This document shows positions 1-64,000 of a stretch of DNA of 64,000 nt, piece after piece; the stretch's first letter is position 1; each line of letters begins with the position of its first letter. The notes below the pieces were generated by a model. The model had not been told where the DNA came from and made no database searches. It saw only the letters and a list, made by a program, of their open reading frames with translations. The stretch spans positions 33,951 through 97,950 of the forward strand of contig JAQBRH010000004.1 of NCBI GenBank assembly GCA_028286565.1, in the 5' to 3' direction. Both the position numbers and the translations under genes were made by a program. This DNA is from Parcubacteria group bacterium. Lineage in GTDB: Bacteria > Patescibacteriota > Minisyncoccia > Phycocordibacterales > Zambryskibacteraceae.

Positions 1-1066
1 TATTAATGCCGTCCAGAGGAATTCCGGAGGCATCCCCGATTACTATGACCTTTCTCCCTTTGAAAGATCGATCGGAGGCATGCCGTGGATCAAACACCTC
101 ATCTTTAAATTCTATCCGAACCAAACGGAACTTTTGAACGCATACCAGAACGGGGACATCGAGAGCATTTCCGGTTTTTCTCCCGAAGAAGCTATCGTTC
201 TCTTGAACTCAAATTCGCGAATCCTTTCCTCTCCTTTGCCTCGCGTCTTCGGCGTCTTCTTTAACCAGAGCCAGAATAAAGCCCTGCTGGATAAGTCCGC
301 GCGACAGGCCCTCGACCTCTCCGCCCCGAAAGAAAAGATCGTCGAAGACATCCTCCACGGATATGCGACGGTGATCGACGGGCCGCTTCCTCCCGCCCTC
401 TTCGCCTGGAGCGGCGCCCGCTCAACCACCACGCCGATCGACGCACGCATGGCCGCGGCCCAACAAATACTCATAGGCGGCGGTTGGACAAAGAATCCCC
501 AAACAGGAATATTTGAAAAAAAGTCGAAAGGTGCTACACTTACTCTGTCGTTTTCAATCTCCACTGGTGACGCTCCAGAACTCAAAGCGGTCGCAGAAAA
601 ATTGCGCACTGCTTGGCAAACTCTCGGAGCAAAGGTGGATGTGCTCGTGTTTGAGACAGGCGACCTGAACCAAAACGTCATCAGACCCCGAAAGTTTGAG
701 GCGCTTCTGTTCGGAGAAGTCGTCGGCCGAGACGCGGATGTCTATCCCTTCTGGCACTCATCAGAAAGAAACGATCCGGGCCTCAACATCGCCCTCTATG
801 CCAACTCGAAAGTAGACAAGCTCCTCGAAGATGCGCGTCAGACCACTGATCCGATCAAGCGAGAGAATGACTACAGATCCTTCGACAAGGAGATCCGGGC
901 CGATGTACCAGCGGTGTTCTTGTACACCCCCAGCTATCTCTATCTTGCACCGACAAGCGTCAAGTCGATCACCTTCGGCGAACTGACGACTCCGCAGGAC
1001 AGATTCCTCGGCATCAGAGATTGGTACATAGAGACGACCAGAGTCTGGAAACTATTCGTTAGATAA
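1..1066 (+). CDS. ABC transporter substrate-binding protein, family 5 (peptide/oligopeptide type), C-terminal part; 5'-partial (frame is open to the window start)
   Basis: No stop codon in frame from nt 2 to 1066. C-terminal region resembles SBP_bac_5 proteins. Listed ORF 80..1066. Confidence 0.55.
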   Translation, partial: INAVQRNSGGIPDYYDLSPFERSIGGMPWIKHLIFKFYPNQTELLNAYQNGDIESISGFSPEEAIVLLNSNSRILSSPLPRVFGVFFNQSQNKALLDKSARQALDLSAPKEKIVEDILHGYATVIDGPLPPALFAWSGARSTTTPIDARMAAAQQILIGGGWTKNPQTGIFEKKSKGATLTLSFSISTGDAPELKAVAEKLRTAWQTLGAKVDVLVFETGDLNQNVIRPRKFEALLFGEVVGRDADVYPFWHSSERNDPGLNIALYANSKVDKLLEDARQTTDPIKRENDYRSFDKEIRADVPAVFLYTPSYLYLAPTSVKSITFGELTTPQDRFLGIRDWYIETTRVWKLFVR

Positions 1067-1084
1067 TTCTAAAGATAATAAAGT

Positions 1085-2968
1085 ATGAATCCAACTACTA
1101 ATCCCGCAGGCGCAGCTCCAAGCGCTCCGGCCCATCCCGCCCGCACGCACGGTCCTCGCCGCGAACGCGGAGGTTTTAGCCGCGGAGCGCGCTCCCCGCT
1201 CATGACCCGATCCTTGAAGCAGAAAGGCATGCGCCGAGACTCTGACAGACCGATCGCTCAGAAGAAACCCGCGGACATCATCCCTCCTCTCGCTCCGAAC
1301 GTCATCCGCATCATCCCTCTCGGAGGAGTTGAGGAGGTCGGACGCAACATGACCGCCATCGAACTGAACGGCGCCATCATCGTCGTCGACGCGGGCATTC
1401 AATTCACCGACGCGGAAACTCCCGGAGTCGACTACATCCTTGCGAACACCAAATATCTCGAAGAGCGAAAGGACAGGATCAAGGCCCTGGTCATCACTCA
1501 CGGACACTTGGACCACATCGGAGGCATCCCGTACCTCATCACGAGGATCGGCAACCCGCCCATTTATACAAAAGAATTCGGCGCACTCATGATCAAGAAG
1601 CGCCAGGAAGAGTTCCCGCATCTGCCTCCCCTCAACATCCACATCGTCGAGGCGTCGGACAAAGCGGCCATTCCCCTTACTCCCGACCTCAAGGTTCGCT
1701 TCTTCGGCCTTACTCACTCGATCCCTGACTCGACCGGCATCATTATCGAGACTCCGTACGGAGATATCGTGAACACCGGAGACGTCCGCGTCGAGAACGA
1801 GAACGGCATCCCAGTCGAGAAGGAAGTCGAGCAATACAAGATGTTCAAGGATCGGAATGTCCTCCTCTTCACCATGGACTCGACGGGCATCGAGAAGCCG
1901 GGATTCTCTCCTTCCGAAAGCCATATTTTGAAGAACATCGACAAGATCGTCGCCGAAGTTCCCGGCCGAGTGATCATCGCCACCTTCGCTTCTCAAGTCG
2001 AGCGCATCATCGAATTCATGAACACCGCGAGGCGTTACGGCAAGAAGGTGGTCATCGAAGGCCGCAGCATGAAGAACAACGTCGACATCATCAAGCACCT
2101 CAACCTCGTGAACATCGACCACGTTGTGCCGATCGAGGACATCAACAAATATCCTCCGAACAAGATCATGATGATCGCGACCGGAGCCCAAGGAGAAGAA
2201 TTCGCCGCCCTCATGCGCATGGCGAACTCGACCCACAAGCACATCAAGCTCGGCCGCACCGACACCATCATCCTCTCTTCATCGGTCATTCCCGGGAACG
2301 AGCGAGCGATCGCCAAGCTGAAGGACAACCTCTTTAGGCACGACTCGAAGATCATCACCTACCTCGACTCCGACGTGCACACCTCCGGCCACGGCAAGCG
2401 AGGAGAGCTCGAATGGGTCCACAAGCAGATCCCGTACAAATTCTTTATGCCCGTCCACGGACACCACTACATGCTGAAGATGCACGCCGATCTCGCCGTA
2501 GCTTTGGGAGCCGCTCGCGAGAATGTGATCGTCCCGGACAACGGTTCGATCATCGAGATCAGAGATGAAGGGAAGACTTTGGTTCGCCTCGCGGAGAAAG
2601 CTCCCTCGGACGACGTGGTCGTCGAAGGATTCTCCGTCGGAGACGTCTCCGAAGTATTGATCCGCGATCGTAAGATGCTCGCGGGCGACGGCATGTTCGT
2701 CATCATCGCCATGGTGAACACCCAGACCGGCAAGCTGAAGAAATCTCCTGATATTATTTCTCGCGGATTCATCTATCTCAGAGAATCCCAAGAGCTTCTG
2801 AACGAAGCGCGCCACCTCATCAAGAAATCGATCGAATCGACCACCGTCGGCATGAATCCGATCAACTTCGACTATGCCAAGAACGCGGTGAACGAAGACG
2901 TCTCCCGCTTCCTCTTCCAAAAGACAGCCAAGAAGCCGATCGTCATCCCCGTCATCCTCGGAGTCTAA
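1085..2968 (+). CDS. rnj: Ribonuclease J (metallo-beta-lactamase/beta-CASP RNase) with ~70-aa Arg/Pro-rich N-terminal extension
   Basis: HxHxDH motif (VITHGHLDHIGGIPYL), IIPLGG...DAGI N-terminal beta-lactamase signature. 627 aa versus typical ~555 aa. Confidence 0.85.
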   Translation: MNPTTNPAGAAPSAPAHPARTHGPRRERGGFSRGARSPLMTRSLKQKGMRRDSDRPIAQKKPADIIPPLAPNVIRIIPLGGVEEVGRNMTAIELNGAIIVVDAGIQFTDAETPGVDYILANTKYLEERKDRIKALVITHGHLDHIGGIPYLITRIGNPPIYTKEFGALMIKKRQEEFPHLPPLNIHIVEASDKAAIPLTPDLKVRFFGLTHSIPDSTGIIIETPYGDIVNTGDVRVENENGIPVEKEVEQYKMFKDRNVLLFTMDSTGIEKPGFSPSESHILKNIDKIVAEVPGRVIIATFASQVERIIEFMNTARRYGKKVVIEGRSMKNNVDIIKHLNLVNIDHVVPIEDINKYPPNKIMMIATGAQGEEFAALMRMANSTHKHIKLGRTDTIILSSSVIPGNERAIAKLKDNLFRHDSKIITYLDSDVHTSGHGKRGELEWVHKQIPYKFFMPVHGHHYMLKMHADLAVALGAARENVIVPDNGSIIEIRDEGKTLVRLAEKAPSDDVVVEGFSVGDVSEVLIRDRKMLAGDGMFVIIAMVNTQTGKLKKSPDIISRGFIYLRESQELLNEARHLIKKSIESTTVGMNPINFDYAKNAVNEDVSRFLFQKTAKKPIVIPVILGV

Positions 2969-2990
2969 CCTTCTCATTCATTTCCACAAG

Positions 2991-3022
2991 AATGCCTCGC
3001 ATACGCGAGGCATTTCTTTTGG
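2991..3022 (+). terminator. Rho-independent terminator after rnj
   Basis: AATGCCTCGC-ATAC-GCGAGGCATT stem-loop followed by TTTCTTTT. Confidence 0.6.
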
Positions 3023-3034
3023 TATACTTTCTTT

Positions 3035-4201
3035 ATGAGAGTTCATTTCAAGCGAAGCTGGAACAAAGCCTTGTTCCCCGTCTACCTCGCGACCTTCTTT
3101 TTCTTTTTTCATTACAACTCGCTCGTCTATGTGAACTCCTCCTACCTCGAGCGGTTCTTCGCGCCGAGCGTGGTCGGGTTTATATATGTGCTCGGCGCGG
3201 TCGGGAACCTCTTTCTGATCTTCCTCGCCCTCAAATGGCTCGCTCTCATCGGGAACCGCAAATTCTTCTCCTATTTCCTCTGCGCTGAGCTCCTCGCGGT
3301 CACGGGCCTCGCTTTTGTTTCGACGCCGCTCGCCATGGCCCTCCTCTTCATCCTCTTCGACAGCACTTCTCTCATGATCCTCTATAGCCTCGATATCTTC
3401 CTCGAGGATGCGACGCCGAAGAACCAGACCGGATCGGTTCGAGGCATGTCGCTTACGCTCGGGAATATCGCCCTCGTCCTTTCTCCGCTTCTCATCGCGG
3501 TCGTCGCGCCGAACGGAGAATTCTCGAGACTCTACTTTATCTCCGCCCTTCTCCTCGCCCCACTCTTTTTCCTCTCGGCCTATTCGTTCAAGGGCTTTAA
3601 GGACGGACACCAGCGATTCGCCGAAGTGCCCCTTCGCGCCTGGTGGAACTCAAAGAACATCCGCCGAGTGACCCTCGTACGCATGGTGCTCGATATCTTC
3701 TACAGCTTCATGGTCATTTATATGCCTATCTATCTCCACGACCATATCGGGTTCGGCTGGGCCTCGATCAGCATCATCTTCACCATCATGCTTCTGCCTT
3801 TTATCCTCCTCGAGATCCCGGTCGGAAAGTTGGCCGACTCGTGGTGCGGCGAAAAGGAGTTCATGACCCTCGGGTTTTTCATTATGGGCACAGCTCTCAT
3901 CATCATCCCTTTCTTCCACAGCGCTTCGATCCTCCTGTGGGGAGGACTTCTGTTCTTATCTCGAGTCGGCGCCGCGATCACTGAAGTGACCACCGAAAGC
4001 TATTTCTTCAAGCATGTGGATAAGCGTGATGCGGGCATGATCTCCGTGTACCGCATGGCTTGGCCGGTCGGATTCATCCTCGGCTCCTTGATCGCTTCAT
4101 TCTCCCTCTCGCTCCTTCCGTTCGAAGCGATGTTCATCATCCTGGCGGTCATTGTATTGAAAGCGATGGACACAAGCACGAAACTACAAGACACAAAATA
4201 A
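3035..4201 (+). CDS. MFS transporter
   Basis: 388 aa, ~12 predicted hydrophobic helices, MFS-like loop motifs. Confidence 0.65.
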   Translation: MRVHFKRSWNKALFPVYLATFFFFFHYNSLVYVNSSYLERFFAPSVVGFIYVLGAVGNLFLIFLALKWLALIGNRKFFSYFLCAELLAVTGLAFVSTPLAMALLFILFDSTSLMILYSLDIFLEDATPKNQTGSVRGMSLTLGNIALVLSPLLIAVVAPNGEFSRLYFISALLLAPLFFLSAYSFKGFKDGHQRFAEVPLRAWWNSKNIRRVTLVRMVLDIFYSFMVIYMPIYLHDHIGFGWASISIIFTIMLLPFILLEIPVGKLADSWCGEKEFMTLGFFIMGTALIIIPFFHSASILLWGGLLFLSRVGAAITEVTTESYFFKHVDKRDAGMISVYRMAWPVGFILGSLIASFSLSLLPFEAMFIILAVIVLKAMDTSTKLQDTK

Positions 4202-4651
4202 TTAATAGACTCCGAGAAGTTTAAAGATCGGAGCCATGAACGGATCGAAGTGAGTGCCGTAGACCATTGCCCCTCCGAGTCCCCCCGTGATAGTGACGCA
4301 AACAAGCCCGATAAGCGCAAGCGGGATGATGATGTAGGATCGGTGAACAAAAGCCGAATACCTATTCGGCTTGAACCATTGAAAGAGATACGAAAAGGCG
4401 ATGACCGCAAAGACAAGAAGGGTCGCTGTAGCAAAATTTGAATGCATCTGGAGGATGCGGGGCGCCGGATGAGCATCGGGTCCCGTCGCATAGGCCGCAA
4501 GCGAACCAAGGCTGCCGAAGATGGCGAGAGCCCCCTTTATATAGAACCAATACGGCTGTTCCATGACCTTTCTAAAACGCACGAGCTCGAGCACCGCATA
4601 GAGGGTGAGCAAGGCGACCGGGAAGTGCACGATGATCGGGTGAAGATCCAT
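4202..4651 (-). CDS. DUF2231-family membrane protein
   Basis: N-terminal HPIIVHFPVALL motif typical of DUF2231. Four hydrophobic helices. Confidence 0.55.
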   Translation of the reverse strand: MDLHPIIVHFPVALLTLYAVLELVRFRKVMEQPYWFYIKGALAIFGSLGSLAAYATGPDAHPAPRILQMHSNFATATLLVFAVIAFSYLFQWFKPNRYSAFVHRSYIIIPLALIGLVCVTITGGLGGAMVYGTHFDPFMAPIFKLLGVY

Positions 4652-4667
4652 ATTTGTAGTATATCAA

Positions 4668-4715
4668 ATTAAAAAAACTCCGCCTCTCGAGATATATCGA
4701 GGCGGAGCATTGCGT
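4668..4715 (-). terminator. Rho-independent terminator downstream of 4724..5662
   Basis: CTCCGCCTC...GAGGCGGAG 9-bp stem followed (minus strand) by TTTTTTT. Confidence 0.55.
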
Positions 4716-4723
4716 ACAAATGT

Positions 4724-5662
4724 TCAGTCACCGGAGCGAAGTCGTCGAGATCTGTCTGCTTTTGGAAGCAACTCCTTCACTTCGGTTTGCGGTCCGAGAG
4801 CGTCGATGTCCTGGCGCAGAGTCTCTTCCGCTCCAGGACCCAAGTGTTCGGTAACCTTACGTAGTCCACGAAGGTACTCTCTGAAATCCTCGGAAGCTCG
4901 AGCAAGTTCAGAACCACGCTGATCTCCAAAGCCCAAACTCTTTTCTGCTTCTGCTGTCTGATACTCCCGAAGAAGCTCGAGAGCCATTTCGGTTGCATCT
5001 GCACAAAGAGTTCTGGCTGCAAGAGAAATCTCATCGGCTTCTCTGCCACTTTCTGCACGAAGTACATCGTTAGTTGTGGTTTCTTGAAGTGCTCGGAGCA
5101 TCACGTACCGCTCAGAATCCCTTGAAAGAGCCCCGAGGATACGTCCCGCTTCTTCCTTGGCATGCGGAGTGAGACGTTCGATCGCGGAGAGAAGGGCTTT
5201 CGTCTGTGGAGCGTCGCCGACCAACTTGATAATCCGGTCAACAAACGCTTGTTGTTTTGCAGCCTCTTCTTCTTTTATCCTTTCCTTCTTTTGTCGGAAG
5301 CTATTGAGAAACTTCTGGGTCATCAAGTCGATTACAAGAATCCCCCAGACGATGCTGGCAATTAGGACCGTCGTCTGAGTAATAGAGACATTGATATCGG
5401 ACATCCAGAAAACAAGAGTAAGAAAAGCCGTTGCGATGGCCCATGCCACGTGGAAGATAGCAAAAGGCTTCGCATCCGGCTCAGTCTTGTCACCTGCAAG
5501 GGCCGCTCCGAACACGACTGAAATGAAACAGAAGAAAGCCATGGCAAAATAACCTTTTCTTTCGCTTCCTAAAAAAAATAAGGAAGTAAGGAATGAAAGG
5601 AAGGTTGGTGCAATAAGTGCCTTATTCAACCAACGAATCCCTTTTCTCATTCGCTCGAACAT
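4724..5662 (-). CDS. Hypothetical membrane protein with C-terminal coiled-coil/charged domain
   Basis: Four N-terminal hydrophobic helices, then an E/R/A-rich helical region. No family recognised. Confidence 0.5.
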   Translation of the reverse strand: MFERMRKGIRWLNKALIAPTFLSFLTSLFFLGSERKGYFAMAFFCFISVVFGAALAGDKTEPDAKPFAIFHVAWAIATAFLTLVFWMSDINVSITQTTVLIASIVWGILVIDLMTQKFLNSFRQKKERIKEEEAAKQQAFVDRIIKLVGDAPQTKALLSAIERLTPHAKEEAGRILGALSRDSERYVMLRALQETTTNDVLRAESGREADEISLAARTLCADATEMALELLREYQTAEAEKSLGFGDQRGSELARASEDFREYLRGLRKVTEHLGPGAEETLRQDIDALGPQTEVKELLPKADRSRRLRSGD

Positions 5663-5752
5663 ATAATGATCTCCTGTGGCAAAGCCACGGTTGGGTTTCT
5701 AAATGCATTATACCCGAAATACCAATAAAGTCAACCAGAGGACGCAAGGGTA

Positions 5753-6358
5753 TTATCTATGATATTCGACGATCTCTCCTGCTTTGATCTCTATCGGGTC
5801 AGCCCGGCGGAGATTCTTGATCTGTCCCTTGATGAGGAGGTTCGTGTGGGGCGAACGGTCGAGGGCCTTGTCGATGTGCCAGAGAGGCATAGTCCCGGTG
5901 ATCCATTCATCGCCGAATTTTCTAAGATCGAACGGTTTTGAGTAGCTTCGAAGGGTCTTCGCTCCGCTCGGCAGGAAGTATTCATGAAAATAACTCATCA
6001 CGAGTTCATGAACGTTTTTATATACGGGCTCTCTATACCGAAGCACTGCGTGGTTTGTTTTAGAGATAGCTCCCCAGCATCCCCCTACCTTAAAGAGCGC
6101 GACCACATGCTCAAAGTCGTCTTTGGTGGTCTTGAGGTCGAGGAGGAGAGGCTTGTGTCCAAGCTTCTGAAGTTCCGCAGCCCCGATGAGCGCTCCTTCA
6201 AAGCAGTGCGCGGTCCCCGCCTTCAAACTTTCTTCGACCGATCTGCAGGTTTCGCCCTTTTTCTCAAAATTGAACGGAAGGGAGTTCAAAAAGCTTTGGA
6301 TCTCGGCCGGACTTTTATATCCTTTGGATTTCGGGTTACTCATATGATTCTTGCTCAA
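5753..6358 (-). CDS. Hypothetical protein with conserved Cys/His (possible papain/transglutaminase-like fold)
   Basis: GTAHCFEGALIGAAEL ... EHVVALFKVGGCWG; only weak resemblance to TGase-like cysteine enzymes. Overlaps the downstream DedA gene start region by 23 nt. Confidence 0.4.
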   Translation of the reverse strand: MSKNHMSNPKSKGYKSPAEIQSFLNSLPFNFEKKGETCRSVEESLKAGTAHCFEGALIGAAELQKLGHKPLLLDLKTTKDDFEHVVALFKVGGCWGAISKTNHAVLRYREPVYKNVHELVMSYFHEYFLPSGAKTLRSYSKPFDLRKFGDEWITGTMPLWHIDKALDRSPHTNLLIKGQIKNLRRADPIEIKAGEIVEYHR

Positions 6359-6926
6359 AGTATTTGGAGACGAGGACGTATCCTCCGATGCCGAACACGA
6401 CCGCGAGGAGAGCGAGGAGCGAGGCTGTGCTTAGGATGCTGTCGATCTGGCTTAGATATTTGCCGAACACAAACCCGATGACGATAAGGACAAAGGTCTT
6501 TGGGACGGTGCCGATGAGGCAATAGAGCACGAACTCCCGAAGCGGCATCCCCGCCACTCCGGCCGCCACTTGGATCCAGCCTCCGACCCCGTGGAAAAAT
6601 TTGCTGATAAATACTGACTTCTTCGGATGTTTTTTAAAATGATTCTCTACCTTTTCAAGCTTGGCCTCGTCGATCCGGAGAAGCCTCAGCCATCGCCCGC
6701 CCCGACCGTGCCGAACGAGATACCCGACATAATAGTGCAGAACATCCCCGATCGTGTCGGCGGCGACGATCAAGACATACGCCGAGAGCCCGTACAAATA
6801 TCCGACGGATATGAGGAAGCCGGAGATGATGGTGACGATCGGCCCTTCGAGCACCGCAATGGGAAACAGCACCCAGTATCGATAGGTCTCAAGGAGCGAG
6901 AGGATGTAGTCGAGGCTGAGATGCAT
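6336..6926 (-). CDS. DedA/SNARE-associated family membrane protein
   Basis: VLEGPIVTIISGFL and KFFHGVGGW motifs. Start re-placed at ATG 6926 (MHLSLDY) instead of the upstream TTG/GTG of the listed ORF. Confidence 0.75.
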   Translation of the reverse strand: MHLSLDYILSLLETYRYWVLFPIAVLEGPIVTIISGFLISVGYLYGLSAYVLIVAADTIGDVLHYYVGYLVRHGRGGRWLRLLRIDEAKLEKVENHFKKHPKKSVFISKFFHGVGGWIQVAAGVAGMPLREFVLYCLIGTVPKTFVLIVIGFVFGKYLSQIDSILSTASLLALLAVVFGIGGYVLVSKYFEQESYE

Positions 6927-6927
6927 A

Positions 6928-8055
6928 TTAGGCAAGGGTATCTTTCGTGAGCGGGGGTAGCTCCGTGACCGGCACCACATTGAAAAGAAGCCGGCCGATG
7001 ATCTGGCCTCGAGAGGTTTCCACATTTACTCTCCACCTCCCGGATTCAAGACCGTACCTGTTCGAGTATGTCCTAAATCCTCCTTCTCTGCCTCCGATCA
7101 CCGGGAGGTCGATGCGGGCTTTGGTCTCCCATGTCTTTGATGCCTCATTATAATGCTGCCATTCGTGGACAATGCCGATGTCGAGCTTGGAAGGAGAGAA
7201 CACCGCGCTGTATGCATAGACCGAGTCATTCGGGAGAAGGTGAACATCGTCATAGATCTTGAAAAATCCTTTCCAACCGTACTCCTCGTACGTCACTTCA
7301 TAATTCGCTCCGTTTCGGAGAAGCGTATGGTACACCCCTCCGCCTTTTAGAGCGAGCGGCAAGGGAGGAATGAGATTGGTGAAATACATGATATTCACCG
7401 CGGCGAAGATCCCGAGCACGATCCCGACCAGGAACTTTCGTTCTTTCCTATAATCGACCGGGCTAACTTGCTTTAGGACAAAGAAGAATACTCCCATGAT
7501 AAGGAGGCTGATAAGCCCGCTTCCGACAAAGACTGTTGCTCCGATCCGATGAAAGAGGATGGGAACGGAGAAGATGGCGAAAGAGAAAAGCGAGAGGAAG
7601 AAAAGGGCGACCTGGAAGGCCAAACGTTCGTAGTGGCGCTTCAGCCGCTCGTTCGCGAGAAAGGCGAGGGCGAGAATGAGAAGAAAGGGCCAAGTGGCCG
7701 AAAGCGTGGCGCTTCGGAAATAAAAGACGATGAAGGTCGAGAGGAGGCCTCCGAAGAAGAATTGGAGGATGTTCACGAGCCAAAAGTGAGTGGCGGGCAT
7801 CTCTTCTCCCTCTTCCTTTTTGTCTTCGTCTATATTGAGGAGGATGATGGCCACCGCGACGACGAGCAGGTGAAATCCCACCCAGACATTCTCCCAAAGC
7901 GCATCAACGCGGCGGAGCGTCAGGGCGTCGAAGACGAATCCGCCGATAAGGGAGATCGAAGAGAAGGGACGTTCATAGCGTCTATAGAGGCGCTCGATCG
8001 GGGCAAATAATGCCTTAAAGACTCGCATATGGCCATTATATGCTAGACTCCACAC
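6928..8055 (-). CDS. Hypothetical polytopic membrane protein with C-terminal soluble domain (DUF2914-like)
   Basis: About 6 TM helices followed by a ~150-aa domain (GGGVYHTLLRNGANYEVTYEEYGWKGFF...). Confidence 0.5.
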   Translation of the reverse strand: MWSLAYNGHMRVFKALFAPIERLYRRYERPFSSISLIGGFVFDALTLRRVDALWENVWVGFHLLVVAVAIILLNIDEDKKEEGEEMPATHFWLVNILQFFFGGLLSTFIVFYFRSATLSATWPFLLILALAFLANERLKRHYERLAFQVALFFLSLFSFAIFSVPILFHRIGATVFVGSGLISLLIMGVFFFVLKQVSPVDYRKERKFLVGIVLGIFAAVNIMYFTNLIPPLPLALKGGGVYHTLLRNGANYEVTYEEYGWKGFFKIYDDVHLLPNDSVYAYSAVFSPSKLDIGIVHEWQHYNEASKTWETKARIDLPVIGGREGGFRTYSNRYGLESGRWRVNVETSRGQIIGRLLFNVVPVTELPPLTKDTLA

Positions 8056-8106
8056 ATGAAGAAACCGATCAGAGGGACCACAGCGGCTCCAAAACCAGAA
8101 TTCCCC

Positions 8107-8793
8107 ATGCGCATCAACAAATACCTCGCCCTAAAGGGCTATTCGACGAGGCGCGGGGCGGACGAACTTATCGAGAAGCACCAAGTGCTCATCAATGGCC
8201 GCTTTGCCGTCCTTGGAGACAAGGTAGAGTCGGGCGACGCCGTCAAAGTCAGATCGGGCCGAAAGCCCTCCGACTATGTGTACTATGCGTACAACAAGCC
8301 TGAGGGCGTGGCCACCATCGCTCCGAACAAAGGAGCAAAGGGCATCAAAGAAACGATCGACCTAAAGAATGTCTTCCCTATCGGTCGCTTGGACAAAAAT
8401 TCCCACGGACTCATCATCCTCTCGAACGACGGACGCATCACCGATCGCCTCTTGAATCCGATCCATACGCACGACAAGGAATACGTCGTGAAGGTCAAAG
8501 ACAAGCTTAGGAACAACTTTAAAGAAAAGATGGAAGCCGGCGTGAACATCGAAGGATATGTGACAAAGCCGACCAAGATCGAACTCATTGACGAGACCAC
8601 CTTCTCCGTCACCTTGACCGAGGGCAAGAAGCATCAGATCCGCCGCATGGTCGTCGCCCTCTTTGGCGAAGTCCGCGACTTGAAGCGCATCCGCATCATG
8701 AACATCGCTCTCGGCAAACTTGCTCCGAACTCATATAGGAAAATAGAAGGAGAAGAATTGAAAACGTTCCTCACAAGCCTCGGGCTTCTCTAA
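8107..8793 (+). CDS. Pseudouridine synthase, RsuA/RluB family, with N-terminal S4 domain
   Basis: S4-like N-terminus (MRINKYLALKGYSTRRGADELIEK), catalytic GRLDKNSHGLIILSNDG, KKHQIRRM motif. Start re-placed at ATG 8107. Confidence 0.8.
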   Translation: MRINKYLALKGYSTRRGADELIEKHQVLINGRFAVLGDKVESGDAVKVRSGRKPSDYVYYAYNKPEGVATIAPNKGAKGIKETIDLKNVFPIGRLDKNSHGLIILSNDGRITDRLLNPIHTHDKEYVVKVKDKLRNNFKEKMEAGVNIEGYVTKPTKIELIDETTFSVTLTEGKKHQIRRMVVALFGEVRDLKRIRIMNIALGKLAPNSYRKIEGEELKTFLTSLGLL

Positions 8794-10254
8794 TTATTTT
8801 GCGAGGTCGAGGGTCTCATCGATCCGGATCTGCTTCACGAACTCGGGGACGTGAGAGACGAGGATCATCGCGCCTTCGTACGCCGAGAGGGCCTTGGCTA
8901 TGATCGGCAAGTGCCTAAAGTTGATGTGGTTCGTCGGCTCATCCAATATAAGTATCCCCGGACGCTCGAGGACAAGGCGGGCGAAAGCCACGAGTCCCTT
9001 CTGTCCCTCCGAGAGGCTTCCGATCTTTGTTTTCATCACGTCTCCGGTGATGAGGAAGCCGGCTGCGGTCGAACGCATGGCTTCTTCGTTCGGCTTGATC
9101 ATGGCGGAGATAAGCGACTCGTAGACCGTCTGTTCAAAATCAAGCGTGGAGAAATCCTGCCTATAATATCCGAGCTTCACGCCTGGCGTGATCTCCACTC
9201 CTTCGGCGTCCCCGCGGGCAAGCGTCTCAAGAAGCGTAGACTTGCCTATGCCGTTCGGACCCTTGAGGAGAAGGTGATGATTTTTCTTTATCGAAATATT
9301 GGCTTTTCGTTTTAAGACCTTGTGGGTCTTCGGGCTCATGGTGGTAAAGGTTGTGATCTTTAGAAGTTCGCCTTTGATGTTCTCCTGCATGGGGATGACG
9401 AAAGGACGTATGACCTTGTCTTCTTTCCTGATATCGACCTTTTCTTCTTCGAGCTCTTCGGCTTTGTCTCGCATGCGGCGGGCGACGAGGCGCATCTGGC
9501 CACCTTTGTTCGCGAAGAAGTTCGCCTTGTCTTTGTTCTCTTGGATCTCTTTCGCGAGGAGGGCGTTCTTTCTGTTGTCCTTCTCGATCTTCAAGGCGAT
9601 CTCCTTTTGGAGGTCATAGTAGTTCCCCACATACTGCTCGACCTTTCTCGTGTAGACGTCGAGGTAGAGCACGCCGTCGGTGAATGAATTGAGGAAATCA
9701 GAATCGTGGGAGATGACGATGACGGTTTTCTTGTAGCCTTTGATGAAGGCGGTCAGGTGTTCGATGCCCGCCGTGTCGAGGTTGTTCGTCGGCTCGTCCA
9801 AAAGGAGGATGTCCGGATCGACGATAAGCGCGGAAGCGAGGAGGAGACGGGCCTGCTGGCCGCCTGAGAACGTTCTTAGGATCCGCTCATGCGGAGCGTG
9901 AACGTTCACCACTTCGAGGACGGCGTCGATCCGAGGATCTATGTCGTAGATCTTCGTCTTGAACTGCTTCAAGAAAAATTCCCTGACCGAAAGGCCAAGG
10001 TCTTCGCGCGGGATGACCTGGCGAGAGAGGGCGATCGAGAGGTTCGGAGTGATATGGATATTCCCGGATTCCGGATGGAGTTCGCGGGCGATCAGCTTGA
10101 AGATAGTGCTCTTGCCTCCCCCGTTCTGGCCCATGATGGTGATCTTCGAGCCCCGGCGCACATTGAAGCTGACCTCATCCAAGATGGGCTTGTCGTGGCC
10201 GTATTCAAAGCTCGTATTTTCGAATCTGAGGATGGTTCCTTGATCGGACATCAC
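8794..10254 (-). CDS. ABC-F family ATPase (two tandem ABC domains, no TMD)
   Basis: Two Walker A (GQNGGGKST; GPNGIGKST) and two LSGGQ-type signatures with an inter-domain linker. Confidence 0.85.
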   Translation of the reverse strand: MMSDQGTILRFENTSFEYGHDKPILDEVSFNVRRGSKITIMGQNGGGKSTIFKLIARELHPESGNIHITPNLSIALSRQVIPREDLGLSVREFFLKQFKTKIYDIDPRIDAVLEVVNVHAPHERILRTFSGGQQARLLLASALIVDPDILLLDEPTNNLDTAGIEHLTAFIKGYKKTVIVISHDSDFLNSFTDGVLYLDVYTRKVEQYVGNYYDLQKEIALKIEKDNRKNALLAKEIQENKDKANFFANKGGQMRLVARRMRDKAEELEEEKVDIRKEDKVIRPFVIPMQENIKGELLKITTFTTMSPKTHKVLKRKANISIKKNHHLLLKGPNGIGKSTLLETLARGDAEGVEITPGVKLGYYRQDFSTLDFEQTVYESLISAMIKPNEEAMRSTAAGFLITGDVMKTKIGSLSEGQKGLVAFARLVLERPGILILDEPTNHINFRHLPIIAKALSAYEGAMILVSHVPEFVKQIRIDETLDLAK

Positions 10255-10287
10255 AGTACCTTACCACATATGCTAGGATAGCCGAAT

Positions 10288-11538
10288 ATGAAAGAAACGG
10301 AGGAGATATGGGATGTCATTGTCATCGGCGGAGGGCCGGCGGGCATGATGGCTGCAGGAACAGCCGGAGCAGAGGGAGCGAAAGTGCTTCTCCTTGAGAA
10401 AAATGACAGTCTCGGCAAGAAGCTTCTCATTTCCGGAGGCGGCAGATGCAATGTCACCAACGCCGAACCGGATCTGAGGAAGCTCCTTTCGAAATTCAAA
10501 GATGCGGACAAGTTCCTCTTCTCGGCCTTTTCCGAATGGGACAACAAAAGCACGATCGAGTTCTTTGAAGGCCGCGGAGTTCCGACCAAGGTCGAGAACG
10601 AGCAGAGAGTATTCCCGGCGTCGAACAGGTCCGAATCCATCTACAACGCCCTCATCGACTACATGAAGGAAGGCAAGGTGGTCGTCCGATCGAACTCCCC
10701 CGTTAAAGGATTTATAAAAGAAGACGCCCTAACTGCGGTAAAACTTGCGGACAATAGCGTCATAAAGGCCAAGAACTTCATCCTGGCGACGGGAGGCAAA
10801 TCCCGTCCGGACACAGGCTCGACCGGAGACGGCTTCGAATGGCTCAGATCCCTCGGACATAAGGTCGTCGACGCGAGCGCGGCCCTCGTCCCTATCGCCC
10901 TCAAGGATCCGTGGATCTCTCGCCTCGCCGGAGTGAGCACAGAGGCCAAGGTCACCGTCCTCCAGAACGAAGAGAAGCAGGAGGTGAAGAAAGGCAAGAT
11001 CCTTTTTACCCACCTCGGACTCTCCGGTCCGACCATCCTCAACCTCTCTAAAGACATCGGCGAGCTTTTGAAGTACGGGGAAGTCGCGCTGTCTCTCGAC
11101 CTCCTTCCCGCCTACGACCACGGCCAGCTGAACGAAAAGCTCCAAGAATTATTCAAGGAGAATATCAATAAGAAATTCAAGAACAGCCTCGGTCCGCTTT
11201 TGCCCGGAGCTCTTTCGACGATCCTGGTCGAGCTTTCACATATAGATCCGGACAAGGCGTCGAACAGCGTCACCCGCGAAGAGCGGCTCGCTCTCATCAA
11301 ACTTTTAAAAGATGTGCGCGTCGATGTCTCTCATACGCTCGGCGTTGAGAAAGCGGTCATCACCTCGGGCGGAGTGGTGCTCGAAGAAGTTGATTTTAAG
11401 ACCATGCGCTCTCGCTTGTATCCGAATCTGTACCTCGTCGGAGATGTGCTCAATATCGATCGTCCGACCGGCGGCTATGGCCTCCAGCTCTCGTGGACAA
11501 CAGGATTCGTCGCCGGCAAAAATTCGGCTAGACTGTAA
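10288..11538 (+). CDS. NAD(P)/FAD-binding flavoprotein, HI0933/BaiN/YhiN family
   Basis: VIVIGGGPAGMMAAG dinucleotide-binding motif and SGGGRCNVTN motif characteristic of the family. Confidence 0.8.
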   Translation: MKETEEIWDVIVIGGGPAGMMAAGTAGAEGAKVLLLEKNDSLGKKLLISGGGRCNVTNAEPDLRKLLSKFKDADKFLFSAFSEWDNKSTIEFFEGRGVPTKVENEQRVFPASNRSESIYNALIDYMKEGKVVVRSNSPVKGFIKEDALTAVKLADNSVIKAKNFILATGGKSRPDTGSTGDGFEWLRSLGHKVVDASAALVPIALKDPWISRLAGVSTEAKVTVLQNEEKQEVKKGKILFTHLGLSGPTILNLSKDIGELLKYGEVALSLDLLPAYDHGQLNEKLQELFKENINKKFKNSLGPLLPGALSTILVELSHIDPDKASNSVTREERLALIKLLKDVRVDVSHTLGVEKAVITSGGVVLEEVDFKTMRSRLYPNLYLVGDVLNIDRPTGGYGLQLSWTTGFVAGKNSARL

Positions 11539-12241
11539 TTCCCAAAAAGTGCCTGAGGGTATGGATCCAATCTTCGTCCTGCTCTCCGTCCTTGGTCTTG
11601 GTGGCGAGAAGCCATTCAAGATAATTCTTATCGGATTTAGCCACTTCCTCTACTCTCTTATCTTTGTGCTTGCCGAAGTTGAAGACGGTGAAGATGGTCG
11701 GCTGAGCGGACACCTCGATCATTTTCTGAATAGCCGTTTCTCTATCTCCGCACGACTCGATCATTTTTGAGAGGAGCCTCTCGAACACCGCACATAAAAC
11801 ATTTACATCTCCCTCGGCGTCATGCGCGTGGCCGTCGACCTTAAGATCTAAAAAGTAGCGCAAGAATTGGAGGTTGTATTCGGGAATGAGATTTTTCTGA
11901 TCGAGGTATCGGGCGACCCTGAGCGTACAGATGAACCGCGGGATCTCGACGCCCTCCTTCTGAAGGATGGCTCGGTCGAACTTGGCGTTATGAGCGACCA
12001 TCACTCCGTCTGCAAGGAGGGCTTGCAGATCTTTTTTCATTTGGCTCTCGGCGAAGGTCTCTTTGCCCTCGAGCATGTGGTTGGTTATATGGGTGATCGA
12101 CATGGCCTTCACCGAGACGGGCACGGGCGGCTTGAAATACCCGACGTAGGTTGTACCTCCCGCCCTATAGCACACCTGGCAGAGGTAGTCCTTCTCGACG
12201 TCGTTCCCGGTTGTTTCTGTATCAAGGAAAACGAGTTCCAT
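11528..12241 (-). CDS. DEDDh 3'-5' exonuclease (DnaQ/Pol III epsilon-like) with C-terminal extension
   Basis: FLDTETTG Exo I motif, later H...D motifs. Start re-placed at ATG 12241 (MELVFLDTETTG). Confidence 0.7.
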   Translation of the reverse strand: MELVFLDTETTGNDVEKDYLCQVCYRAGGTTYVGYFKPPVPVSVKAMSITHITNHMLEGKETFAESQMKKDLQALLADGVMVAHNAKFDRAILQKEGVEIPRFICTLRVARYLDQKNLIPEYNLQFLRYFLDLKVDGHAHDAEGDVNVLCAVFERLLSKMIESCGDRETAIQKMIEVSAQPTIFTVFNFGKHKDKRVEEVAKSDKNYLEWLLATKTKDGEQDEDWIHTLRHFLGITV

Positions 12242-12296
12242 GAGGAAGAGTATACCCTTCGACTGGCTCAGGGTAAACCCAAAACTTAGTAAAAGC

Positions 12297-13409
12297 CTAT
12301 TTGAGGTAGTTCCAGGCGTACGGGTCCATGCCGCCGTCGATCTTGAAGATCGCCACGCCGCGGAGTCCCAGCGATTTGGCCAGATCGACCTTTTGTTTGA
12401 TGGAGTATGCATCCGACCATACGAGCATATTCGTTTTCAGATCGGACCGCACTCCGTTCCATGGGGTCGAACTTGCCTCGGGGTAAAAGGTGAAGGAGAG
12501 CTCCCCGGACGACGTACGGGTCGGCATGAGATTCAAAGGCGCCGCGATCTGAAGAGCGTAGAGAGGATTGAAGGCCCAGAGCCTCTCATATGTATATCCC
12601 CCGACTCCGCCCGGAGTGATCGTATATTCATACCCATAGGTTGGGATCCCGAGGATGATCTTCTTTTTGGAGATCTCCTTGGCGGCAAGGTCGACAACTT
12701 TCTTTACCCACTGGGGATCGGCGATCGGCGCGTAGATCCCGGGATTCGTCTGGTCGAGCTTGAGGTCAACCCGGCCTTGGTCGTAGGCCATGATGCGCAC
12801 CCGGTCGCAGTACTTGTTGATCATCTTGTAGTCGTTCGAGACATCCTTTGCATTATAATCCGCGGGCACCGTGTCGTATCTCGATGTGACGGGAGTCCTC
12901 GATTCTATTTCGCATTGCACCCACTTCTTGCCCATGGCCTTGTAGAGGTCGCGGAGAAAGATCGAATAATAATCCTTGGTCTCGGTCAGCTTCGCTTCGT
13001 AGTCGATGTCCACTCCGTCGAAGCCGTTCGCGTTCACCAGGTTGACGATCTCCTTGATGTGCGCATTGCGAAGGGTTTTGTTCGAGAGCGTCGCATGAAT
13101 GGCCGCTCCGTTCCCCCACATTATGGTCGGGATAATTCGGATCTTTTTTGCCTTGGCATTATTGATGAGCGTGGTCCACGGTTCCGCGCCAAAGTTCGTC
13201 GGATCATAGAGATGTCCGTCAGCGGTAACCGTATAGCCGAAAGGATTGATCTCCTTGAAGGCGTCGAGGTGGGCAAGCGTTTCGGCTGTGCCCGTCGCGC
13301 TTCTCCAATACGGGATCCATCCGGACACCTCGAACGTGCCCGCAGCAAAAGCGCTCGGCACGAAAGAGAAGAATGAAAGGATGATGCACAAAGAGACGAT
13401 TCTTTTCAT
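12297..13409 (-). CDS. Secreted glycoside hydrolase family 18-like protein (chitinase/peptidoglycan hydrolase-like)
   Basis: Signal peptide and the GH18 catalytic motif FDGVDIDYE. Confidence 0.65.
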   Translation of the reverse strand: MKRIVSLCIILSFFSFVPSAFAAGTFEVSGWIPYWRSATGTAETLAHLDAFKEINPFGYTVTADGHLYDPTNFGAEPWTTLINNAKAKKIRIIPTIMWGNGAAIHATLSNKTLRNAHIKEIVNLVNANGFDGVDIDYEAKLTETKDYYSIFLRDLYKAMGKKWVQCEIESRTPVTSRYDTVPADYNAKDVSNDYKMINKYCDRVRIMAYDQGRVDLKLDQTNPGIYAPIADPQWVKKVVDLAAKEISKKKIILGIPTYGYEYTITPGGVGGYTYERLWAFNPLYALQIAAPLNLMPTRTSSGELSFTFYPEASSTPWNGVRSDLKTNMLVWSDAYSIKQKVDLAKSLGLRGVAIFKIDGGMDPYAWNYLK

Positions 13410-13435
13410 ACGACCATTATACCCGCCTCGGTGAG

Positions 13436-13954
13436 TTATGCCTTCTTGTATTCGCGTATTTCCTCGGCGTGATACTTTTTGAGGATATCCATCACTCCGC
13501 TCGGATTCATCGAACGAGCGGTGACGAGGATGCCTCCGCGCTTCACTCGCTCTTCGTAGAGAGCCGCATCCTCAGAACTTACCCCGAGGCCGGCGAGCGC
13601 TCCGACGAGACCCCCGGCAACGAGTCCGGTCATCGCTCCGGCCGCGGTTGTGGCAGCCGCTCCGGTCAAACCGAGGGCGGCGGCAAGAGGCCCGGCCACA
13701 AAGAGCGTCCCGAGTCCGGGCAGAATGCCGTTCGCGACCACGAGGCCGGCGATGGCGCCCAAGACCGCGCCCGTGGTAGCTCCGCTCGCTGCGGCATCGC
13801 CGACGTGCGATCCTCCGTCCGCGGTGACGACTACTCCTTCAGAATTGTAGACATACGAGATGTCCGCATCGGCGATGCCGAAGGTCCGAAGCTCATTAAT
13901 GGCCGCTTCGGCGTCAGTCCTGTCTTTAAATACTGCTACTGTTGTTTTTTCCAT
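13436..13954 (-). CDS. General stress protein (YflT/GSP17M-like) with Gly-zipper membrane segment
   Basis: N-terminal TTVAVFKDRTDAEAAINEL motif, then a long G/A-rich glycine-zipper region. Confidence 0.5.
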   Translation of the reverse strand: MEKTTVAVFKDRTDAEAAINELRTFGIADADISYVYNSEGVVVTADGGSHVGDAAASGATTGAVLGAIAGLVVANGILPGLGTLFVAGPLAAALGLTGAAATTAAGAMTGLVAGGLVGALAGLGVSSEDAALYEERVKRGGILVTARSMNPSGVMDILKKYHAEEIREYKKA

Positions 13955-14020
13955 AATAAGCCTAGGTTAAACCGATAATACCCCTAGGTATGGAGACGGG
14001 CCGAGCTCGAAAATATTACT

Positions 14021-14656
14021 CTAGTTGCTTGAGATAAGGAGCTTGAAACTCTTCACGATACTCTCCAGGTCATTGACCAGTTTCTGCTTGTCGAACTCCA
14101 GGATGCTGCCGGCCGGATAATTCGAGATATTCCCATAATGGATGGTGTATTCGATCGCATAACAATCGCCGTCAAGTATTCCTCTGTAGCTCGTGGTCTC
14201 ATAGCGATTGCCGGCTGCGGCATCAGTGAACGCAAACGACGTGAAAGGGAAACCGGAGATGGTGGCGGTCCCCTTCGTCGCCTTCAGCCCGGTGGTGTCC
14301 TGTGTGCACGTCCGGATAGCGCTTGGAGCATTTGATCGTCCGACGGTCAGCTTCGCATCCGCAAAATTCGTGTTCGGCATATACGATCGAGGTACGGTGA
14401 TCGTCCCAAGGAGAGACCCTGTGGTTGTAGCCCCGAACATCCATTCTCCGGCGAGGCCCGGTCCTTTTGAAACCGCGAACTCCTTCGGGTAACTGAATTG
14501 AAACTGGCCGGCCGGATCTGTATAGGTGAGGAGATCGGTCGAGGTTTCAGGGGTTGAAGTGGCGATCGGCGATCCCGGAGCATTGGCAGGCCGCTTCCAA
14601 AGCACGAGGCCTCCGACAATAACAAGACCGAGGATCAAGAGGAGTAGTTTTTTCAT
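14021..14656 (-). CDS. Hypothetical exported protein (N-terminal membrane anchor)
   Basis: Start re-placed at ATG 14656 (MKKLLLLILGLVIVGG). The listed ORF extends over the neighbouring gene. Confidence 0.5.
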   Translation of the reverse strand: MKKLLLLILGLVIVGGLVLWKRPANAPGSPIATSTPETSTDLLTYTDPAGQFQFSYPKEFAVSKGPGLAGEWMFGATTTGSLLGTITVPRSYMPNTNFADAKLTVGRSNAPSAIRTCTQDTTGLKATKGTATISGFPFTSFAFTDAAAGNRYETTSYRGILDGDCYAIEYTIHYGNISNYPAGSILEFDKQKLVNDLESIVKSFKLLISSN

Positions 14657-14657
14657 A

Positions 14658-15758
14658 TTATTGATATTGGATGAATAATGGGGCGGGCACAAGCTTGAGG
14701 ACTTCCGCCGGGGTGAGAAGGCGGGTCGACGGCGGTTTGAGGTCATTCTTATAGAAAAGTTTGAACCCGGTAAACTGGATCGGCTCCGGATAGACGACCT
14801 GCTGATACGTGTTGATCTTCTTCGCGGCGAATCCCCACCCGTCCATATCGACGACGATCTCGACCTCTGGTAGAGGACGTACGACTTTATAGTTTGTGAC
14901 CATATCTTCGGTAAAACGGTGAATAACAAGAACTTTCGGCGGAAGGTTGTGGGCCCGGACGAGCGTCGCCAGATACTCCGCCGCGTAGTTTATATCCTTC
15001 TCATCCATGGTGCCGATCACCGTCCCCGGTTTTGCTCCGGTCTTCATGGAAAATTCCGGATCAATAGCCAGATGCACTTCGGGCATGGAAAGATACTTCT
15101 CAAGGACCGGAAGTTCGTGCTCGAGGTCCGATAGCCCGACCTGAACATCAAGGATGACGATGCCGTCGACCTTGTGCGCGAGTTCGAGGGCCCGATCGAT
15201 CTGCGAATCGGGCATTCTCAGCCTATATTTCCCGTCCTTTCCGGCGCTTCCTTGGGCGGTGGTGACGATGTAGTCGATGGCGGGCAGGACCGGAGTCTTC
15301 GGATCGGCCTCGTTCCAGCGCGCCATTTCCGCCCTCAGTTTCTCAAGCATGATATCCTCGGGGTATTCTCCGAGTACGCCCATCCCCTTCGAATAAAAGT
15401 TCCCGTAATACGCGACGATGCGCTTGAATGGGAGAATGGCTCCGGCATTCGGATAGACATGAGGCTTCGGACCCCATAAGAGCCTCGTCGAAGTGGCGCT
15501 GGTCGAAGCGACGTTCGAGATCTCTATGAGTTTTTTATCATAGGCGTCCTTGTCGAGCTTGGGAACCGGCTTGACCGCGTCGATAAGCGCCCTGACCGGT
15601 GTCGTGGAAGATACGGCTCCGGGGGTGCCGTATTCGACGGCCAAAAGATCTGAGTAATTAAGAGTATAAATAGATCCGCCGAGGATCGCCAGCGCTCCTC
15701 CCAGGACAAAAAACTTTTTTGGTCCTTTGCTCTTTGTTTTTGAAGATCTTGTAGCCAT
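14658..15758 (-). CDS. Hypothetical exported protein, possible TIM-barrel glycoside-hydrolase-like (DUF4015-like)
   Basis: N-terminal anchor; VILDVQ...AIDPEF pattern. Weak family assignment. Confidence 0.45.
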   Translation of the reverse strand: MATRSSKTKSKGPKKFFVLGGALAILGGSIYTLNYSDLLAVEYGTPGAVSSTTPVRALIDAVKPVPKLDKDAYDKKLIEISNVASTSATSTRLLWGPKPHVYPNAGAILPFKRIVAYYGNFYSKGMGVLGEYPEDIMLEKLRAEMARWNEADPKTPVLPAIDYIVTTAQGSAGKDGKYRLRMPDSQIDRALELAHKVDGIVILDVQVGLSDLEHELPVLEKYLSMPEVHLAIDPEFSMKTGAKPGTVIGTMDEKDINYAAEYLATLVRAHNLPPKVLVIHRFTEDMVTNYKVVRPLPEVEIVVDMDGWGFAAKKINTYQQVVYPEPIQFTGFKLFYKNDLKPPSTRLLTPAEVLKLVPAPLFIQYQ

Positions 15759-15793
15759 CAGATTCTATAGTGATGGCTCATTCTAGCACACGG

Positions 15794-17716
15794 TCATTCT
15801 TTCTTTAGATAATCCCGCGTGAGAGCGTCGAGGAGGACTTTCGTCTCGATCGTCGCCACTCCCACCACCTTGTCCGCTCCGCCGTAGTAGACATACAGGG
15901 TCTTTCCTTCTTCGACCATCCCGCACGGGAAGACCACCCGATTCACCACTCCCACCTTCTCATATTCTTCCTCAGGCTCAAAGATCGGATCAGATGATCT
16001 CGCGAGGACGATCGTCGGGTCTTCGAGGTCGAGGAGAACGGCACCCACTCGGTATGTATGGTGTTCTTTGGAGATCGCATGATAGAGGAGGAGCCAGCCC
16101 TTTTTTGTCTTAATGGGAGGGCCGGCAATGCCCGTTTTCACCCCGTCCCACATGCCCGGACGCGGCCCGAGGATGCGGATGCATTTGTTGACCTGGTGCT
16201 TTTCGAACTCAAGGCTCGGCAGATAATCCCCGCAGATATCCGTGCCTATGCGGTGAAGCACGAAATATCTGTTCCCCGTCTTCTCCGGCAGGATGCAGCC
16301 GTCCTTGTCGTCAACCGCCAGCGGAGTGATGAGTTCAGGCGTCGTCCAATTAAAATTATTTGAAAGGAAATCCTTTTCGGAAATGGAGGTGGCGGCCACC
16401 CGGGGCGGGCCGATCCCGTCGAACGCCGTGTAGCACATATATATCCGGTCGCCGATCTTCGAGACCCGGGGATCTTCACATCCGGAGTTCCCGCCTTCGA
16501 CCTTCTTCATCTCATACGGCGTACGCGGAGTATAGATAGGATCGGAAAGGCGAGAAGTAATATTGTATCCGTCGAGCGTGGTGGCGAGCCCGATCGTCGA
16601 TGTATTGTCTCCGGCGATAGCCCTATAGAAAAGATATGTGGTCTTTTTGATCTTCAGGGCGCCGGGGTTAAGCACCGCCTGCTCTTCCCACGAATGCTCT
16701 TTGATCGGCGTAAGGATGGGATTTTTGAAGAAACGCTTGAGGTGCCGCGTTGGGGCGAGGTCGGGATGAAGGCTCCCGACGAGGTCGGCCAAGCTCACTT
16801 CAGCCACGCATCCGGTACTGTCCGCCGCTCCGTAATAGATAGAGAGCGTATCCCCTTCGACGGACGCGCCGGACGGGAAAACGATGTTCGAGACCATGCC
16901 TACATGTTCATACGGCTCTTCTGGCACAAGCATCGGACCTTTGGTGCGGCCGATCACGCGGCGAGGGTCATGGAGATCGAGGAGAACCGCCTCGATGCCG
17001 AAGATCTTTTCTTCGGAAAAATAATTCTGCACATGCGAATAGATCATGAGCCATCCGTACTTTGTCTTGATGGGAGAAGCTCCGACCTCGACGTGTTCGG
17101 AATCCAAGCGGCGAAGATCGATCGAATAGGTGTCGATATTCGCCTCAAATCCTTCCCACGACTTCGGGTCCCATACTTCTTCGATCCGATCGAATTGCCT
17201 GATGCACATCTTGGCCGGCGGCGCATCGGTATGAGCCGAGAAGATGACCGTCACCTTGCCGTTGATGGTGTCCGGGAAGAGGCTCATGGCCTTGGCATTA
17301 AAGGGAGTGACGAGGTGGCGCTCGGTGACCGATTCGAGGTCCTTGGATATGGCCACGGCGCATTTGATGCCGCCCGCGCCGAAGGGAAAGGATCCGAGGG
17401 CTGTGTAGAACGTATAATACAAACCCTCAAAGTACGTCGTGCGCGGATCCTCGCAGCCGAACTTTTCCCATTCCTCCTCGGGGGTAATGAACTGTCGATG
17501 ATGGATGTACTGCTTCCCGGATGCTTCGGCGATGCCGATGGTCGATAGCTGCTTTGGCTCTCGGAGCACATCAGGGGTTGAAAGAGCCCGATACAAAAGG
17601 TATTTCTTCCGGCCTTTGACCGCGGGAGTGGGATTGAAGGCGGCTGATCCCTCCCAAAACTGCTCGTGGTTCGGAGTGAGGATCGGATTATGCGCGCTGC
17701 GTTTGACGACGAACAT
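15794..17716 (-). CDS. Glycoside hydrolase family 130-like protein with two tandem GH130/DUF377 beta-propeller domains
   Basis: Two repeats of the NPIL(T)P...AFNP...YLLYRA...EDPR signature. Start overlaps the stop of the upstream gene by 1 nt. Confidence 0.7.
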   Translation of the reverse strand: MFVVKRSAHNPILTPNHEQFWEGSAAFNPTPAVKGRKKYLLYRALSTPDVLREPKQLSTIGIAEASGKQYIHHRQFITPEEEWEKFGCEDPRTTYFEGLYYTFYTALGSFPFGAGGIKCAVAISKDLESVTERHLVTPFNAKAMSLFPDTINGKVTVIFSAHTDAPPAKMCIRQFDRIEEVWDPKSWEGFEANIDTYSIDLRRLDSEHVEVGASPIKTKYGWLMIYSHVQNYFSEEKIFGIEAVLLDLHDPRRVIGRTKGPMLVPEEPYEHVGMVSNIVFPSGASVEGDTLSIYYGAADSTGCVAEVSLADLVGSLHPDLAPTRHLKRFFKNPILTPIKEHSWEEQAVLNPGALKIKKTTYLFYRAIAGDNTSTIGLATTLDGYNITSRLSDPIYTPRTPYEMKKVEGGNSGCEDPRVSKIGDRIYMCYTAFDGIGPPRVAATSISEKDFLSNNFNWTTPELITPLAVDDKDGCILPEKTGNRYFVLHRIGTDICGDYLPSLEFEKHQVNKCIRILGPRPGMWDGVKTGIAGPPIKTKKGWLLLYHAISKEHHTYRVGAVLLDLEDPTIVLARSSDPIFEPEEEYEKVGVVNRVVFPCGMVEEGKTLYVYYGGADKVVGVATIETKVLLDALTRDYLKKE

Positions 17717-18894
17717 TATTTTTTCTTTGTCGTTACTTTTTTCAGTTTTGGTTTGCCTGATCTTCGGAGATCATCGAGGAACGGATCGAGCTTCGCGGCC
17801 GCAACGCACACGACGGTATCTGCTCCTCCATAATACACGAAGAGCCAATCGCGGACGATGACCGCTCCGCACGAATACACCACTCCGGCTTTATGCCCCG
17901 CATTCTCATACCACTCATCGGGCTCAAGGATCGCTTCTCCCGCCTCGGCCAAGACCTTCGTCGGGTCCTTGAGGTCGAGGAGCATCGCGCCGATCTTGTA
18001 TTTGTTCGGGTCTCGGGTATCCATGACGTGGTTCAAGACGAGCCAGCCGTATTCCGTCTTCATCGGCGACGGTCCGACTCCGCGGGGCCATAATCCCTCC
18101 TTGCCCTTTGGGGCCGTCCGATCCCCTGAGATGCTTTTAATGGGTTTTGATTCGCCGAGCGAATCGAGGTCGCGGACGTACTCGATGAGAACCTTGGGTA
18201 CGATGCTGTGGAGAATGGCATATTTGCCTTTGATCTTTTCCGGGAACAGCACCCAGTTCTTATGGATCTCCCCCGGCGGAGAGATAAGGGCGGGGATCTT
18301 CCAATTCCACCGTTCATTCACAAAATCATCAAAGCTGATCGAGGTCAGGGCGATACGAATGGCTCCCCAGCCGTCGAACATGGTGTAGAGCATATAGATC
18401 CTGTCGTCGATCCGAGTGAGGTGCGGATCTTCGCACCCGCCGAGCCCTCCACCCCCGGATGTATACGCGGCCTCGGGCACCGTTTTGTCCGGAGTGACCT
18501 TATGAAAATATACCGGGCGGGAGTTGCGGCTGAAGACCGTAAATCCGTCCTTGGAGACCGCGTGCCCGAGCATGGAAATATCTCCCACCCCGATGGCTCT
18601 GTAGAGAATATGGACCTTGCCGTCCGCGTAGAGGGCGCTCGGGTTGAAAGTGGCTTTTGATTCCCAGTATTGATGGGCGGTCGGAGTGATGATCGGATTC
18701 TCCACGAACTTTTGCAGCGAGCCGGGGGACGTTTTCTTCTTGAGCAGGCTCCGCTTAACGATGAGCTTCGGCTTTCGGACAATTCTGGATCTTAGCTTTG
18801 CTGTAGGGATTTTTTTGGCCGTTTTTTTAGCGACCTTTTTGACAGGTTTTTTCTTTTGGACGATCTTTTTCTTTTGCGGTTTACGTTCGGCCAT
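17716..18894 (-). CDS. GH130/DUF377-like glycosidase/phosphorylase with ~65-aa poly-lysine N-terminal tail
   Basis: NPIITP...FNPSALY...LYRAIG...CEDPH motifs. N-terminus is KKKIVQKKKPVKKVAKKTAKK. Confidence 0.7.
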   Translation of the reverse strand: MAERKPQKKKIVQKKKPVKKVAKKTAKKIPTAKLRSRIVRKPKLIVKRSLLKKKTSPGSLQKFVENPIITPTAHQYWESKATFNPSALYADGKVHILYRAIGVGDISMLGHAVSKDGFTVFSRNSRPVYFHKVTPDKTVPEAAYTSGGGGLGGCEDPHLTRIDDRIYMLYTMFDGWGAIRIALTSISFDDFVNERWNWKIPALISPPGEIHKNWVLFPEKIKGKYAILHSIVPKVLIEYVRDLDSLGESKPIKSISGDRTAPKGKEGLWPRGVGPSPMKTEYGWLVLNHVMDTRDPNKYKIGAMLLDLKDPTKVLAEAGEAILEPDEWYENAGHKAGVVYSCGAVIVRDWLFVYYGGADTVVCVAAAKLDPFLDDLRRSGKPKLKKVTTKKK

Positions 18895-19225
18895 ATTTGT
18901 CTTCGGTTCTGACTATATCCTTCTCATCAAATTGGCCTCGGGCGATCTCCAGAAACTCGACATCGCCGCCGACCGCCGCGATGCGATGCTCGACGTTAGG
19001 CGGAGTTTCAAACTCGTCTCCGGCTTTGGCCATAACCTTCTCCCCTCCGATCGTGACCTCGGGCGTCCCCTTCAATATATGCCAAAACTCTCCGCGATGT
19101 TCGTGGTATTGCAAGCTCAAGGATTCTCCATCTTTTATGAAAATTGTTTTGACCGTCACGGGTTCGTTCTCGGCATATTCTCTGAACTCTCCCCAAGGCC
19201 GCTTTATCGAAAAGGGCTTGTCCAT
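18881..19225 (-). CDS. Cupin-domain protein (mannose-6-phosphate isomerase type II C-terminal-like)
   Basis: Two cupin motifs: G...LQYHEHRGEFWHIL and PPNVEHRI. 14-nt overlap with the downstream GH130 gene. Confidence 0.65.
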   Translation of the reverse strand: MDKPFSIKRPWGEFREYAENEPVTVKTIFIKDGESLSLQYHEHRGEFWHILKGTPEVTIGGEKVMAKAGDEFETPPNVEHRIAAVGGDVEFLEIARGQFDEKDIVRTEDKYGRT

Positions 19226-19252
19226 ATACCTCCAAGTATATCACCGAAGAGG

Positions 19253-20002
19253 TCAAGCGATGAGCTTGCGAATGGTGTCTTTGGTGTCGGAAAGGCCGGG
19301 CTTTTCCTCAGAGGCATAAGGGATGCCAGTGGGGATAACCGATGCGTCATTCCCCCCGGGGAAGAGCGCATCGCCCACAAAGAGAACCTCCTCTTTTGAA
19401 AGCTCGAGATGCTTCATAAGTTCATGGAGGCCAAAGGCCTTGTCTATCCCCTGCCTCGTCACGTCGATCGACGTCGTCCCCCCGATGCTGAGGGCAAAGT
19501 TCGGAAGCTCCCGCTGCAGCACGACCACGAGCGCGCTCCGCTTATGGTGATCCGGATCCCACGAATACTTGAGCTCGTTCGGTGCGTCGCTTCCGAGGGC
19601 CGAGAATGTTATCTGAGTCCCCCTATCCTCGATCTGTACGCCGTAGATCCTTTCGGGCTGAACAAATCCGGTTTCTCTGAAAGCGAGGCCGAAGGCCTCC
19701 ATGATCTTCTGCTTTTCATCTTCACTGAGGGCATATGAGTATACTTCCTTCCACCCTCCTTTATATTCATAGAGCTGGGCCCCCATGGTGGGAAGGAGGT
19801 AGAGATAGCGAAGCTCGTCTTCCGAGGCTCCGAGGGGGTCAATGATGCTTTTTTTAAATTGTTCAAAGGTTCCGCCGGAGATCACCGCCACTCTTTTTTT
19901 GTCGAGAAGCGTGCGAAGGAGCGCCGCCATCTCCGCATCGAGAGGAGACTTGCTCTCGGTGAGCGTCTGGTCTATATCGAACGCGACGAGTTTTGGGGTC
20001 AT
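19253..20002 (-). CDS. Phosphomannomutase, eukaryotic-type (HAD-IIB, PMM family)
   Basis: LVAFDIDQTLT HAD motif I, VISGGTFEQFKK, C-terminal FVGDALFPGGNDASV closely matching the PMM FVGDKTMPGGND signature. Confidence 0.65.
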   Translation of the reverse strand: MTPKLVAFDIDQTLTESKSPLDAEMAALLRTLLDKKRVAVISGGTFEQFKKSIIDPLGASEDELRYLYLLPTMGAQLYEYKGGWKEVYSYALSEDEKQKIMEAFGLAFRETGFVQPERIYGVQIEDRGTQITFSALGSDAPNELKYSWDPDHHKRSALVVVLQRELPNFALSIGGTTSIDVTRQGIDKAFGLHELMKHLELSKEEVLFVGDALFPGGNDASVIPTGIPYASEEKPGLSDTKDTIRKLIA

Positions 20003-20400
20003 TATAGTGTGTTACCCGAGAAAGAGGACGGTTCGGCCGTCCGGCAGTTCTTGTAGTCCTGATCCATAGAATTATCGCGCATGATGATCGCCTCATTGCC
20101 CTTGTTCCAAAAGACAAGCGACTCGTCCGCATTCGCATAGCGCGCCCCGGAAGCGGAGATCGCTTGGGGAAGATAGAGAGTTTTCTGTCCGCCGAATTCC
20201 AGATGGACCGAGCGCGGATAAAACTCCGCAAAGATCTCCCGGCTGTCGCATGTAAACGTCGCGGTGGAGAGAGGAGTACCCAGGATAAACACCGTTTGGA
20301 ACTTTCGGCCGAGCTGAAATCCTACGAGCAATACGGCCACAAAAAGGATAATGGCCATGGCCTGAGAGAGCGGAGTTACCCTGTTCCAGACGATCTTCAT
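20002..20400 (-). CDS. MliC-family (membrane-bound lysozyme inhibitor of C-type lysozyme)-like protein
   Basis: LPQAISASGARY and FWNKGNEAI motifs typical of the MliC family. N-terminal anchor. Start codon overlaps the PMM stop. Confidence 0.55.
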   Translation of the reverse strand: MKIVWNRVTPLSQAMAIILFVAVLLVGFQLGRKFQTVFILGTPLSTATFTCDSREIFAEFYPRSVHLEFGGQKTLYLPQAISASGARYANADESLVFWNKGNEAIIMRDNSMDQDYKNCRTAEPSSFSGNTL

Positions 20401-20402
20401 AC

Positions 20403-20657
20403 CTATAGAATATCACGAGTTCCCCCGACGAATTCGAGCTTCTGGCCCCGGGTCCATCCCTTGATCTCCGCCTCGCGCTTGGAGGCTGAGCTTCTGTTCG
20501 GGTGTTTTTCGGTGTAGAGCAATTTCTTCACTCCTTTCGATCTCGTATAATGGCCGCCCTTCCCGCCTCGGTGTTCCTTGACCCTTCTTTCCACATCGGT
20601 CGTGATGCCCGTGTACAGCGTCCCGTTTTTACATTCTAAAATATAGACAACATACAT
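20403..20657 (-). CDS. GIY-YIG nuclease family protein (UPF0213-like)
   Basis: MYVVYILECKNGTLYTGITTDVERRVKEH...GWTRGQK; start re-placed at ATG 20657. Its 3' end contains the promoter-half of the array repeat. Confidence 0.7.
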   Translation of the reverse strand: MYVVYILECKNGTLYTGITTDVERRVKEHRGGKGGHYTRSKGVKKLLYTEKHPNRSSASKREAEIKGWTRGQKLEFVGGTRDIL

Positions 20658-20697
20658 GTGCTTTTTTGCAACATGACGCAGGACTCGCATAATCTTG

Positions 20698-20970
20698 TTA
20701 GATAGCCGCCCCGTCGCCCAGATTCATATCCTGTTTATAGCGCTCAATGACTTCAGGATGGTTGCCTTCCTTGCAGTCAGCTACAAACATATCCGCGCTG
20801 GCCGCGTCAGGAAAGCTCATATAGGCCAAGGCGCTCTTGCACACGACATCGATGTTCAACTTCCCCGAGGTGTAGGTTGTGGCCGGAGTGGCTGAAGGAT
20901 TGTTTGCAAAATGGAAATATCCGCCTACTAGGACCGCCCCTACGATGACTGCGAGTAATATGTCTTTCAT
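20698..20970 (-). CDS. Hypothetical small exported protein
   Basis: N-terminal hydrophobic segment, 90 aa, no homology recognised. Confidence 0.45.
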   Translation of the reverse strand: MKDILLAVIVGAVLVGGYFHFANNPSATPATTYTSGKLNIDVVCKSALAYMSFPDAASADMFVADCKEGNHPEVIERYKQDMNLGDGAAI

Positions 20971-20995
20971 ACGGATAATTATAGCATTGTATGGA

Positions 20996-21253
20996 TTAGC
21001 CGGTAGCCAGCAAGATCCAGAGGCAGGCGAAGGCCGCCACGACTAGAATGCCCGCCGCAATCCGATAATTGGGCCTTGCGATCCTAGCGGTTACGAATGT
21101 GTAGGTAAGCCCGAGGAGGACAAAGAACACCCAGGCGAAGATAAAATCTCCCGGACCCCAATTCCATCCGCTCACGTACATGTTCCCAAAAAACGGGATC
21201 AGTAAAGCAGCCGTTGCCCAACGTACGATATTGATAATAGTTCTCTTCTGCAT
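20996..21253 (-). CDS. Hypothetical small membrane protein
   Basis: Three hydrophobic helices. Preceded by repeat R1 including the extended -10 module. Confidence 0.45.
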   Translation of the reverse strand: MQKRTIINIVRWATAALLIPFFGNMYVSGWNWGPGDFIFAWVFFVLLGLTYTFVTARIARPNYRIAAGILVVAAFACLWILLATG

Positions 21254-21260
21254 ATGTTTA

Positions 21261-21304
21261 GGATATCACGAGCCGGTCCAGTGGGCGACGTTGGAACTTT
21301 TATT
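21261..21304. repeat. Array repeat R1 (promoter-half plus conserved core)
   Basis: ggatatcacgagccggtccagtgggcgacgttggaacttttatt. Confidence 0.8.
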
Positions 21305-21342
21305 AAAATAGCCGGCCCTTGAGAGGTCGGCTTCTACAAATA

Positions 21343-21603
21343 CTAGGTACGAGTAGCAAGATTCGTGAGCGCACTGTCGACTCGCTCGAAGAAGCCGGTG
21401 TCTGACTTGCCGGCCAACCTTCGGAGGTCGGCATTCCTTTCGGCGATCGCATGAGCAGCCTCTGCCGGCATCTGGCTTTCCATCAGGATGGCCAGCATGC
21501 CCATCACTTCCCATTTAGTCGTGTATTCGGATTCGACCAGTTGCATATGAGCCTTGTACAAACGCTCTCCGACAACTTCATGAAAAGGACGGGCGCCGAC
21601 CAT
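21343..21603 (-). CDS. Hypothetical protein
   Basis: Start re-placed at ATG 21603 (RBS GAGGTG 5 nt upstream). The listed ORF uses an upstream TTG. Confidence 0.4.
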   Translation of the reverse strand: MVGARPFHEVVGERLYKAHMQLVESEYTTKWEVMGMLAILMESQMPAEAAHAIAERNADLRRLAGKSDTGFFERVDSALTNLATRT

Positions 21604-21680
21604 GATCCACCTCGGTAGTTTGTGAGCGTTCAATTCCTCTGATCAACAGAGTATCATAAATTTATGATAAGTCAATCTTA

Positions 21681-21709
21681 TTGGGTTCTATGGGGCGACG
21701 TTAAACCCT
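21681..21709. repeat. Array repeat R2 (degenerate copy)
   Basis: ttgggttctatggggcgacgttaaaccct aligns to the CTGGCCCTGTGGnACGAAGTTGGAACC core. Confidence 0.5.
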
Positions 21710-21965
21710 AGCTCAAACCAAAGTAGAAAGCGGAAGCTACTACGATCTGAGAGAAGATCGCCAACAACAGTTTCTGAAGGCCCTTCTGTGAAGGGCCGAA
21801 TACATATACCCCAAAAGATACGGCATACAGGATCATGGCCATCACTACAACTATGAGCAAATTCGGACCCTCAGGATCATTGAAGAGCGAGAACATCGTC
21901 CTAGAACATGCAAGGGATGTTATGCCCAGGATGAGCAGCGAGGTCTTTTTTGAATTGAAATTCAT
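21708..21965 (-). CDS. Hypothetical small membrane protein
   Basis: 85 aa, three hydrophobic helices. Confidence 0.4.
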   Translation of the reverse strand: MNFNSKKTSLLILGITSLACSRTMFSLFNDPEGPNLLIVVVMAMILYAVSFGVYVFGPSQKGLQKLLLAIFSQIVVASAFYFGLS

Positions 21966-21979
21966 ATGTGTAAGTATAC

Positions 21980-22025
21980 TAGAAGATCACCGGCTACCCT
22001 GTGGCTCGTACTGAAATTGGCCTTA
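21980..22025. repeat. Array repeat R3 (degenerate copy)
   Basis: agaagatcaccggctaccctgtggctcgtactgaaattggccttat. Confidence 0.5.
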
Positions 22026-22062
22026 TTTGTATATTGCCCTGAAGCGCAGTAAAATTGTGCAC

Positions 22063-22536
22063 ATGATACCAAAAAATACAATTTGTCTCTGGTTCGATAA
22101 GGATGCGGAGGAAGCGGCGAACTTTTATGCCGCCACCTTCCCCGACAGTAAAGTCACGGCGGTTTTTCATGCGCCCGGCGATTTTCCCGGCGGCAAGAAA
22201 GGTGATGTGCTTACGGTAGAATTTACCGTCTGCGGAATCCCGTGCATCGGGCTGAACGGCGGTCCCGTGTTCAAGCAAAGCGAGGCATTCTCCTTCCAGA
22301 TCGCCACGGATGACCAGGAAGAAACTGATCGCTATTGGAATACGATCGTTCAAAACGGCGGACAAGAGAGTGATTGCGGATGGTGCAAGGATCGCTGGGG
22401 AGTATCATGGCAGATCACGCCGCGTACGCTGATCGAGGCCTTCGCCGTCGGAGGGACAGAAGCAGAGCGCGCTTTTGGCGCGATGATGACAATGAAAAAA
22501 ATCGACGTCGCCGCTATCGACGCAGCCCGGGGTTAA
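22063..22536 (+). CDS. VOC-family protein (PhnB/3-demethylubiquinone methyltransferase-like glyoxalase fold)
   Basis: ICLWFDKDAEEAANFYAATFPDS...GIPCIGLNGGP motif pattern. Start re-placed at ATG 22063. Confidence 0.7.
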   Translation: MIPKNTICLWFDKDAEEAANFYAATFPDSKVTAVFHAPGDFPGGKKGDVLTVEFTVCGIPCIGLNGGPVFKQSEAFSFQIATDDQEETDRYWNTIVQNGGQESDCGWCKDRWGVSWQITPRTLIEAFAVGGTEAERAFGAMMTMKKIDVAAIDAARG

Positions 22537-22545
22537 AATTGGTTG

Positions 22546-22575
22546 CTGGCCCTGTGGGCAAAGTTGGAACTTATG
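22546..22575. repeat. Array repeat R4 (core only, no promoter-half)
   Basis: gctggccctgtgggcaaagttggaacttat; overlaps the DoxX stop codon and faces a convergent gene. Confidence 0.8.
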
Positions 22576-23014
22576 TAGTCCTCAGTCCTAGTTCCCCTCT
22601 TCTGCTTTGTAGCGCCAATATAGCCAGAACCAGAGCATAGACAATATGCTCATCAATTAGAGGATTATTGGCTGGAGGAAACAATGACAGCCACATCAAA
22701 AGCATCATCACGATCCCCGCAACCGCGCCCCACATCACACATCTATTTACCAAGAGAGTTACGCCGACAAACAAAAGACCGAGCATGAACAGCCAATCAA
22801 TGGCCGGCACGCCAGACAGGCTCTTAAACAATGGCACCAAAGGTCCGTGCGTACCAAAGCTTAAAAATCCAGATGTCGGAGAACCTCCTCTTATCCATGC
22901 ATTTTCGCTCTTTGTAGAAAAGCCTAATCCGAACACCTTATCGATAAAAGCCCACAAGAAGATGAATGACATCACAAAACGAAGCTTAAGAAATGCGATT
23001 TTTGATATGTTCAT
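22571..23014 (-). CDS. DoxX-family membrane protein
   Basis: Four TM helices with DoxX-like spacing. Confidence 0.6.
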   Translation of the reverse strand: MNISKIAFLKLRFVMSFIFLWAFIDKVFGLGFSTKSENAWIRGGSPTSGFLSFGTHGPLVPLFKSLSGVPAIDWLFMLGLLFVGVTLLVNRCVMWGAVAGIVMMLLMWLSLFPPANNPLIDEHIVYALVLAILALQSRRGELGLRTT

Positions 23015-23086
23015 TTATACAGTCTACGCCTTTTATCCATTTTTCTATATACTTCACCTAGGCTAGTACATTCACTGGAGGTATGT

Positions 23087-23677
23087 ATGACTGCACAAAT
23101 AAGCCTTACCCAACACGACGCTTCCAAGCTGCCACGCCTGGCTGCCGACCTATGGAGGATCGCGAACGGATATGGCTTTCATCCAGCCAAGGATGGGCGC
23201 TTCGAGAACGAAGCGGCAAGGGCTGACTTTGCCCACCGCCTTGATGATTTTATCTCTCATCATCTGGTACTTAAGCCGGAAGCTCCCTGCACATCTCGCA
23301 CTCTCCGCCATTTCATGGAGATGGAACGCAGACCGGTTCAGAGAAAAGAAGCCCTCGAACTGAAGAAGATAAACGAGCTCACCCTTGCCTGGGCGGCCTG
23401 CCTTCTCCTCAAGGGCTACCGGGGGCTCACCCGAGGGGAAGCGTTGAATACTCTGAAAGTCCTGGCAATTCAACTCCTTGAGAAGTTCGGATATCCGCTC
23501 CAACCCTATCGGGCGATGTTCTGTCCGATCCTAAACGCTTGGGAGAACGAAAAGGATTGGGCGGTGATACTTTCGAACGATACGGGGGTGATACAAGAAA
23601 CGCCTTGTTCATCGACCTTGGTCGTCCTACCTGACGTATGCAAGCAGTGCGTCGAAGAACATACGACCGTTCGATAG
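23087..23677 (+). CDS. Hypothetical protein
   Basis: 196 aa, RBS GGAGG upstream. Opposite orientation to neighbouring array genes. Confidence 0.5.
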   Translation: MTAQISLTQHDASKLPRLAADLWRIANGYGFHPAKDGRFENEAARADFAHRLDDFISHHLVLKPEAPCTSRTLRHFMEMERRPVQRKEALELKKINELTLAWAACLLLKGYRGLTRGEALNTLKVLAIQLLEKFGYPLQPYRAMFCPILNAWENEKDWAVILSNDTGVIQETPCSSTLVVLPDVCKQCVEEHTTVR

Positions 23678-23701
23678 CTCGACGGTCTTTTTATCTATTT
23701 T

Positions 23702-23736
23702 TACGAGCCGGCCCTGTGGTACGAAGTTGGAACTGC
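23702..23736. repeat. Array repeat R5
   Basis: tacgagccggccctgtggtacgaagttggaactgct; abuts the stop of 23736..24137. Confidence 0.8.
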
Positions 23737-24137
23737 TATACCTTAGGCATTTCAGCTATAAATGCAAACAATTCCCAAATATGACCATTAATATCGCGAA
23801 ATGCTTTTCCATACATAAAAGCTTCAGATTCGGGACTATCCTTTGTTACGTCTACAGCACCGGACGTAGTAGCTTTTTCAAAGAAAGCATCTACTTCACT
23901 CTTTGAATCAAACTGTAATGCAATGGTCAGGTTATTATTGATTGCTTCCGGATTACCTCCGACAAAAGTTGCAAATCGCTTGTCCTCCAACAACATAACA
24001 AAAGTATTTTCGTTGATCTTTGCATTAGTGGTATCTTCACTGCTGAATTGTTCATTCTTCACCATTCCTAGCGATGCAAAGAATGTATCAGTGTCAGCAA
24101 CATTTCTAATCGGCAAGTTAATGTATGTATTTTTCAT
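23736..24137 (-). CDS. VOC/glyoxalase-bleomycin-resistance family protein
   Basis: INLPIRNV...FFASLGM and ...HIWELF VOC-type beta-alpha-beta-beta-beta modules. AT-rich coding sequence. Confidence 0.6.
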   Translation of the reverse strand: MKNTYINLPIRNVADTDTFFASLGMVKNEQFSSEDTTNAKINENTFVMLLEDKRFATFVGGNPEAINNNLTIALQFDSKSEVDAFFEKATTSGAVDVTKDSPESEAFMYGKAFRDINGHIWELFAFIAEMPKV

Positions 24138-24163
24138 ATATAAAAGTATATCAAGAAAACCTC

Positions 24164-24197
24164 CAGCTGGTCCTGTGGGACGAAGGTGGAACCATTC
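24164..24197. repeat. Array repeat R6
   Basis: ccagctggtcctgtgggacgaaggtggaaccatt. Confidence 0.8.
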
Positions 24198-24209
24198 TAG
24201 GGCAGGTCC

Positions 24210-24572
24210 CTATTCCTCAGGTTCATCATTGATACCCAGCTTTGATTGAATAGCTTGTCGTATCCACCACGTCGCATAGGTTGAGAATTTATAATCAGCT
24301 TTATAATCATATTTTTCCACGGCTTTAAAAAGGCCCAGGTTACCATTTTGAATAAGATCCAATTGAGAAACATTCTGCTCGTTGTCTTTGTATGCTTCCG
24401 CAATCTTCGCTACTAATCGCAAATTCCCCTTGGCTAAAAGATTCTTTGCTTCATCATCATTATTTTCCTTAATTCTTTTAGCCAGCTTTTTCTCTTCTTC
24501 ACCGGAAATAAGTAGATATGCTGATATCTCATTAAGGTAATCTTCTAATTTTTCCTGTTCAGTTTTTTCCAT
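24210..24572 (-). CDS. Truncated sigma-70-like protein (regions 1.2-2.4 only; possible fragment or decoy)
   Basis: NLRLVAKIAEAY...LDLIQNGNLGLFKAVEKYDYKADYKFSTYATWWIRQAIQ matches RpoD region 2. Only 120 aa; lacks regions 3-4. Confidence 0.6.
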   Translation of the reverse strand: MEKTEQEKLEDYLNEISAYLLISGEEEKKLAKRIKENNDDEAKNLLAKGNLRLVAKIAEAYKDNEQNVSQLDLIQNGNLGLFKAVEKYDYKADYKFSTYATWWIRQAIQSKLGINDEPEE

Positions 24573-24623
24573 GATATGTATCTAAACGTTTATTCACTAG
24601 GATGCTTTCCCTTTAAAATCATA

Positions 24624-24660
24624 AGAGCCAGCCATGTGGGACGATGTTGGAACCTTTTTT
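24624..24660. repeat. Array repeat R7
   Basis: agagccagccatgtgggacgatgttggaacctttttt. Confidence 0.8.
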
Positions 24661-24662
24661 AA

Positions 24663-25193
24663 CTATTCCTGAGGAAAACCATACTTCTCACGTATTTCCC
24701 TAGTGTATTGCTCTATTGGTTCTAATCCAATCTCTGCCCTTCTTTCGTCAACGTGTTTTTCATCTTCTATAGGCTCAGGTCTGAAGTTTCCATCCCTATC
24801 TCTAAATTGAGTTCCGTAAACCTGTAAACCATGCTCACTTACTCGTATTCGATCTTCTAAGTACGCAACATGTTTTCTATCTACCTCCTCGGGCGATTCT
24901 GCTTTCATAAGTTCAAGACACTTTTTTTGAAAATCTTTATCGTGATCTGCGTGTTGAATTAATAGCCATGCATTACGAACACCTATTGCTCCAACTTTAG
25001 ATGTAGTGGGCCATCCGATTTCAACAACAATTTCCTTTAATCTTTCTGTATTTCTTTTATCAATTTCGTTATCCCAATACTCATCATCTACAAGATTCTT
25101 TTCTCGCATATCTTGGTCTACCTTAACCATTGTTTCTAATTCAGAAGCGATCTCTGGATTAAGCATGACTTTAGGAGTTTCTTCATTATTCAT
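24663..25193 (-). CDS. Hypothetical protein
   Basis: 176 aa, acidic. GWPT...NAWLLIQHADHD motif. No family assigned. Confidence 0.5.
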   Translation of the reverse strand: MNNEETPKVMLNPEIASELETMVKVDQDMREKNLVDDEYWDNEIDKRNTERLKEIVVEIGWPTTSKVGAIGVRNAWLLIQHADHDKDFQKKCLELMKAESPEEVDRKHVAYLEDRIRVSEHGLQVYGTQFRDRDGNFRPEPIEDEKHVDERRAEIGLEPIEQYTREIREKYGFPQE

Positions 25194-25200
25194 ATACCTA

Positions 25201-25246
25201 GAATATCACGAGCTGGGCCCTGGGGTACGAAGCTGGAACCTATTTT
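25201..25246. repeat. Array repeat R8 (promoter-half plus core)
   Basis: gaatatcacgagctgggccctggggtacgaagctggaacctatttt. Confidence 0.85.
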
Positions 25247-25827
25247 ACAGCTATAAAGTGAAAAACATGCCAGTGCTTCGTCTCTCCCGCAGCAGTTTTG
25301 CCATCTTTTTCTTCTTCACTGAACTCCGCAATCTTTAGTCCCTGCAGCAATGACTCCGCCTCTTCTTTAGTCTGAAATGTCATATCTCTACCTTCTACAT
25401 TCCACTCATCTCTATCTCCGAAGAATTGTCCGACAAATACACCGCCTGGTTTTAACGACTTAATAATTGATTGAATAACATCATTAAATTTTCCTTTAGA
25501 AGTAAACGGTAAAGAATACTGAGCGTTAATCAGATCATACGCACCTTCTACAAAATCAAAATCTTCAAAAGAACTTATTTCGTATGTGACTTTTTCGGCG
25601 GGAAGTTGCTCGAGCACTTCTCCAGAGACTGGGTTCTTATCGACAGCTGTAACATGCTCAAATCCTACAGACAAAAGATACCTCGTATCATTAAGTGCCC
25701 CTGATCCAAGATCCAATGCTTCATGTTTGTCTTGAACTAATTCGACAGCGTTAACCAAAGAAGGTCTTGGTGGCGTTTCTTTAGTTTGTTCGTAGTATTG
25801 CTCCCAGTTATGTTCACTCATGGGCAT
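25240..25827 (-). CDS. Class I SAM-dependent methyltransferase (TehB-like)
   Basis: LDLGSGALNDTRYLL motif I, VTAVDKNP, LKPGGVF. Confidence 0.7.
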   Translation of the reverse strand: MPMSEHNWEQYYEQTKETPPRPSLVNAVELVQDKHEALDLGSGALNDTRYLLSVGFEHVTAVDKNPVSGEVLEQLPAEKVTYEISSFEDFDFVEGAYDLINAQYSLPFTSKGKFNDVIQSIIKSLKPGGVFVGQFFGDRDEWNVEGRDMTFQTKEEAESLLQGLKIAEFSEEEKDGKTAAGETKHWHVFHFIAVK

Positions 25828-25837
25828 ATGATATCAG

Positions 25838-25878
25838 AATTTCGCTAGCTGGCCCTGGGATGAGGTTGGAACCTTTAT
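25838..25878. repeat. Array repeat R9
   Basis: gaatttcgctagctggccctgggatgaggttggaacctttat. Confidence 0.8.
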
Positions 25879-26399
25879 ACCGTAACAATCTTCAGATCTG
25901 CCGTATCAATTGTGCCTTTATAGAGAATATGAGGAACCAGATGGAATCCCATGGGGATCATGCCTGCTTCAATAGTTTCCTTATAGTATTCAGTGGTTGC
26001 CTCCGGTAGATAGGCATATTTCTCGACTTCATTCGGATCATAGGCCAGATAATCATCTTCTGGAGGAGGAGTCCCCTTTTCGCGTGGGGAGTTTAAATAC
26101 ACCACAGTCTTTTCTAGCTCTAGCTTTTCTGCAGGGATCTCAACATAACTTAAGGCGAAACCTTTTCCCAACTTCCGCATTTCCCTATCAACAATGCTCG
26201 GATTCAATGCACTCAGATGAAGTACGTCGTTCCACAAACAACCCAGCCTCTTTATTCTTCTTTGCAACAAAATTTCACGGCCTTCGTACTTCTTTACATG
26301 TGCCTGATACGCATCGGGGAAAATGTTTTTAAGCGTATTCAAGGGATATAGTACGGTTCCCTGCATTCCTTTGGGAACTATATGATAGACGAATGCCAT
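25875..26399 (-). CDS. Hypothetical protein
   Basis: 174 aa. No repeat between it and the downstream isochorismatase gene, suggesting a two-gene unit. Confidence 0.5.
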   Translation of the reverse strand: MAFVYHIVPKGMQGTVLYPLNTLKNIFPDAYQAHVKKYEGREILLQRRIKRLGCLWNDVLHLSALNPSIVDREMRKLGKGFALSYVEIPAEKLELEKTVVYLNSPREKGTPPPEDDYLAYDPNEVEKYAYLPEATTEYYKETIEAGMIPMGFHLVPHILYKGTIDTADLKIVTV

Positions 26400-26429
26400 A
26401 TGGGAGTAGTGTAACAGAAATTCGTTTAA

Positions 26430-26936
26430 TCAAAACTTGATCAAGAGATCCGCTGTATTTTCATAAAAAGACGTATGGGCCTTAAACCAGGTCTTATTTT
26501 TACGAGACAACCTTCCCTCCTTGTTGCTTACACTAGCTATAAGACTCTCTGCCGTTGAAACTTTATAGCCTCTTTTCATTGCTCCTATTGCTGTATCCTG
26601 AACGCATGCATTGGCATTAACTCCAATAATAATGAGGTTCTTTATCTTTAGGCTACGAAGAATTTTATCCAGATGGGTTTTTGTGAATCCACTATTGCTC
26701 TCCTTAATGATTATTTCTTCCGCGACTTTGCGAATTAATTTTTCTAATATAGGAGTTGTTCTTCCTCTGTCTTTGCCTCCAGCTTTATACTCAAAAACAA
26801 CCACCGGAATATTTTCTTTTATGCATCTACGAAGGATCTTACCTTGCTCTGCAATTAATTTTTCCTTAATATGAGCAGGAAAATTCTTTAGGAAAAAATC
26901 CTGCATATCCATCACAACGACTGCGGCATTCTTCAT
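26430..26936 (-). CDS. Isochorismatase-family cysteine hydrolase
   Basis: VVVMDMQ, conserved Lys, and the GVNANACV catalytic Cys motif. Confidence 0.7.
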   Translation of the reverse strand: MKNAAVVVMDMQDFFLKNFPAHIKEKLIAEQGKILRRCIKENIPVVVFEYKAGGKDRGRTTPILEKLIRKVAEEIIIKESNSGFTKTHLDKILRSLKIKNLIIIGVNANACVQDTAIGAMKRGYKVSTAESLIASVSNKEGRLSRKNKTWFKAHTSFYENTADLLIKF

Positions 26937-26960
26937 ATTTTAAGTATACCAGCACAAGTT

Positions 26961-27000
26961 TCGCTAGCTGGCCCTGTAGTACGATGTTGGAACCTTTGTA
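26961..27000. repeat. Array repeat R10
   Basis: tcgctagctggccctgtagtacgatgttggaacctttgta; followed (minus strand) by TGGTATACT extended -10 and a leaderless ATG. Confidence 0.8.
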
Positions 27001-27042
27001 GAAAAAGAAAAAGACCGCCTGTAAGCGATCTGCTAGTCAGAA

Positions 27043-27450
27043 TCACAGTCCTCCAAAAACATGGAGACTGTCCTTTCCCGAAGAACCTCTTGGATAGTAT
27101 TCCAGCGTGAACTCCACTGAATCTGGCATGCCTTCTGGAAGATGAGCGATCTGGTTTCCACGATACGGGATACCCCGAAAGAAGATGTTTATGAGCGATG
27201 TCAAAGCGTCAGCGATCTCTTCTTTTGAAAATTGGAAACGCTCTGAGTCAGAGATTTCACGCGGATCAGTTCCCCTCTTTGTTTCCTTCCCTATTACCTC
27301 CGCACTTATTTCAACTTCGAGGATTTCGGGTGGTACAAAGGAAGACCGAGCGATCCTGTAAGGAAAAAATACATGCCCAGTTCTCCTTGCGATGAATTCA
27401 GCAATCGCATCACCGAATTGCTGGGCAGCAATTCTTTCGTAATCAGGCAT
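27043..27450 (-). CDS. Hypothetical protein
   Basis: Start re-placed at ATG 27450 (MPDYERIAAQQ). The listed ORF starts at a TTG. Confidence 0.45.
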   Translation of the reverse strand: MPDYERIAAQQFGDAIAEFIARRTGHVFFPYRIARSSFVPPEILEVEISAEVIGKETKRGTDPREISDSERFQFSKEEIADALTSLINIFFRGIPYRGNQIAHLPEGMPDSVEFTLEYYPRGSSGKDSLHVFGGL

Positions 27451-27527
27451 AACACCTTCCAAGGCAAGATGTGGTCTGTGGTAGAACTTATCTGGTAATT
27501 AAAATACTACTTATTACAGTAAAGTCA

Positions 27528-27562
27528 AGTTGCTGGCCCTGTGGCACGAAGTTGGAACTTAT
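27528..27562. repeat. Array repeat R11
   Basis: agttgctggccctgtggcacgaagttggaacttat; followed (minus strand) by TTGACT-N16-TATTTT promoter-like sequence. Confidence 0.8.
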
Positions 27563-27565
27563 ATA

Positions 27566-27590
27566 AAAACCCAGGATTACCTGGGCGTTG
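27566..27590 (-). terminator. Rho-independent terminator at the 3' end of 27577..27792
   Basis: CCCAGG-ATTA-CCTGGG hairpin followed on the minus strand by TTTTTAT; overlaps the stop codon. Confidence 0.5.
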
Positions 27591-27792
27591 TAGAAGGCGC
27601 TTTGTAATTCGGCTGCGCCTCTGGTAGATCAAGCAGTGTTCTAGCCACAAGGGCACACACAAGAGCACAGAGAACAAATGTAACTCTCGTACTCTTTTGC
27701 TTGAATGTTACTCCCTTCATGAAAAGCAGGAGGGCGAGGAGGCCAAGGATCAAAGAAGCGGCAAGCGGGTGTGCAAACATGTGTTTCTCCAA
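27577..27792 (-). CDS. Hypothetical small membrane protein
   Basis: 71 aa, two hydrophobic helices, RBS GGAGA upstream. Confidence 0.4.
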   Translation of the reverse strand: MEKHMFAHPLAASLILGLLALLLFMKGVTFKQKSTRVTFVLCALVCALVARTLLDLPEAQPNYKAPSTTPR

Positions 27793-27864
27793 AAGATGTG
27801 AAGATTCTACTGCCAGGGGTCGTTTCTGAATATAAATTACAACTAAAAAAGTCTTAAGTCAAAT

Positions 27865-27900
27865 CTGCTGGCCCTGTGGTACGAAGTTGGAACTTTTTAA
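27865..27900. repeat. Array repeat R12
   Basis: ctgctggccctgtggtacgaagttggaactttttaa; followed (minus strand) by TTGACT-N17-TAATTT. Confidence 0.8.
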
Positions 27901-28382
27901 AGCTTCCCTCTTAATTCCAAGGCTCTTTCCATTATCCTTTCGCCTCTCTTCCCCCAATCAAAGTATTGCTTATATTCCTTAGGATCAATAAGTTTTATTT
28001 CTTCTATCTCGTTATCTGGATCTTTCACAAAATCACCATAAGGTTCAACTATACAAACACTCCTTGTCTGCCTAATAATTCTCCCCGGCTCATAAACATC
28101 TTGGAAACCTATTAGCGATTGGCTGAGAACTCGCATATTAGTTTCTTCCCTTACCTCCCGGATCACTGCTTCTTCATATGTTTCTCCTGGCTCTATTCCT
28201 CCGCCTGGCGGCATCCAGCCACTTTTTGGGTGATGGACTACTACCATTTTATCTCCATAGAAACAGAAAGCATGAACCCCTTGGAGCAACTTCCCTTCCA
28301 TATCAAATAACGGGTCTGATTCTTTATATATAATTTCAACTTCCTGACCCAATCTGTTTACATGAATAGATTTAATTTCCAT
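27897..28382 (-). CDS. NUDIX hydrolase
   Basis: NUDIX box GGGIEPGETYEEAVIREVREETNM. Confidence 0.75.
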   Translation of the reverse strand: MEIKSIHVNRLGQEVEIIYKESDPLFDMEGKLLQGVHAFCFYGDKMVVVHHPKSGWMPPGGGIEPGETYEEAVIREVREETNMRVLSQSLIGFQDVYEPGRIIRQTRSVCIVEPYGDFVKDPDNEIEEIKLIDPKEYKQYFDWGKRGERIMERALELRGKL

Positions 28383-28390
28383 CAGTTAAG

Positions 28391-28435
28391 ACTACCACGA
28401 GCTCGCCCTGTGGTACGAAGTTGGAACCTTTTTAC
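28391..28435. repeat. Array repeat R13 (promoter-half plus core)
   Basis: actaccacgagctcgccctgtggtacgaagttggaacctttttac. Confidence 0.85.
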
Positions 28436-28516
28436 AACCTTCTATTATTGACAACATCTAGGACATGATTCATATTGAACCCAGAGTACAACCCAACAAC
28501 GAATAGGAGACAAGAC

Positions 28517-28768
28517 ATGTCGAACGAGAAGTATTTCCGAGATCTGGCACCTGGGGAATTGTTTTCCTTCCAGTCGCCCACTTCCGATCCAGTCGTGGAG
28601 CCGGCCTCATACCTCGTCAAACTGAATGAGGATGAGTATCTGATGGAGCGAGGACATGGAACATTGCGCTTCATGAACTTCGAAAAGTCTCGCACTCTAG
28701 TAGTGAGCCACGGCATGGAAGACCAGGCCAATTTCGAACAGATGCTCGCTGCTTGGCCAAGGGAATAA
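28517..28768 (+). CDS. Hypothetical protein (opposite orientation inside the array)
   Basis: RBS AGGAGA 7 nt before ATG 28517. Preferred over the overlapping minus-strand ORF 28432..28791 on composition and RBS. Confidence 0.4.
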   Translation: MSNEKYFRDLAPGELFSFQSPTSDPVVEPASYLVKLNEDEYLMERGHGTLRFMNFEKSRTLVVSHGMEDQANFEQMLAAWPRE

Positions 28769-28782
28769 TCCCCGGCCCCTAC

Positions 28783-28830
28783 TTCCCACACATTCGCTTA
28801 ATTGAAAGGTGTGGGGATTTTCATAACTAA
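28783..28830. terminator. Bidirectional terminator between convergent genes
   Basis: CCCACAC...(19 nt)...GTGTGGG hairpin followed by GATTTTCAT. Confidence 0.45.
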
Positions 28831-28863
28831 AATAATCGAACGCCTGGTACTAAGTTTTAGAAT

Positions 28864-29367
28864 TTAGAGAACACACTTCCTAAGGACATCTGCAGCAATG
28901 CGACAATCTTCAAGCGCATCGTGCGACCCTCTTGGTTTTGCACCAAAAGCTTGAAAAATATCTTCAGAATTCATCCCTCCCTGGTAGCCGGTTTTAAGTA
29001 GATGAGTGTAAGCGATAGGCCAAATATCCAACACATGATAGTCATACTGTTCTTCTCCATTTCTTGAAGCTGTAAGCGTTCTTAAATGCTTCATGTCGAG
29101 CTCAGCCACAAATGAAGCGATGATCACATTGCTTCCGAATCTTTCAAAGAATTCTTGTCCTACTTCTGCTTGAGATGGAGCACCATTAAGCATCTCTTGA
29201 GTGATGCCGGACTTTACACTTGATCTCCCCTGCAGATTTGCGTGTATATAACTCACAAAAGAATCTTTTTCAGCCAGAGTGTCTTTATCTAGGAGAATGG
29301 CACCTATTTGTTTTGGTGCTCTCATTCCTTCAAAATCTATAACCAAAATATCTTTGGGGAATTTCAT
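28864..29367 (-). CDS. DEDDh-type 3'-5' exonuclease domain protein (RNase T/oligoribonuclease-like)
   Basis: VIDFEG N-terminal acidic motif and a C-terminal HDALEDCR motif. Confidence 0.55.
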   Translation of the reverse strand: MKFPKDILVIDFEGMRAPKQIGAILLDKDTLAEKDSFVSYIHANLQGRSSVKSGITQEMLNGAPSQAEVGQEFFERFGSNVIIASFVAELDMKHLRTLTASRNGEEQYDYHVLDIWPIAYTHLLKTGYQGGMNSEDIFQAFGAKPRGSHDALEDCRIAADVLRKCVL

Positions 29368-29370
29368 ATC

Positions 29371-29420
29371 TCTAGAATATCACGAGCTGGCCCTGTGGGA
29401 CGAAGTTGGAACCTTTTTAG
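29371..29420. repeat. Array repeat R14 (promoter-half plus core)
   Basis: tctagaatatcacgagctggccctgtgggacgaagttggaacctttttag; fills the whole 49-nt stop-to-start gap. Confidence 0.85.
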
Positions 29421-29842
29421 CTGTTTGACTCTTTGAAATCTCCAAATGCTTTACGGATAACGTCAAGTAAGGGCTTCTTATCTGCATAAACATATTCTTT
29501 GCCCACCCTTCGAACGAATTCCTCTGGACCAACTGGCCATCCATAAAATTCTAAGGTCTCTCGATTTTGTGTTAAAAGATGAGAAAGAGTTTCAGGTTCA
29601 TATACAAACAAAGCTCCTTGGGTACCAATTAAAGTTGTGTCTCTATTTGTGAGTAGAACAGGAATTAAGCCATTTTCTTTTGCATGATCAATTTCTTCTT
29701 GAACAGAAATATGAAAATATCTCTCCATAGAATCAACGGGTAAATATCCTACGGATTTGTGAGGGCCGAGATTGCGAATGTGTTCAAGGGCTTCTAACCT
29801 TTCTTTCTCAAATAGATCAGATGCGGTTGGTTCTTGCTCCAT
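29417..29842 (-). CDS. Hypothetical protein
   Basis: 141 aa, AT-rich coding. Last gene of the array before the tRNA-Gln region. Confidence 0.45.
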   Translation of the reverse strand: MEQEPTASDLFEKERLEALEHIRNLGPHKSVGYLPVDSMERYFHISVQEEIDHAKENGLIPVLLTNRDTTLIGTQGALFVYEPETLSHLLTQNRETLEFYGWPVGPEEFVRRVGKEYVYADKKPLLDVIRKAFGDFKESNS

Positions 29843-29859
29843 AGATTAATACTATAACA

Positions 29860-30074
29860 AAGTTCGAGTCCCTATTGGTTGCTGCCGATCAGGGACTCGC
29901 TCCTTACAGGAACAGGACAGAATTCGTCAGGGACTCGGTCACTCATAAAATTCTCCTGAATTTTTGTGCGACCCCGCCTCGGCCCGCCGGCCTCCGGCTT
30001 TCGAGTCCGCGCGACGCTTCGCATGTGCGAAACTGCGCCTGATCGGCAGCAAAACACGCTGCGCTTTCGTTTTG
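29860..30074. repeat. Mosaic of direct and inverted partial copies of the tRNA-Gln 3' end (T-arm/acceptor)
   Basis: 19-nt direct copy gctgccgatcagggactcg at 29881-29899 (identical to 30075-30093). Inverted T-loop fragments at 29862-29873 and 30003-30012. Inverted copy cctgatcggcagcaaaac at 30038-30055 forms an 18-bp hairpin with the tRNA 3' end. Confidence 0.75.
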
Positions 30075-30145
30075 CTGCCGATCAGGGACTCGAACCCCAA
30101 TTAACCGCTCCAGAGGCGGTCGTCCTACCATTAGACGAATCGGCA
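30075..30145 (-). tRNA. tRNA-Gln (anticodon CTG)
   Basis: Hand-folded cloverleaf: acceptor TGCCGAT/ATCGGCA with U1-A72, D-stem GTCT/GGAC, anticodon stem ACCGC/GCGGT with loop CTCTGGA, T-loop TTCGAGT, discriminator G. Four-nt variable loop. Confidence 0.6.
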
Positions 30146-30208
30146 ATTACACACAACAAACCGGCAATACCGGGAAAGAATAGCTTAAAACAAGCCCTAT
30201 TTCAAGGT

Positions 30209-30664
30209 ATGGATCTCGAGTATACTAAGCGCATGAACTGGGAAAAGAAATTCACAGACTCCATCGGGTCTAAAACATCGGTCGTCTTGCACACGATCTT
30301 TTTCATCATCATGCTTGTCCTCCCCTTCTTCGGAGTGCGGGTCGACACGGTCCTCCTCGTCCTGACCACCCTCGTGTCCTTGGAGGCCATATATCTCGCC
30401 ATTTTTATCCAGATATCAGTGAACCAGAACACCGCGAGCCTCGAAGAGGTCGAAGAGAACATCGACGAGATCCAAGAGGATGTCGACGAGATCCAAGCGA
30501 ACGTCGATGAGATCTCCACGGACATCGACGAGATCCAAGGAGATGTGGACGAGATCCAGGAAGACGTGCGAGAGGACAAGGACGCCGAAGGAGACCTCGA
30601 CCACATCCAAGCTATGCTTGAAAAGCTTCTCGAAGAAGTGAACAGATTAAAGAATCAAAAATAA
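30209..30664 (+). CDS. DUF1003-family membrane protein with C-terminal acidic octad repeats
   Basis: SIGSKTSVVLHTIFFIIM...LVSLEAIYLAIFIQISVNQN DUF1003 core. C-terminal (V/I)DEIQxxV x5 encoded by a 24-nt tandem repeat (30457-30576). Start re-placed at ATG 30209, downstream of the tRNA. Confidence 0.55.
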   Translation: MDLEYTKRMNWEKKFTDSIGSKTSVVLHTIFFIIMLVLPFFGVRVDTVLLVLTTLVSLEAIYLAIFIQISVNQNTASLEEVEENIDEIQEDVDEIQANVDEISTDIDEIQGDVDEIQEDVREDKDAEGDLDHIQAMLEKLLEEVNRLKNQK

Positions 30665-30837
30665 CACAACTATGAAAAATATATTCCGCTGGTGCAGACC
30701 CGAGAACTATCACCCCTCTCCCCTCCTTCGAAGCTTCCAGCTATTCCTCCTCGTCCTTATCATCATCGGACTCTTCCTGCTCGCGACCGAGCGATACTGG
30801 ATCGGACCGCTCGTAAGCTATATTTTGAACCAATAAC

Positions 30838-32520
30838 TCAGGCGGCGTTCGGAGCGAGCTCTTCCGTATGATCGAGCACGGCCACTTTCGGTAGGCGCGT
30901 AGAGAAAAGAAGCGAAAGGAACGAGAAGGCCAGTCCGTAGGCGAGCGCCGTTTTCGAAGCGTCCACGGTCGCCTGGTGAGTGATGGTCGTCAGCTCGTCT
31001 TTAAGAGAGGCGGGTATGTTCGCGTTCTGAAGCGCCGCCACTCCGCCGAATTCGATGTTCGAGGTTTGGGTCGTCACCGCGAGCGCGATGCGGGCTTTCT
31101 CCGCTCTAGGAATAACCCGGCTCTCCGTTACTCCGGTGCCGAGGTTCGAAGAGAGGCTCGAGATCATGACCGCTCCGATGATAGCCGAGCCGAGAGACAT
31201 GCCCACTTGCCTGAACGTATTCGTCACTCCGGCGGCCTCGCCCGACTCCTGGACCGGGAGGGCGGAGAGAGCGAGGTTGTTCGATTGGCCCATGATGAGG
31301 CCCATGCCGAATCCGAAGATCATAAATCCGGGAGCGAAAGCCCATTGCGTCGCCCCAAGGTGAAGGCTTTCTCGGAGCACAAAGAATCCGAGCATGTTGA
31401 GCATAATGCCGAACTGGATAATGTGTTTTGGAGAGATGAGCTTGCCGAGATAGGCGGAGAGCGGAGCGGCGATCAAGATAACGATCGACATGGGGATGAG
31501 CGCGTATCCCGTATGCAGCGGGTCAAGCCCGAGCACCGCCTGAAAATAAACGGGAGCGGAGAACGAAAGGCCCGCCATCCCAAGCGTCATAAGAGCGGTG
31601 ATAATGGTCGCTCCGGTAAATTGCTTATTTTTGAATATAGCCAAAGAGACGAGCGGCGCATCTCCTCTCTTCGCCACTCGCTCTTCGTAGACGGCAAAGA
31701 GGCCGAGGAGGAGAAAGCCGACAAGGATAAAAAACGGCGTCGGAGAGACCCCTCCGAGGTCGACCGCTCTGCCGAACACATCAAAGACTGCTTTGGACTT
31801 CCACCATCCGTACGTCGAGGCTTCGATGAACCCGAAGACGAGAGAGAGAAGACCAAGGGCTGAAAGGACGATGCCTCCGAAGTCTATTCTCTTCTTCATC
31901 GAATTGTCCTTGGCCTCATGGATGATGAACGATCCGAGGATAAGAAGAAGAACCACCAGGATGTTCACTCTGAACGCCCAGCGCCAGCTGTAGTTCGTTG
32001 AAAGCCATCCGCCGACGACCGGACCAAGGGCGGCGGCGGCCGACGCGATCCCTCCCCAAACCCCGAAGGCGAGGGCGAGGTCTCGGCCCTTGTAGCACGA
32101 GCGGAGAAGAGAGACCGTCGCAGGCATCATGAGAGCGGCCCCGATCCCTTCGATGACCGCTTCGCCGAGGATGAGGACGCCTACCGATTGGCTGATCGAA
32201 GTGATGAACGATCCGATCGCAAAGATCACGGCTCCGAGAATGAACATCTTCTTTCTCCCAAAGAGGTCCCCTAGCCGGCCGCCGGTAATGGTGAAGGCGG
32301 CAAGGATGAGCGAATACGCGGTGATCACCCACTGGATCTTTTGGATAGTGGTGTGGAGGTCGGTGATGATCGTTCGCAGGGTCACGTTCAAGATCGTCGT
32401 GTCGAGGATGATGATCGCCAGGGCAAGCGAAAGCACGAACAGCGGGCCCCATTTTTTAAAGAATGAGGCCCGGAAGGCGCTGTCTCCTTCGGCAGGAAGG
32501 GCTTTAAGGGTTTGGTCCAT
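30838..32520 (-). CDS. MFS transporter, DHA2 (EmrB/QacA) drug-efflux family, 14-TMS type
   Basis: 560 aa. GxLaDrxGrkxxl-like motif (GGRLGDLFGRKKMF). Multiple TM helices. Confidence 0.8.
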   Translation of the reverse strand: MDQTLKALPAEGDSAFRASFFKKWGPLFVLSLALAIIILDTTILNVTLRTIITDLHTTIQKIQWVITAYSLILAAFTITGGRLGDLFGRKKMFILGAVIFAIGSFITSISQSVGVLILGEAVIEGIGAALMMPATVSLLRSCYKGRDLALAFGVWGGIASAAAALGPVVGGWLSTNYSWRWAFRVNILVVLLLILGSFIIHEAKDNSMKKRIDFGGIVLSALGLLSLVFGFIEASTYGWWKSKAVFDVFGRAVDLGGVSPTPFFILVGFLLLGLFAVYEERVAKRGDAPLVSLAIFKNKQFTGATIITALMTLGMAGLSFSAPVYFQAVLGLDPLHTGYALIPMSIVILIAAPLSAYLGKLISPKHIIQFGIMLNMLGFFVLRESLHLGATQWAFAPGFMIFGFGMGLIMGQSNNLALSALPVQESGEAAGVTNTFRQVGMSLGSAIIGAVMISSLSSNLGTGVTESRVIPRAEKARIALAVTTQTSNIEFGGVAALQNANIPASLKDELTTITHQATVDASKTALAYGLAFSFLSLLFSTRLPKVAVLDHTEELAPNAA

Positions 32521-32569
32521 AGGTATAAAGACGAGGCTCTATCCTAGCACTTACGCTGAAAAATCATAC

Positions 32570-33028
32570 CTATTGACATGCGATGCGAGATGTCACGCTT
32601 CCCACTCCGACGAGGGCGAGGCCGGTGGTCGAGGCAAAGCCCGTAGAATCGACGCACCAGACGTCTCCGCTGAGGAGCGGAAGGGCGATCACATATGAAG
32701 AGGTGTCGTTCGCGCAGGTAGCCGACGCATTCACCGCCGCTTGGGCGGCAGAAACTTGATTGGCGACGTTGTTGGCCACGGTGACGTCGAACACGTTGTT
32801 GAGGCTTGCACAGGCGGTATCCGATGAACCATAGGACTCACCGTTGTTGTCGAAGTAGAGCGTCGCCTGGGCGCGAACGCTATCAAGGTTCGACTTGGCG
32901 GCGGCGTCGTGGCCCTTGGACCTCGCCCGGGTGAGGGACCCTAATACGATCTGTGACAGGATGCCTATGATGGCTATGACCACCAAAAGCTCGACGAGGG
33001 TAAATCCTCGGGAATATGTTTTACGCAT
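32570..33028 (-). CDS. Type IV pilin-like protein (prepilin-type N-terminal cleavage/methylation domain)
   Basis: [18 protein letters not shown] class III signal. Start re-placed at ATG 33028. Confidence 0.65.
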   Translation of the reverse strand: MRKTYSRGFTLVELLVVIAIIGILSQIVLGSLTRARSKGHDAAAKSNLDSVRAQATLYFDNNGESYGSSDTACASLNNVFDVTVANNVANQVSAAQAAVNASATCANDTSSYVIALPLLSGDVWCVDSTGFASTTGLALVGVGSVTSRIACQ

Positions 33029-33143
33029 CCCCTTATCATATCGGGAAGCTCGACAGTTGTATATATCTGTATCCCCATGTGTAATTCTTTGCCCTATTTC
33101 ACGTCTGTACATGTGTGGGTAATTGATAATCGATTAGAAAAAC

Positions 33144-33293
33144 ATGCTTACAACCATCGCAGTTATACTCTTGATCCTTTGGCTCCTTGGAGTCGTGACA
33201 TCGTACACCATCGGAGGATTCATCCATATCCTCCTTGTGATCGCGATCGTCATGATCCTCGTCCGCCTCATCCGCGGCGAAAAGGTAGTCTAA
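33144..33293 (+). CDS. Small membrane protein, lmo0937 family-like (49 aa; below ORF-track cutoff)
   Basis: MLTTIAVILLILWLLGVVTSYTIGGFIHILLVIAIVMILVRLIRGEKVV read directly from sequence. It is followed by a hairpin terminator. Confidence 0.5.
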   Translation: MLTTIAVILLILWLLGVVTSYTIGGFIHILLVIAIVMILVRLIRGEKVV

Positions 33294-33299
33294 GGACAC

Positions 33300-33345
33300 A
33301 CAAAAAACCACCCCGAGAGCAGTAGGGAGTGGTTTTTTGTTGGAA
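33300..33345. terminator. Bidirectional rho-independent terminator
   Basis: AAAAAACCACCCCGAGAGCAGTAGGGAGTGGTTTTTTG. Confidence 0.55.
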
Positions 33346-33347
33346 AC

Positions 33348-33827
33348 TTATTTGACCGTGAGCGTTCCTTTCATACCCATCTGGCGGTGCGTCCCGACGG
33401 AGCAGTAGAATTCGAACGAGCCGGACCTGTCCGCGGTGAAAGTGACTGTGTCGCTTTCTCCTCCGTTGATCCTCTTCGTCGCAGCGGCGAATTCATCGAT
33501 CTTAAAATCATGAAGTCCTCCGGAGTTTTTGAAGATGATAGTGACCTTGTCTCCTTTGTTGACGCTCAGCGCGCTCGGGGCGAAAGCAAAGTTCGATCCG
33601 GTGACGGTGAAGGTCTTTGAAGTTGGAGCTGATACGGGCGCCGGTGTGGCGGAGGTCGAAGTGGAAACGGGCGCCGGGACCGTCCCATCATCTACCATGC
33701 CCGAGTCCGTTCCGTATGATGTGTCCGGAGTGGCGGGCATATCATCCATGGCTTCCTTATCATGGAAGATGAAGTAGCCTCCGATGAGGAGTACAAGGAC
33801 TACAACGAGCGTGATCATTTTATTCAT
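33348..33827 (-). CDS. Cupredoxin (plastocyanin/halocyanin-like blue copper protein) with N-terminal anchor
   Basis: Type-1 copper ligand pattern H...C..GTH..GM (GGLHDF ... EFYCSVGTHRQMGMKG). Confidence 0.7.
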   Translation of the reverse strand: MNKMITLVVVLVLLIGGYFIFHDKEAMDDMPATPDTSYGTDSGMVDDGTVPAPVSTSTSATPAPVSAPTSKTFTVTGSNFAFAPSALSVNKGDKVTIIFKNSGGLHDFKIDEFAAATKRINGGESDTVTFTADRSGSFEFYCSVGTHRQMGMKGTLTVK

Positions 33828-33878
33828 ATCTCTGGGTAATTAAGCGATTAAGGATACTGGATCAATTTTAGCTCCTTT

Positions 33879-34427
33879 CTATCCGAGAGCCAAGGAGCGG
33901 CCGGCGGGATCCGCGAGGAGAAGGTCGTATAACCTTTGGAGAGCTCTCCTATACTGGCTCTTGACCGTATTCAGAGGCTTGTTGAATACATAGCTGATCT
34001 CTTTGAACGTAAGCTCATCCTTATGCCGAAGCAGGAGGAGAACCTGCTCGTTATCCGAAAGTTTCAAAAGAGCGCCGTCGACGATCCCCTGCAGCTCCTG
34101 GCTTTCGGCCAGTTCGAGAGGGGTCGGATCATCGGAGGGAATAGTAGAATCAAAAGGTATCAGTTCCTCGTCGATCATATGATCGAGCCGAGAGAAGGGC
34201 AGAGCTTTTTTCTTCCGCAGAAAGTCCGTCGCGCTGTTGCGCGCGATCGACAGGAGCCATGTTTTGAAATTCTTCGTCCGATCAAAACGATGGAGGTTCG
34301 CCCACGCTTTCATGAACGTTTCCTGTGTCAGGTCCTCCGCTTCATCTTTGTTCCCTACCAGCCTAAACAAGAACCCGCAGATGGACTTCACCAGTTTCTG
34401 ATCAAAGAATAGAATCACGTCCTCCAT
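33879..34427 (-). CDS. RNA polymerase sigma factor, ECF (sigma-70 family group 4)
   Basis: Region 2 (DLTQETFMKAWANLHRFD) and region 4 (ELTFKEISYVFNKPLNTVKSQYRRAL). Confidence 0.8.
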   Translation of the reverse strand: MEDVILFFDQKLVKSICGFLFRLVGNKDEAEDLTQETFMKAWANLHRFDRTKNFKTWLLSIARNSATDFLRKKKALPFSRLDHMIDEELIPFDSTIPSDDPTPLELAESQELQGIVDGALLKLSDNEQVLLLLRHKDELTFKEISYVFNKPLNTVKSQYRRALQRLYDLLLADPAGRSLALG

Positions 34428-34460
34428 ATAGGAACGGACGGATTGATGCGGGTTTGCTTT

Positions 34461-35387
34461 CTATACCTTCAAGTATTTGCGGATGGCGAGGATCGACGAG
34501 ATGCCGCCGATAAGGATGCCTGAGACTACGATTAGGAAGAAGATCTGCGGGAGATTATGGAGATAGTAGCTGAAAATATTCAGGCCGATGAAGAAGTTCT
34601 GGGTGACCTGGCCGAGCCAATAGGTCATCGGCAGGAAGATAAAGAGAGTAAGGATCGCCGCCATGAGGCCATAGATCACTCCCACGACCACGAACGGGCC
34701 TTGAATATAGGCCGTGGACGCCCCCACAAGGCGCATGACGCTGATCTCATCCTTGGCTATATAGATAGTGAGGCGGATGGTGTTAAAGGAGATGAGGACC
34801 GAGATGAGGACGAAGGCGAGGGTGATGGCGAATCCGAGCCGGTGGGCGGCGGCGATGATGCGGGTCAGCTTGTCGATCGCGACCTTGTTCTGATAATAGT
34901 TAACATGATCGAGGATGGTCACTCCGGATGGCGAGATGGTGTTCTTCGAACCCAGGAATTGAGCGATGGCTTCGTACTGCGAAGGATCCTTTGCCTTGAT
35001 GTTAAGGGTCGCGCCGAGCGGGTTGTCCGACAACTCTCCGAGAGCGGCGAGGATCGACTGATCGTTCGCATGCCTCTGTTTGAAGGCTTCAAGGGCGTCC
35101 GCTCGAGAGACATACGTCACGAGCGAGACTTCGGGCAGATTTTCGAGTGAGTGCTTGATCGCCAGGATATCATCCTCCGCTGCTGTCGGGATGAAGGTGA
35201 CGTTGATGTCCACTTTGTTGCGGAGTTCGGAAAGAGAGGTATTCAAAATGGCGCTTCCGAAGATAAGGAAGCCGATGACGAACAGGGTCACCATCATGAT
35301 GAGGACGGAAGCTAAAGAGACCGTGCCGTTCCTCCAGAAGTTAAAGAACCCCGTGCGTATGATCCTTTTTGCGTTTGTCCAAAACAT
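34461..35387 (-). CDS. ftsX: Cell division permease FtsX-like
   Basis: N-terminal TM, large periplasmic loop, three C-terminal TM helices. Adjacent to ftsE. Confidence 0.8.
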   Translation of the reverse strand: MFWTNAKRIIRTGFFNFWRNGTVSLASVLIMMVTLFVIGFLIFGSAILNTSLSELRNKVDINVTFIPTAAEDDILAIKHSLENLPEVSLVTYVSRADALEAFKQRHANDQSILAALGELSDNPLGATLNIKAKDPSQYEAIAQFLGSKNTISPSGVTILDHVNYYQNKVAIDKLTRIIAAAHRLGFAITLAFVLISVLISFNTIRLTIYIAKDEISVMRLVGASTAYIQGPFVVVGVIYGLMAAILTLFIFLPMTYWLGQVTQNFFIGLNIFSYYLHNLPQIFFLIVVSGILIGGISSILAIRKYLKV

Positions 35388-35410
35388 ATATGTAGATGAA
35401 TAACTAGACG

Positions 35411-36091
35411 TTAAATAAAGTATTTCCCTTCTTTGTCATCCCTGATGATCCTGCCCTTGTCCATGGCGATCACGCGCTTGTTCAATGAGTCTATCACTCC
35501 TTGGTTATGCGTGGTAAGGATAACCGTCGTCCCCAAGTCGTTGATCTTTTTTAGTATCTGCACGACATCATACGTATTCTCCGGGTCGAGGTTCCCCGTC
35601 GGCTCATCAGCGATGATGATGTCCGGCTGGTTGACGAGCGCGCGAGCGATAGCCACGCGCTGTTTCTCTCCTCCGGAGAGCTCATGGGGGAAGTTCCAGA
35701 TCTTCGCTGAGAGATCGACGAGCTCGAGGACGTAGGGCACATCGGACTGGATCTCTTCATCCGACCTCCCGGCGGCTTCCATGGTAAAGGCGATATTCTC
35801 GAAGATGGTCTTGTCCGGCAGAAGGCGGAAATCTTGGAAAACCATGCCGATCTTTCTGCGGTAATCGTTGATCTCCTGCTTTTTCAGAGTATGGATGTCG
35901 GTTGATTCGTAGAAGACCTGGCCTTCGCTCGGCTTCTCTTCGGCGAGGAGCATTTTGAGGAGGGTGGTCTTGCCCGCGCCGGATTGTCCGACTATGGAGA
36001 CGAACTCTTCGGGTTCTATGGTGAGGGTAACGTTTTGGACCGCTACCGAAGTATCCGGGTAGATTTTACTTACTCGGTCAAAGAAAATCAT
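35411..36091 (-). CDS. ftsE: Cell division ATP-binding protein FtsE
   Basis: Walker A GQSGAGKTT, LSGGEKQRVAIARAL signature, Walker B IIIADEPTGNLD. Confidence 0.9.
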   Translation of the reverse strand: MIFFDRVSKIYPDTSVAVQNVTLTIEPEEFVSIVGQSGAGKTTLLKMLLAEEKPSEGQVFYESTDIHTLKKQEINDYRRKIGMVFQDFRLLPDKTIFENIAFTMEAAGRSDEEIQSDVPYVLELVDLSAKIWNFPHELSGGEKQRVAIARALVNQPDIIIADEPTGNLDPENTYDVVQILKKINDLGTTVILTTHNQGVIDSLNKRVIAMDKGRIIRDDKEGKYFI

Positions 36092-36180
36092 CCTCGAATT
36101 TTAGCATTTTTGGCCCAATGAGCCAATACACAGACCAAAGAAAAAGGCGCCCCCTATCGAGTGACGCCAATCTGAATGAT

Positions 36181-36546
36181 TTATGCTCGTACCGATTGGT
36201 TAGACGGCAAGAGGTTCGTTTCTATATACATTTTTGCCACCGACCGAAGACGGCGCATAGCCAACGGGCTGTTTGGATCTTTCGGGGTGTTGAGCTGAAT
36301 CAGGTATGAGACCAAAACATAGTAGGCAGCCAGCGCTTCATCCCCGAATGGAGTATCCTGATCCATCTCGTCCAGCTTGGATGGATCGTCTTTACATCCG
36401 GGTATTTCGGATTGGAGAGCAAATGTGAGCTCCTGAACACGCACACTGAATCCCTCCATCAAACTTACACTCACACACAGACCCGTCCGAGCGAACATTT
36501 CCGTAGCACTATTGATCAATCTCGAGCCATCTCTCAATGTAATCAT
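36181..36546 (-). CDS. Hypothetical protein
   Basis: 121 aa, no family recognised. Confidence 0.4.
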   Translation of the reverse strand: MITLRDGSRLINSATEMFARTGLCVSVSLMEGFSVRVQELTFALQSEIPGCKDDPSKLDEMDQDTPFGDEALAAYYVLVSYLIQLNTPKDPNSPLAMRRLRSVAKMYIETNLLPSNQSVRA

Positions 36547-36610
36547 TATTATCTCCTAAGAGGTGAGAGTTCTGAAAAAGACATTACCACAGATTAGGCA
36601 ACCAGGCAAG

Positions 36611-37492
36611 TTACAATTTTTCCTCTGCTTCGATGAATTCGTCGAGGTCGCCGTCTTCGAGGACCTTGTCCGCATTCGACGTCTCGACGTTCGTGCGGTG
36701 ATCTTTGACCATCTTGTATGGATGGAGGACGTACGAGCGGATCTGGCTTCCCCATTCGTTCTCGGTCGTCTTTGAGATGTACATCCCGCTCTCCGCGGCC
36801 TTCCTCTCCGCTTCTAATTTTTTATAGAGTTTCGCTTCGAGCATTTCCATGGCGCGCGAGCGATTGTCCGCCTGGCTTCGTTCGCTCTCGACGTGAACGG
36901 CGAGCCCGGACGGGATGTGGACGAGGCGGACGGCAGTCTCTCGCTTGTTCACATTTTGTCCGCCGGGTCCCGAGGACTTTGAATATTCGATCTTGAGGTC
37001 TTCCGGAGGGATGTTCACTTCGCCTTCCTTTTCGAATTTTGGGATGACCTCGACCATGGAGAACGACGTCTGGCGGATGTCACCTTTGCCGAACGGCGAA
37101 ATGCGCACGAGGCGATGGACGCCGGATTCGTTCTTCAGCGTCCCATACGCGCCCTTGCCTTCCACATCGAGGGTGATGTTCCTGTATCCGTTGTGATTGT
37201 TCTCGTTCTTGTTCAAGACGAAATATTTAAAATTCTTTCGTTCAAAGTACTTCATATACATTTCAAGCAGCATGCGGGTAAAGTCTTCGGCGTCGTCGCC
37301 TCCCGCGCCCGAGTAAATGGTCATGACCGCATTGCCCTTGTCATATTTCCCCACACCTTCGAGTTCGTCTTTGAGGTTCTGCAGTTCTTTGATGGTCGCC
37401 TGGGCCTTATCTTTGTTCGACCAAAAATCCGCCGCACTCATCTCGGCTTCAATAGATTCTATTTTCTTTTTGATCTCATCAGGGGATGCCAT
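36611..37492 (-). CDS. prfB: Peptide chain release factor 2 (N-terminally short; no programmed-frameshift leader)
   Basis: SPF motif (RISPFGKG) and GGQ motif (GPGGQNVNK). The start ATG abuts or overlaps the CCA end of tRNA-Thr. Confidence 0.85.
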   Translation of the reverse strand: MASPDEIKKKIESIEAEMSAADFWSNKDKAQATIKELQNLKDELEGVGKYDKGNAVMTIYSGAGGDDAEDFTRMLLEMYMKYFERKNFKYFVLNKNENNHNGYRNITLDVEGKGAYGTLKNESGVHRLVRISPFGKGDIRQTSFSMVEVIPKFEKEGEVNIPPEDLKIEYSKSSGPGGQNVNKRETAVRLVHIPSGLAVHVESERSQADNRSRAMEMLEAKLYKKLEAERKAAESGMYISKTTENEWGSQIRSYVLHPYKMVKDHRTNVETSNADKVLEDGDLDEFIEAEEKL

Positions 37493-37567
37493 GGAGCCAA
37501 AGGCCGGGATCGAACCGGCGACCTATCCCTTACGAAGGGATTGCTCTACCAACTGAGCTACTTTGGC
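37492..37567 (-). tRNA. tRNA-Thr (anticodon CGT)
   Basis: GCCAAAGTAGCTCAGTTGGTAGAGCAATCCCTTCGTAAGGGATAGGTCGCCGGTTCGATCCCGGCCTTTGGCTCCA; canonical cloverleaf with encoded CCA. Confidence 0.85.
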
Positions 37568-37671
37568 GAGTGAGGAACAAAAGAGATGTGTACATATCTT
37601 TTGGTTCCGAACGATGCCAAAGGGAGCGATAGCTCCTCTTGGCAGATTTCGCCCTACGTCTGGGCGGGCGA

Positions 37672-37747
37672 TGGAGCCAAGACCCGGGATCGAACCGGGG
37701 ACCTCTTCCTTACCATGGAAGTGCTCTACCGACTGAGCTATCTTGGC
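37672..37747 (-). tRNA. tRNA-Thr (anticodon GGT)
   Basis: GCCAAGATAGCTCAGTCGGTAGAGCACTTCCATGGTAAGGAAGAGGTCCCCGGTTCGATCCCGGGTCTTGGCTCCA. Confidence 0.85.
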
Positions 37748-37798
37748 ATGCGAAACGTCCTCGAATAGTAGTACAAACTAAGGACTTTTTCAATTATA

Positions 37799-37828
37799 CA
37801 AAAACCCCGCACTCGGCGGGGTTTTTGA
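37799..37828. terminator. Bidirectional rho-independent terminator
   Basis: AAAACCCCGC-ACTC-GGCGGGGTTTTT, perfect 6-bp GC stem with flanking A/T runs. Confidence 0.65.
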
Positions 37829-37835
37829 GGCCAAG

Positions 37836-38009
37836 CTATTGGGTAGCTCCTCCGGTGCCTCCCGTATTGAGGTTCACATCGACCGTGCTTGGGACGGATG
37901 TCCCGCCGCGGTGATAGAAGCCGAAGTAGAATGCGAGGCCGATGATGAGAATGATGACCACAGAGATAAGCACAGTGGTCGCACTTGAGTTGTTGCTTGT
38001 GTTTTCCAT
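37836..38009 (-). CDS. Hypothetical small membrane protein (57 aa, below ORF-track cutoff)
   Basis: MENTSNNSSATTVLISVVIILIIGLAFYFGFYHRGGTSVPSTVDVNLNTGGTGGATQ; single TM. Followed by the 37799-37828 terminator. No clear RBS. Confidence 0.3.
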   Translation of the reverse strand: MENTSNNSSATTVLISVVIILIIGLAFYFGFYHRGGTSVPSTVDVNLNTGGTGGATQ

Positions 38010-38025
38010 TTGGATAATGAATTAA

Positions 38026-38736
38026 CTATTCTAATGCCGGCGGATTGGCAAGGCACATCTTTAGAGCTTGGGTCTGGGTCCACCCGCACCGACCCGTGGC
38101 CTGGCGTTCACAGCGAGCTGTTTTGTAGCAGGCGTAGCTCGCCGTGTATTCGCATGTGGATATGGAGCCCTGAGTGTCAGTACAAAGCTGGCCCGAACAT
38201 CCTCCCACGTAGCACCCGCCTGTAGAGACGGGCGTCGGAGCCTTACCTTTCTCGATGTCAAAAGTGAAAACATAGTCGGCCGGAGAGATCCCCGTCGTTG
38301 TTTTCAATGGATCGGAAGAGACAAATTTGATGGTCTCGGCTTCGGTGGTGACGGTCTCTCCGAGCTTGATGATCGGGGTGCTCGTGCCCATCCCCGAATG
38401 CACAGAAAGGCGCACGCGAAGCGTCCCCGCCTGGATGCACTGCACTCCGGCCGGACAGCGCGAATCCTCGACGACCGCGGTCGGAGTAACCGAGATGTCC
38501 GCAAATCGGGCGGTCTGGTTGAGGTGAAGCTTCACTTGTCCGTACGGAAGAGCCGAAGATGAACCGCTGGGTACATTGCCTATCGGAGTAGTGGTCGAGA
38601 CCACGGGTGTAGAGGACGAGGTGTTCCCCGCCGGATACGCACCGCTATCTTTGGAAGACACGAACCAGGCGAGTCCTCCGGCGAGGATAAGGACAAGGAG
38701 CATGGATTTGACCGGGAACGATGTTCGATGATTCAT
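38026..38736 (-). CDS. Hypothetical secreted protein with C-terminal Cys-rich domain
   Basis: N-terminal anchor, S/T-rich linker, ~10 Cys in the last 60 aa. Confidence 0.5.
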   Translation of the reverse strand: MNHRTSFPVKSMLLVLILAGGLAWFVSSKDSGAYPAGNTSSSTPVVSTTTPIGNVPSGSSSALPYGQVKLHLNQTARFADISVTPTAVVEDSRCPAGVQCIQAGTLRVRLSVHSGMGTSTPIIKLGETVTTEAETIKFVSSDPLKTTTGISPADYVFTFDIEKGKAPTPVSTGGCYVGGCSGQLCTDTQGSISTCEYTASYACYKTARCERQATGRCGWTQTQALKMCLANPPALE

Positions 38737-39126
38737 TTATTTTTTAGTTGTTTTAGTTTTGGATCGCGAAGCGCTCGCTCGAACGGGCTTTCGTACAGCC
38801 TTCTTTGGGAGAGAACCTCGGGAGATGCTTCTCCACTGTCTTTTAAGGTCGGTGGCCAGGGCGAGGATCTCCTCCTTTGGGATCTTGCCCGCGACCGCAT
38901 TCGCTCGTGCGACTGTATCTACTATATCATTGTAGACCGGCTCGCTCATCTCGCGGGCATCCTCCATCTTCTCGAGCACTTCGCCTTTCATTCGTACCAT
39001 CCATCCCTTCATCTTCTTTTGATGCTTCTTGCCATCAGGGCCAAGGAAGAAATAGATCCCGGCCGCAAGCGTTGCAAGTCCGGCGCCCATAAGCGCTCTA
39101 TCTTTCATATCTGAACTATTTGCCAT
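38737..39126 (-). CDS. YtxH-like membrane protein
   Basis: N-terminal TM plus Gly-zipper, helical body, Lys/Arg-rich tail. Confidence 0.45.
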   Translation of the reverse strand: MANSSDMKDRALMGAGLATLAAGIYFFLGPDGKKHQKKMKGWMVRMKGEVLEKMEDAREMSEPVYNDIVDTVARANAVAGKIPKEEILALATDLKRQWRSISRGSLPKKAVRKPVRASASRSKTKTTKK

Positions 39127-39364
39127 GTTTTTTCTTTTTTTTGAATAAAAGTTGATACAGGAAGCTGTCGCGGATATCCTCTCCCATCTCTTTGACCTCT
39201 TCGGTCGCGTCCTTGGTGTTCTCGGCTATCTTATGGACATAGACCTCGAGCCGCTTCACGGCGCCCACTATGTAGACGAGGGCCCACAGCAATCCGGCCG
39301 AGACGAGGACAACGGCGATGGTCGTAACGAAGAAAAAGATATCTGCATGCACAAGCGTGTCCAT
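39116..39364 (-). CDS. DUF948-like small membrane protein
   Basis: Start re-placed at ATG 39364 (MDTLVHADIFFFVTTIAVV...). Confidence 0.45.
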   Translation of the reverse strand: MDTLVHADIFFFVTTIAVVLVSAGLLWALVYIVGAVKRLEVYVHKIAENTKDATEEVKEMGEDIRDSFLYQLLFKKKKKHGK

Positions 39365-39400
39365 ATATATAGAGACGTATGCCCGGAGGGACACTTTCAC

Positions 39401-39745
39401 TCAGTAGTCTGTCGGAAATTTGAGGACGCCGAACGTCACAAGGACGACGAGGAGGCCTGTGACGAACACGACCATACAAACATCTACTATAAGATTTTTA
39501 CGCGTGTATTCCTTCTTAATTTCAGAATAGCGCGACAAGCCATAATGCATCATCAAAAGGCCTAGTACATTGGTGAGCCAATAGCCGAGAATGATCGATG
39601 GGAGAAAATAAGCTTTAGAGACAAGACTTACAAGAGAAGCGAACACATAGGCCAAGGGGATATTGATAAAGATATCGTTCCAAGGAGTGAGGGGCGACAA
39701 AAGAAAGCCGATAAGGGCTATAAATCCGTGGAGCTTTTTGTTCAT
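39401..39745 (-). CDS. Hypothetical membrane protein
   Basis: 114 aa, three or four hydrophobic helices. Confidence 0.45.
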   Translation of the reverse strand: MNKKLHGFIALIGFLLSPLTPWNDIFINIPLAYVFASLVSLVSKAYFLPSIILGYWLTNVLGLLMMHYGLSRYSEIKKEYTRKNLIVDVCMVVFVTGLLVVLVTFGVLKFPTDY

Positions 39746-39995
39746 TGAATTAATATATCAACCAAAATAGAACCTGGCAGATCCTTATATAAGTGTTGCG
39801 GGTACCCGATTTGCACGGATGCCTACAGGTTATGAGCCTGTCGAGGTACTGCTCCTCCAACCCGCTATCCCTATATTATACGCCATCTATTCCAAAAATC
39901 AAGATTTTGTATTATAGTTCCTGGACTTGCCGGTGTACTCTGTACGTCGGCTGCGTTCGGAGATAGAGGGTGTACACATCCTCTCCCCCTCACTT

Positions 39996-40066
39996 GCCGG
40001 TGTAGTTCAATGGTAGAACGGAGGACTCATAAGCCTTAGACAATGGTTCGATTCCATTCATCGGCA
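39996..40066 (+). tRNA. tRNA-Met/Ile2-type (anticodon CAT), elongator-like
   Basis: GCCGGTGTAGTTCAATGGTAGAACGGAGGACTCATAAGCCTTAGACAATGGTTCGATTCCATTCATCGGCA; G1-C72 pair, A31.G39 mismatch in anticodon stem. No encoded CCA. Confidence 0.6.
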
Positions 40067-40197
40067 CAAGGTGTGTTGTGACAGCACAAGAATTCTGTTA
40101 CATTACATCCGATTAGGGCACTTGCGGCAGTACTAAATCGTACATCCGCTCGGCTCGGAATCAATAGAAAAGCAAGCTTCTCAATTGTTCCTCACTT

Positions 40198-40269
40198 GCG
40201 GCTGTAGCTCAACGGTAGAGCACTCCCCTGTCACGGGAGAGGCCGTGGGGTCAGCACCCATCAGCCGCG
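40198..40269 (+). tRNA. tRNA-Asp-like (anticodon GTC) with non-canonical T-loop (GTCAGCA); possibly a pseudo- or atypical tRNA
   Basis: GCGGCTGTAGCTCAACGGTAGAGCACTCCCCTGTCACGGGAGAGGCCGTGGGGTCAGCACCCATCAGCCGCG; good acceptor, D and anticodon arms. T54 and A58 are replaced by G. Confidence 0.45.
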
Positions 40270-40272
40270 CAA

Positions 40273-40300
40273 AGAAAAATCCCTTCGGGGATTTTTTCGT
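40273..40300. terminator. Rho-independent terminator after tRNA-Asp-like gene
   Basis: AAAAATCCC-TTCG-GGGATTTTTT. Confidence 0.65.
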
Positions 40301-40581
40301 GCGGACTGAAGAAATGTCTAAACGACATTTCGTTGGGTGCTGACGGCCGGAGCGATGTCCCGCAAGTATGCGGGACCGCGAGGCGGGGTCGCGAAATTTC
40401 TGAGCGGCGGCGAAGAAATATTTGTGACCAGCACCCGAGTTGTTTATCAGCCGCGGCATGACAAGCTGCGTCACTGAATTCTTGCCTCTAGAACTTTAGA
40501 TTCTAAATTAGAACTTGACATTATATCATAAGTATGATTTACTAACTTCAGTTAGCACCCAAGCCCTCACAGGAGCAAAAC

Positions 40582-40767
40582 ATGGACTACGAGAAAGTAC
40601 TTGAAAAGGCAATGGAAGAAATCAGCTTCGGAGGCCACAATGGGGGCGAAGGGCAGAAAATTGCCTTTGGGCTCCTCGCACTGTCCTCTGCCGTTGTAGA
40701 AGCCTCAAAGAATCAGGTGCGCGCTGCAGAACTCGCTCTGCAAGCCGCCCAGCAAAGCTCTAGGTAG
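40582..40767 (+). CDS. Hypothetical small protein
   Basis: RBS AGGAG 8 nt upstream of ATG. 61 aa, Ala-rich helical. Terminator downstream. Confidence 0.45.
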   Translation: MDYEKVLEKAMEEISFGGHNGGEGQKIAFGLLALSSAVVEASKNQVRAAELALQAAQQSSR

Positions 40768-40851
40768 ACACCTGCCGCTTGATACACAAATTCCAATGTG
40801 GATCGAGCGGTTTTTTAATGGCAGTTCCAACATCCTCCCCTACCCCGCGCA

Positions 40852-40882
40852 AAGAAAAAACTCCAACTTCGGAGTTTTTATA
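40852..40882. terminator. Bidirectional rho-independent terminator
   Basis: AAAAAACTCC-AACTTC-GGAGTTTTTAT; overlaps the stop of 40878..41534. Confidence 0.6.
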
Positions 40883-41534
40883 TAACCTTGAATTCTTTAA
40901 ACACCGCCTCGTAGAGGGCAACGACGCGCTTGGCTTCGCGTTCATTGAGGTCAAAGGTTGAACCGTCGTGAGCGATCCTGTTCCTCACTTTATGCGCTTC
41001 CCACGCCGACTCGATGGTCAAAAAGTCGCTCGGCTCGACCGCCTTCAGCATGTCCCCGATCGAATCCCCATGGTATCCGCAGGCCCGGAGGAGGTCGTCG
41101 AGCATGATGTCCGCTTCGATGATCGCAAGCTTCCATTCGGCCGAATTGGCCGAGTTGATATGGGCCACGACCTTTTCCCATTTCCGGTTCGGAGGGGTGA
41201 CGAGCTCGTCGACCGCCTGCACGTCCGCGTGCATCCCATAGATGGCCTTTTCTTCTTCGATGATCTTCCCCATCTTCCTGACGACATAGGTGATCCCGAC
41301 GACGGCCGCCGCAGAAAGGACCACGGCCAAAAATTCGACCACCGGCCAGACGTTGCCGGCGAAGGCGGCGATGATCCGCGCCCAGATAGAATCATACGAA
41401 CCGACCCTCCAATACACGAGGAGGTCTTGAAGCCGCGAAAAAACGGCCCAGATAAAATAGAGGCCGAGGAGGAGAGATACGATCTCCACAAAGTGGTCTG
41501 ACTTCGGACCTTCTTCTTTTTTCTTTGGAGGCAT
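40878..41534 (-). CDS. Membrane-anchored protein with C-terminal HEPN-like (R-x4-H) domain (DUF4145-like)
   Basis: Two or three N-terminal TM helices. C-terminal AHKVRNRIAHDGS motif resembling HEPN Rx4-6H. Confidence 0.45.
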   Translation of the reverse strand: MPPKKKEEGPKSDHFVEIVSLLLGLYFIWAVFSRLQDLLVYWRVGSYDSIWARIIAAFAGNVWPVVEFLAVVLSAAAVVGITYVVRKMGKIIEEEKAIYGMHADVQAVDELVTPPNRKWEKVVAHINSANSAEWKLAIIEADIMLDDLLRACGYHGDSIGDMLKAVEPSDFLTIESAWEAHKVRNRIAHDGSTFDLNEREAKRVVALYEAVFKEFKVI

Positions 41535-41548
41535 AGGCTAATTGTACG

Positions 41549-42967
41549 CTATTCGCCCGAGAAATCTTTGCCCGCCCGAAAGAGATTGTCCTCTCGACCG
41601 AGATCGGCGGTCATAAGGATACCGAGCGGAAGGTCCTTGCCTTCGATCGAAACGCTTCCGTTCGGGACGGAGAGCGACGGAGCGCCGGTGATGTTCGCGG
41701 GCACGGTGAAAATATCGGCGAGGTACATATCCAGCGGCGAGGACTTCTCTCCGAACTTGAAAGCCGGGGTCGGAGTGGTCGGGGTCAAGATAAGGTCCAC
41801 CTCTTTGAAGGCTTCCCGAAGCTCGGCGGTGATGAGATCTTTGACCTTGAGAGCGCTCCCGTAGTACGCATCATAGTAGCCGCTTGAAAGCACATACGTG
41901 CCGAGGATGATCCTGCGCCTCACCTCTTTGCCGAATCCGGCTCCTCGAGTTTTAAAATAGTCCTCGATGCCGTCCTTTCCGTCCGCATGAAGGCCGAATT
42001 TCACTCCGTCGAACCGTCCGGTGTTCGAAGACACTTCCGCAGGGACGAGAATGTAGTACACAGAAAGGGCGTAGGCGATGTTCGGAAGCTCGATGTCTTT
42101 GACCGTGTATCCGAGCGATATGAATTTCTGAATGGCTTCATCCAAATTATCCTTGACCGCTTGGCTCACTCCTTCCCCAGCAAAGAACGCTCGAGGCACT
42201 CCGATAGTTTTATTAAATTCTTTCCCTGCAGCGTGGGTCGAGTCGTCGATCGTCGTGCTGTCCATCGGATCCTTCCCGCGGAGGACGTCGTAGACTGTTT
42301 CCGCATCCTCTACAGTTTTGGTGAAAGGTCCGATCTGGTCCAAGGACGAAGCCATGGCGATCAGGCCCGAGCGCGAGACTCGTCCGTAGGTCGGTTTGAA
42401 CCCGACCACCCCGCAGAACGCCGCCGGCTGTCTGATCGATCCGCCTGTATCCGAACCGAGAGAGACAAGGACCATATCCCCGGCTACGGCGGCGGCCGAT
42501 CCTCCGGATGATCCTCCGGGAACTCGGGACAGATCGCGAGGGTTCATGGTCGGGCCAAAGGCGCTGTTCTCCGTTGAAGCTCCCATGGCAAACTCGTCGC
42601 AGTTGGTGCGTCCGAGGATGACCGCTCCCGCTTCAAAGAGCTTGCTGACCGCAGTCGAGCTCGTCGGAGACACAAATCCCTCTAAAATTTTCGACGAGGC
42701 GCTCGCCCTGTGTCCGGCGACAGTGATGTTGTCTTTGAGGGCAAAAGGGATCCCGAGGAGCGGCAGATCGACGCCGGCTTTTATTTTCTTGTCCGCTTCC
42801 TCGGCCTGCCCGAGAGCGTCGTCAAACACTTCAAGGAATGCATGGATGTCTCCGTCCTTCTCCTTGATCGCTTCGATGCAAGCCTTCGTCAGATCGACCG
42901 AGGTGAACTCGCCTTTCTTCAAAGCTTCGCGTGCGCTTTTAATAGTGAGAGCGGCGAGGTCGATCAT
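41549..42967 (-). CDS. gatA: Asp-tRNA(Asn)/Glu-tRNA(Gln) amidotransferase subunit A
   Basis: Amidase signature GGSSGGSAAAVA and catalytic Ser-cisSer-Lys context. 472 aa. Confidence 0.9.
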   Translation of the reverse strand: MIDLAALTIKSAREALKKGEFTSVDLTKACIEAIKEKDGDIHAFLEVFDDALGQAEEADKKIKAGVDLPLLGIPFALKDNITVAGHRASASSKILEGFVSPTSSTAVSKLFEAGAVILGRTNCDEFAMGASTENSAFGPTMNPRDLSRVPGGSSGGSAAAVAGDMVLVSLGSDTGGSIRQPAAFCGVVGFKPTYGRVSRSGLIAMASSLDQIGPFTKTVEDAETVYDVLRGKDPMDSTTIDDSTHAAGKEFNKTIGVPRAFFAGEGVSQAVKDNLDEAIQKFISLGYTVKDIELPNIAYALSVYYILVPAEVSSNTGRFDGVKFGLHADGKDGIEDYFKTRGAGFGKEVRRRIILGTYVLSSGYYDAYYGSALKVKDLITAELREAFKEVDLILTPTTPTPAFKFGEKSSPLDMYLADIFTVPANITGAPSLSVPNGSVSIEGKDLPLGILMTADLGREDNLFRAGKDFSGE

Positions 42968-43248
42968 CCGAGTATTTTTTTAACCTTTATATAATCTCCT
43001 TCCCGAGCCGGGGCTTCTTTCAAAATCGCTTCGGTATAGATTCCTGATTCGTGTGGATTAGTGTCTTCACGCATAACATTCCTGAGGGCGGGCTTTTCCT
43101 TATCCGATCCGGCTTTTGCATGCGCTTTCTTCACCTCGCCGACATAGCCGAGGATCGAGTCGAACTCCTTGGCGAGGTTCTCCGCCTCGCTGTCCGAGAT
43201 CTCTATTCGGACCAATGTGGAGAGTTTTAAGACTTCTTCCCTGTTCAT
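42964..43248 (-). CDS. gatC: Asp-tRNA(Asn)/Glu-tRNA(Gln) amidotransferase subunit C
   Basis: 94 aa, GatC-like N-terminal region. Four-nt overlap with gatA. Confidence 0.75.
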   Translation of the reverse strand: MNREEVLKLSTLVRIEISDSEAENLAKEFDSILGYVGEVKKAHAKAGSDKEKPALRNVMREDTNPHESGIYTEAILKEAPAREGDYIKVKKILG

Positions 43249-43252
43249 AACC

Positions 43253-45740
<2,488 letters not shown>

Positions 45741-45759
<19 letters not shown>

Positions 45760-46283
45760 TCAAAGATATTTTCCCGCGCTTGGAAGATGCGGTCGACGTT
45801 TCCCCTCTTCCAGGTGATCTGGACGAGAACCGAGACTTCATGCTGGTTGATCGGCGTGACCTGCATTTCCCTCCTAAAGATAGTGTCGTAGCTCGAATTG
45901 CCCAAATTATATCCGTAGAACCCGCTCGTCGGATCCTTTTGGACGAACGGGCACGAGTTAAAGTCTCCGTCCGAGTTGCACCAGATAATAGAGTTGTTGG
46001 GCACGTCCACGGTGCAGACATTCAAAAGTCCGGCATTAACATCAACAACGCATAAGCTAAGATTGTTGAGCCACGGCTGGCTTTGCAGAGCGTTCGTATC
46101 TCTGACGTTTCTGATGTATTCGACTCCTTCCTGAGCAAGATAAAAGGCGATCACTTGATCTCGCGCATACGTCGAAGCGGTGATGCCCGTCTGAGCCGCA
46201 CTAAAGGCGCCGGTCACGGCGAGTATCAGGACCGTCGTTGCCACCAAGCTTTCCACCAATGTAAATCCGAGGTTTTTTTTCAT
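45741..46283 (-). CDS. Pseudopilin (prepilin-type N-terminal cleavage/methylation domain)
   Basis: KKNLGFTLVESLVATTVLILAV; start re-placed at ATG 46283. Confidence 0.6.
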
Positions 46284-46284
46284 A

Positions 46285-46845
46285 TTAGCTGTCAAGTGAT
46301 CTCTGAGACACGAGCGTCTCTAGGCTAAAGTCAGACTTATCCGAACTTCTTGCTCCCGCGCTTCCTCTGATCTTGATGATGACCTTCGGCTGCAAGAGAT
46401 CCGGCCCGGAGCCGAGCACATAAAACTCGAGGTTCTGGATGTTGATCTCCGGAGCGGTCACAGCAGTGTAGGTCGGAGTAGAGGCGGTGCCGTCCACGGA
46501 CTTCTCGAGCGAAGTGCCGTTGAACCGGTAGACGATCTGGGTAACCCCGTCGTTCGCGAGGAAGCTGACAAGGCGTCCGGGCTGGCTGATGAGGATACAA
46601 TTCGTCGGCGTCGTGAACGGAGGCGAGGCTTGGGCGCTCGTATCGCAATGATACTTGGATCCGAACCTCATCTCTCGAGACATTGTCTCGACCGCGAAGT
46701 TCAAGTTGTCGATGGTCGTTTTCTGAGTACCGACCTTGTTATTGGCGTTGAATATTCCGATGATAGCCCCCATGGAGATGGTCATGATCACCAAGAAAAT
46801 GGAGATGGCGGTCAAAATTTCAATAAGTGTAAATCCTTTTTTCAT
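46285..46845 (-). CDS. Pseudopilin (prepilin-type N-terminal domain)
   Basis: MKKGFTLIEILTAISIFLVIM. Confidence 0.6.
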   Translation of the reverse strand: MKKGFTLIEILTAISIFLVIMTISMGAIIGIFNANNKVGTQKTTIDNLNFAVETMSREMRFGSKYHCDTSAQASPPFTTPTNCILISQPGRLVSFLANDGVTQIVYRFNGTSLEKSVDGTASTPTYTAVTAPEINIQNLEFYVLGSGPDLLQPKVIIKIRGSAGARSSDKSDFSLETLVSQRSLDS

Positions 46846-46846
46846 A

Positions 46847-47548
46847 TTAGTGGACGGAAATTTGGCCGGTCATATATACATCGACGCTCGAGGTCGCGCT
46901 CGACGGAGACAAGAGCTTGATGCGAAGACCCTTGCACGTCGTTGGAGTACAAATGAAGTAGAGTCCGGGAAAACTCGAGTTGCCCATGAGGACGATGCTC
47001 GCATCGGTGTTCGGCCGGAGAAAGCTGATATTCGCTCCTCCGATCGGGATGACGTTCGAACACGATATGCTGCCGTTCACGGCGATCAGGCACAGGTCTT
47101 CGATCTGGTTCCCGCCCGTTATCGGGATCTTTTGGATGCATTCGGAATCGGGAACGGCGGAGAGGGTCGGACACGTCGGCCCGCTATCGTATATCTTGTT
47201 CTTCGGCTGGCCTCCCTGCGGCCTATCCGCAAAGAATGTGAAGGTGGTCTTGGCGAGAGGATCGGTCGAAGGGACGATATTAAAATACACTCCGTACGCA
47301 TCGGTGAACTCGGTGCTCGCAGCGCCGGGCTTGAATCCTTGAACGCTTGTCCCGTATACCTGAGCCTGCCTGACCGTCAGGGCGATGTCGTTCGCAAGAT
47401 TTTTCAAAGACGCCCCTTTGCTGTACGTCGACTGGTTCGGAATGACCACGCTGATGATCACGAGCATGATGCCAATAGACACAAGCACTTCGAGGAGGGT
47501 GAAAGCGCGGAGAGCGGAAGCGTGTGATTTAGATGAGCGAGATGACAT
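46847..47548 (-). CDS. Pseudopilin (prepilin-type N-terminal domain)
   Basis: RAFTLLEVLVSIGIMLVII; start re-placed at ATG 47548. 20-nt overlap with pilD. Confidence 0.55.
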   Translation of the reverse strand: MSSRSSKSHASALRAFTLLEVLVSIGIMLVIISVVIPNQSTYSKGASLKNLANDIALTVRQAQVYGTSVQGFKPGAASTEFTDAYGVYFNIVPSTDPLAKTTFTFFADRPQGGQPKNKIYDSGPTCPTLSAVPDSECIQKIPITGGNQIEDLCLIAVNGSISCSNVIPIGGANISFLRPNTDASIVLMGNSSFPGLYFICTPTTCKGLRIKLLSPSSATSSVDVYMTGQISVH

Positions 47549-48314
47549 GGAACAGATCAAGATGAAGAATGAGGGCAAGCCAGGCTCCGATCACAAGAAA
47601 AGGAGCGAACGGTATCTCGCTCTTCATTGTAAGTCCTTTTGCCTCTCTGAACAAAGCAAAAGATCTGGAAACGAGCATGATGCTTAGGGTGACAACGCTT
47701 CCGACCCAGAACGCGAGTGCGAGAGACGAGAGTCCGGCCGGTCCGCCCAACAAAAGTCCGATCGAGAGAGCGAGCTTGGCATCTCCGAAGCCCATGGCTC
47801 GCCCGCGCGAGAGAAGCCAGATGAGCCCAAAGAAGCTAAAGAGGATAGGCCCGGCAAGCCAATCAAAGATAGAGCCCCCGACGAGGAACCGAAGGACGAT
47901 CGCAAGGATCACCGAGGCATAAACAAGATCGTCGGGGAGGATCTTGTGCCTCACATCATAGATAACGAGGACGACATAGATGCAAAAGACCGCCGCCGCA
48001 AGCATATATGAAGCGAGGCCGAGGATCCCGCGGGTCGGGTCGAACACCGCCGCGAGAGAGGCGAAGATAAGGCCCGTCCACAGCTCGACCACAGGATACT
48101 GCCAGGAGATCTTGGTGCGGCACTCCGAACATTCTCCGCGGAGGCCGACGAAACTGACGACCGGTATAAGCTCCCACCAGTGGAGAGGTTTCTGGCACAC
48201 GACGCAGAACGATCTTCCTCCGATCCCCCGCCCCGAATTCCACCGGAGACCGAGAACATTGAGGAAGCTGCCGATCAAAAGTCCTAAAACAAAAAGGATG
48301 ATCGAGATGATCAT
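47529..48314 (-). CDS. pilD: Prepilin peptidase (A24 family)
   Basis: N-terminal Cys-x-x-Cys...Cys-x-x-Cys zinc motif and multiple TM helices with the conserved Asp pair context. Confidence 0.85.
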   Translation of the reverse strand: MIISIILFVLGLLIGSFLNVLGLRWNSGRGIGGRSFCVVCQKPLHWWELIPVVSFVGLRGECSECRTKISWQYPVVELWTGLIFASLAAVFDPTRGILGLASYMLAAAVFCIYVVLVIYDVRHKILPDDLVYASVILAIVLRFLVGGSIFDWLAGPILFSFFGLIWLLSRGRAMGFGDAKLALSIGLLLGGPAGLSSLALAFWVGSVVTLSIMLVSRSFALFREAKGLTMKSEIPFAPFLVIGAWLALILHLDLFHVISLI

Positions 48315-48378
48315 CCTTTAAGTATACCCCATGAGATAAACACTAACTATCTCTCGGGGTGAACCAGATGAGATACGA

Positions 48379-48858
48379 CTAGCAGATAGGGTCTCCGGTA
48401 CCGATAACACCGTTCGCCTTTGATGCTCCGGTGTTGTCTACACACCAGTTACCTCCGGCTCCGGGAAGAGTCGCTGCAACTGCATAGGCCGTTGCAGGTT
48501 GTCCGACTACACCAAACGATACACACTGAGGGTTGGACAAGTTTGGCCATGCGGCGGTTGCGAAGTAGCCGTTCATGCCTGATGCGCCGTCTGTGAAGAG
48601 CACGGTGTTCGTCGTAGCAGCGGCACCGCTTGGGCAAGCTCCATACGCTGACTGAGTACCATAATTTCCATTAGTATCGTAGAAGATCTCTGCTGCCGCG
48701 CGGAGGCCGGCGAGCTGAGCCTTGATCTTCGCATCGTTACCCTTGTTTCGGGCGGTGTTGAGCGATGCGAGGACGACTGAAGAAAGAATACCGATGATGG
48801 CGATAACCACCAAGAGTTCGATGAGGGTAAAACCTCGATTAGCTGATCTTTTTGACAT
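48379..48858 (-). CDS. pilA: Type IV major pilin
   Basis: [23 protein letters not shown] class III signal. 159 aa. Confidence 0.75.
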
Positions 48859-48934
48859 AATTATTATTACTTTTAACTACCTTAGAATTATATACCCATA
48901 CCAGCAACTTTTGTGCCGGCATGTGGATAACTCA

Positions 48935-50143
48935 TCAACCTCCTGCCGAGTTCGCGATGTTGTAAATAGGGATAAGCACGGACGCGAGGAGCGTTCCCAC
49001 CCCGAGGCCGAGGAGGACGATCATGACCGGTTCAATGAGGCCCACAAGCGTATCCACGGCGTTGATGACCTCTCGCTGGTAGAAATTGGCCATGGTCTTC
49101 AGGATCGAGCCAAGTTCCCCGGTCTCTTCCCCCACTTTGATCATCTGGACGAGCATGCCCGGGATCTCTTCGTATTGGGACAAGGATTGGGAGAGCGAGC
49201 TTCCCCCCTTGACCGCGGTCAGGCTTTCTTCGAGGATCCCCCTATAGACATCGTTCCCCACCACTGCGGCGGTGATCTCGATGGCTCGGACCATGGGGAT
49301 GCCCGAGTGGACCATGGTGTTCATGTTGTCGGCGATGATCGAGAGATAAAGCTTGGTGTAGAGGCTTCCTATGTACGGGATGCTCAGTTTGAAGCTGGCG
49401 AAGGCGTGCTTTCCCTCTTCGGTCCGAGTGTAGCGGATGAGAAGGAAGATAAGCACCACCAGGCCGGCGAGGACGAGGAGCCCGTAGTGAATGAGGATGT
49501 TCGAGATCCAGAAGACGACGGCCGTATAGAACGGCACCGGCTGTCCCGATTCGGTCAAGATGACGCTGATCTTCGGGATGATGACCGTGAACATGAGGAT
49601 CATCACGCAGATGAAGACCCCGATGACGAACGCCGGATAAATGAGGGCGTTCTTGGCCTTGGAAACGACGGCGTAGCTTCGGTCGAGGTAATCGGCCAAA
49701 TAGTTAAAGGTCTCGTTCAATTTGCCAGTCTCTTCTCCGGCCTTGACCATGTTCACATAAAAGTCCGAGAAGATGGTCGGGTGTTTTGAAAGGGCCTTGG
49801 AGATCGAGGCTCCGGCCTGGAGGTCGTCCGTCACTTCGATCAGAGCCCGCCTCAAGTGATCGTTCTCCACTTCGGCCGAAAGGAGCGCAAAGATCTTCAG
49901 CGCCGGAACCTGAGCATCAAAGAGCGTTGCCATCTGGCGCGAGAGGATGACCACGTCTTTGTTCGAGACGCCGCTCCCGATGGTGAACTTCGAAAGAAAG
50001 GATTCCTTCTCGGCCGGCTCGATCTCGGCGATGATGAGGCCTCTCGTCTGCAGACTTTCGATCGCAACGTCTATAGAGACAGCTTCGATCTGTCCTTCCT
50101 TGGAGACCCCGGTGTTGTCTAAGGCTTTATAAAAATAGAGCAT
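48935..50143 (-). CDS. pilC: Type IV pilus platform protein PilC (GspF family)
   Basis: 402 aa, two T2SSF domains, three TM segments. Confidence 0.85.
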   Translation of the reverse strand: MLYFYKALDNTGVSKEGQIEAVSIDVAIESLQTRGLIIAEIEPAEKESFLSKFTIGSGVSNKDVVILSRQMATLFDAQVPALKIFALLSAEVENDHLRRALIEVTDDLQAGASISKALSKHPTIFSDFYVNMVKAGEETGKLNETFNYLADYLDRSYAVVSKAKNALIYPAFVIGVFICVMILMFTVIIPKISVILTESGQPVPFYTAVVFWISNILIHYGLLVLAGLVVLIFLLIRYTRTEEGKHAFASFKLSIPYIGSLYTKLYLSIIADNMNTMVHSGIPMVRAIEITAAVVGNDVYRGILEESLTAVKGGSSLSQSLSQYEEIPGMLVQMIKVGEETGELGSILKTMANFYQREVINAVDTLVGLIEPVMIVLLGLGVGTLLASVLIPIYNIANSAGG

Positions 50144-50152
50144 GCGTGTCGG

Positions 50153-51211
50153 TTAGATCATCCTCTCGAGCGTGCGAGGATTAGTCGAATAGAGCATGGC
50201 GTTCTCCGCGGTGATCTCTCCGTTTCGCACGAGGATCGCCAAGCTTCGGTTCAAGTCGATCATGCCGTCCTCCGAACCCGTCTCGATGACCGAGTTGATC
50301 TCATGGCTCCTCTTCTCTCGGATGAGGTTCGAGACGGCGTTGTTGTTCAAGAGAAGCTCGAAGGCCGGGATGAGTCCGCCGGAGATGCGAGGGATCAGGC
50401 GCTGAGAGAAGATGCCGATCAGGGATGAGGAGAGTTGGATGCGGATCTGATCCTGCTGATCGGAGGGGAACGAGTCGATGATACGGTCGACGGTTTGCGC
50501 GGCGGTGTTCGTGTGAAGCGTCGAGTAGACGAGGTGTCCGGTCTCCGCCGCCGTCACCGCTGTGGCGATGGTCTCTGGTTCGCGCATTTCTCCGACCATG
50601 ATCACATCGGCGTCCTGGCGGAACGCTCCCCAAAGCGCGGTCTTGAAATCCGGCGTGTCCGATCCGACCTCACGCTGATCGATGAGGGCTTTTTTCGGCT
50701 CGAAAATATATTCGATCGGATCTTCGATGGTGATGATGTGTTCGAGGCGCTCTTCATTGATCATCTCGATCATCGAGGCGAGGGTCGTCGACTTGCCTTG
50801 GCCGGCCGGCCCCACGACGAGGAAGAACCCTTGCTGCTTTTTTGTGAATGTTTCGAGGATGGTCGGCAATCCGAGCTCGGCAAGCGTCCTGATGCGCGAC
50901 TGGATGAGGCGGAGAGCGACGGACATCTTCCCGATCTTCATGAAGGCGTTGCCTCGAAATCGAACGGATTCATGGCTGTAGGCGAAGTTCGCTTCCTTGT
51001 AGGCCATGTACTGGCGTTTGTTCTCTGCGGTGAGAAAGATCTCTAGGAACGTTTCGAGGTCGGACTTGGTAAGCGGAGCGATCTTTAAAAGCGGGATGAG
51101 GAACCCGGCTACGCGGATGACCGGCGAGCGCCCTTCGGACAAATGGAGGTCGGAGGCGCCTTCTTTGGTAACGATGTCGACGAGCTGATTTAAAAGTTGT
51201 TGTGAAGCCAT
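50153..51211 (-). CDS. pilT: Twitching motility retraction ATPase PilT
   Basis: Walker A GPAGQGKST and PilT-type Asp/His boxes. 352 aa. Confidence 0.85.
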   Translation of the reverse strand: MASQQLLNQLVDIVTKEGASDLHLSEGRSPVIRVAGFLIPLLKIAPLTKSDLETFLEIFLTAENKRQYMAYKEANFAYSHESVRFRGNAFMKIGKMSVALRLIQSRIRTLAELGLPTILETFTKKQQGFFLVVGPAGQGKSTTLASMIEMINEERLEHIITIEDPIEYIFEPKKALIDQREVGSDTPDFKTALWGAFRQDADVIMVGEMREPETIATAVTAAETGHLVYSTLHTNTAAQTVDRIIDSFPSDQQDQIRIQLSSSLIGIFSQRLIPRISGGLIPAFELLLNNNAVSNLIREKRSHEINSVIETGSEDGMIDLNRSLAILVRNGEITAENAMLYSTNPRTLERMI

Positions 51212-51212
51212 T

Positions 51213-51602
51213 TTATGTAATGTATTGATCTCCGATATTGATTATTTCTTGAGCCACTTCCGACGGGACCGAGGTCGCCTTGACTATATACCCCTTCACT
51301 CCGAGCTCTTTGGCCTTCTCGATCTTCGACGATTCGCTTTCGTTCGTGAGCATGATCGAGATGGCGTTCGGAGAAAGTTTTTCTTTCAAAACGGTTTCCA
51401 AGAGCTCGAGCCCGTCCATGCCCGGCATGATGATGTCGAAGACCATGATGTCGTAGACGCTTCCCGCGCGCAATTTCTCAAGGGCGCTCAGAGGGCCGAC
51501 GGCGATGTCAGGGGCGAGGCCGAACGCATCGAACTTCTTTTTGTACATTTCAAGAAGAAATTTGTCGTCATCCACGATGAGAATAGAATATTTCTTCTTC
51601 AT
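51213..51602 (-). CDS. Response regulator receiver domain protein (CheY/PilH-like)
   Basis: ILIVDDD...D...MPGMDG...K receiver residues. Confidence 0.8.
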   Translation of the reverse strand: MKKKYSILIVDDDKFLLEMYKKKFDAFGLAPDIAVGPLSALEKLRAGSVYDIMVFDIIMPGMDGLELLETVLKEKLSPNAISIMLTNESESSKIEKAKELGVKGYIVKATSVPSEVAQEIINIGDQYIT

Positions 51603-51609
51603 ACTATGA

Positions 51610-53334
51610 TTATAGCGTATTTACTTCCTCGAAAGGAATGACGCGCTCGAAGGCTTTGAGGATCGCGTCCTCTTTCATCATGAGCATGCCGTTCGCGCGG
51701 GCCACTTTGGTGAGGGCGATCTCGGTCGGGTCTTTTAGGATGACCGCCTCGATCGCTTTGTCGAGTGATAACACTTCCATGACCGCCACTCGGCCGCTTG
51801 TCCCGTTCAAGCAGTCGGGCGTCGGCAAGACGTCGTAGACCTCCTTTCCGAACGGAATGTCCTTTCTGTAGGCGGCGGGCAGATCGGCGAACTGCGTCTC
51901 GAGCATCAGCTTGATCGAATCTTCGACCGGCACAGGCTTGCCACCGCCCGGAGGAAGCTTCCTCACCAAGCGCTGGGCGATAGCCAGGATGAGGGTCGGA
52001 GCGATGAGATACGGGTCGACGCCCATGTCGATCAGGCGCGGGATGACACCCAAAGCATTGTTGGTGTGGATGGTCGAGAGCACGAGGTGGCCGGTGAGGG
52101 CGGCTTGGATCGCGAGCTGGGCCGTCTCCTTGTCTCGGATCTCTCCCACCATGATGAGGTCCGGGTCCTGGCGAAGGGTGGTGCGGAGTCCGGTCGCAAA
52201 GGTGTAGTCGATCTCCGGATGGACTTGGGACTGAGAGACGCCGTCCATGTTGTACTCAACCGGGTCTTCGAGCGAAAGGACGTTCATGTGGTCGCGGTCG
52301 ACCTCGTTCAACATCGAATAGAGGGTCGTCGATTTACCGGATCCGGTCGGTCCGGAGATGAGGATGAGGCCGTACGGCTTGACGATGGCTTTCATGATGA
52401 GCTCGAGATTTTTCGGCGACAGGCCGAGCTCGGAAAGCTTCTTCACTCCCTTGTCCTGGTCCAAGATTCTCATCACGATCTTTTCTCCGTAGTAGGTCGG
52501 GAAGGTCGAGACGCGGAAATCGATCTTCTTGCCTTCGATCTTGGCCGAGAAGCGCCCGTCCTGCGGCTTTCGCTTTTCGTCGAGACGCATGTTGCAGAGG
52601 ATCTTGATGCGGGCGACGACGGCCGAATGCACTTTGACCGGGAGGAGGAGCGAGGTGTTCAGGATGCCGTCGACGCGGAAGCGGACGCGAATGTTCTCGT
52701 GCATCGGCTCGATGTGGATGTCCGAAGCGTTGCCTTCGGACGCATACGAGAGGATGGTGGCCACGATCTTCGTCACCGGCGCGTCTTCGACGATGCGGGC
52801 CTCCCCTTTCGGGCCCTTGCCTTCTGCCTCGGCCGACTTTTCTTCCTGATCGGCGATATTTTGCGAAAGTTCGGTCTCAAGTTCGGAAAGGGCCTTGGTC
52901 ACTTCTCCGGAGAGACCCTTATACATATCAAGCACGCTAGAAAGATCCTCCGTCGAGATGAGGAAGAGTTTGTACGGCATGCCGATCTTCGAGGAGATGA
53001 AGTTCAGGGCGTCGCGCGCTTCTATGTCGTCCGGGTCAACGATGCCCACTTCTAGCACGCCTTCCTTCACCCCGATCGGAGCGATCTTGTAGTGGTCGGC
53101 GGATTCTTCGGGAATAAAATCGAGGATCTTACCCGGGATGTTCAGGCCCTTGAGGCTCTTCGTGGGGATGCCGAGATCGAGGCCCTTGCCGAGGAGGATC
53201 TCTTCGGGCGTGACCCCGCGGCTGACGAGCACCTGCTCAAGCGAAAGGCCGGATTCCTTGGCCTCATGTTCGATCTGAGGTATATCATCTGCTGTAATGA
53301 TCTTTTTGTCTCGAAGTGTGTCGAGGATGCTCAT
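51610..53334 (-). CDS. pilB: Type IV pilus assembly ATPase PilB (GspE family)
   Basis: N-terminal GspII domain, Walker A GPTGSGKST, Asp and His boxes. 574 aa. Confidence 0.9.
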   Translation of the reverse strand: MSILDTLRDKKIITADDIPQIEHEAKESGLSLEQVLVSRGVTPEEILLGKGLDLGIPTKSLKGLNIPGKILDFIPEESADHYKIAPIGVKEGVLEVGIVDPDDIEARDALNFISSKIGMPYKLFLISTEDLSSVLDMYKGLSGEVTKALSELETELSQNIADQEEKSAEAEGKGPKGEARIVEDAPVTKIVATILSYASEGNASDIHIEPMHENIRVRFRVDGILNTSLLLPVKVHSAVVARIKILCNMRLDEKRKPQDGRFSAKIEGKKIDFRVSTFPTYYGEKIVMRILDQDKGVKKLSELGLSPKNLELIMKAIVKPYGLILISGPTGSGKSTTLYSMLNEVDRDHMNVLSLEDPVEYNMDGVSQSQVHPEIDYTFATGLRTTLRQDPDLIMVGEIRDKETAQLAIQAALTGHLVLSTIHTNNALGVIPRLIDMGVDPYLIAPTLILAIAQRLVRKLPPGGGKPVPVEDSIKLMLETQFADLPAAYRKDIPFGKEVYDVLPTPDCLNGTSGRVAVMEVLSLDKAIEAVILKDPTEIALTKVARANGMLMMKEDAILKAFERVIPFEEVNTL

Positions 53335-53346
53335 CTGTATGTAGGG

Positions 53347-53640
53347 TTAAAAGTCAGAACCGATCGGGGCGAACGGGTTGATCCTGCCTTGAGGCTGAAC
53401 GGGGAGAACGGTCGAGAAGTCGACGAGGCTCGTGTAGGCCGTGGTGGAGAAGAGCGTGCGGTCGAGGGTGACCGACTGGAGGCTCGCATTGAGCTCGAGC
53501 ACATCCGCTCCGACATTCACTTCCGTGACCGGGACATCGAGCGAAGGATCTCCGGCAAAGAACATCTTGTACACGCCCCATCCGAGGAGCAGCGCGGCGG
53601 CAAACGTCAGCATTCCTTTGTTGTTTTGAAGAGCTTTCAT
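53347..53640 (-). CDS. Hypothetical exported protein (pilus-locus associated, PilP-like by position)
   Basis: Start re-placed at ATG 53640 (MKALQNNKGMLTFAAALLLGWG). Confidence 0.4.
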   Translation of the reverse strand: MKALQNNKGMLTFAAALLLGWGVYKMFFAGDPSLDVPVTEVNVGADVLELNASLQSVTLDRTLFSTTAYTSLVDFSTVLPVQPQGRINPFAPIGSDF

Positions 53641-53641
53641 G

Positions 53642-54181
53642 TTATTTGAGTGAATACGTCTCGATCGACACCTTGAAGGTAGACAGGCCGGTATCCGTGG
53701 TGTCAAAAGCCGCCGCCTTCACATCGATGATGCGCAGGCTCGACTCGATGTCTGTCATGAACCGCTTGAAATTCTCATAATTGGTGACGAATTCGAAGGA
53801 GACCGTCGTCGTCTCGTATGTCTTCGATCCGACGATGATGCCCGGAGCGCCCGTGTCGTTCCCTTTGCTCTCTGTTTGGATATTTTTGATGGAAATACCA
53901 TACCGCGAAGCGATCGAGTCAAAGTCGAGGGCGAGCCTCACCGTATCGATCGACGGAGGCAGGACCTTCGAGAGGCGGTCAACGTCTTCTTTCGGCATCG
54001 CCTGATACTTCACGAGGAGATTGTCCCTGGTTTCGATGAGCGAGGAGACATTGGCAAGGAGATCTTCGTACTTGGCCGATTCCGCTCGGAGATCGGAGGA
54101 TTTCTTGTACTCTCCGTTCGTGAAGGTATAGAAAAGCCCGATCGAGATCAATATAAGGATGATGGCGGTTGAGTTTTTCAT
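53642..54181 (-). CDS. PilO-like pilus assembly protein
   Basis: N-terminal TM, coiled coil, C-terminal beta domain. Operon position between the PilN-like gene and 53347..53640. Confidence 0.5.
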   Translation of the reverse strand: MKNSTAIILILISIGLFYTFTNGEYKKSSDLRAESAKYEDLLANVSSLIETRDNLLVKYQAMPKEDVDRLSKVLPPSIDTVRLALDFDSIASRYGISIKNIQTESKGNDTGAPGIIVGSKTYETTTVSFEFVTNYENFKRFMTDIESSLRIIDVKAAAFDTTDTGLSTFKVSIETYSLK

Positions 54182-54182
54182 A

Positions 54183-54869
54183 TTATCGCGGGGTTGAGGT
54201 TGCGGATCTGGGGGTCGAGGTCGCGGACTTTGTCAGAGGGGTCGTCGTGCCGACCGTTGCGGTTGGAGTCGGGGTCGACTTCACGACGTCCTTCTTGAAA
54301 GCGAGGATCTGCGGATCGAGGTTTGCCTTGAATTCAAAGAGGACGTTCCCTTTGTCGTCGAGGTTCAGGTTCGAGAACACGGGAGTCTTGATATATTTGC
54401 TCTTGTTGAACTCGTCGGATTGCAGGGCCACCGCGGCGTAGCCTCGAGCCATGCCCTTCATGGCTATGGACGGCCCCTTTTCATTGAAGGTGAAGACGAA
54501 GGAGGTGAATTTGACGTTCTTCATGGTCGCACTCTGGAGATAATCAAAGAACGGAGTGATCGCCCGGTGTTTGTTGAGGAGCGTTTGGGTCACCTGGATC
54601 CTCGTGTTGAGGCGGGTAAGCTCCTTGATGGTCTCCGGTTCGAGGGCCGCTTTGGCCGCTTCGAGGTCGGAGGCCTTCTTGTCGATCGAAGACTCGAGAT
54701 ATTTCACATAGCCGAACGATCCCCCTGCCGCGAGGAGAGAGACGATGAATATGAACTTTGCGATATAGCCTAAAATGCCCTGCTTTTTCTCGGCGGAGCG
54801 CGCGGCGAACGATGCTGATGTGGTCAAAGGCCCTTTCGGGATGAACGATGATTGAAATTTGGGTTCCAT
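54183..54869 (-). CDS. PilN-like pilus assembly protein with T/S/P-rich C-terminal tail
   Basis: Single TM after a short cytoplasmic N-terminus, coiled coil. Immediately downstream of pilM. Confidence 0.5.
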   Translation of the reverse strand: MEPKFQSSFIPKGPLTTSASFAARSAEKKQGILGYIAKFIFIVSLLAAGGSFGYVKYLESSIDKKASDLEAAKAALEPETIKELTRLNTRIQVTQTLLNKHRAITPFFDYLQSATMKNVKFTSFVFTFNEKGPSIAMKGMARGYAAVALQSDEFNKSKYIKTPVFSNLNLDDKGNVLFEFKANLDPQILAFKKDVVKSTPTPTATVGTTTPLTKSATSTPRSATSTPR

Positions 54870-54936
54870 CTACTGCAAAGTATAAAACAAAATGTCTCTA
54901 CAAGAAAGAACGTTTAACGAAATATGTTTATAACGC

Positions 54937-56055
54937 CTATTCTTCTTCCGCCAATTTGCGCAAGGCGACGCCGATAGCCACGGCGAATTCGGGACCGGTC
55001 TCTTTGAGGATATTTTCAAGGAAAGCCGGAGTAGCGAGCTTGCTGAACGGATTGGCTTGGACCGCGTCCGTCTTGAAGTTCGCCTTGGCGAGCGTCGGCA
55101 GGCCCTTCAGCGCGGCTCCTCCGCCGACGAGGATGATCTTTGAGACCGTCTTGTTGTATTTCTTCTCGAAGGCGAGGAGCGTCCTGTTCGCCTCTTCGAA
55201 TATATAGTCGAGGGTCAGCGAGATGATCTGGGTCAAGGTCTCGTCTTCTCCCGTCGCTCCGACCTGCCTTTTCATGATCTCCGCCCGCTCGAGGGTGAAG
55301 CCGAGGGATTTGGAGATGGTCGACGTGATGTCCTGCGCTCCGCGGTTGACCGTGTGCGTCGCCTTGGTGATTCCCCGCTCTACTATATAGAGCTTGGTCG
55401 AAGCCGCGCCCATATCCATGATCATCACCGGAGCGAGCGACTCGTCGAGGACCGAGCGCATGGTCGAGAAGATCTCGATCTCAAAGAACCCGGCCGCGAG
55501 CCCCGCCTTGTTCACAATGTCCGTGTAGCGGGCGATGGTATCGTTGTGGATCGCCACGACCAAGACGTCGACCTTGGGAATGTTCGGCGGCATGTTCGGT
55601 CCGGCCGACGGTCCCGGCGATTCTTCGACCGGAGCTTCGGCTTTGGGGATGACCGACCAGTCGAGCATCACTTCGGAAATTGGCACGGGGATATACTTCC
55701 TCGCTTCGATCGGGACCATGAGGCCCAGCTGCTTTGAAGACACCTGCGGCATTTCCACCACGGTCATGAGAGACGAGCCGAACGGGATGGAGATCCCGCA
55801 TTTATTGGTGGTGACATTCACCTCCTTTTCGTGCATCAGGTCCGCAAGCGCCGCGGCGATCCGATCCGGAGGAAGCACCACCGCCTGGCCGACCGTCCCC
55901 TTCGCGTACGGACCGAGAGCGAGCTCGCCATAGGTCTCGAGCACCGCCTGGCCGTTCTTTTTTTTGATCTGGACGATCTTGATCGCCGACGACCCTATGT
56001 CGATCCCGAGTACGCTTGTTTCCGGCTTAGAAAAGATATTAGAGAAGAATCCCAT
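54937..56055 (-). CDS. pilM: Type IV pilus assembly protein PilM (actin-like ATPase fold)
   Basis: VLGIDIGSSAIKIV N-terminal phosphate-1 motif. 372 aa. Confidence 0.8.
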   Translation of the reverse strand: MGFFSNIFSKPETSVLGIDIGSSAIKIVQIKKKNGQAVLETYGELALGPYAKGTVGQAVVLPPDRIAAALADLMHEKEVNVTTNKCGISIPFGSSLMTVVEMPQVSSKQLGLMVPIEARKYIPVPISEVMLDWSVIPKAEAPVEESPGPSAGPNMPPNIPKVDVLVVAIHNDTIARYTDIVNKAGLAAGFFEIEIFSTMRSVLDESLAPVMIMDMGAASTKLYIVERGITKATHTVNRGAQDITSTISKSLGFTLERAEIMKRQVGATGEDETLTQIISLTLDYIFEEANRTLLAFEKKYNKTVSKIILVGGGAALKGLPTLAKANFKTDAVQANPFSKLATPAFLENILKETGPEFAVAIGVALRKLAEEE

Positions 56056-56100
56056 CGTGATAAAAGTATATCATGTGCCACTCTTAGGTATGATAGACGT

Positions 56101-56748
56101 ATGGAAACGCTTTCTAGGGTCAAGGATTATTTTCTGGATTTTCTGTTCCCCAAGGACAAGCGCGTCTACGAGCTCGAAAGGCTGTCGCCCGCCGCTCTCC
56201 TCCATATGCTCCCCGCGGCCAAAGACATCGACGATCGAACTGTCGCTCTCTTCGACTACAAGGACCGCGATGTGCGGGCCCTCATCTGGGAGATCAAATA
56301 CAGAGGCAACCGCATCCTGGCGAAGAAATGCGGGGAGATCCTCGCGGACGTCTTGAGGCACGAGCTCGCCGACCGGGCGCTCTTCGAGAATTTTATTGAT
56401 CCTATCCTTGTCCCGATGCCCGTCTCGGACGAGAAGCGGCGCGAGTGCGGGTTTAATCAAACGGAGGTTCTCTCCGAATCTGTCCGCATGTATGCGCCGG
56501 ACCTTTTTGAATACGCCCCGATCCTCGTGAAGCACCGGCACACCGAGAGCCAGGCCCGCACGCACGCGACCAAGCGCGAACGAGAAACAAATTTGCATCG
56601 ATCAATGAACGCCTCGCCCGATGCTGCAGGACGAAATATCATTCTTCTCGACGACGTCACCACCTCCGGCGCGACCTTCAACGAAGCCAAGCGCGCCTTA
56701 CAGGAAGCGGGAGTGAAGAAGATCCTCTTTGTGGCCCTCGCGCACTAG
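56101..56748 (+). CDS. comF: ComF-family protein (phosphoribosyltransferase domain)
   Basis: C-terminal PRTase motif ILLDDVTTSGATFNEA. Start re-placed at ATG 56101; the listed ORF begins inside pilM on the other strand. Confidence 0.75.
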   Translation: METLSRVKDYFLDFLFPKDKRVYELERLSPAALLHMLPAAKDIDDRTVALFDYKDRDVRALIWEIKYRGNRILAKKCGEILADVLRHELADRALFENFIDPILVPMPVSDEKRRECGFNQTEVLSESVRMYAPDLFEYAPILVKHRHTESQARTHATKRERETNLHRSMNASPDAAGRNIILLDDVTTSGATFNEAKRALQEAGVKKILFVALAH

Positions 56749-57149
56749 GTCGCCTTGGTGATGGTGTGAACATTGATCACTTTCGCGGCTTCGAACGGCA
56801 TGAACAGTTCGGATCGGAGGGCGGCATCCTCCGCCAATTCGCCGACCACGCTGATGCGATCGGTCGGAGTGATGTTCGGATCCATCGAGCTTGCGGAACT
56901 CGTATCGAGGCCGTAGATAGTGCCGTCGTCGCCCGTGAGTCCGAGCTGGCAGATCGTCGGAGTGACGTCTTTGGACCTCAAAGCGAGGCAGACGAAATGT
57001 CCGTTCGCCTTTACCTCCCCGCTCGCCAGGCGTTCAAGGGAGCCGGTCTCGCTCGTCCGATGAAAGACAAGCGTCCCCACGATGATAATGAGGACCAAGG
57101 CGACCGCCCCGATGATGATCTTTTGCTGCTTGGAAAAACGCATATCCAT
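56745..57149 (-). CDS. Hypothetical exported protein
   Basis: N-terminal TM anchor. 134 aa. Confidence 0.45.
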   Translation of the reverse strand: MDMRFSKQQKIIIGAVALVLIIIVGTLVFHRTSETGSLERLASGEVKANGHFVCLALRSKDVTPTICQLGLTGDDGTIYGLDTSSASSMDPNITPTDRISVVGELAEDAALRSELFMPFEAAKVINVHTITKAT

Positions 57150-57212
57150 ATATCTCTTGAGACGCGTCTCGCAGATGATAATTACCTGCGGCCTCTGCCT
57201 ATCTCGTAGCTT

Positions 57213-57242
57213 GACAGATTGGTACTACGTATGCTATAATAC
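57213..57242 (+). promoter_or_regulatory. Near-consensus sigma-70 promoter
   Basis: TTGACA-gattggtactacgtatgc-TATAAT (18-nt spacer), 50 nt upstream of GTG 57293. Confidence 0.6.
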
Positions 57243-57292
57243 TCCCATACCGTGAAGCAACCCGCTTCACTCTGCCCTTTCAAGGAGGTCCT

Positions 57293-57571
57293 GTGGATGC
57301 TTTCATTGGTCTTGCGACCGTCATCTTCGCCCTGTGGCTCTCCCTTTTCGGGCTCGCGGTCGTACTGCAGCAGCAGGCCGTGTATCTGCGCATAAGCCGC
57401 CGCCTGGCCACGTACTTCGGCCGGCTGATCTCTCGCCTCGTGCGGAGATTGGCTCGGTTCCTTGGCCGCCATGCCTGGCGCGGGACGAAGTACCTGGTCC
57501 GACAGGCGGGCCTCGGCATCCGAGCACTCTGGAGACACCGAGAGAGGGCCGCTCAGGGCCGCGTGCCCTAG
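57293..57571 (+). CDS. Hypothetical small protein: N-terminal TM helix plus Arg-rich basic C-terminus
   Basis: GTG start with strong RBS AAGGAGG, directly downstream of the consensus promoter and a 5'-UTR hairpin (GTGAAGC-AACCC-GCTTCAC). Confidence 0.5.
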   Translation: MDAFIGLATVIFALWLSLFGLAVVLQQQAVYLRISRRLATYFGRLISRLVRRLARFLGRHAWRGTKYLVRQAGLGIRALWRHRERAAQGRVP

Positions 57572-57693
57572 AGAGGAGACACTCTTTCCAAGTCTCGCCC
57601 CGCATCACTGCGGGGCTTCTTTGTATCCATATAGACAAACTCGTATGGGGCGAGTACTATCCTCGAGAGATCGTTCACCCTAGCCCCCCGCTC

Positions 57694-58068
57694 ATGTCCA
57701 CGAAAATACACGGCTCGATCGTCCGTACGCTCTACGCGAATGCGCACTCCGTCGGAGTCAACGTCTTTATGGATCAGCAATACAAATACGGCTTCGAATT
57801 CGTCATTCGCGAAACCGGCGAGAGGATCCTCCGAACAAAGCCGTTTCTCCTGAGCCAACATGTGACAGCCTGGATAGTGAACGACTTCCTTACACAGGTG
57901 CGGCTCGGCGTAGAAAAGAAGTGCGCCGAACAAGGGATACGCCCTTACACTCACTTCGGAGTCGGCGCCTTCGATGTCCTTGATGAGCTGGCGATCGAAG
58001 GGCTGTACTTCGACGCTGTCCAGCAGCTCGTCCAGGGCGCAAACTCGACTGCTTCGCAGCCCGCCTGA
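57694..58068 (+). CDS. Hypothetical protein
   Basis: In frame with the long listed ORF 57334..58068, but the upstream part has an atypical Pro/Arg/Gly-rich composition. ATG 57694 chosen; start uncertain. Confidence 0.4.
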   Translation: MSTKIHGSIVRTLYANAHSVGVNVFMDQQYKYGFEFVIRETGERILRTKPFLLSQHVTAWIVNDFLTQVRLGVEKKCAEQGIRPYTHFGVGAFDVLDELAIEGLYFDAVQQLVQGANSTASQPA

Positions 58069-58069
58069 T

Positions 58070-58100
58070 CGTCCGAACTTCGGTTCGGCTTTTTTATTTT
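58070..58100. terminator. Bidirectional rho-independent terminator
   Basis: CCGAAC-TTCG-GTTCGG followed by CTTTTTTATTTTT. Confidence 0.65.
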
Positions 58101-58143
58101 TATAAAGAAAAAGACCCGAACATTGTGCTCGGGCCTACGGCGG

Positions 58144-58455
58144 TCAGAGGAAGGCGTACCTGTTGAATATCTCCGCCCAGAAGGGTCCTTTGTTGAAGAC
58201 GGGCTGGATCACCCCATCTTCCCCTCTCTTCACGGACATGGCGAGCACTTCGCGCGTCTCCGTGAGCGTCAGATTAGGGACACAGAGTGCGTGGATCATG
58301 TCACCGGGGCGAAGTTCGATCGCCACAGCCCTCGGGAGCCACACGACGAATCCGTCGAGATCCTTGATGGAGGCCTCCTCACCGTCGATCCTGAGGGAGT
58401 GAATCTCGAACCTCACCTTGACCACAGAAACAGAATTGCAGGCAACGATTTTCAT
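58144..58455 (-). CDS. Hypothetical small beta-rich protein (TOBE/PRC-barrel-like?)
   Basis: Start re-placed at ATG 58455 (MKIVACNSVSVVKVRFEI...). Weak similarity only. Confidence 0.4.
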   Translation of the reverse strand: MKIVACNSVSVVKVRFEIHSLRIDGEEASIKDLDGFVVWLPRAVAIELRPGDMIHALCVPNLTLTETREVLAMSVKRGEDGVIQPVFNKGPFWAEIFNRYAFL

Positions 58456-58821
58456 CGGTCGCACCGGTTCAAGGGAAGAAAAAACGACTCTGGCATGAGA
58501 GTAACACACCAAAAACTACCTGTCAACTGCCCCGCTTCTTCCCTGCCTCGGCTACTTCTTATCCTTGTCTCCCTTTGCCTTCTTCGGCTTCTTTACTTCC
58601 TTGCGTCGCGAATTATTTCCTTTGGCCATAAATTTTTATTTAAAGTTATTGGATAAGTATAGCAAAAAATAACTTATGGCCCGAGCTGTTGGGTTAACCC
58701 GAACTTGGATAATGGATGATTACAGCTCGTTTTATATCACTTCTTCTATATTTCGAAAAACACCATTATCGCAGTTAGCAATCTATATTCGGGTTATTAA
58801 TGCTTACTCTGAAGTTGTGAA

Positions 58822-59127
58822 TTAGGCGTGATTTCTATCTTTAAGTTTAAATACAGAAATTGTAAAAATTACAGCTCCTACAATATCTAGGATGTGCCAA
58901 GTCTCTTTTGAAAAATAGAAAGGTGAAATTGGATTGAAAATAATCATTAAACCAATAAAAATCCAGAACCAGATTTTATTACCTAATTTATTTGACAGAT
59001 ATGCCAAGTACAAGCTGACCCCAGCCACTATCCACCGAAGAACTTGGTAAAAACTATATGGATGTGTACCAAGTGCAAGGATAAGAACTACAGCTACTAT
59101 CAATCTTAGCCCTGTATTTTTTGTCAT
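58822..59127 (-). CDS. Hypothetical membrane protein
   Basis: Start re-placed at ATG 59127 (MTKNTGLRLIVAVVLIL). AT-rich coding. Confidence 0.45.
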   Translation of the reverse strand: MTKNTGLRLIVAVVLILALGTHPYSFYQVLRWIVAGVSLYLAYLSNKLGNKIWFWIFIGLMIIFNPISPFYFSKETWHILDIVGAVIFTISVFKLKDRNHA

Positions 59128-59131
59128 AAGT

Positions 59132-60976
59132 TTATGAGCAGGCGCCCTTATAAAGAATCTCCCCGAGACTTTCAGGAATAACGTTTTGCCAATCTTGTTC
59201 TCCGGAAGAACGCCCCGCATTACCGGAAATATCATAAGCAGTAGAGGACAAGGGTTTTACTCTTCTGCCAGCGCAGTCAATTTCAAGATTTTGCTGCACA
59301 GAAGTCTTAAGATTTGTATCAGTCGACTTTAGCCATAAATCAACTAGACTTCCTTTTGAAAAATCGAGAGTTTCAATGTCGAGTCTATATTCCATCGCAC
59401 CGTTATTAGATAGCATCTTCCACCTATCCATCGTTTGTACATATTTTTTATCGTATCTTAGTGCCCGTTTATATTCACTACTTGCATTTTTATAGTCGCC
59501 CTTATTCAAGTAAGTCGCTGCTCTGTCTGCATATAGTCCAGCCAGTATGAAATCATCATTGGGATTAGTATTTTTTTGATACTGACCTACAAAGTCAGCG
59601 GAGCTCATATTAGGAAAATATTTCTGCCGCAGCCCTTCAAGCAAATCTTTGTCTGAGATATTAGTTAGCTCAGGATACGTGTCCCGTATCTGTTCTAAAC
59701 TCATCAAGAATAGATTGTTGCTAAGCACTACTCCAATAGCCTTGCCGTAATCATCAATGGCATTGTCATAATTTCCGACCTCAATATTTACCTTAGCCCT
59801 ATTCTCATAAGTAGAGTACAGAGAACTGAGCATAGGATTAGCCTGATTTTTCGTAATTGCAGTCGTAAAATCACTGATAGCACCGTAATAGTCTTTCGTA
59901 TAATCTTTAGACAAACCTCTATCATTATAGGCCCCAGCATTATCGGGAGTTAACTCAATAACTTTGTCATAGTAAGGAATAGCATCAGAGTACTGTTTCA
60001 AACTGTAAAAAGATTCTGCGATCTGAGCGTAGGCATCAGTAAAGGTAGGGTCATTTTTAATAGAATTCTGGAAGTGTTTAAGCGCGACTGCATTTACCTT
60101 GTCCCTGAATCCACCCGAACCTGAGACGTCAGCCCATGCGGCTTTCGTCAAAAAAGTACCTTTTTGCGCAGTTCTTCCAAGAAGAAATTCAACCAAGGCA
60201 GAGCCTGGATTAAGCTTCAACGCTTGCTGGAGGTCATCAAGGGTTGGAGAAAAATATTTTTCATCGTATGAGGTAAAGGTGCTATAAAATAAACCTCTAA
60301 ACATGTAGGCCAGATAGTCATTTGGGTAATGATTTACAAGAGTATCTAAATCAGTTTTTTGCAAAGCAGTCGGGTTAGAAACTTCTTCTGGTTTTACTCC
60401 GCCTGTATTAAACATGTCCGATGTATCATTCGGATTTATTTTCACACCAATTTCCAGGTCCTTCATAGCTTGACCATAATCCTTAAGAGCCAAATCGGTT
60501 TTTGCTCGCAGACTATAAAGTGAAGCAAGTGAATTTGAAGTTTCAAAAGCAGAATACTTTTTATTTTTAGTTGAAGAATATTTGATTGCTTTGTCTATAT
60601 TATTTTTTATTTCGACATAGTCTGGATCATCGGTCGCAAGTTGAAAAGTCGATTTAAGGGTATATAAAGTAGAAAAGTCTGGGTACTTTACTAAAAGCTT
60701 ATCGATAACACTAACGGCCTCTTCGTTCTTTTTTGAATCTTTTCCATCTTTGGCTAATTCAATGGCAGATAAGACATCCTTGCTTATTTGTTTTTGCTCA
60801 GAGGTTACTGAGTTTTTAATATTGAATTCAGAACTTAATTCAGATAGTCCTATCTTCTCGATAGCTAGACCCTCTGCTTTGACCACATCTGAGTTAGAAA
60901 AAGAGGCTCTGAAAGCAAAGAGGCATCCGACTAACACAATAACTAATCCAATGCCTTTTGCTAAGCTTCGAAACAT
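59132..60976 (-). CDS. Tetratricopeptide (TPR) repeat protein with N-terminal membrane anchor
   Basis: Multiple 34-aa repeats with the W/LG/Y...A...F/Y...A...P pattern (for example AIPYYDKVIELTPDNAGAYNDRG). Start re-placed at ATG 60976. Confidence 0.7.
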   Translation of the reverse strand: MFRSLAKGIGLVIVLVGCLFAFRASFSNSDVVKAEGLAIEKIGLSELSSEFNIKNSVTSEQKQISKDVLSAIELAKDGKDSKKNEEAVSVIDKLLVKYPDFSTLYTLKSTFQLATDDPDYVEIKNNIDKAIKYSSTKNKKYSAFETSNSLASLYSLRAKTDLALKDYGQAMKDLEIGVKINPNDTSDMFNTGGVKPEEVSNPTALQKTDLDTLVNHYPNDYLAYMFRGLFYSTFTSYDEKYFSPTLDDLQQALKLNPGSALVEFLLGRTAQKGTFLTKAAWADVSGSGGFRDKVNAVALKHFQNSIKNDPTFTDAYAQIAESFYSLKQYSDAIPYYDKVIELTPDNAGAYNDRGLSKDYTKDYYGAISDFTTAITKNQANPMLSSLYSTYENRAKVNIEVGNYDNAIDDYGKAIGVVLSNNLFLMSLEQIRDTYPELTNISDKDLLEGLRQKYFPNMSSADFVGQYQKNTNPNDDFILAGLYADRAATYLNKGDYKNASSEYKRALRYDKKYVQTMDRWKMLSNNGAMEYRLDIETLDFSKGSLVDLWLKSTDTNLKTSVQQNLEIDCAGRRVKPLSSTAYDISGNAGRSSGEQDWQNVIPESLGEILYKGACS

Positions 60977-60977
60977 T

Positions 60978-61220
60978 TTATTTTCTATAATAGTTCTTAG
61001 TTCCACTTTTACCCGTATAAGGGTTGTAACTACCCTTACTTGAGTAATTATCGGATTTATAACTATTCGGAGAGGTTTTATAGTAGCTATTTACATAAGT
61101 TCCTGTCGAAGGTTTATAGTACCCATTAACACGAACAGTCTTTGCTTCGACTGAATGAAACGCTCCCAAACCTAGAGCCAGAATCAGAATCAGAAACCCT
61201 ATAAATACTGAATTTTTCAT
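60978..61220 (-). CDS. Small secreted Tyr/Lys/Ser-rich protein
   Basis: Signal peptide, then YYKPSTGTYVNSYYKTSPNSYKSDNYSSKGSYNPYTGKSGTKNYYRK low-complexity repeats. Confidence 0.45.
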   Translation of the reverse strand: MKNSVFIGFLILILALGLGAFHSVEAKTVRVNGYYKPSTGTYVNSYYKTSPNSYKSDNYSSKGSYNPYTGKSGTKNYYRK

Positions 61221-61360
61221 GGGTTCAATTAATTAACTTATATTCACTATAGACCCCATTCAAAGTAAAGCAAGTCAAGTCAGAACCCGTCCTAATTCTT
61301 TCCTCTTTTCAAAATTTCAAGCAGAGCTCGACGCACTAACGTCACGTAGGCTAGGAGTTG

Positions 61361-61837
61361 TTAAATTCTCCTAGCCACAGTACTGTTCTCATTTTTCAAT
61401 TCAATTTCTAGGAGCTGTTTTCTTTTAATTGATAACTCCAAATCAATTCTTGCTCTTAATTCTTGAGCGATAACTGGCACATAATTTTGAAACGTAAGAA
61501 ATCCAATTCCAGCTTCTTCACAGTGTTTCCTAACATCAATATCACGTTTTTTTGTCTTCGGATTATTATGAGATTCCCCATTTAATTCAATTGCTAGTAA
61601 TGGCTCGAGCGTGCTGATATCAAAGAGTGCAAAATCCACAGACCATCGACTTACGTGCCCTACTGCGTATTTAATTTTTCCAATATACGATCCGTAGACT
61701 GGAGCAATTAATTTCTCGACATGAACTTGTGGGACCAACAGATAATCATTTCCAACTGCCAATTTTAGCTCCTTATACAGAATTCGCTCATTTGTATTTA
61801 GAAGAGGTTTTTGTCTTTTAAACTTCGGTTCAAACAT
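61361..61837 (-). CDS. DUF2726-like protein (PD-(D/E)xK nuclease-related fold)
   Basis: VDFALFD...LAIELNGESH core resembling the DUF2726/NERD-like restriction-endonuclease fold. Confidence 0.5.
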   Translation of the reverse strand: MFEPKFKRQKPLLNTNERILYKELKLAVGNDYLLVPQVHVEKLIAPVYGSYIGKIKYAVGHVSRWSVDFALFDISTLEPLLAIELNGESHNNPKTKKRDIDVRKHCEEAGIGFLTFQNYVPVIAQELRARIDLELSIKRKQLLEIELKNENSTVARRI

Positions 61838-61856
61838 ATATTATGGCCATGCCTAT

Positions 61857-62270
61857 TTAAACTACATAACTCGTATCTTCTTCAAAGAACCCGTACATCA
61901 CGACCCCCGCAGCAATGATTGAAGATACCGCAGCTAATATTGTCCAGACAAGATTTAATTGATTGATTATAGAGATAAGAAGTGAAAAAGTTGAGATGAC
62001 TACAACCAGGGCGGCTAAAATCATAGAGACAATCTTTTTATGACTTGGGGCGACCCTGGAACCATAATACACGCAAGCGGCCGCACTAATTGCCGAAGAG
62101 AATATCCAGTAGTTTATTTTAGCCCAACCCGAGTCAGGGCCAACTCCAGTGAGCCACTGTTGCAAGGAAAAGAAAACATTTGCCAACATACCTCCCAATA
62201 CATAGGTTAGTCCTGCTGTAGGTAAAACAGCTACCCATCGACCTACTACTTTAAGAGTATGTGTGGACAT
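61857..62270 (-). CDS. Hypothetical membrane protein
   Basis: 137 aa, four hydrophobic helices. Confidence 0.45.
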   Translation of the reverse strand: MSTHTLKVVGRWVAVLPTAGLTYVLGGMLANVFFSLQQWLTGVGPDSGWAKINYWIFSSAISAAACVYYGSRVAPSHKKIVSMILAALVVVISTFSLLISIINQLNLVWTILAAVSSIIAAGVVMYGFFEEDTSYVV

Positions 62271-62367
62271 GTTTTTATATTTATAGCTTAATATCTACTT
62301 TACACCTACTTAACTTTTATACAAAATCACACCCTTTTGTGTCCCGCCTAGCAAACAGCCAGAAATT

Positions 62368-62766
62368 TTATTTTCTAGGTATTTTAAAAATTCGAAGGTC
62401 CCCCCTCCTTTTCTCATAATCCGGCACAGTCTTCCCCACCAAGGTCCAAAAGGCTGGGGAGTGGTTAAATTCGCCGAGGTGGCAGAGCTCGTGGACGATG
62501 AGGTAGTCCTGAAGGGCGGGCGGGAGGAAGACTACACGATAGTTGAAGTTCAGGTTCCCTTTCTTCGAACAGCTCCCCCACCTCGTCTTGTGGTCCTTGA
62601 TCGCGACCCGGTTGTAGGTGTATCCGTAGAATTGGTTCCAATATTCCAACCTCTCCTTCACCAGAGCCCGCGCTTCTTCTCTGTGTTTCAAATAGATGGC
62701 CGTGGGACCTTTTTTCCTTCGCACACGTCTGCGTACTTTTATTCTAAAGATCTTTCGCCAAGGCAT
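62368..62766 (-). CDS. YgjP/DUF45-family zinc metallopeptidase-like protein (M48/WLM-like HExxH)
   Basis: YLIVHELCHLGEFNHSPAFWTLV motif. Confidence 0.6.
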   Translation of the reverse strand: MPWRKIFRIKVRRRVRRKKGPTAIYLKHREEARALVKERLEYWNQFYGYTYNRVAIKDHKTRWGSCSKKGNLNFNYRVVFLPPALQDYLIVHELCHLGEFNHSPAFWTLVGKTVPDYEKRRGDLRIFKIPRK

Positions 62767-62806
62767 GAGCGTACTATTGTATCAGAATTGACATTTCAAA
62801 TTATAT

Positions 62807-63334
62807 GTGACAATGTGTGCCCAGAAGCTCCTATTCCTCCAACCGGAAACTCTCATGCAACAGTTCGGCTACGAAGATGACGAGAAGATGCACGCACGAT
62901 TTTTCCGGCTCCTCAGCGACCCGGACCTCGAGGATGAGCAGGACGAGACAATGTACGATGTGATGAGTCAGATCCAGGATCTGCTCAATGCCTGCTACTG
63001 GCTCGGGATCAATCCTCTGGAAGAACTGAAGAGAATTCTCCCTCAATACGCTTGGAACTACCTGCGATCGAAGGACCTGGACCTCATCAGGGCAGAAGTG
63101 GCCAAGTCGGACCTCATCTGGAGGGTGAACTGGACCGAAGACGGCTTCAAGGGTATTGGAGTGCGCGCCGAGGAGATCCAACTCGTCACCGCCCAACTCA
63201 TCGGGTCATTCAAGGTCCTCGAACACCTGTTCTTCGCCGGCTGGCAGGAGACAGCCGAAGAGTCGACGCCCAAACTCGATTTTGTACGAGAGTTAGGCGG
63301 AGAACCGATATCCTCCTATTACGTGAATACATGA
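62807..63334 (+). CDS. Hypothetical acidic protein
   Basis: 175 aa. Start uncertain. Followed by a hairpin terminator. Confidence 0.4.
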   Translation: MTMCAQKLLFLQPETLMQQFGYEDDEKMHARFFRLLSDPDLEDEQDETMYDVMSQIQDLLNACYWLGINPLEELKRILPQYAWNYLRSKDLDLIRAEVAKSDLIWRVNWTEDGFKGIGVRAEEIQLVTAQLIGSFKVLEHLFFAGWQETAEESTPKLDFVRELGGEPISSYYVNT

Positions 63335-63337
63335 TCC

Positions 63338-63372
63338 CCGCCGACCACTTACCCGGTCGGCTTTTTTTATTC
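63338..63372. terminator. Bidirectional rho-independent terminator
   Basis: CCGCCGACC-ACTTA-CCCGGTCGGC followed by TTTTTTTATTC. Confidence 0.6.
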
Positions 63373-64000
63373 AAAAAATCTTTTTTTTAAGAATTCCGTA
63401 AGGGCCTTCATCTCTTCTTGCTGCGAAGCGAGTTGAGTCGTGTATTTCTCTATTTCTGATTCTGGTATATGCTCCGGCTCTTCTCCTCGTATGGTCACGA
63501 AAAAATGCCCGGACGGCCCTATCCTCATGGTCGTTATCTTCGTTTCTTCTACGGCTTGTCTGTGTTCATAAAAGTCTTCGAGGATCTCTTGAGCCCGCTT
63601 CTCTAATTCTTCGTTCTTTGCGCGGAGCGCGAGGTACTCCGGAGTTTCAGGAACATCGTGTTCGGCAATATAGTCCCAGTACGCCCGTGCCGCTTCCGGG
63701 TTGCCTTCGATCTCTTCGCCTCGATGCCCGTGCTCTGCCCCGATGCGGTCTCGGATCTCTGCTTCGCCTATGTAGCGGGGATGAGGCTCATCGAATCCTA
63801 TGCCCACATACGGATTGATCTTGACCCTCTCTCCAAAGCGCTCTTCCACGTGGCCTTCACAGGAGAGATAGGTGGGGAATTTATTTAAAACAAAAGCGGC
63901 CACGGTTTCCTTTATCCCCGAGTCTATAGGCATCCCGAGCTTATCCGCCACCCGGTCGAGGCGAGCCAGGATATCTTCCCAAAGAGCCAGTTTTTCTGGT
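63367..64000 (-). CDS. Hypothetical acidic protein; 5' end may lie beyond the window (frame open to 64000)
   Basis: The listed ORF starts at GTG 63951, but the frame is open upstream to the window edge. Candidate internal ATG at 63933. Confidence 0.4.
   Translation of the reverse strand, partial: PEKLALWEDILARLDRVADKLGMPIDSGIKETVAAFVLNKFPTYLSCEGHVEERFGERVKINPYVGIGFDEPHPRYIGEAEIRDRIGAEHGHRGEEIEGNPEAARAYWDYIAEHDVPETPEYLALRAKNEELEKRAQEILEDFYEHRQAVEETKITTMRIGPSGHFFVTIRGEEPEHIPESEIEKYTTQLASQQEEMKALTEFLKKRFFE

Follow-up and report, generated by a model that had tools for sequence, protein, structure and literature searches.

What could a bacterium gain from a sigma factor that stops before the end of its second domain? 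Sigma domain 2 (sigma-2) is the smallest unit able to dock on RNA polymerase and melt the −10 element; to our knowledge, every functional single-chain member of the sigma-70 family combines sigma-2 with sigma-4, and isolated sigma domain 2 has been studied mainly as engineered fragments. The 64,000-nucleotide stretch of Parcubacteria DNA under study (contig JAQBRH010000004.1 of assembly GCA_028286565.1; hereafter, the window) contains a gene of this type:

24210..24572, minus strand: sigma-2 ORF; regions 1.2, 2.1, 2.2 and 2.3 and the first residues of 2.4; GC 0.358

The translation of this ORF is a 120-aa product that contains both of the motifs quoted in the first-pass annotation (LDLIQNGNLGLFKAVEKYDY and KFSTYATWWIRQAI), and the likeness to sigma-70 region 2 claimed there is borne out by Pfam, NCBIfam, and PDB SigA matches that are far above chance. 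Pfam Sigma70_r2 (PF04542) matches residues 48-111 over profile positions 3-64 of 71 (E = 9.6e-15) with a score of 54.6 against a cut-off of 24 bits, so sigma-70 region 2 is present; Pfam Sigma70_r1_2 matches residues 9-39 (E = 1.7e-7). The NCBIfam models for RpoD, RpoS, and RpoH also match (best E = 7e-35, RpoD), but with scores far under their full-length cut-offs (the best is 121 bits vs 572, for PRK09210); the protein is not a primary sigma factor, that is, not an RpoD/SigA equivalog. Solved SigA chains in the PDB align to residues 9-110 (E = 9e-29 to 3e-26), and the identity to CPR RpoD fragments is ~50-60%. The AlphaFold model, with the family alignment (vide infra) as input, has six helices and a mean pLDDT of 91.7; in Foldseek, it is most similar to the sigma-2 domains of SigA and RpoS (for Staphylococcus aureus SigA in the open complex, TM-score 0.81 and rmsd 1.2 Å over 105 alignment columns). 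The protein is confidently predicted to take the sigma-2 fold.

The polypeptide ends with WWIRQAIQSKLGINDEPEE, ~12 residues past WWIRQAI and inside region 2.4; of the extent first assigned to it (regions 1.2-2.4), regions 1.2-2.3 stand, but only the first residues of region 2.4 are carried. In what we take to be the E. coli sigma-70 numbering (W433, W434, Q437, T440, and R441), the melting residues of region 2.3 and Q437 are kept, and T440 and R441 are replaced. At the other end, region 1.1 is missing and an upstream extension of the ORF is impossible. The loss of regions 3 and 4 that the annotation described is confirmed: no Pfam region 3 or region 4 match is found in the protein, and when the C-terminal halves of RpoD from three CPR sequences were used as tblastn queries, neither the window nor any of 13 related loci gave a match. 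Because it is without sigma-4, the protein is not a complete sigma factor. A frameshifted continuation that encodes regions 3-4, which the annotation had named as a possible find immediately downstream, is not there: the stop codon is followed by a repeat core after 17 nt and by the ATG of the next gene after 72 nt, and tblastn finds no match. The coding sequence is AT-rich, as described (0.358 GC vs 0.538 for the window without its two AT-rich islands).

Is this truncated protein unique to the window? We searched 5.8 billion protein clusters with the 120-aa protein as query and obtained the identical protein and relatives of 113-139 aa with 54-67% identity. At least 13 diverged protein clusters (111-139 aa; P0001-P0008, P0013, P0018, P0132, P0136, and P0161) are truncated at one common point and have a non-canonical tail, so the truncated form is conserved in relatives, a point that the annotation had raised for checking. 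All 13 members end 8-22 residues beyond WWIRQAI; their tails, often KLGIxEE (e.g., QSKLGINEEPEE, ILKLGIEEED, HKKLGIEGED, and LRNLGIRDH), are unlike the TRAIADQARTIRIP with which full-length sigmas continue at this point (canonical TRAIADQ). The identities among these 13 clusters, with the truncation point and the related tail in common, range from 46 to 78%. Other short matches listed keep the canonical continuation; these are contig-end or frameshift fragments. In a profile search of 1.84 billion representatives, four members (P0001, P0132, P0136, and P0161) are among the best 150 matches; the family is small. The encoding contigs could be recovered for 11 members: the ORF is complete in all 11, and the sequence 3' of each is an unrelated gene or non-coding DNA.

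A neighbor-joining tree of 226 sigma sequences, calculated from an alignment of regions 1.2-2.3, places the 13 short proteins together in a single exclusive clade. The bootstrap for monophyly is weak (85/200); the tail was left out of the alignment and, because of this, provides independent evidence of common descent. The family probably derives from the primary sigma factor, with one end point throughout. The mean identity within the family is 0.61, vs 0.73 among canonical sequences, which points to faster evolution than that of canonical sigma-2. The indels in the family are in frame (e.g., four residues are inserted between regions 2.2 and 2.3, and four are deleted ahead of region 2.1). In a codon comparison of eight genes, dN/dS is 0.08-0.23 in the seven of 28 pairs that have a finite dS, and dS is saturated in the other 21; for the closest pair (P0008/P0018), dN is 0.185 and dS is 1.02. 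By these comparisons the sigma ORF has the properties of an intact, conserved Parcubacteria gene under purifying selection.

The pattern of residue conservation in the family indicates which functions may have been retained. As in full-length sigmas, the positions K-F-S-x-Y-A-x-W-W-I-x-x-A of region 2.3, L-V-x-x-I-A-x-x-Y of region 2.1, and Y-L-x-E-I and E-x-L-A of region 1.2 are invariant or nearly so; the same is largely true of D-L-I-x-x-G-N-x-G-L-x-x-A in region 2.2. The positions that we take to be Q406 and E407 in E. coli numbering, two key positions for core binding in region 2.2, are relaxed: the first is Q in 7 of the 13 members and the second is E in 8 of the 13 (N in the 120-aa protein of the window). 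Also relaxed relative to canonical sigmas are the SIAK motif of region 2.1 and the G ahead of YKF; the presumed T440 and R441 positions vary across the family. The determinants of strand separation and of binding to the non-template −10 strand thus appear to be kept no less strictly than the docking determinants. Because the melting determinants are so strictly kept, a protein that would work on DNA at RNA polymerase fits the family better than an inert decoy.

The gene is located in an array of short units separated by direct repeats, with these features:

24604..24661, minus strand: upstream repeat, the 3' end of the preceding DUF6624 cassette; core right after the DUF6624 stop codon
24573..24603, minus strand: leader of the sigma ORF, from repeat to ATG; by eye it lacks a Shine-Dalgarno sequence, and the scan gave no consensus sigma-70 promoter
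24146..24200, minus strand: downstream repeat, the 3' end of the sigma cassette; core GTTCCACCTTCGTCCCACAGGACCAGC, 17 nt past the stop codon
21251..29420, minus strand: array with 12 same-strand direct repeats; core aaaGGTTCCAACnTCGTnCCACAGGGCCAGC
20398..20419, minus strand: partial repeat, only the promoter-like 3' module CTCGTGATATTCTATAGGTATG; ahead of a MliC-like gene at the distal end of the array region
29862..29898, minus strand: duplicated tRNA-Gln 3' end GAGTCCCTGATCGGCAGC, then AACCAATAGGGACTCGAAC; the junction where the array starts
30074..30145, minus strand: tRNA-Gln(CTG) gene, the anchor of the array

The consensus of the array repeat is TAnAAAGGTTCCAACnTCGTACCACAGGGCCAGC (we also refer to it as the GTTCCAACnTCGTnCCACAGGG repeat). 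The 12 units delimited by the repeats are 336-1285 bp long, mostly with one small ORF each, and every repeat starts ~20 nt or less from the stop codon of a small ORF on the minus strand. The cargo includes an RNase_T exonuclease, a NUDIX protein, an isochorismatase, a methyltransferase, a DUF6624 protein, the sigma fragment, and a 133-aa ORF; two more ORFs were labeled DoxX-like and PhnB-like by eye from their translations, not from Pfam. The sigma unit is 24146-24603 (~458-461 bp), and the GC content of 23690-29420 is 0.41. At the start of the array, the duplicate of the tRNA-Gln 3' end itself is at 29881-29898; the junction sequence is also carried by two other loci, L001 and L002. In this setting, the sigma gene was probably gained by horizontal transfer, as a single cassette of the array anchored at tRNA-Gln.

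The repeat core resembles the T-arm/acceptor 3' end of a tRNA. It is not a true tRNA fragment (neither ARAGORN nor Rfam calls it, and the T-arm is unpaired by eye), nor is it a known RNA family, as the Rfam gathering search of the window gave tRNAs only. The predicted DNA folds of eight repeat copies, on both strands, are no better than those of shuffled sequences for seven of the eight (z −0.8 to +1.6); one copy folds on the plus strand at z = −2.4, and the copies have no hairpin in common. By eye, the repeats contain neither a GTTRRRY/RYYYAAC pair nor inverted R''/R' cores. No recombinase was identified by Pfam among the 40 window ORFs that were scanned, including both flanks of the array. 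The repeat is therefore not an attC site, and a classical integron was rejected, as the folded copies gave no attC hairpin and the scanned ORFs no IntI.

Approximately half of the units continue past the core with TCGTGATATTCTAGAnATATG, which places TGnTATTCT 6 nt ahead of the ATG; by eye this resembles an extended −10 element and suggests leaderless transcripts. Other units continue with TTGAC(T/A), which is −35-like by eye. Many cassettes start with TGATATTCT or TGATATACT, which by eye are extended −10-like, 6-9 nt ahead of the start codon and without a −35 element; these are possible −10-only targets of the sigma-2 protein. The sigma cassette had been described as having its own repeat and promoter. 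The repeat is present (copies at 24604-24661 and 24146-24200), but the promoter is not supported: a consensus scan of the minus strand upstream of the ORF found no sigma-70-type promoter, and a weak TAGATA hexamer is seen by eye 6 nt ahead of the ATG.

We then ask whether the repeat is peculiar to this genome. In the species-representative genome collection, the pattern GTTCCAACNTCGTNCCACAGGG is found in eight loci, all of which are titled Patescibacteria/CPR (Parcubacteria, Saccharibacteria, Giovannonibacteria, and Moraniibacteria); it is also found in five metagenome loci. One 22-nt core pattern is identical in CPR lineages that are distant from each other and next to tRNAs of different kinds. 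In the loci that have a tRNA, the repeat is located downstream: of tRNA-Gln in L001, L006, and L008, of tRNA-Glu in L003, L004, and L101, and of tRNA-Ile in L098. The last bases of the repeat match the 3' end of the local tRNA, that is, GGGAGCGC for tRNA-Glu in L003 and L004, GGGACCA for tRNA-Glu in L101, and GGGCGGACCA for tRNA-Ile in L098; in L098, the 25 nt located 3' of the tRNA-Ile recur exactly after the repeat. Repeat ends that track the local tRNA, together with the copied flank in L098, are the signature of site-specific integration at tRNA 3' ends.

Comparisons between loci also bear on mobility. The orthologous tRNA-Gln locus (L001) has the tRNA and the upstream gene in common with the window, but its cassettes are all different; L007 contains, between the same repeats, a homologue of the methyltransferase cassette with 53% identity; and the insert in L098 consists of two small ORFs only and contains no integrase. 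These three observations support the mobility of single cassettes with a recombinase that acts in trans. A screen of 28 ORFs from L001-L008 found no recombinase among the 25 of 65 families listed.

The genomic contexts of the homologues are diverse. P0008 (in L009) is encoded by a cassette that is followed by a degenerate core at 4680-4701 of that locus and, beyond one more gene, by a good repeat at 5336-5381, and P0007 (in L014) by a cassette in an array with five or six copies of the variant core GTTCTAAAnTCrTACACCCAGGGACCCAA; both are cassettes in arrays of the repeat family found in the window. The genes for P0132 and P0136 immediately follow genes for PadR and for a PspC/DUF2807 membrane protein and are convergent with a Y-family polymerase gene, with an S24 peptidase gene close by. 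The gene for P0006 overlaps the end of a NUDIX gene and is upstream of VanY, S24 peptidase, and Y-family polymerase genes; that for P0004 is between a membrane-protein gene and a GNAT gene, downstream of tRNA-Ser. Outside arrays, the homologues are found in ordinary operons or neighborhoods, some of them near DinB and S24 peptidase genes. No neighbor is common to all of the family contexts, and none has a sigma-4 or HTH Pfam domain.

Two members with close accessions (MDB5266577 and MDB5266216) were considered as paralogues in one genome; this was dropped when their GC contents were found to differ (~40% throughout the P0008 locus vs 54% in the window), and they probably come from different genomes. 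A phage origin of the family was also rejected: the 80 viral loci that we kept contain 24 ORFs with the motif of region 2.3, of which one stops 5 residues past the motif and none stops soon after the motif with a family-type tail.

What would such a protein do? In sigma factors, contact to the beta-prime clamp helices of RNA polymerase is made mainly by region 2.2, the flipped −11A and −7T on the non-template strand are held by regions 1.2 and 2.3, and normal initiation and −35 reading need regions 3.2 and 4. From the parts that are retained in the family, we infer polymerase binding, DNA binding, and a regulatory outcome. The reading that we prefer, to which we assign a probability of roughly 45%, is that the protein is a sigma-2 module that docks on polymerase and still recognizes the −10 strand, that is, a minimal, −35-independent, sigma-like factor that would also compete with the housekeeping sigma. 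The conserved region 2.2 would dock the protein on the beta-prime clamp helices, and the retained pockets of regions 1.2 and 2.3 would bind and melt the non-template −10 strand; the module could then work at −10-only promoters or at −10-like sites. It would necessarily compete with the housekeeping sigma for one docking site, and ordinary −35/−10 initiation would be beyond it because the finger of region 3.2 and all of region 4 are gone. The first-pass suggestion of a functional RNAP-binding protein carried by a mobile unit holds as far as sequence can show, given the conservation of regions 2.2 and 2.3, the repeat-bounded cassette, and the two other arrays.

Several points weigh against the docking model. 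A sigma-2-only protein without other contacts to the core may bind polymerase too weakly. Region 3.0, the usual reader of extended −10 promoters, is missing from the protein. Also on this side are the relaxation of Q406 and E407, the weak bootstrap for the family, the mostly saturated dS values, and the lack of a consensus promoter in the scan.

If the protein is a pure decoy (the second option of the first-pass annotation), an anti-sigma-like competitor with no role on DNA, it would block holoenzyme formation at the beta-prime clamp helices and lower or re-route transcription. The docking helix of region 2.2 is conserved, everything needed for normal initiation is missing, and the gene is carried by a mobile cassette, as this explanation would expect; among the rivals it is the one that we take most seriously, although we consider it unlikely. 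The melting motif of region 2.3 is conserved more than any other stretch of the family, and region 1.2 is kept too, which argues against an inert decoy, as it would need neither; the residues that are relaxed are those for docking (Q406 and E407, in the numbering given above); and a full-length sigma with several interfaces should out-compete a single-domain competitor. Docking by region 2 and reading of the −10 non-template strand suffice for sigma-dependent pausing, and the protein keeps the determinants of both while the parts used only for initiation are gone, so the protein could instead be a trans-acting elongation factor that pauses polymerase at −10-like non-template sequences or competes with NusG on the clamp helices. 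The sequence cannot distinguish this from the minimal sigma-like factor, but we regard the elongation role as improbable.

The remaining alternatives take the protein to be a part of something larger. It might be the sigma-2 half of a two-polypeptide sigma, with the sigma-4 half encoded elsewhere, as in the precedent of SigO-RsoA; the clean, well-folded domain in the AlphaFold model agrees with this, but no sigma-3/4-like ORF was found adjoining any of the 11 family members with known contexts or within the window, the neighboring genes vary with context, and a cassette-borne half would be useless on transfer without its partner. The version with an adjoining partner was rejected for want of a sigma-4 neighbor, and the general version is about as improbable as the elongation role. 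Finally, the first-pass annotation had considered a decaying pseudogene, to which we add an accidental rpoD fragment captured in the array. The protein is shorter than every characterized sigma factor, and its gene is AT-rich, located in an accessory region, and without a promoter in the consensus scan. However, the truncation point and the related tail recur in 13 clusters with 46-78% identity, the frames are intact and the indels in frame, dN/dS is 0.08-0.23, the fold is predicted confidently, and no remnant of regions 3-4 is found downstream; we consider decay or accidental capture very improbable.

A natural, conserved sigma-2-only protein under selection would show what the module does alone in a cell, whether as competitor, minimal sigma, or pause factor. 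CPR bacteria have very few regulators, and the protein would add one. A broader picture is possible, although on balance we find it doubtful: a sigma-2-only factor of Parcubacteria might act in trans on the clamp helices (in −10-only initiation, in pausing, or in competition with NusG) and spread as a single-gene cassette of an undescribed CPR system, in which a recombinase in trans would insert promoter-carrying mini-cassettes at tRNA 3' ends. The tRNA-anchored array of mini-cassettes points to integron-like gene shuffling in CPR; the literature that we searched on CPR integrons and cassette arrays and on truncated sigma factors in Parcubacteria gave no description, which is not proof of absence.

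Two known systems are relevant to the array. Like integron cassettes, its units are small, mostly single-gene, and mostly in one orientation, with a conserved site 3' of each ORF; the cargo is of the accessory type, and the content varies between related loci. Unlike attC/IntI integrons, the array has a repeat without the attC-type imperfect hairpin and no integrase was found adjoining; also unlike integrons, it is anchored at the 3' end of a tRNA. In the tycheposon islands of Prochlorococcus, integration at tRNA genes leaves partial-tRNA repeats, and each new integration shifts the older ones inward (bioRxiv 10.1101/2020.12.28.424599). The window array shares with these islands its anchoring at a tRNA and units that are bounded by repeats resembling the tRNA 3' end. 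Tycheposons, however, are several kb in length and have their own integrase and often replication genes, whereas the array units are 0.3-1.3 kb, mostly single-gene, and without a recombinase found in cis.

The protein also has relatives in known systems. The 120-aa protein is like RpoD, SigA, and RpoS in regions 1.2-2.3 and in its predicted fold on the sigma-2 domain of SigA; it differs from them in the absence of region 1.1, most of region 2.4, and regions 3.0, 3.2, and 4 and in the family-specific tail after WWIRQAI. The nearest natural precedents of an isolated sigma-2 are the split SigO-RsoA pair and gp55 of phage T4. In Bacillus subtilis, the two genes of SigO-RsoA are co-encoded. The pair, which is treated among the ECF sigma factors, has its sigma-2 and sigma-4 functions on separate small polypeptides (PMC7826278); in contrast, the 120-aa protein is primary-sigma-like and has no linked partner gene in 11 contexts. 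By its architecture, the late sigma of phage T4 offers a second comparison. This small protein, gp55, has a region-2-like function only; its docking site is the beta-prime clamp helices, and it needs no −35 element to read a −10-like one. It is phage-encoded and highly diverged and requires gp33 and the sliding clamp, whereas the family of the 120-aa protein is ~60% identical to cellular sigma-2.

The cassette array that contains the short sigma gene is anchored at a tRNA gene, and its repeats, as well as the promoter-like modules that follow them, recur in other loci.

20398-30145, minus strand: cassette array anchored at tRNA-Gln; the same core pattern in L001-L008 and L097-L101 (loci of other genomes and metagenomes)
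29363-29385, 25190-25212, 21251-21279 and 20398-20419: window copies of the TCGTGATATTCTAGAnATATG module
L002 ~6643-6666 and ~7325-7347, L006 ~2641-2661, L007 ~1129-1152: copies of the TCGTGATATTCTAGAnATATG module in other loci
30423-30612: tandem 21-nt repeats, five to six copies, inside the plus-strand ORF 29966-30664

Distant CPR lineages share the 22-nt core pattern GTTCCAACnTCGTnCCACAGGG, which lies downstream of genes for tRNA-Gln, tRNA-Glu and tRNA-Ile; the final bases of the pattern are a copy of the local tRNA 3' end. The methyltransferase cassette in the window (25240-25827) has a homologue that is 53% identical in another Patescibacteria genome (L007, 558-1127), and the same repeats flank both. 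The coiled-coil-like protein encoded by ORF 29966-30664, that is, the ORF with the tandem repeats, is kept beside tRNA-Gln in L001 too (73% nucleotide identity). The 3' end of tRNA-Gln and the sequence just downstream form a perfect 18-bp inverted repeat (30038-30086), and by eye a similar hairpin of ~26 bp, again including the tRNA 3' end, is present at the tRNA-Ile locus of L098 (~5150-5215); these inverted repeats could be terminators or a feature of the recombination site.

In approximately half of the array units, and in other genomes, the TCGTGATATTCTAGAnATATG module directly follows the repeat core; the module is portable. In other units, the core is followed by a TTGAC(T/A) box in place of TCGTGATATTCTAGAnATATG. 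Read by eye, TCGTGATATTCTAGAnATATG resembles an extended -10-like element, TGnTATTCT; because this element ends 6 nt upstream of the ATG, the cassette mRNAs are suggested to be leaderless. The partial repeat/promoter module at 20398-20419 is overlapped by the final codons of a minus-strand ORF (20403-20690) that by eye looks like a GIY-YIG nuclease; the overlap is located just upstream of an MliC-like gene (20002-20400).

Homologues of the short sigma are encoded both within and outside of arrays, and among the window ORFs scanned there is one additional sigma-domain gene.

L102 2485-5050, L103 4695-7212, L104 4-1594, L012 4475-8128: contig regions with short-sigma homologues outside arrays
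33879-34427, minus strand: complete ECF-type sigma factor (sigma-2 and sigma-4, 182 aa)
58000-62800: second AT-rich island, GC 0.37-0.47

The homologue P0007 is located within an array on contig L014 (21-2460) with five to six copies of a variant core, GTTCTAAAnTCrTACACCCAGGGACCCAA; one unit has a perfect TTGACA-17-TATAAT promoter sequence and two have TGATATACT boxes. Homologues outside arrays are encoded directly downstream of genes for PadR and for PspC/DUF2807 membrane proteins, and genes for a Y-family polymerase (IMS) and an S24 (LexA/UmuD-like) peptidase are near short-sigma homologues in three loci; the neighbors of the non-array homologues hint at a connection to stress or DNA damage. 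In two contigs of one sample (L009, 3446-3751; L013, 199-597), the short-sigma gene is closely preceded by a gene for a ~100-aa protein with no assigned function (the two proteins are 72% identical); in L009 an additional 172-aa gene is inserted between this gene and the short-sigma gene.

The top matches (P0121-P0127) in a profile search with the short-sigma family each contain the sigma 1.2-2 region two or three times in tandem, which may reflect either chimeric assembly or true duplication. Among the window ORFs scanned, the only sigma-domain gene besides the short sigma is the ECF-type gene, which adjoins a cupredoxin gene (33348-33827). The second AT-rich island lacks both the array repeat and tRNA genes; it encodes a 624-aa TPR protein (59132-61006) and a DUF2726 protein (61361-61837).

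No attC hairpin was found in the eight repeat copies folded, and no integrase was found in cis among the window ORFs scanned, in the L098 insert or among the 25 families listed for 28 ORFs of L001-L008. The tRNA-anchored array looks like an undescribed, integron-like system.

Follow-up and report, generated by a model that had tools for sequence, protein, structure and literature searches.

A conserved, gene-less module carrying displaced copies of the tRNA-Gln(CTG) 3' end at an insertion site of Patescibacteria

The direct and inverted copies of a tRNA-Gln(CTG) 3' end that accompany this gene in a Parcubacteria group bacterium are parts of one gene-less module of ~170 nt and of a truncated second module, and the site where they lie is an insertion hotspot in related genomes. 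Within the 64-kb stretch of DNA that was analysed (hereafter the window), the arrangement is on balance probably a miniature or remnant integrative element that arose by site-specific recombination in the T-loop of the tRNA gene and that heads a ~9.5-kb array of gene cassettes. Structures of this kind are known, namely attachment sites at tRNA genes whose 3' ends have been displaced, but the present one is unusual. Its distinctive features are a conserved and structured gene-less unit containing both a core and its complement, the recurrence and stacking of such units at the tRNA across Patescibacteria, an association with serine instead of tyrosine recombinases, and the cassette array behind it.

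The genomes of Patescibacteria are tiny, and gene acquisition by these bacteria is poorly understood. In this regard, a single tRNA gene serves as entry point for several kinds of cargo across many members of the group, including defence genes (Shedu, SMODS, AbiEii and type I restriction-modification), a reverse-transcriptase gene and small accessory cassettes, and what distinguishes this entry point is a gene-less unit, conserved and structured, that is absent from databases. If this unit were the recombination substrate, it would represent a type of miniature integrative element, or of cassette platform, not described before, and its covariance model would offer a sequence handle for the variable regions of these genomes. 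If it were only a remnant, the locus would be an integration site of the ordinary tRNA type, one arm of which happens to be preserved unusually well.

Copies of the tRNA end and parts of the module

A minus-strand tRNA-Gln, as called in the preliminary description of this region, was recovered both by ARAGORN (tRNA-Gln(CTG), 30074-30145) and by the Rfam tRNA family RF00005 (30075-30145, 55.8 bits for a gathering score of 29), and the gene is 100% identical to the tRNA of L002, L090, L131 and L181 (L-numbers denote related loci; metagenome contigs were scanned for the 19-mer CGAGTCCCTGATCGGCAGC). The last 18 nt of the tRNA plus a 3-nt trailer, CGAGTCCCTGATCGGCAGCAA on the tRNA strand and TTGCTGCCGATCAGGGACTCG on the plus strand, are found again without a mismatch 193 nt downstream, a segment that covers the T-loop, the 3' strand of the T-stem, the 3' strand of the acceptor, G73 and three nucleotides beyond this discriminator. 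A direct copy of 19 nt had been described at 29881-29899; it is indeed perfect, and its true length is 21 nt (29879-29899). No third match exists in the 64 kb at up to 3 mismatches, and none of 100 shuffles yielded two matches, which places the copies beyond chance and rules out a chance origin for them. In L002, L083, L118, L158 and L163, too, there are direct repeats whose left boundary is C56 of the T-loop; the T-arm is dyad-symmetric, and every repeat starts at the CG of TTCGAGT. An identity block running from the T-loop past the 3' end is reportedly the pattern shown by the T-loop class of tRNA attachment sites.

The remaining fragments were confirmed with small adjustments. Short direct copies placed at 29927-29938 correspond to a segment measured at 29927-29940, which agrees with the tRNA end at 13 of 14 positions and contains a clean run of 11 nt (CGAGTCCCTGA, 29937-29927 on the tRNA strand). 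On the inverted side, the T-loop fragment GTTCGAGTCCCT lies at 29862-29873, just as described, and is perfectly complementary over 12 nt to 30084-30095. A second T-loop piece, TTCGAGTCC, does exist, slightly displaced from the 30003-30012 first given for it, at 30000-30008. The inverted copy of 18 nt at 30038-30055 pairs perfectly, as had been claimed, with the tRNA 3' end at 30069-30086 across a loop of 13 nt, and its stretch 30038-30052 doubles as a 15-nt perfect complement of the distal copy (29879-29893). The coordinates of the preliminary description were correct to within a few bases.

Several independent integration footprints had been read into these fragments; they are instead components of one conserved structured module and of a truncated copy (Table 1). 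In the order of the tRNA strand, the module consists of a complement arm, the hairpin H1, a T-loop complement, the hairpins H2 and H3 and the direct copy. The two 21-mers are separated by 172 nt that contain no gene and no integrase, and the covariance model R1 described below has a single match in the window, at 29881-30050 on the minus strand (52.4 bits, E ~4e-10). By eye, the module body is ~85% identical to that of L158, and the whole is a composite in which an L158-like body ending in a truncated core is followed by an L002-like H3 tail and then by the full core. The module has terminal inverted repeats, no ORF and a length below 300 nt, as do miniature inverted-repeat elements (MITEs). 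Beyond it lies a second B box, absent from L002. The sequence CGAGTCC(A/C)GACTCGA(A/T)C adjoins the tRNA-Gln genes of L118, L119 and L149, and its parts are split in the window by the full core and CCAAT. The promoter-like stretch that follows seems, from a comparison by eye that is suggestive only, to resemble the one 5' of the tRNA-Gln gene in L119.

Table 1. Features at and behind the tRNA-Gln gene of the window
Feature	Position	Strand	Description
tRNA-Gln(CTG), intact	30075..30145	-	U1-A72, G73; CCA not encoded
Core copy 1	30072..30092	-	Repeated segment, from C56 of the T-loop to the 3-nt trailer
Spacer, 13 nt, GAAAGCGCAGCGT	30056..30068	-	Relatives have a GC-rich stem and T-run terminator here
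A box, module 5' arm	30038..30055	-	18-nt perfect complement of the tRNA 3' end and trailer
H1 hairpin, ..AGTTTCGCA CA TGCGAAGC..	30011..30037	-	From the MFE structure; H1 position covaries in relatives
B box, GGACTCGAA	30000..30008	-	Complement of the T-loop, TTCGAGTCC; GGAC..GAA columns invariant in alignment A2
Module body	29938..29999	-	GC-rich hairpins, then AAAAATTCAGGAGAATTTTATGAGTGAC; from alignment A4 and the fold
Truncated core copy, CGAGTCCCTGA	29927..29937	-	Full core at the same position in L158
H3 hairpin, GTTCC-TGTAA-GGAGC	29899..29913	-	5-bp stem; middle pairs covary; TGTAA loop conserved
Core copy 2, module 3' arm	29879..29899	-	Perfect 21-nt direct repeat
Second B box, AGGGACTCGAAC	29862..29873	-	Start of a further, truncated module
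Promoter-like stretch, TTTGTTATAGTATTAATCT	29843..29861	-	Just 5' of the first cassette ATG (29842)
Cassette array	20396..29842	-	~13 small genes, most followed by GTTCCAACTTCGTCCCACAGGGCCAGC

The hairpin of 18 bp had also been proposed to act as a transcription terminator or attenuator of the tRNA-Gln transcript, a role that would leave the other fragments incidental and that we regard as very improbable. It is true that the hairpin is perfect, that the tRNA end and the A box form a 19-bp helix in the MFE structure (-50.8 kcal/mol, z = -4.1) at the cost of the acceptor and T stems, and that relatives have a canonical terminator at this very position. However, the hairpin is followed by CGCAGUUUCG and not by a U-tract, a terminator scan gave no minus-strand site downstream of the tRNA, its arm belongs to the conserved module and pairs equally well with the distal core, and the formation of a hairpin at the expense of the tRNA fold would be harmful. 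In L002 an ordinary terminator of the form CCCGC..GCGGG TTTTGTTTT stands where the window has the 18-bp self-hairpin, and in the relatives the canonical terminator lies inside the loop of the hairpin formed by the module arm and has been lost in the window. The hairpin is best seen as the arm of the module, brought to lie beside the tRNA when the terminator that is still present in the loop of relatives was lost.

A structured family in related contigs

The scan for the 19-mer returned 100 stretches, ~57 of which are tRNA-Gln genes of the window's type, the remaining ones being displaced copies or unrelated chance matches. About one third of the distinct tRNA-bearing contigs have the same grammar after the tRNA. 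From 5' to 3', it opens with a hairpin resembling a terminator and continues with the A box (GCTGCCGAT.., which complements the 3' strand of the acceptor), H1, the B box (..CAGGGACTCGAA, which complements T-stem and T-loop), the long hairpin H2, GG(T)GTACTG, a 5-bp H3 with a TGTAA loop and, finally, a direct copy of the core. The closest relative of the window is L002, where the MFS protein is 87% identical to that of the window and where 26 of the last 27 nt recur as a direct copy of the tRNA end 155 nt away, accompanied by an inverted T-arm piece; CTGTTCCTGTAAGGA immediately before the direct copy is common to both. No tRNA-end copies are present in L003 and L004. The modules of the window, L002 and L158 are homologous, and the unit could then be old and vertically inherited, not recently mobile.

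Other contigs show the unit in further arrangements. Tandem modules, in runs of two or three units, were found in L106, L171, L083, L088 and L115. A second configuration, present in L149, L118, L119, L124, L125 and L142, comprises positions 1-53 of tRNA-Gln, an H1-H2-H3 unit, CGAGTCC, a promoter-like stretch and a complete tRNA-Gln, and in L096 the H1-H2-H3 unit lies beside a duplicated 5' part of a tRNA-Thr(GGT). The occurrence of the unit at a duplicated 5' part of tRNA-Gln and at tRNA-Thr(GGT) argues for movement between sites. The module is always found at or behind a tRNA gene, and the 64-kb window has a single one.

The predicted structure was evaluated on an alignment of 14 well-aligned units (A2), from which the covariance model R1 was built. 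RNAalifold recovered H2 and H3 from A2, with compensatory changes at 10 of 17 predicted pairs, and under our full structure 85% of the alignment cells pair, compared with 70% in shuffles, with a covariation score of 0.38 versus 0.13. None of 500 shuffles reached either the pairing or the covariation value, and slid controls paired at 44% at most. Using R1, 27 matches at E<1e-3 were obtained in 23 sources, namely the one of the window plus 26 in 22 related loci, and the reverse strand scored far lower. The corresponding alignment (A3) was fitted to the model, and its pair counts are thereby biased in favour of the structure. In it, both sides change in 31 of 37 pairs, those of the closing stem among them, and 87% of cells pair versus 67% in shuffles (again none of 500 reaching the observed values, with slid controls at 46% at most). 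All three hairpins covary. Such covariation in the three hairpins and the closing stem, together with the conserved loops, implies selection on structure, which a mere scar would lack and which is likewise compatible with an RNA gene or with a single-strand site that folds.

An unlikely alternative is that the module encodes a small structured RNA which descends from tRNA-Gln and whose copies arose by duplication; its ends would pair in an acceptor/T-stem-like helix of 12-21 bp identical to that of tRNA-Gln, and H1 to H3 and the conserved GGUGUACUG and UGUAA loops would be functional. Besides the covariation figures given above and the strand preference of R1, an RNA gene is suggested by the conserved single-stranded motifs, by the terminator-like hairpin found after many cores in relatives and by the folding of the window copy, which reaches -89.4 kcal/mol (z = -6.7) and closes on its own two arms in the MFE structure. 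Nevertheless, the A box follows the terminator before it too closely for a promoter to fit in, a large number of copies have been truncated or fused or have insertions of ~70 nt in the H3 loop (L157, L119, L115 and L112), the A3 counts carry the bias already mentioned, and no family of Rfam 15 fits the module, the searches giving only tRNA matches both at the gathering score and at E<=1. Moreover, H2 and H3 are almost purely Watson-Crick, and G.T combinations (51) are not clearly above A.C ones (36). This near absence of wobble pairs leans towards a constraint at the DNA level, on palindromic sites or single-strand hairpins, while the structure, the conserved loops and the terminators after many cores keep the RNA reading alive. 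No description of the module was found in a literature search, and viral contigs searched with the H3/core motif, the H1 hairpin and the 27-nt repeat of the array gave nothing relevant.

The tRNA-Gln site as an insertion hotspot

The preliminary description took the duplicated tRNA 3' end as the mark of a site-specific integration site and hotspot, and the related genomes bear this out with an empty site, variable neighbours and an island with defined bounds. The MFS transporter encoded nearby assigns the window to Patescibacteria. The order from the MFS gene to tRNA-Gln(CTG) is kept in three related genomes, and the genes downstream of the tRNA differ among the window, L002, L003 and L004. 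Similarly, nine contigs with a tRNA 98.7-100% identical to that of the window each have a different sequence directly after it. The only contig found with the neighbouring gene, L001 from Logan, ends inside the tRNA. The comparison with an empty site, which had been proposed as a check, was provided by L181 (Ga0207952_1000907), where no island is present and the flank is collinear: ftsX, the identical tRNA and one small ORF are followed by homologues of the window genes at 6928-8028, 5753-6343, 3035-4201, 1085-2968 and 80-1066, with order and relative strands kept, so that the window has ~22 kb extra between the tRNA and the conserved flank. The copies were also said to lie at an array boundary, and a low-GC stretch does adjoin the site (0.38-0.44 at 24-30 kb versus ~0.52-0.59 in the flanks) and contains small minus-strand genes arrayed with a conserved repeat between them.

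The trailers of the tRNA genes offer another view of the same process. In contigs lacking the module, the tRNA encodes CCA and is followed by a conserved trailer, CAACTCG.G.TAGG... (L003, L125, L133, L142 and L153), directly and with no repeats in the case of L003, whereas in module-bearing contigs a trailer of this native type is found behind the distal copy. In L158 it is similar to the trailers of the tRNA genes in L087 and L127, in L112 to the one of L133, and in L136 it is identical to part of L085; the distal copy of the window has no native-type trailer after it. A complete island was found in JACCDR012215953.1 (of which L169 and L113 are adjacent pieces), where the tRNA-Gln and a second TTCGAGTCCCTGATCGGCAGC lie 11,176 nt apart in the same orientation and bound an island of 11.2 kb with a 21-nt direct repeat. 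Its cargo includes Shedu SduA, a C5 methylase, a large serine recombinase (LSR) of 448 aa, an N6/N4 methylase, a SMODS gene and a protein similar to S24 repressors; directly before the distal copy there is a type I module, the tRNA keeps a native-type trailer and the LSR gene is 3.6 kb from the tRNA. On a smaller scale, two cores 1,385 nt apart enclose one pilin-like gene in Ga0105050_10001182 (on which L157 and L112 are adjacent), the second core being followed by the native-type trailer CAACTCGTGCTAGG. In the window, another island boundary, if present, was to be sought left of ~20.4 kb, and neither there nor at the far end of the array does a further core copy occur at up to 3 mismatches.

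As for the enzyme, the window ORFs of at least 160 aa have no recombinase match in Pfam and no transposase, and tblastn gave no LSR homologue in the 64 kb. In other contigs, LSR genes lie within ~0.4 kb of the tRNA-Gln 3' end (L082, an IMG/VR contig, L104, L110, L116 and L160). The Resolvase, Recombinase and Zn-ribbon architecture was found by Pfam in the proteins of L082, L110 and L169 only, those of L104, L116 and L160 being tblastn homologues. Between L104 and L110 the LSR-bearing segment is inverted, with a junction at the T-arm-like GGGGGTTC, and 30 further ORFs of 220 aa or more, taken from other contigs up to 4 kb from the tRNA, included no tyrosine integrase. An LSR acting in trans or now lost is the best candidate, by association only. 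Serine integrases normally require only 2 bp of identity, and for this reason the 21-nt repeat is not a signature of such an enzyme.

Behind the module and its truncated neighbour, the array is punctuated by the 27-nt repeat GTTCCAACTTCGTCCCACAGGGCCAGC, with nine copies at up to 6 mismatches from 29.4 kb to ~20.4 kb and none elsewhere in the window, all in one orientation. After the repeat one often finds TCGTGATATTCTA..ATG, the ATG being that of the following gene, and the repeat also occurs in seven contigs besides L002 and L004, discussed below. By eye it loosely resembles the tRNA core (TTCG..TCCC..N7..CAGC). Array and repeat fit a stepwise insertion of small units at a core-like site, which they do not prove. 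An exact protein look-up for the cassette at 29417-29842 gave no match.

Such an organization recalls integrons and CALINs, with small same-strand genes of unrelated function that each end in a conserved site and with no adjacent integrase. The module would in that case be a folded single-strand recombination site like the integron attC, and tRNA-Gln, modules and array would form an integron-like platform whose recombinase is encoded elsewhere, which we find rather unlikely. What speaks for it is that ~13 single-gene cassettes on one strand each end in the 27-nt tRNA-core-like repeat, that L002 and L004, despite their different genes, likewise have this repeat after ORFs behind tRNA-Gln, that modules and cassettes are interleaved in L002, and that the module keeps structure more than sequence and has inverse-core and core arms. 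In addition, a homologue of one window cassette lies downstream of tRNA-Gln in L004 and that of a second one in L002, outside the array, between the MFS and DUF948-like genes. On the other hand, neither the window ORFs, where an IntI-type tyrosine integrase with attI next to the array was looked for, nor the 30 neighbouring ORFs include an IntI-type integrase, and the inverse-core/core element is found only in the gene-less modules, the repeat search having given neither an inverted partner nor an attC-type palindrome at the cassette ends. Several cassettes also have a promoter-like stretch of their own, the array is anchored at a tRNA, and the literature search yielded no account of such a system.

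Known systems and a mechanism for the module

The preferred reading, a miniature or remnant integrative element, has its nearest counterparts in islands and prophages integrated at tRNA genes. With them the locus shares an intact tRNA at one end, a direct repeat from the T-loop to beyond the 3' end, variable DNA of odd composition, an empty site and, in a related contig, a recombinase-bearing island. It differs from them in having only 172 gene-less nt between the repeats, no integrase and a conserved structured module, and in that the recombinases of the relatives are LSRs and not the usual tyrosine integrases. SCC-type islands insert at rlmH (orfX) in staphylococci and are moved by Ccr large serine recombinases. 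Common to them and to the present locus are the LSR, attachment at a conserved gene, namely at its 3' end, junctions that all have short direct repeats, and the tandem build-up of elements, including remnants without recombinase; here, however, the target is a tRNA T-loop instead of a protein gene, the units can be as small as ~150 nt or a single gene, and the link between LSR and repeat is by association only. As with MITEs such as Correia, ERIC and RUP, the modules are ~110-190 nt long, lack an ORF, have terminal inverted arms, fold strongly by prediction and occur in multiple copies. In contrast to MITEs, the copies are not dispersed, being confined to tRNA-Gln, a tRNA-Thr and the array that follows tRNA-Gln, and the arms of the module copy the end of the target tRNA itself. 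We know of no parent IS element for it.

In the preferred reading, the T-loop-to-3'-end segment of tRNA-Gln(CTG), CGAGTCCCTGATCGGCAGC, would be the crossover site of integrating elements in this lineage of Patescibacteria. Insertion would rebuild the tRNA from element DNA and push the old 3' end downstream, leaving a direct repeat. The DNA between the two 21-mers of the window is not an island, but one 170-nt gene-less member of a conserved repeat family, composed of the A and B boxes, which complement the core and make up the 5' arm, of H1, H2 and H3 and of the core itself as 3' arm, followed by the B box of a second, truncated unit and then by the ~9.5-kb array of single-gene cassettes. The unit may correspond to the conserved end region of larger islands, and it may persist and multiply at tRNA-Gln by virtue of its recombination core and inverted partner, the LSR of related contigs acting in trans or having been lost. 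Recombination at the core would have generated the arrangement of the window, with a module that may itself be mobile, that presumably acts at the DNA level rather than as an RNA gene, and that may be handled by a large serine recombinase. Against this reading stand the negative searches of the window for a recombinase and of viral contigs for the module, the lack of a native-type trailer behind the distal copy of the window, the homology of the modules in the window, L002 and L158, the selection on structure, the length of the repeat (21 nt) and, in the complete island, the 3.6 kb from LSR gene to tRNA and the native-type trailer kept there. A bolder proposal, unlikely in our opinion, is that Patescibacteria have a hitherto undescribed system of gene capture in which the H1-H2-H3 module does the work of recombination. 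Anchored on the T-loop of tRNA-Gln, this system would stack single-gene cassettes and gene-less modules behind the tRNA, each with a tRNA-end-like core, by means of an LSR or another enzyme in trans and through a folded DNA site or a guide-like RNA.

Other identities were considered and rejected. A tmRNA, a permuted tmRNA, a group I intron, a Y RNA-like molecule and a hammerhead, suggested by similarities in sequence, were discarded with ARAGORN and Rfam, both negative for them, and the acceptor stem has no G3.U70. An intron-containing or split tRNA was dismissed on the ground that the copies of upstream type are devoid of a 3' acceptor strand. A guide similar to the bridge RNA of IS110 was set aside by reasoning, there being no DEDD recombinase and the long stems being unlike guide loops. 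Finally, the reverse-transcriptase genes close to the module in L100 and L122, which could have hinted at a retron or DGR, are on the opposite strand and convergent, and were read as cargo.

Small genes and recurrent sequences of the cassette array

The cassette array comprises about 13 small genes of unrelated function, whose products include a GIY-YIG protein, a membrane protein, a 3-dmu-9_3-mt domain protein, a DUF6624 protein, a methyltransferase, an isochorismatase, a NUDIX protein and an RNase T-like exonuclease. Most of these genes are followed by a repeat of ~27 nt, GTTCCAACTTCGTCCCACAGGGCCAGC, of which no copy occurs outside the array within the window. The same repeat also follows ORFs found behind tRNA-Gln in L002, the closest relative of the window, and in the related locus L004. 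Several cassettes share a second conserved stretch, CTCGTGATATTCTA(G/T)AG.TATG, the end of which coincides with their start codon; this stretch resembles an extended -10 promoter combined with a leaderless start. A 120-aa ORF of the array keeps only sigma-70 regions 1.2 and 2, and thus represents a truncated sigma factor.

Another cassette, coding for a 147-aa membrane protein, has its counterpart in L002 across the tRNA from the array side, between the MFS and DUF948-like genes. In the window, the DUF948-like coiled-coil gene adjoining tRNA-Gln contains 5.6 copies of a 21-nt tandem repeat, coding for repeated D/E-I-Q heptad-like units.

Coordinates of the features described
Feature	Locus	Position	Strand
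Cassette array	window	20396-29420	minus
CTCGTGATATTCTA(G/T)AG.TATG copies	window	29363-29386, 28378-28400, 25189-25212, 21249-21272, 20396-20420	
Sigma-factor cassette	window	24210-24572	minus
147-aa membrane protein	window	22571-23014	
147-aa membrane protein	L002	2474-2905	
21-nt tandem repeat	window	30441-30558	
H1-H2-H3 unit at tRNA-Thr(GGT)	L096	12974-13090	minus
Native trailer unit	L125, L133, L142, L153, L087, L096, L130, L082	the ~110 nt after tRNA-Gln	
RVT_1 gene	L100	2378-3274	
RVT_1 gene	L122	1246-2406	
tRNA-Met (ARAGORN)	window	39795-39866	minus
Second tRNA-Met	window	39996-40067	
Low-GC stretch	window	58000-62000	
TPR / adhesin-E-like protein	window	59132-60976	

Surroundings of the tRNA genes in related loci

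The native trailer of tRNA-Gln is itself a conserved unit of ~110 nt (..GAGACGCGTC..CTATTCTGAAA..GCATACCTGCTGAGAGCAGTA..) with a terminator at its end and no match in Rfam. The gene-less H1-H2-H3 hairpin unit is also found at tRNA-Thr(GGT), where it stands between a 24-nt duplicate of the gene's 5' part and, immediately downstream, the complete gene. In the metagenome contigs L104 and L110 (also L116), which have the tRNA-Gln flank in common, the segment bearing the large serine recombinase lies in opposite orientation in L104 versus L110, the inversion junction lying at GGGACGCGAGGCGGGGGTTC, a sequence similar to the T-arm of the tRNA. A type I restriction-modification system adjoins this segment in L110. 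Two loci carry an RVT_1 reverse-transcriptase gene a few hundred bases past the tRNA-Gln module and convergent with it.

The only public contig with an exact coding match to the neighbouring protein, L001 (from Logan SRR13312974), starts at window position 30118, so that the contig is cut off midway through the tRNA-Gln gene. Such a break would fit an effect of repeats or strain variation at this site on assembly.

Other features of the window

One tRNA-Met, called by ARAGORN and without an Rfam report at gathering score, faces a second tRNA-Met and a tRNA-Asp. The second low-GC stretch of the window (GC 0.37-0.45) includes the gene of a 614-aa TPR / adhesin-E-like protein.

Follow-up and report, generated by a model that had tools for sequence, protein, structure and literature searches.

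A short RF2 gene whose start codon overlaps the encoded CCA of tRNA-Thr(CGU) and whose mRNA may arise by tRNA 3′ processing

The window, by which we mean the whole 64,000-nt stretch of DNA analysed here, comes from a Parcubacteria (Paceibacteria) genome and carries on its minus strand two tRNA-Thr genes followed by prfB, an ORF of 121 aa, ftsE and ftsX (Table 1). The second tRNA gene, tRNA-Thr(CGU), encodes its own CCA (37494-37492); the Rfam tRNA model ends at the discriminator U at 37495, and the precursor gives a clean cloverleaf when folded. The base at 37492 is both A76 of this tRNA and the A of the prfB ATG (GGCU/CC-AUG, with the discriminator before the slash), and the junction reads ...CCTTTGGCT/CCATGGCATCC. 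That the prfB start codon shares a nucleotide with the tRNA-Thr CCA had been claimed in an earlier note on this DNA, and the ARAGORN call and the ORF coordinates bear it out; read along the gene, the shared base comes first in the codon, and by plus-strand numbering it is the "last". The sequence 5′ of the start is made up of the acceptor and T arm of the tRNA. The 45 nt before the ATG contain neither a -10-like hexamer nor a Shine-Dalgarno (SD) motif, no SD motif lies within 20 nt 5′ of the ATG, and a promoter scan from the tRNA operon promoter (37793-37765) to prfB found no promoter-like site. The scan and the SD search thus agree with the earlier statement that there is no space for a promoter or ribosome-binding site between tRNA and prfB.

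Table 1 Features of the tRNA-Thr/prfB locus and its flanks in window coordinates.
Feature	Coordinates	Strand	Remarks
Terminator-like hairpin and T-run (CCCCGC-CGAGT-GCGGGG-TTTTTGT)	37798..37826	-	Read from sequence
Promoter candidates, tRNA-tRNA-prfB unit	37765..37800	-	
tRNA-Thr(GGU), CCA encoded	37672..37747	-	ARAGORN; Rfam tRNA 68 bits
Inter-tRNA spacer, 104 nt	37568..37671	-	Three strong hairpins
tRNA-Thr(CGU)	37492..37567	-	ARAGORN; Rfam tRNA 70.7 bits
prfB start codon AUG	37490..37492	-	Only CC between discriminator and AUG
prfB, 293 aa	36611..37492	-	ATG start, TAA stop; only long ORF
ORF of 121 aa, family not known	36181..36546	-	AGGAG SD 6 nt before ATG
ftsE	35411-36091	-	Pfam; own TAAAAT box 6 nt before ATG
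ftsX	34461-35387	-	Pfam

The terminator-like hairpin, which includes a weak Rfam match to a terminator-type segment (37801-37825), closes a small upstream ORF (37836-38009) and marks where a new transcription unit begins. Two promoter candidates are found here, an extended -10 box TGTATAAT (37800-37793) and, from the promoter scan, TTGAAA-17-TACTAT (37793-37765); TGnTATAAT/TATACT is a recurrent promoter form in the window genome and its relatives. The 104-nt spacer between the tRNA genes folds to -42 kcal/mol (z = -6.3), which none of 200 shuffles equalled. A scan of the spacer for a terminator T-run and a promoter-like site found neither, and a search for known RNA elements there or elsewhere with Rfam returned tRNAs only. 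The tRNA genes lie 5′ of prfB on the same strand with no promoter or terminator found between tRNA and ORF, the arrangement of a mixed tRNA-mRNA operon. On its 3′ side prfB is followed by protein genes, so that the mRNA is not bounded by a tRNA at this end. The 121-aa ORF is probably co-transcribed with prfB, and it is among the few local genes that have an SD. The ftsE-ftsX pair downstream of prfB is conserved synteny in the clade, with the same order in L082-L087. None of the remaining five tRNAs of the window abuts an ORF, and within its 64 kb we located no RNase genes and no RF1.

The prfB product is a genuine RF2. Both SPF (S132-P133-F134, codons 37091-37099), which is invariant in alignment A1, and GGQ (G177-G178-Q179, codons 36956-36964) are present in 76/76 orthologues, and Pfam places the PCRF (PF03462, 131.9 bits) and RF-1 (PF00472, 125.2 bits) domains above the gathering score. 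The RF2 model beats that of RF1 by more than 130 bits, a PDB sequence search matches RF2 best (1e-73, with RF1 at about 1e-47), identity to solved RF2s is about 35-45%, and the best Foldseek match of the AlphaFold2 model is the RF2 structure 1gqe (E = 4.6e-25). The TIGR00020 score, at 351.3 bits with the best stretch at model positions 111-350, lies under the NCBIfam cutoff of 370, a shortfall that fits the missing domain 1 residues described below. Two other identities were rejected. PrfH (score 96.8 against a cutoff of 166.65) and ArfB (48 against 100) resemble the window protein in combining a reduced N-terminal region with a GGQ domain, but they lack the SPF codon-recognition motif that it retains. 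With SPF and GGQ in place, the product is predicted to be a functional RF2 that decodes UGA and UAA. UGA had been taken earlier to be a stop codon here, which is consistent with TGA ending 14 of 74 ORFs (19%) and with a coding density of 90% under table 11.

In its complete form, domain 1 of RF2 consists of helices α1-α4 (about 115 aa), whereas the AlphaFold2 model of the window protein shows it cut to two helices (aa 4-18 and 27-45). In alignment A2, M1 falls just past helix α1, and its counterpart in B. subtilis RF2 is residue 23 (9fy1 numbering). Helix α1 is therefore absent, with about 22 N-terminal residues missing relative to canonical RF2, and about 40-50 internal residues of domain 1, the distal α3/α4 part, are deleted as well. 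The N-terminal loss claimed in the earlier note is thus real, but its figure of about 25 residues falls short of the total shortening, which is about 72 residues relative to canonical RF2. The collinear HMMER solution (canonical residues ~70-120), which would place the whole loss of about 70 aa at the N-terminus, was rejected by DFW and GKYDxG anchoring. The alignments to the B. subtilis and T. thermophilus RF2s disagree, with the second helix fitting α3 or α4, so its assignment is ambiguous. The RF2 form of 287-310 aa with SPF and GGQ is found in 76/76 species loci and makes up more than 100 clusters at 90% identity; alignment A1 has 113 invariant columns, and an identical copy of the window's protein is encoded on a 308-kb contig. 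The earlier reading had remarked neither on the roughly 50 aa deleted within domain 1 nor on the spread of the short RF2 throughout the clade.

Canonical RF2, as in E. coli and B. subtilis, shares with the window protein the SPF and GGQ motifs, the PCRF and RF-1 domains and the fold of domains 2-4. Unlike the canonical gene, prfB here has no ORF1, SD-like element or CUUUGAC, and its product begins no more than 1-2 residues from where the canonical frameshift occurs. Alignment A2 and a cassette search uphold the proposal that the ORF begins at the post-frameshift-equivalent position without a frameshift window. The CUU-UGA-C cassette occurred at the expected position in 0/81 loci, and an upstream or other-frame ORF1 or cassette was rejected, as CTTTGA/CTTTAA matches in the 81 loci are scattered and out of context; the place of ORF1 upstream of prfB is taken by the tRNA. 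The programmed +1 frameshift cassette is present in 64% of genomes, and its loss has been reported in high-TGA lineages (PMC12421855). Here, by contrast, TGA accounts for 19% of stops, so that frameshift loss accompanies the loss of SD usage rather than high TGA usage, a case that lies outside that RefSeq survey (PMC12421855).

The initiation signals of other genes in the window place the prfB start in context. Of the 74 window ORFs, 20 have TANNNT 5-9 nt before the start (background 5.6%), and in 13 of these the spacing is exactly 6 nt; SD-like 4-mers precede 6/74, below their background of 14%. By these motif counts the window genome is SD-poor and of the leaderless type, and since SD motifs are scarce genome-wide, their absence is not special to prfB. 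The anti-SD motif is retained in only 48% of Parcubacteria (PMC9297842). Among the loci compared, 34 of 126 tRNA genes encode the full CCA, and C74 is encoded almost universally. With CCA left unencoded in the majority of the clade's tRNA genes, CCA addition or repair is obligatory and a CCA-adding enzyme must exist.

We compared the locus across about 85 related genomes, using 77 species-level loci for junction counts and 80-81 loci for codon and cassette counts. An ORF of at least 80 aa starts within 11 nt of 8.6% of random positions, and given this high naive background N-termini were defined by homology and not by ORF length. The tRNA-Thr discriminator lies 1-11 nt before the prfB start in 18/77 species-level loci, four of which read GGCU/C-AUG. 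The distance is 2 nt in the window and 1-11 nt in 17 genome loci and in the close relatives L085 and L086, where the tRNA is 9 and 4 nt upstream, respectively; the exact CCA/AUG overlap was seen in the window alone. Judged by its recurrence across species-level loci and close relatives, the abutment of tRNA and prfB is not due to chance. A strong -10 box, defined as at least 5/6 matches to TATAAT, ends 5-9 nt before the prfB start in 27/77 loci (against 3.3% of all ATGs), and about 14 further loci of the 77 have a weak TANNNT box; in L082, L084 and L087, TTGTTATAAT is found 7 nt before the start. These three, with L085 and L086, are the five nearest relatives that were sampled one by one, and both modes recur among them. 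An SD belonging to prfB itself was found in no locus, and SD-like motifs occur only as parts of tRNAs. On the RF2 tree, loci of the tRNA-abutted and of the promoter-abutted state are interleaved in at least 10 lineages. Distances from discriminator to start are either 1-11 nt or at least 22 nt, with the class of 12-21 nt empty, and wherever the distance reaches 22 nt, a -10-like box precedes the start by 6-14 nt. This pattern, with a tRNA at 1-11 nt or a -10 box at 5-9 nt and never an SD of its own, points to the processing-coupled or leaderless translation that the earlier note had suggested for prfB. Other genes abut the tRNA too: a DUF3419 gene occupies the same slot in L081, starting 4 nt after the discriminator, and homologous DedA-like genes start 1 and 5 nt after it in L031 and L069. 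The conservation of tRNA-ORF abutment, also at other genes, and the genome-wide scarcity of SD motifs had both been overlooked in the earlier reading.

We favour, with moderate confidence, the interpretation that 3′ processing of tRNA-Thr(CGU) in a co-transcribed tRNA-tRNA-prfB precursor makes a near-leaderless prfB mRNA. With neither promoter nor ribosome-binding site of its own, prfB would depend on the promoter that precedes tRNA-Thr(GGU) and be transcribed as part of one precursor comprising tRNA-Thr(GGU), the structured spacer, tRNA-Thr(CGU), prfB and probably the next genes. A putative processing endonuclease would cut at the 3′ end of tRNA-Thr(CGU), at or just after the discriminator or within the CCA, and the identical cut would make the 5′ end of the prfB mRNA, 0-2 nt before the AUG. 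As the tRNA needs maturation, a cut within a few nucleotides of the AUG would be unavoidable. The product would be a leaderless or near-leaderless mRNA with a 5′-monophosphate, and ribosomes of this lineage are expected to start routinely on 5′-terminal AUGs without Shine-Dalgarno pairing; CCA partly removed by the cut would be restored by the CCA-adding enzyme. In B. subtilis, RNase Z is inhibited by an encoded CCA, and tRNAs that encode CCA are matured by a downstream cut and 3′ exonucleases, a route that would here destroy the mRNA start. It should also be noted that the 7-11 nt leaders of some relatives are not strictly leaderless. RNase J is listed among the genes kept in at least 90% of CPR genomes (PMC12641178), and, 5′-monophosphate RNA being a substrate of this enzyme, the processed mRNA may be unstable.

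Several known systems share parts of this arrangement. The tRNA punctuation of animal mtDNA was reportedly described by Ojala, Montoya and Attardi in 1981. As in the window, mitochondrial start codons lie at or a few nucleotides from the 3′ end of an upstream tRNA, and tRNA excision is considered to yield a leaderless mRNA; we propose the same logic here. Where tRNA and mRNA overlap in mitochondria, the terminal nucleotides are reported to be restored on the tRNA, by CCA addition or editing (PMC4284800). Unlike mitochondrial DNA, the window belongs to a free bacterial chromosome with ordinary promoters and an mRNA 3′ end that is not tRNA-bounded, and in place of genome-wide use the loci seen show the arrangement only at the gene that follows tRNA-Thr. 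The E. coli thrU-tyrU-glyT-thrT-tufB operon is a mixed tRNA-mRNA operon with one promoter, from which tRNA processing separates the mRNA. As here, tRNA genes ending in tRNA-Thr are followed by the gene of a translation factor; tufB, however, has a leader of about 100 nt with a Shine-Dalgarno site, compared with a discriminator-AUG gap of 2 nt and no SD in the window.

The genes of primary leaderless mRNAs in Actinobacteria and other bacteria have a -10 box, TANNNT, 6-9 nt before the start and no SD (PMC3848588, PMC4681348, PMC4633059). This pattern is matched by 27-41 of the 77 prfB orthologues and by about a quarter of the window ORFs, but prfB of the window has no -10 box about 6-9 nt upstream, and in contrast to primary leaderless genes its mRNA, like that of about 20 relatives, would have a processed, monophosphate 5′ end. 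In P. acnes, endonucleolytic cuts have been mapped inside the encoded CCA, with repair by nucleotidyltransferase proposed (PMC3848588). The cut between the two Cs of CCA in a leaderless-rich organism resembles what we propose, although it is not linked there to the making of an mRNA 5′ end. In our literature search we met no description of tRNA-punctuated leaderless mRNAs in bacteria or of a short RF2 in CPR.

The unprocessed tRNA-prfB precursor could itself be translated, by internal SD-less initiation, with tRNA maturation and translation as competing fates. We consider this unlikely. It is true that in a genome that hardly uses SD motifs, SD-independent internal initiation must exist for operon-internal genes, and that the first 60 coding nt of prfB are rich in A and form little structure (-6.3 kcal/mol, no more stable than shuffles). 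In the unprocessed precursor, however, the AUG lies 3 nt past the acceptor helix of a stable cloverleaf, so that internal initiation has no single-stranded stretch upstream of the AUG, whose placement in the P site would need the tRNA to be unfolded. In L002, L009, L053 and L072, a GGAGG in the 3′ strand of the tRNA lies 6-14 nt before the ATG and might seem to favour such initiation, but the motif is intrinsic to the acceptor and T stems, buried in helices, present also in tRNAs far from prfB and absent from the window's tRNA, and an SD within the tRNA 3′ strand was rejected on these grounds. Orthologues without the tRNA appear to set the transcription start at the ATG with no leader, which argues for selection of a 5′-terminal AUG.

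A cryptic promoter inside the tRNA-Thr(CGU) gene, giving a primary leaderless transcript from the ATG independently of processing, would suit a genome in which leaderless primary transcripts are common, as they are among prfB orthologues. Yet TANNNT is missing 4-10 nt before the ATG, and the scan found no promoter-like site in or after the tRNA. The same holds for all 18 abutted loci, even though the 3′ halves of their tRNAs differ in sequence, and the empty 12-21 nt class shows that a promoter is present only where space allows. We therefore judge such a promoter improbable.

It is highly improbable that the true start is Met18 or another downstream codon, with the 51 nt after the tRNA untranslated, as the earlier note had allowed. 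Met18 is kept in 76/80 loci, and Bacillus-type RF2 likewise has Met at the equivalent position, as an internal residue; the other four orthologues have Ile, Thr or Gln. Codons 5-17 vary by codon position as 0.50/0.35/0.62, against 0.75/0.75/0.75 in the non-coding flank, and within them Glu15 is invariant (80/80 loci), Ile11 is found in 70/80 and Leu/Ile14 in 78/80. No SD precedes Met18, and from the upstream stop, which lies inside the tRNA, to Met18 there is no other in-frame ATG, GTG or TTG, which makes the ATG at the tRNA end the sole candidate ahead of the conserved residues 7-17. An in-frame start lies 19-28 codons before Trp24 in 77/81 loci. Met18 was rejected as the start on the coding-type variation, the invariant Glu15 and the four orthologues without it, and the ATG at the tRNA end stands. 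We give hardly any credence to an assembly artefact, or to a prfB that is decaying, poorly expressed and truncated by tRNA insertion, for although the sequence comes from a metagenome-assembled genome and TIGR00020 scores 351 against a cutoff of 370, the identical protein on the 308-kb contig, the 287-310 aa form in 76/76 species loci, with its 113 invariant columns and more than 100 clusters, and the recurrence of the abutment in independent assemblies all speak against it.

If a near-leaderless prfB mRNA is indeed made by tRNA 3′ processing, this would be the first conserved bacterial case, as far as we found, of tRNA excision generating a leaderless mRNA, a logic so far associated with mitochondria. 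An SD-less, streamlined bacterium would then express an essential translation factor without promoter or leader, and RF2 synthesis would be tied to transcription of the tRNA operon. A broader proposal, which we put forward only tentatively, is that Paceibacteria, in which Shine-Dalgarno initiation is largely abandoned, use tRNA 3′-end processing as a promoter-equivalent source of leaderless mRNAs, which would amount to tRNA punctuation in a bacterial form. The cut would fall after C74, the CCA-adding enzyme would complete the tRNA, and the RNA would start at or 1 nt before the AUG; the position that follows tRNA-Thr(CGU) would serve as a conserved site of expression for any gene placed there, usually an RF2 with reduced domain 1. 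Domain 1 of RF2 makes the L11-stalk and RF3 contacts, and the RF2 found throughout the clade, with its domain 1 of two helices, is a minimal form occurring in nature that could reveal what domain 1 is needed for. There are also consequences for annotation. The NCBI RF2 model misses short RF2s by score, and some are named only "PCRF domain-containing protein". Gene callers can misplace starts that abut a tRNA, as in P0024, where the call of 354 aa is an over-extended start.

The overlap between the tRNA-Thr(CGT) and prfB genes claimed in the earlier note is confirmed by ARAGORN, Rfam and the ORF call. The Rfam tRNA model ends at the discriminator (the base just before CCA) at 37495, which places the encoded CCA at 37494-37492, and the junction reads CCTTTGGCT followed directly by CCATGGCA; base 37492 is therefore both A76 of the tRNA and the A of the prfB ATG. 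The in-frame stop upstream of prfB sits inside this tRNA gene, and no ATG, GTG or TTG other than the prfB ATG lies in frame between that stop and Met18. A promoter scan returned one candidate upstream of the first tRNA and no site between that candidate and prfB.

Features of the tRNA-Thr/prfB region and related positions in the window
Feature	Position	Strand	Source or remark
tRNA-Thr(CGT)	37492-37567	minus	ARAGORN
tRNA-Thr(GGT)	37672-37747	minus	ARAGORN
Spacer between the tRNA-Thr genes, 104 nt	37568-37671	minus	
prfB ORF, 293 aa	36611-37492	minus	
Candidate promoter TTGAAA-17-TACTAT	37793-37765		promoter scan; upstream of first tRNA
Extended -10 box TGTATAAT	37800-37793		read from sequence
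Terminator-like hairpin	37798-37826		closes preceding gene
tRNA-Met / tRNA-Met + tRNA-Asp cluster	39795-40270		divergent
Further tRNA genes in the CCA tally	30074-30145, 39795-39866, 39996-40067, 40198-40270		
Examples of starts preceded by TANNNT	3035, 4651, 24137, 26936, 36091, 41534, 48314		

Comparison across relatives argues that the ATG at the tRNA is the real start of prfB. With the invariant Trp24 as anchor, an in-frame start is present 19-28 codons upstream in 77 of 81 loci (80 genome loci and the window), usually with an in-frame stop a few codons beyond it. Diversity at positions 1, 2 and 3 of the codons upstream of Met18 is 0.50, 0.35 and 0.62, a coding pattern, as compared with 0.38, 0.27 and 0.54 in the downstream coding block and 0.75 at each position in the non-coding flank. 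Glu15 is invariant (80/80 loci), Ile11 is present in 70/80, and Leu or Ile occupies position 14 in 78/80. The earlier note had allowed that Met18 might be the true start, with the codons before it untranslated; this is refuted by the coding pattern, by the invariant Glu15, and by replacement of Met18 with Ile, Thr or Gln in four loci. The equivalent Met is internal in Bacillus-type RF2.

In 77 loci we sorted the stretch ahead of the homology-defined start into classes. In 18 of them (the window and 17 others) a tRNA-Thr discriminator lies 1-11 nt before the start, a state that we term abutted; the tRNA is mostly the CGT isoacceptor and twice GGT, and in L002, L008, L011 and L072 the junction is GGCU followed by C-AUG. 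In 27/77 loci a strong -10 box, with at least 5/6 matches to TATAAT and often of the form TGnTATAAT, has its end 5-9 nt before the start; such a box precedes only 3.3% of all ATGs in the surveyed loci. Primary leaderless transcripts classically show this layout. About 14 further loci carry a TANNNT box at 6-9 nt. prfB has no Shine-Dalgarno (SD) sequence of its own across the 77 loci, the sole GGAGG/GAGG matches being the tRNA's own T-stem and acceptor strand. Among close relatives (RF2 78-82% identical), the tRNA lies 9 nt upstream in L085 and 4 nt in L086, while TTGTTATAAT stands 7 nt before the start in L082, L084 and L087. On a neighbour-joining tree of RF2 proteins, at least 10 separate lineages have the abutted state, and these are interspersed among lineages with the promoter state.

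Where tRNA-Thr lies ≤100 nt from the prfB start, the discriminator-to-start distances form a short class (1, 1, 1, 1, 2, 3, 4, 4, 5, 6, 7, 8, 8, 9, 9, 9, 10, 11, 11 and 11 nt) and a long class (22, 22, 23, 38, 40, 46, 54, 59, 64 and 86 nt), with zero cases at 12-21 nt. At distances of ≥22 nt a -10-like box is always present, 6-14 nt ahead of the start. The pattern suggests that either a tRNA end or a promoter directly fronts the AUG, a promoter being present once room allows. In L084 (311-1375; protein P0024) the gene caller stretched prfB to 354 aa, over the promoter region, whereas homology supports the ATG at 508, which lies 7 nt past TTGTTATAAT, as the start; leaderless gene starts in this clade are prone to mis-annotation.

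This style of initiation extends beyond prfB. TANNNT occurs 5-9 nt before the first start codon of 20/74 long ORFs in the window versus 5.6% of all ATGs, in 13 of those 20 at exactly 6 nt and typically as TGnTATACT, and SD-like 4-mers precede 6/74, below the 14% background. Judged by these signals, the organism evidently depends on leaderless initiation and makes hardly any use of SD, which agrees with the anti-SD loss reported for many Parcubacteria. The absence of room for a promoter or ribosome-binding site, as put forward earlier, thus stands, but the missing ribosome-binding site is not special to prfB because the organism hardly uses SD; prfB stands out in that a promoter has no room there either.

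As the tRNA must be matured, an endonucleolytic cut a few nt from the AUG is unavoidable. In the simplest model, the tRNA 3'-processing cut would yield a 5'-monophosphate prfB mRNA with its 5' end 0-2 nt before the AUG, and leaderless-adapted ribosomes would translate it. The RNA beyond the tRNA is predicted to have little structure. CCA is encoded by only 34/126 tRNA genes in the surveyed loci (L001-L080 and the window), which requires a CCA-adding enzyme; such an enzyme could restore a tRNA that had lost A76 or C75-A76. In 121/126 genes the discriminator is followed by C (C only in 72, CC in 15, full CCA in 34), and therefore C74 is nearly always encoded, in contrast to C75 and A76, which are mostly absent from the gene. 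A 3'-processing rule different from the B. subtilis RNase Z rules may lie behind this, with a cut after C74 or C74 as a determinant. In the leaderless-rich P. acnes, dRNA-seq found cuts within encoded CCA 'always between the Cs', and nucleotidyltransferase repair was proposed (PMC3848588). Speculatively, a cut after C74 would make the mRNA begin with C-AUG in the window, and precisely at AUG in the four genomes with the C-AUG junction. One caveat to the processing model is that an encoded CCA inhibits RNase Z of B. subtilis. Another is that RNase J, among the genes kept in at least 90% of CPR genomes (PMC12641178), attacks monophosphate 5' ends.

It is possible that the unprocessed tRNA-prfB precursor is translated instead, but this is disfavoured. 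In the predicted fold the cloverleaf forms cleanly, with the AUG starting 3 nt past its acceptor helix; such tRNA structure beside the AUG would be unfavourable for internal initiation. Additionally, orthologues place the transcription start at the ATG and offer no leader. A cryptic promoter within the tRNA gene finds no support in any abutted locus, and conservation rules out that the junction is an artefact or the gene a pseudogene. Overall, the earlier proposal of co-transcription with the tRNAs and processing-coupled or leaderless translation is supported and extended.

Where a gene intervenes between tRNA-Thr(CGU) and prfB, it abuts the tRNA itself. In L081 (543-1503; RF2 81% identical) a DUF3419 gene starts 4 nt after the tRNA-Thr(CGT) discriminator (GGCU-CCA-G-AUG), and its TAA overlaps the prfB ATG (TAATG), which suggests termination-reinitiation coupling for prfB. 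In two divergent genomes, genes for DedA-like membrane proteins (51% identical) start 1 nt (TTG; L031, 1572-1650) and 5 nt (ATG; L069, 1712-1795) after this discriminator, and the tRNA-abutted slot is thus not prfB-specific. Other ORFs abut this tRNA in L062, L042 and L052.

The prfB product is RF2. It scores 351 bits against TIGR00020 (RF2) versus 220 bits for RF1, contains the PCRF and RF-1 domains, and carries S132-P133-F134 and G177-G178-Q179; its nearest solved structures are RF2 chains (E = 3e-73), and its AlphaFold2 model (pLDDT 73.7) matches E. coli RF2 1gqe (Foldseek E = 4.6e-25). The protein is short by about 72 residues. In an RF2 alignment anchored on the conserved motifs DFW and GKYDxG...GAGG, it lacks the N-terminal helix alpha1 (about 22 residues) and, between '...LKDELEG' and 'VGKYDKG', an internal stretch of about 50 residues, leaving just two modelled helices (aa 4-18 and 27-45) before domain 2. 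M1 aligns with B. subtilis RF2 residue 23; in the E. coli and B. subtilis genes the canonical frameshift site is at most one or two residues away from this position. The earlier description of an RF2 that begins after the frameshift site was therefore right about the N-terminus but incomplete, as the internal residues are lost too. Because domain-1 residues are missing, the TIGR00020 score does not reach the NCBIfam cutoff of 370, and for this reason some database copies bear only the name 'PCRF domain-containing protein'.

The short form is clade-wide. The window protein is 100% identical to P0001, 'prfB [Parcubacteria group bacterium]', from a 308-kb contig, and all of its 80 best species-level relatives among genomes are metagenome-assembled Parcubacteria/Paceibacteria. 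Nearly all of the best 120 90%-identity clusters are 290-299 aa, and 76 species-level orthologues span 287-310 aa, with SPF and GGQ in 76/76. A 50%-identity library holds few short collinear representatives (P0121, P0122, P0123, P0127, P0134 and P0136), the next-best matches being ordinary RF2s of 335-370 aa. P0124 (342 aa) lacks alpha1 alone, starting at the post-frameshift position with the internal domain-1 segment kept, and looks like an intermediate form.

A CUU-UGA-C cassette is found at the homologous place in 0/81 loci. Such absence is not unusual as such: the frameshift is missing in 36% of 12,753 RefSeq species, in a survey that does not mention Patescibacteria, and its loss correlates with high TGA use (PMC12421855). 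In the window, TGA use is modest (TAA 43, TAG 17 and TGA 14, or 19%, among 74 long ORFs; coding fraction 90% under the standard bacterial code), yet prfB has no frameshift, counter to that correlation. The frameshift requires an internal SD-like sequence that pairs with the anti-SD (PMC12421855), and the anti-SD motif is kept in only 48% of Parcubacteria (PMC9297842); loss of this pairing may be the relevant factor here.

On sequence grounds we rate prfB as a probable leaderless gene whose 5' end would be set by a tRNA, encoding an RF2 with a minimal domain 1; both aspects are variations on known kinds, the leaderless gene and RF2. The arrangement would work in the manner of mitochondrial tRNA punctuation, with its leaderless mRNAs, and the E. 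coli tRNA-tufB operon likewise co-transcribes tRNA-Thr with a translation-factor gene, whereas prfB, with co-transcription inferred, has no leader. It belongs to neither type, as the tRNA bounds the 5' side only and other genes use promoters. A search of full-text literature, incomplete in coverage and so no proof of novelty, turned up neither a bacterial leaderless mRNA generated through tRNA processing nor the short RF2 of CPR bacteria.

The spacer between the two tRNA-Thr genes forms three strong hairpins (-42 kcal/mol; z = -6.3, with 0/200 shuffles equally stable) and has no Rfam match; in relatives such as L002 and L009 it is only ~20-60 nt. The tRNA-Met/tRNA-Met/tRNA-Asp cluster lies ~2 kb upstream of the tRNA-Thr pair, and the same set is also found upstream of prfB in several relatives (L002, L009, L010), indicating conserved synteny of a tRNA-rich region.
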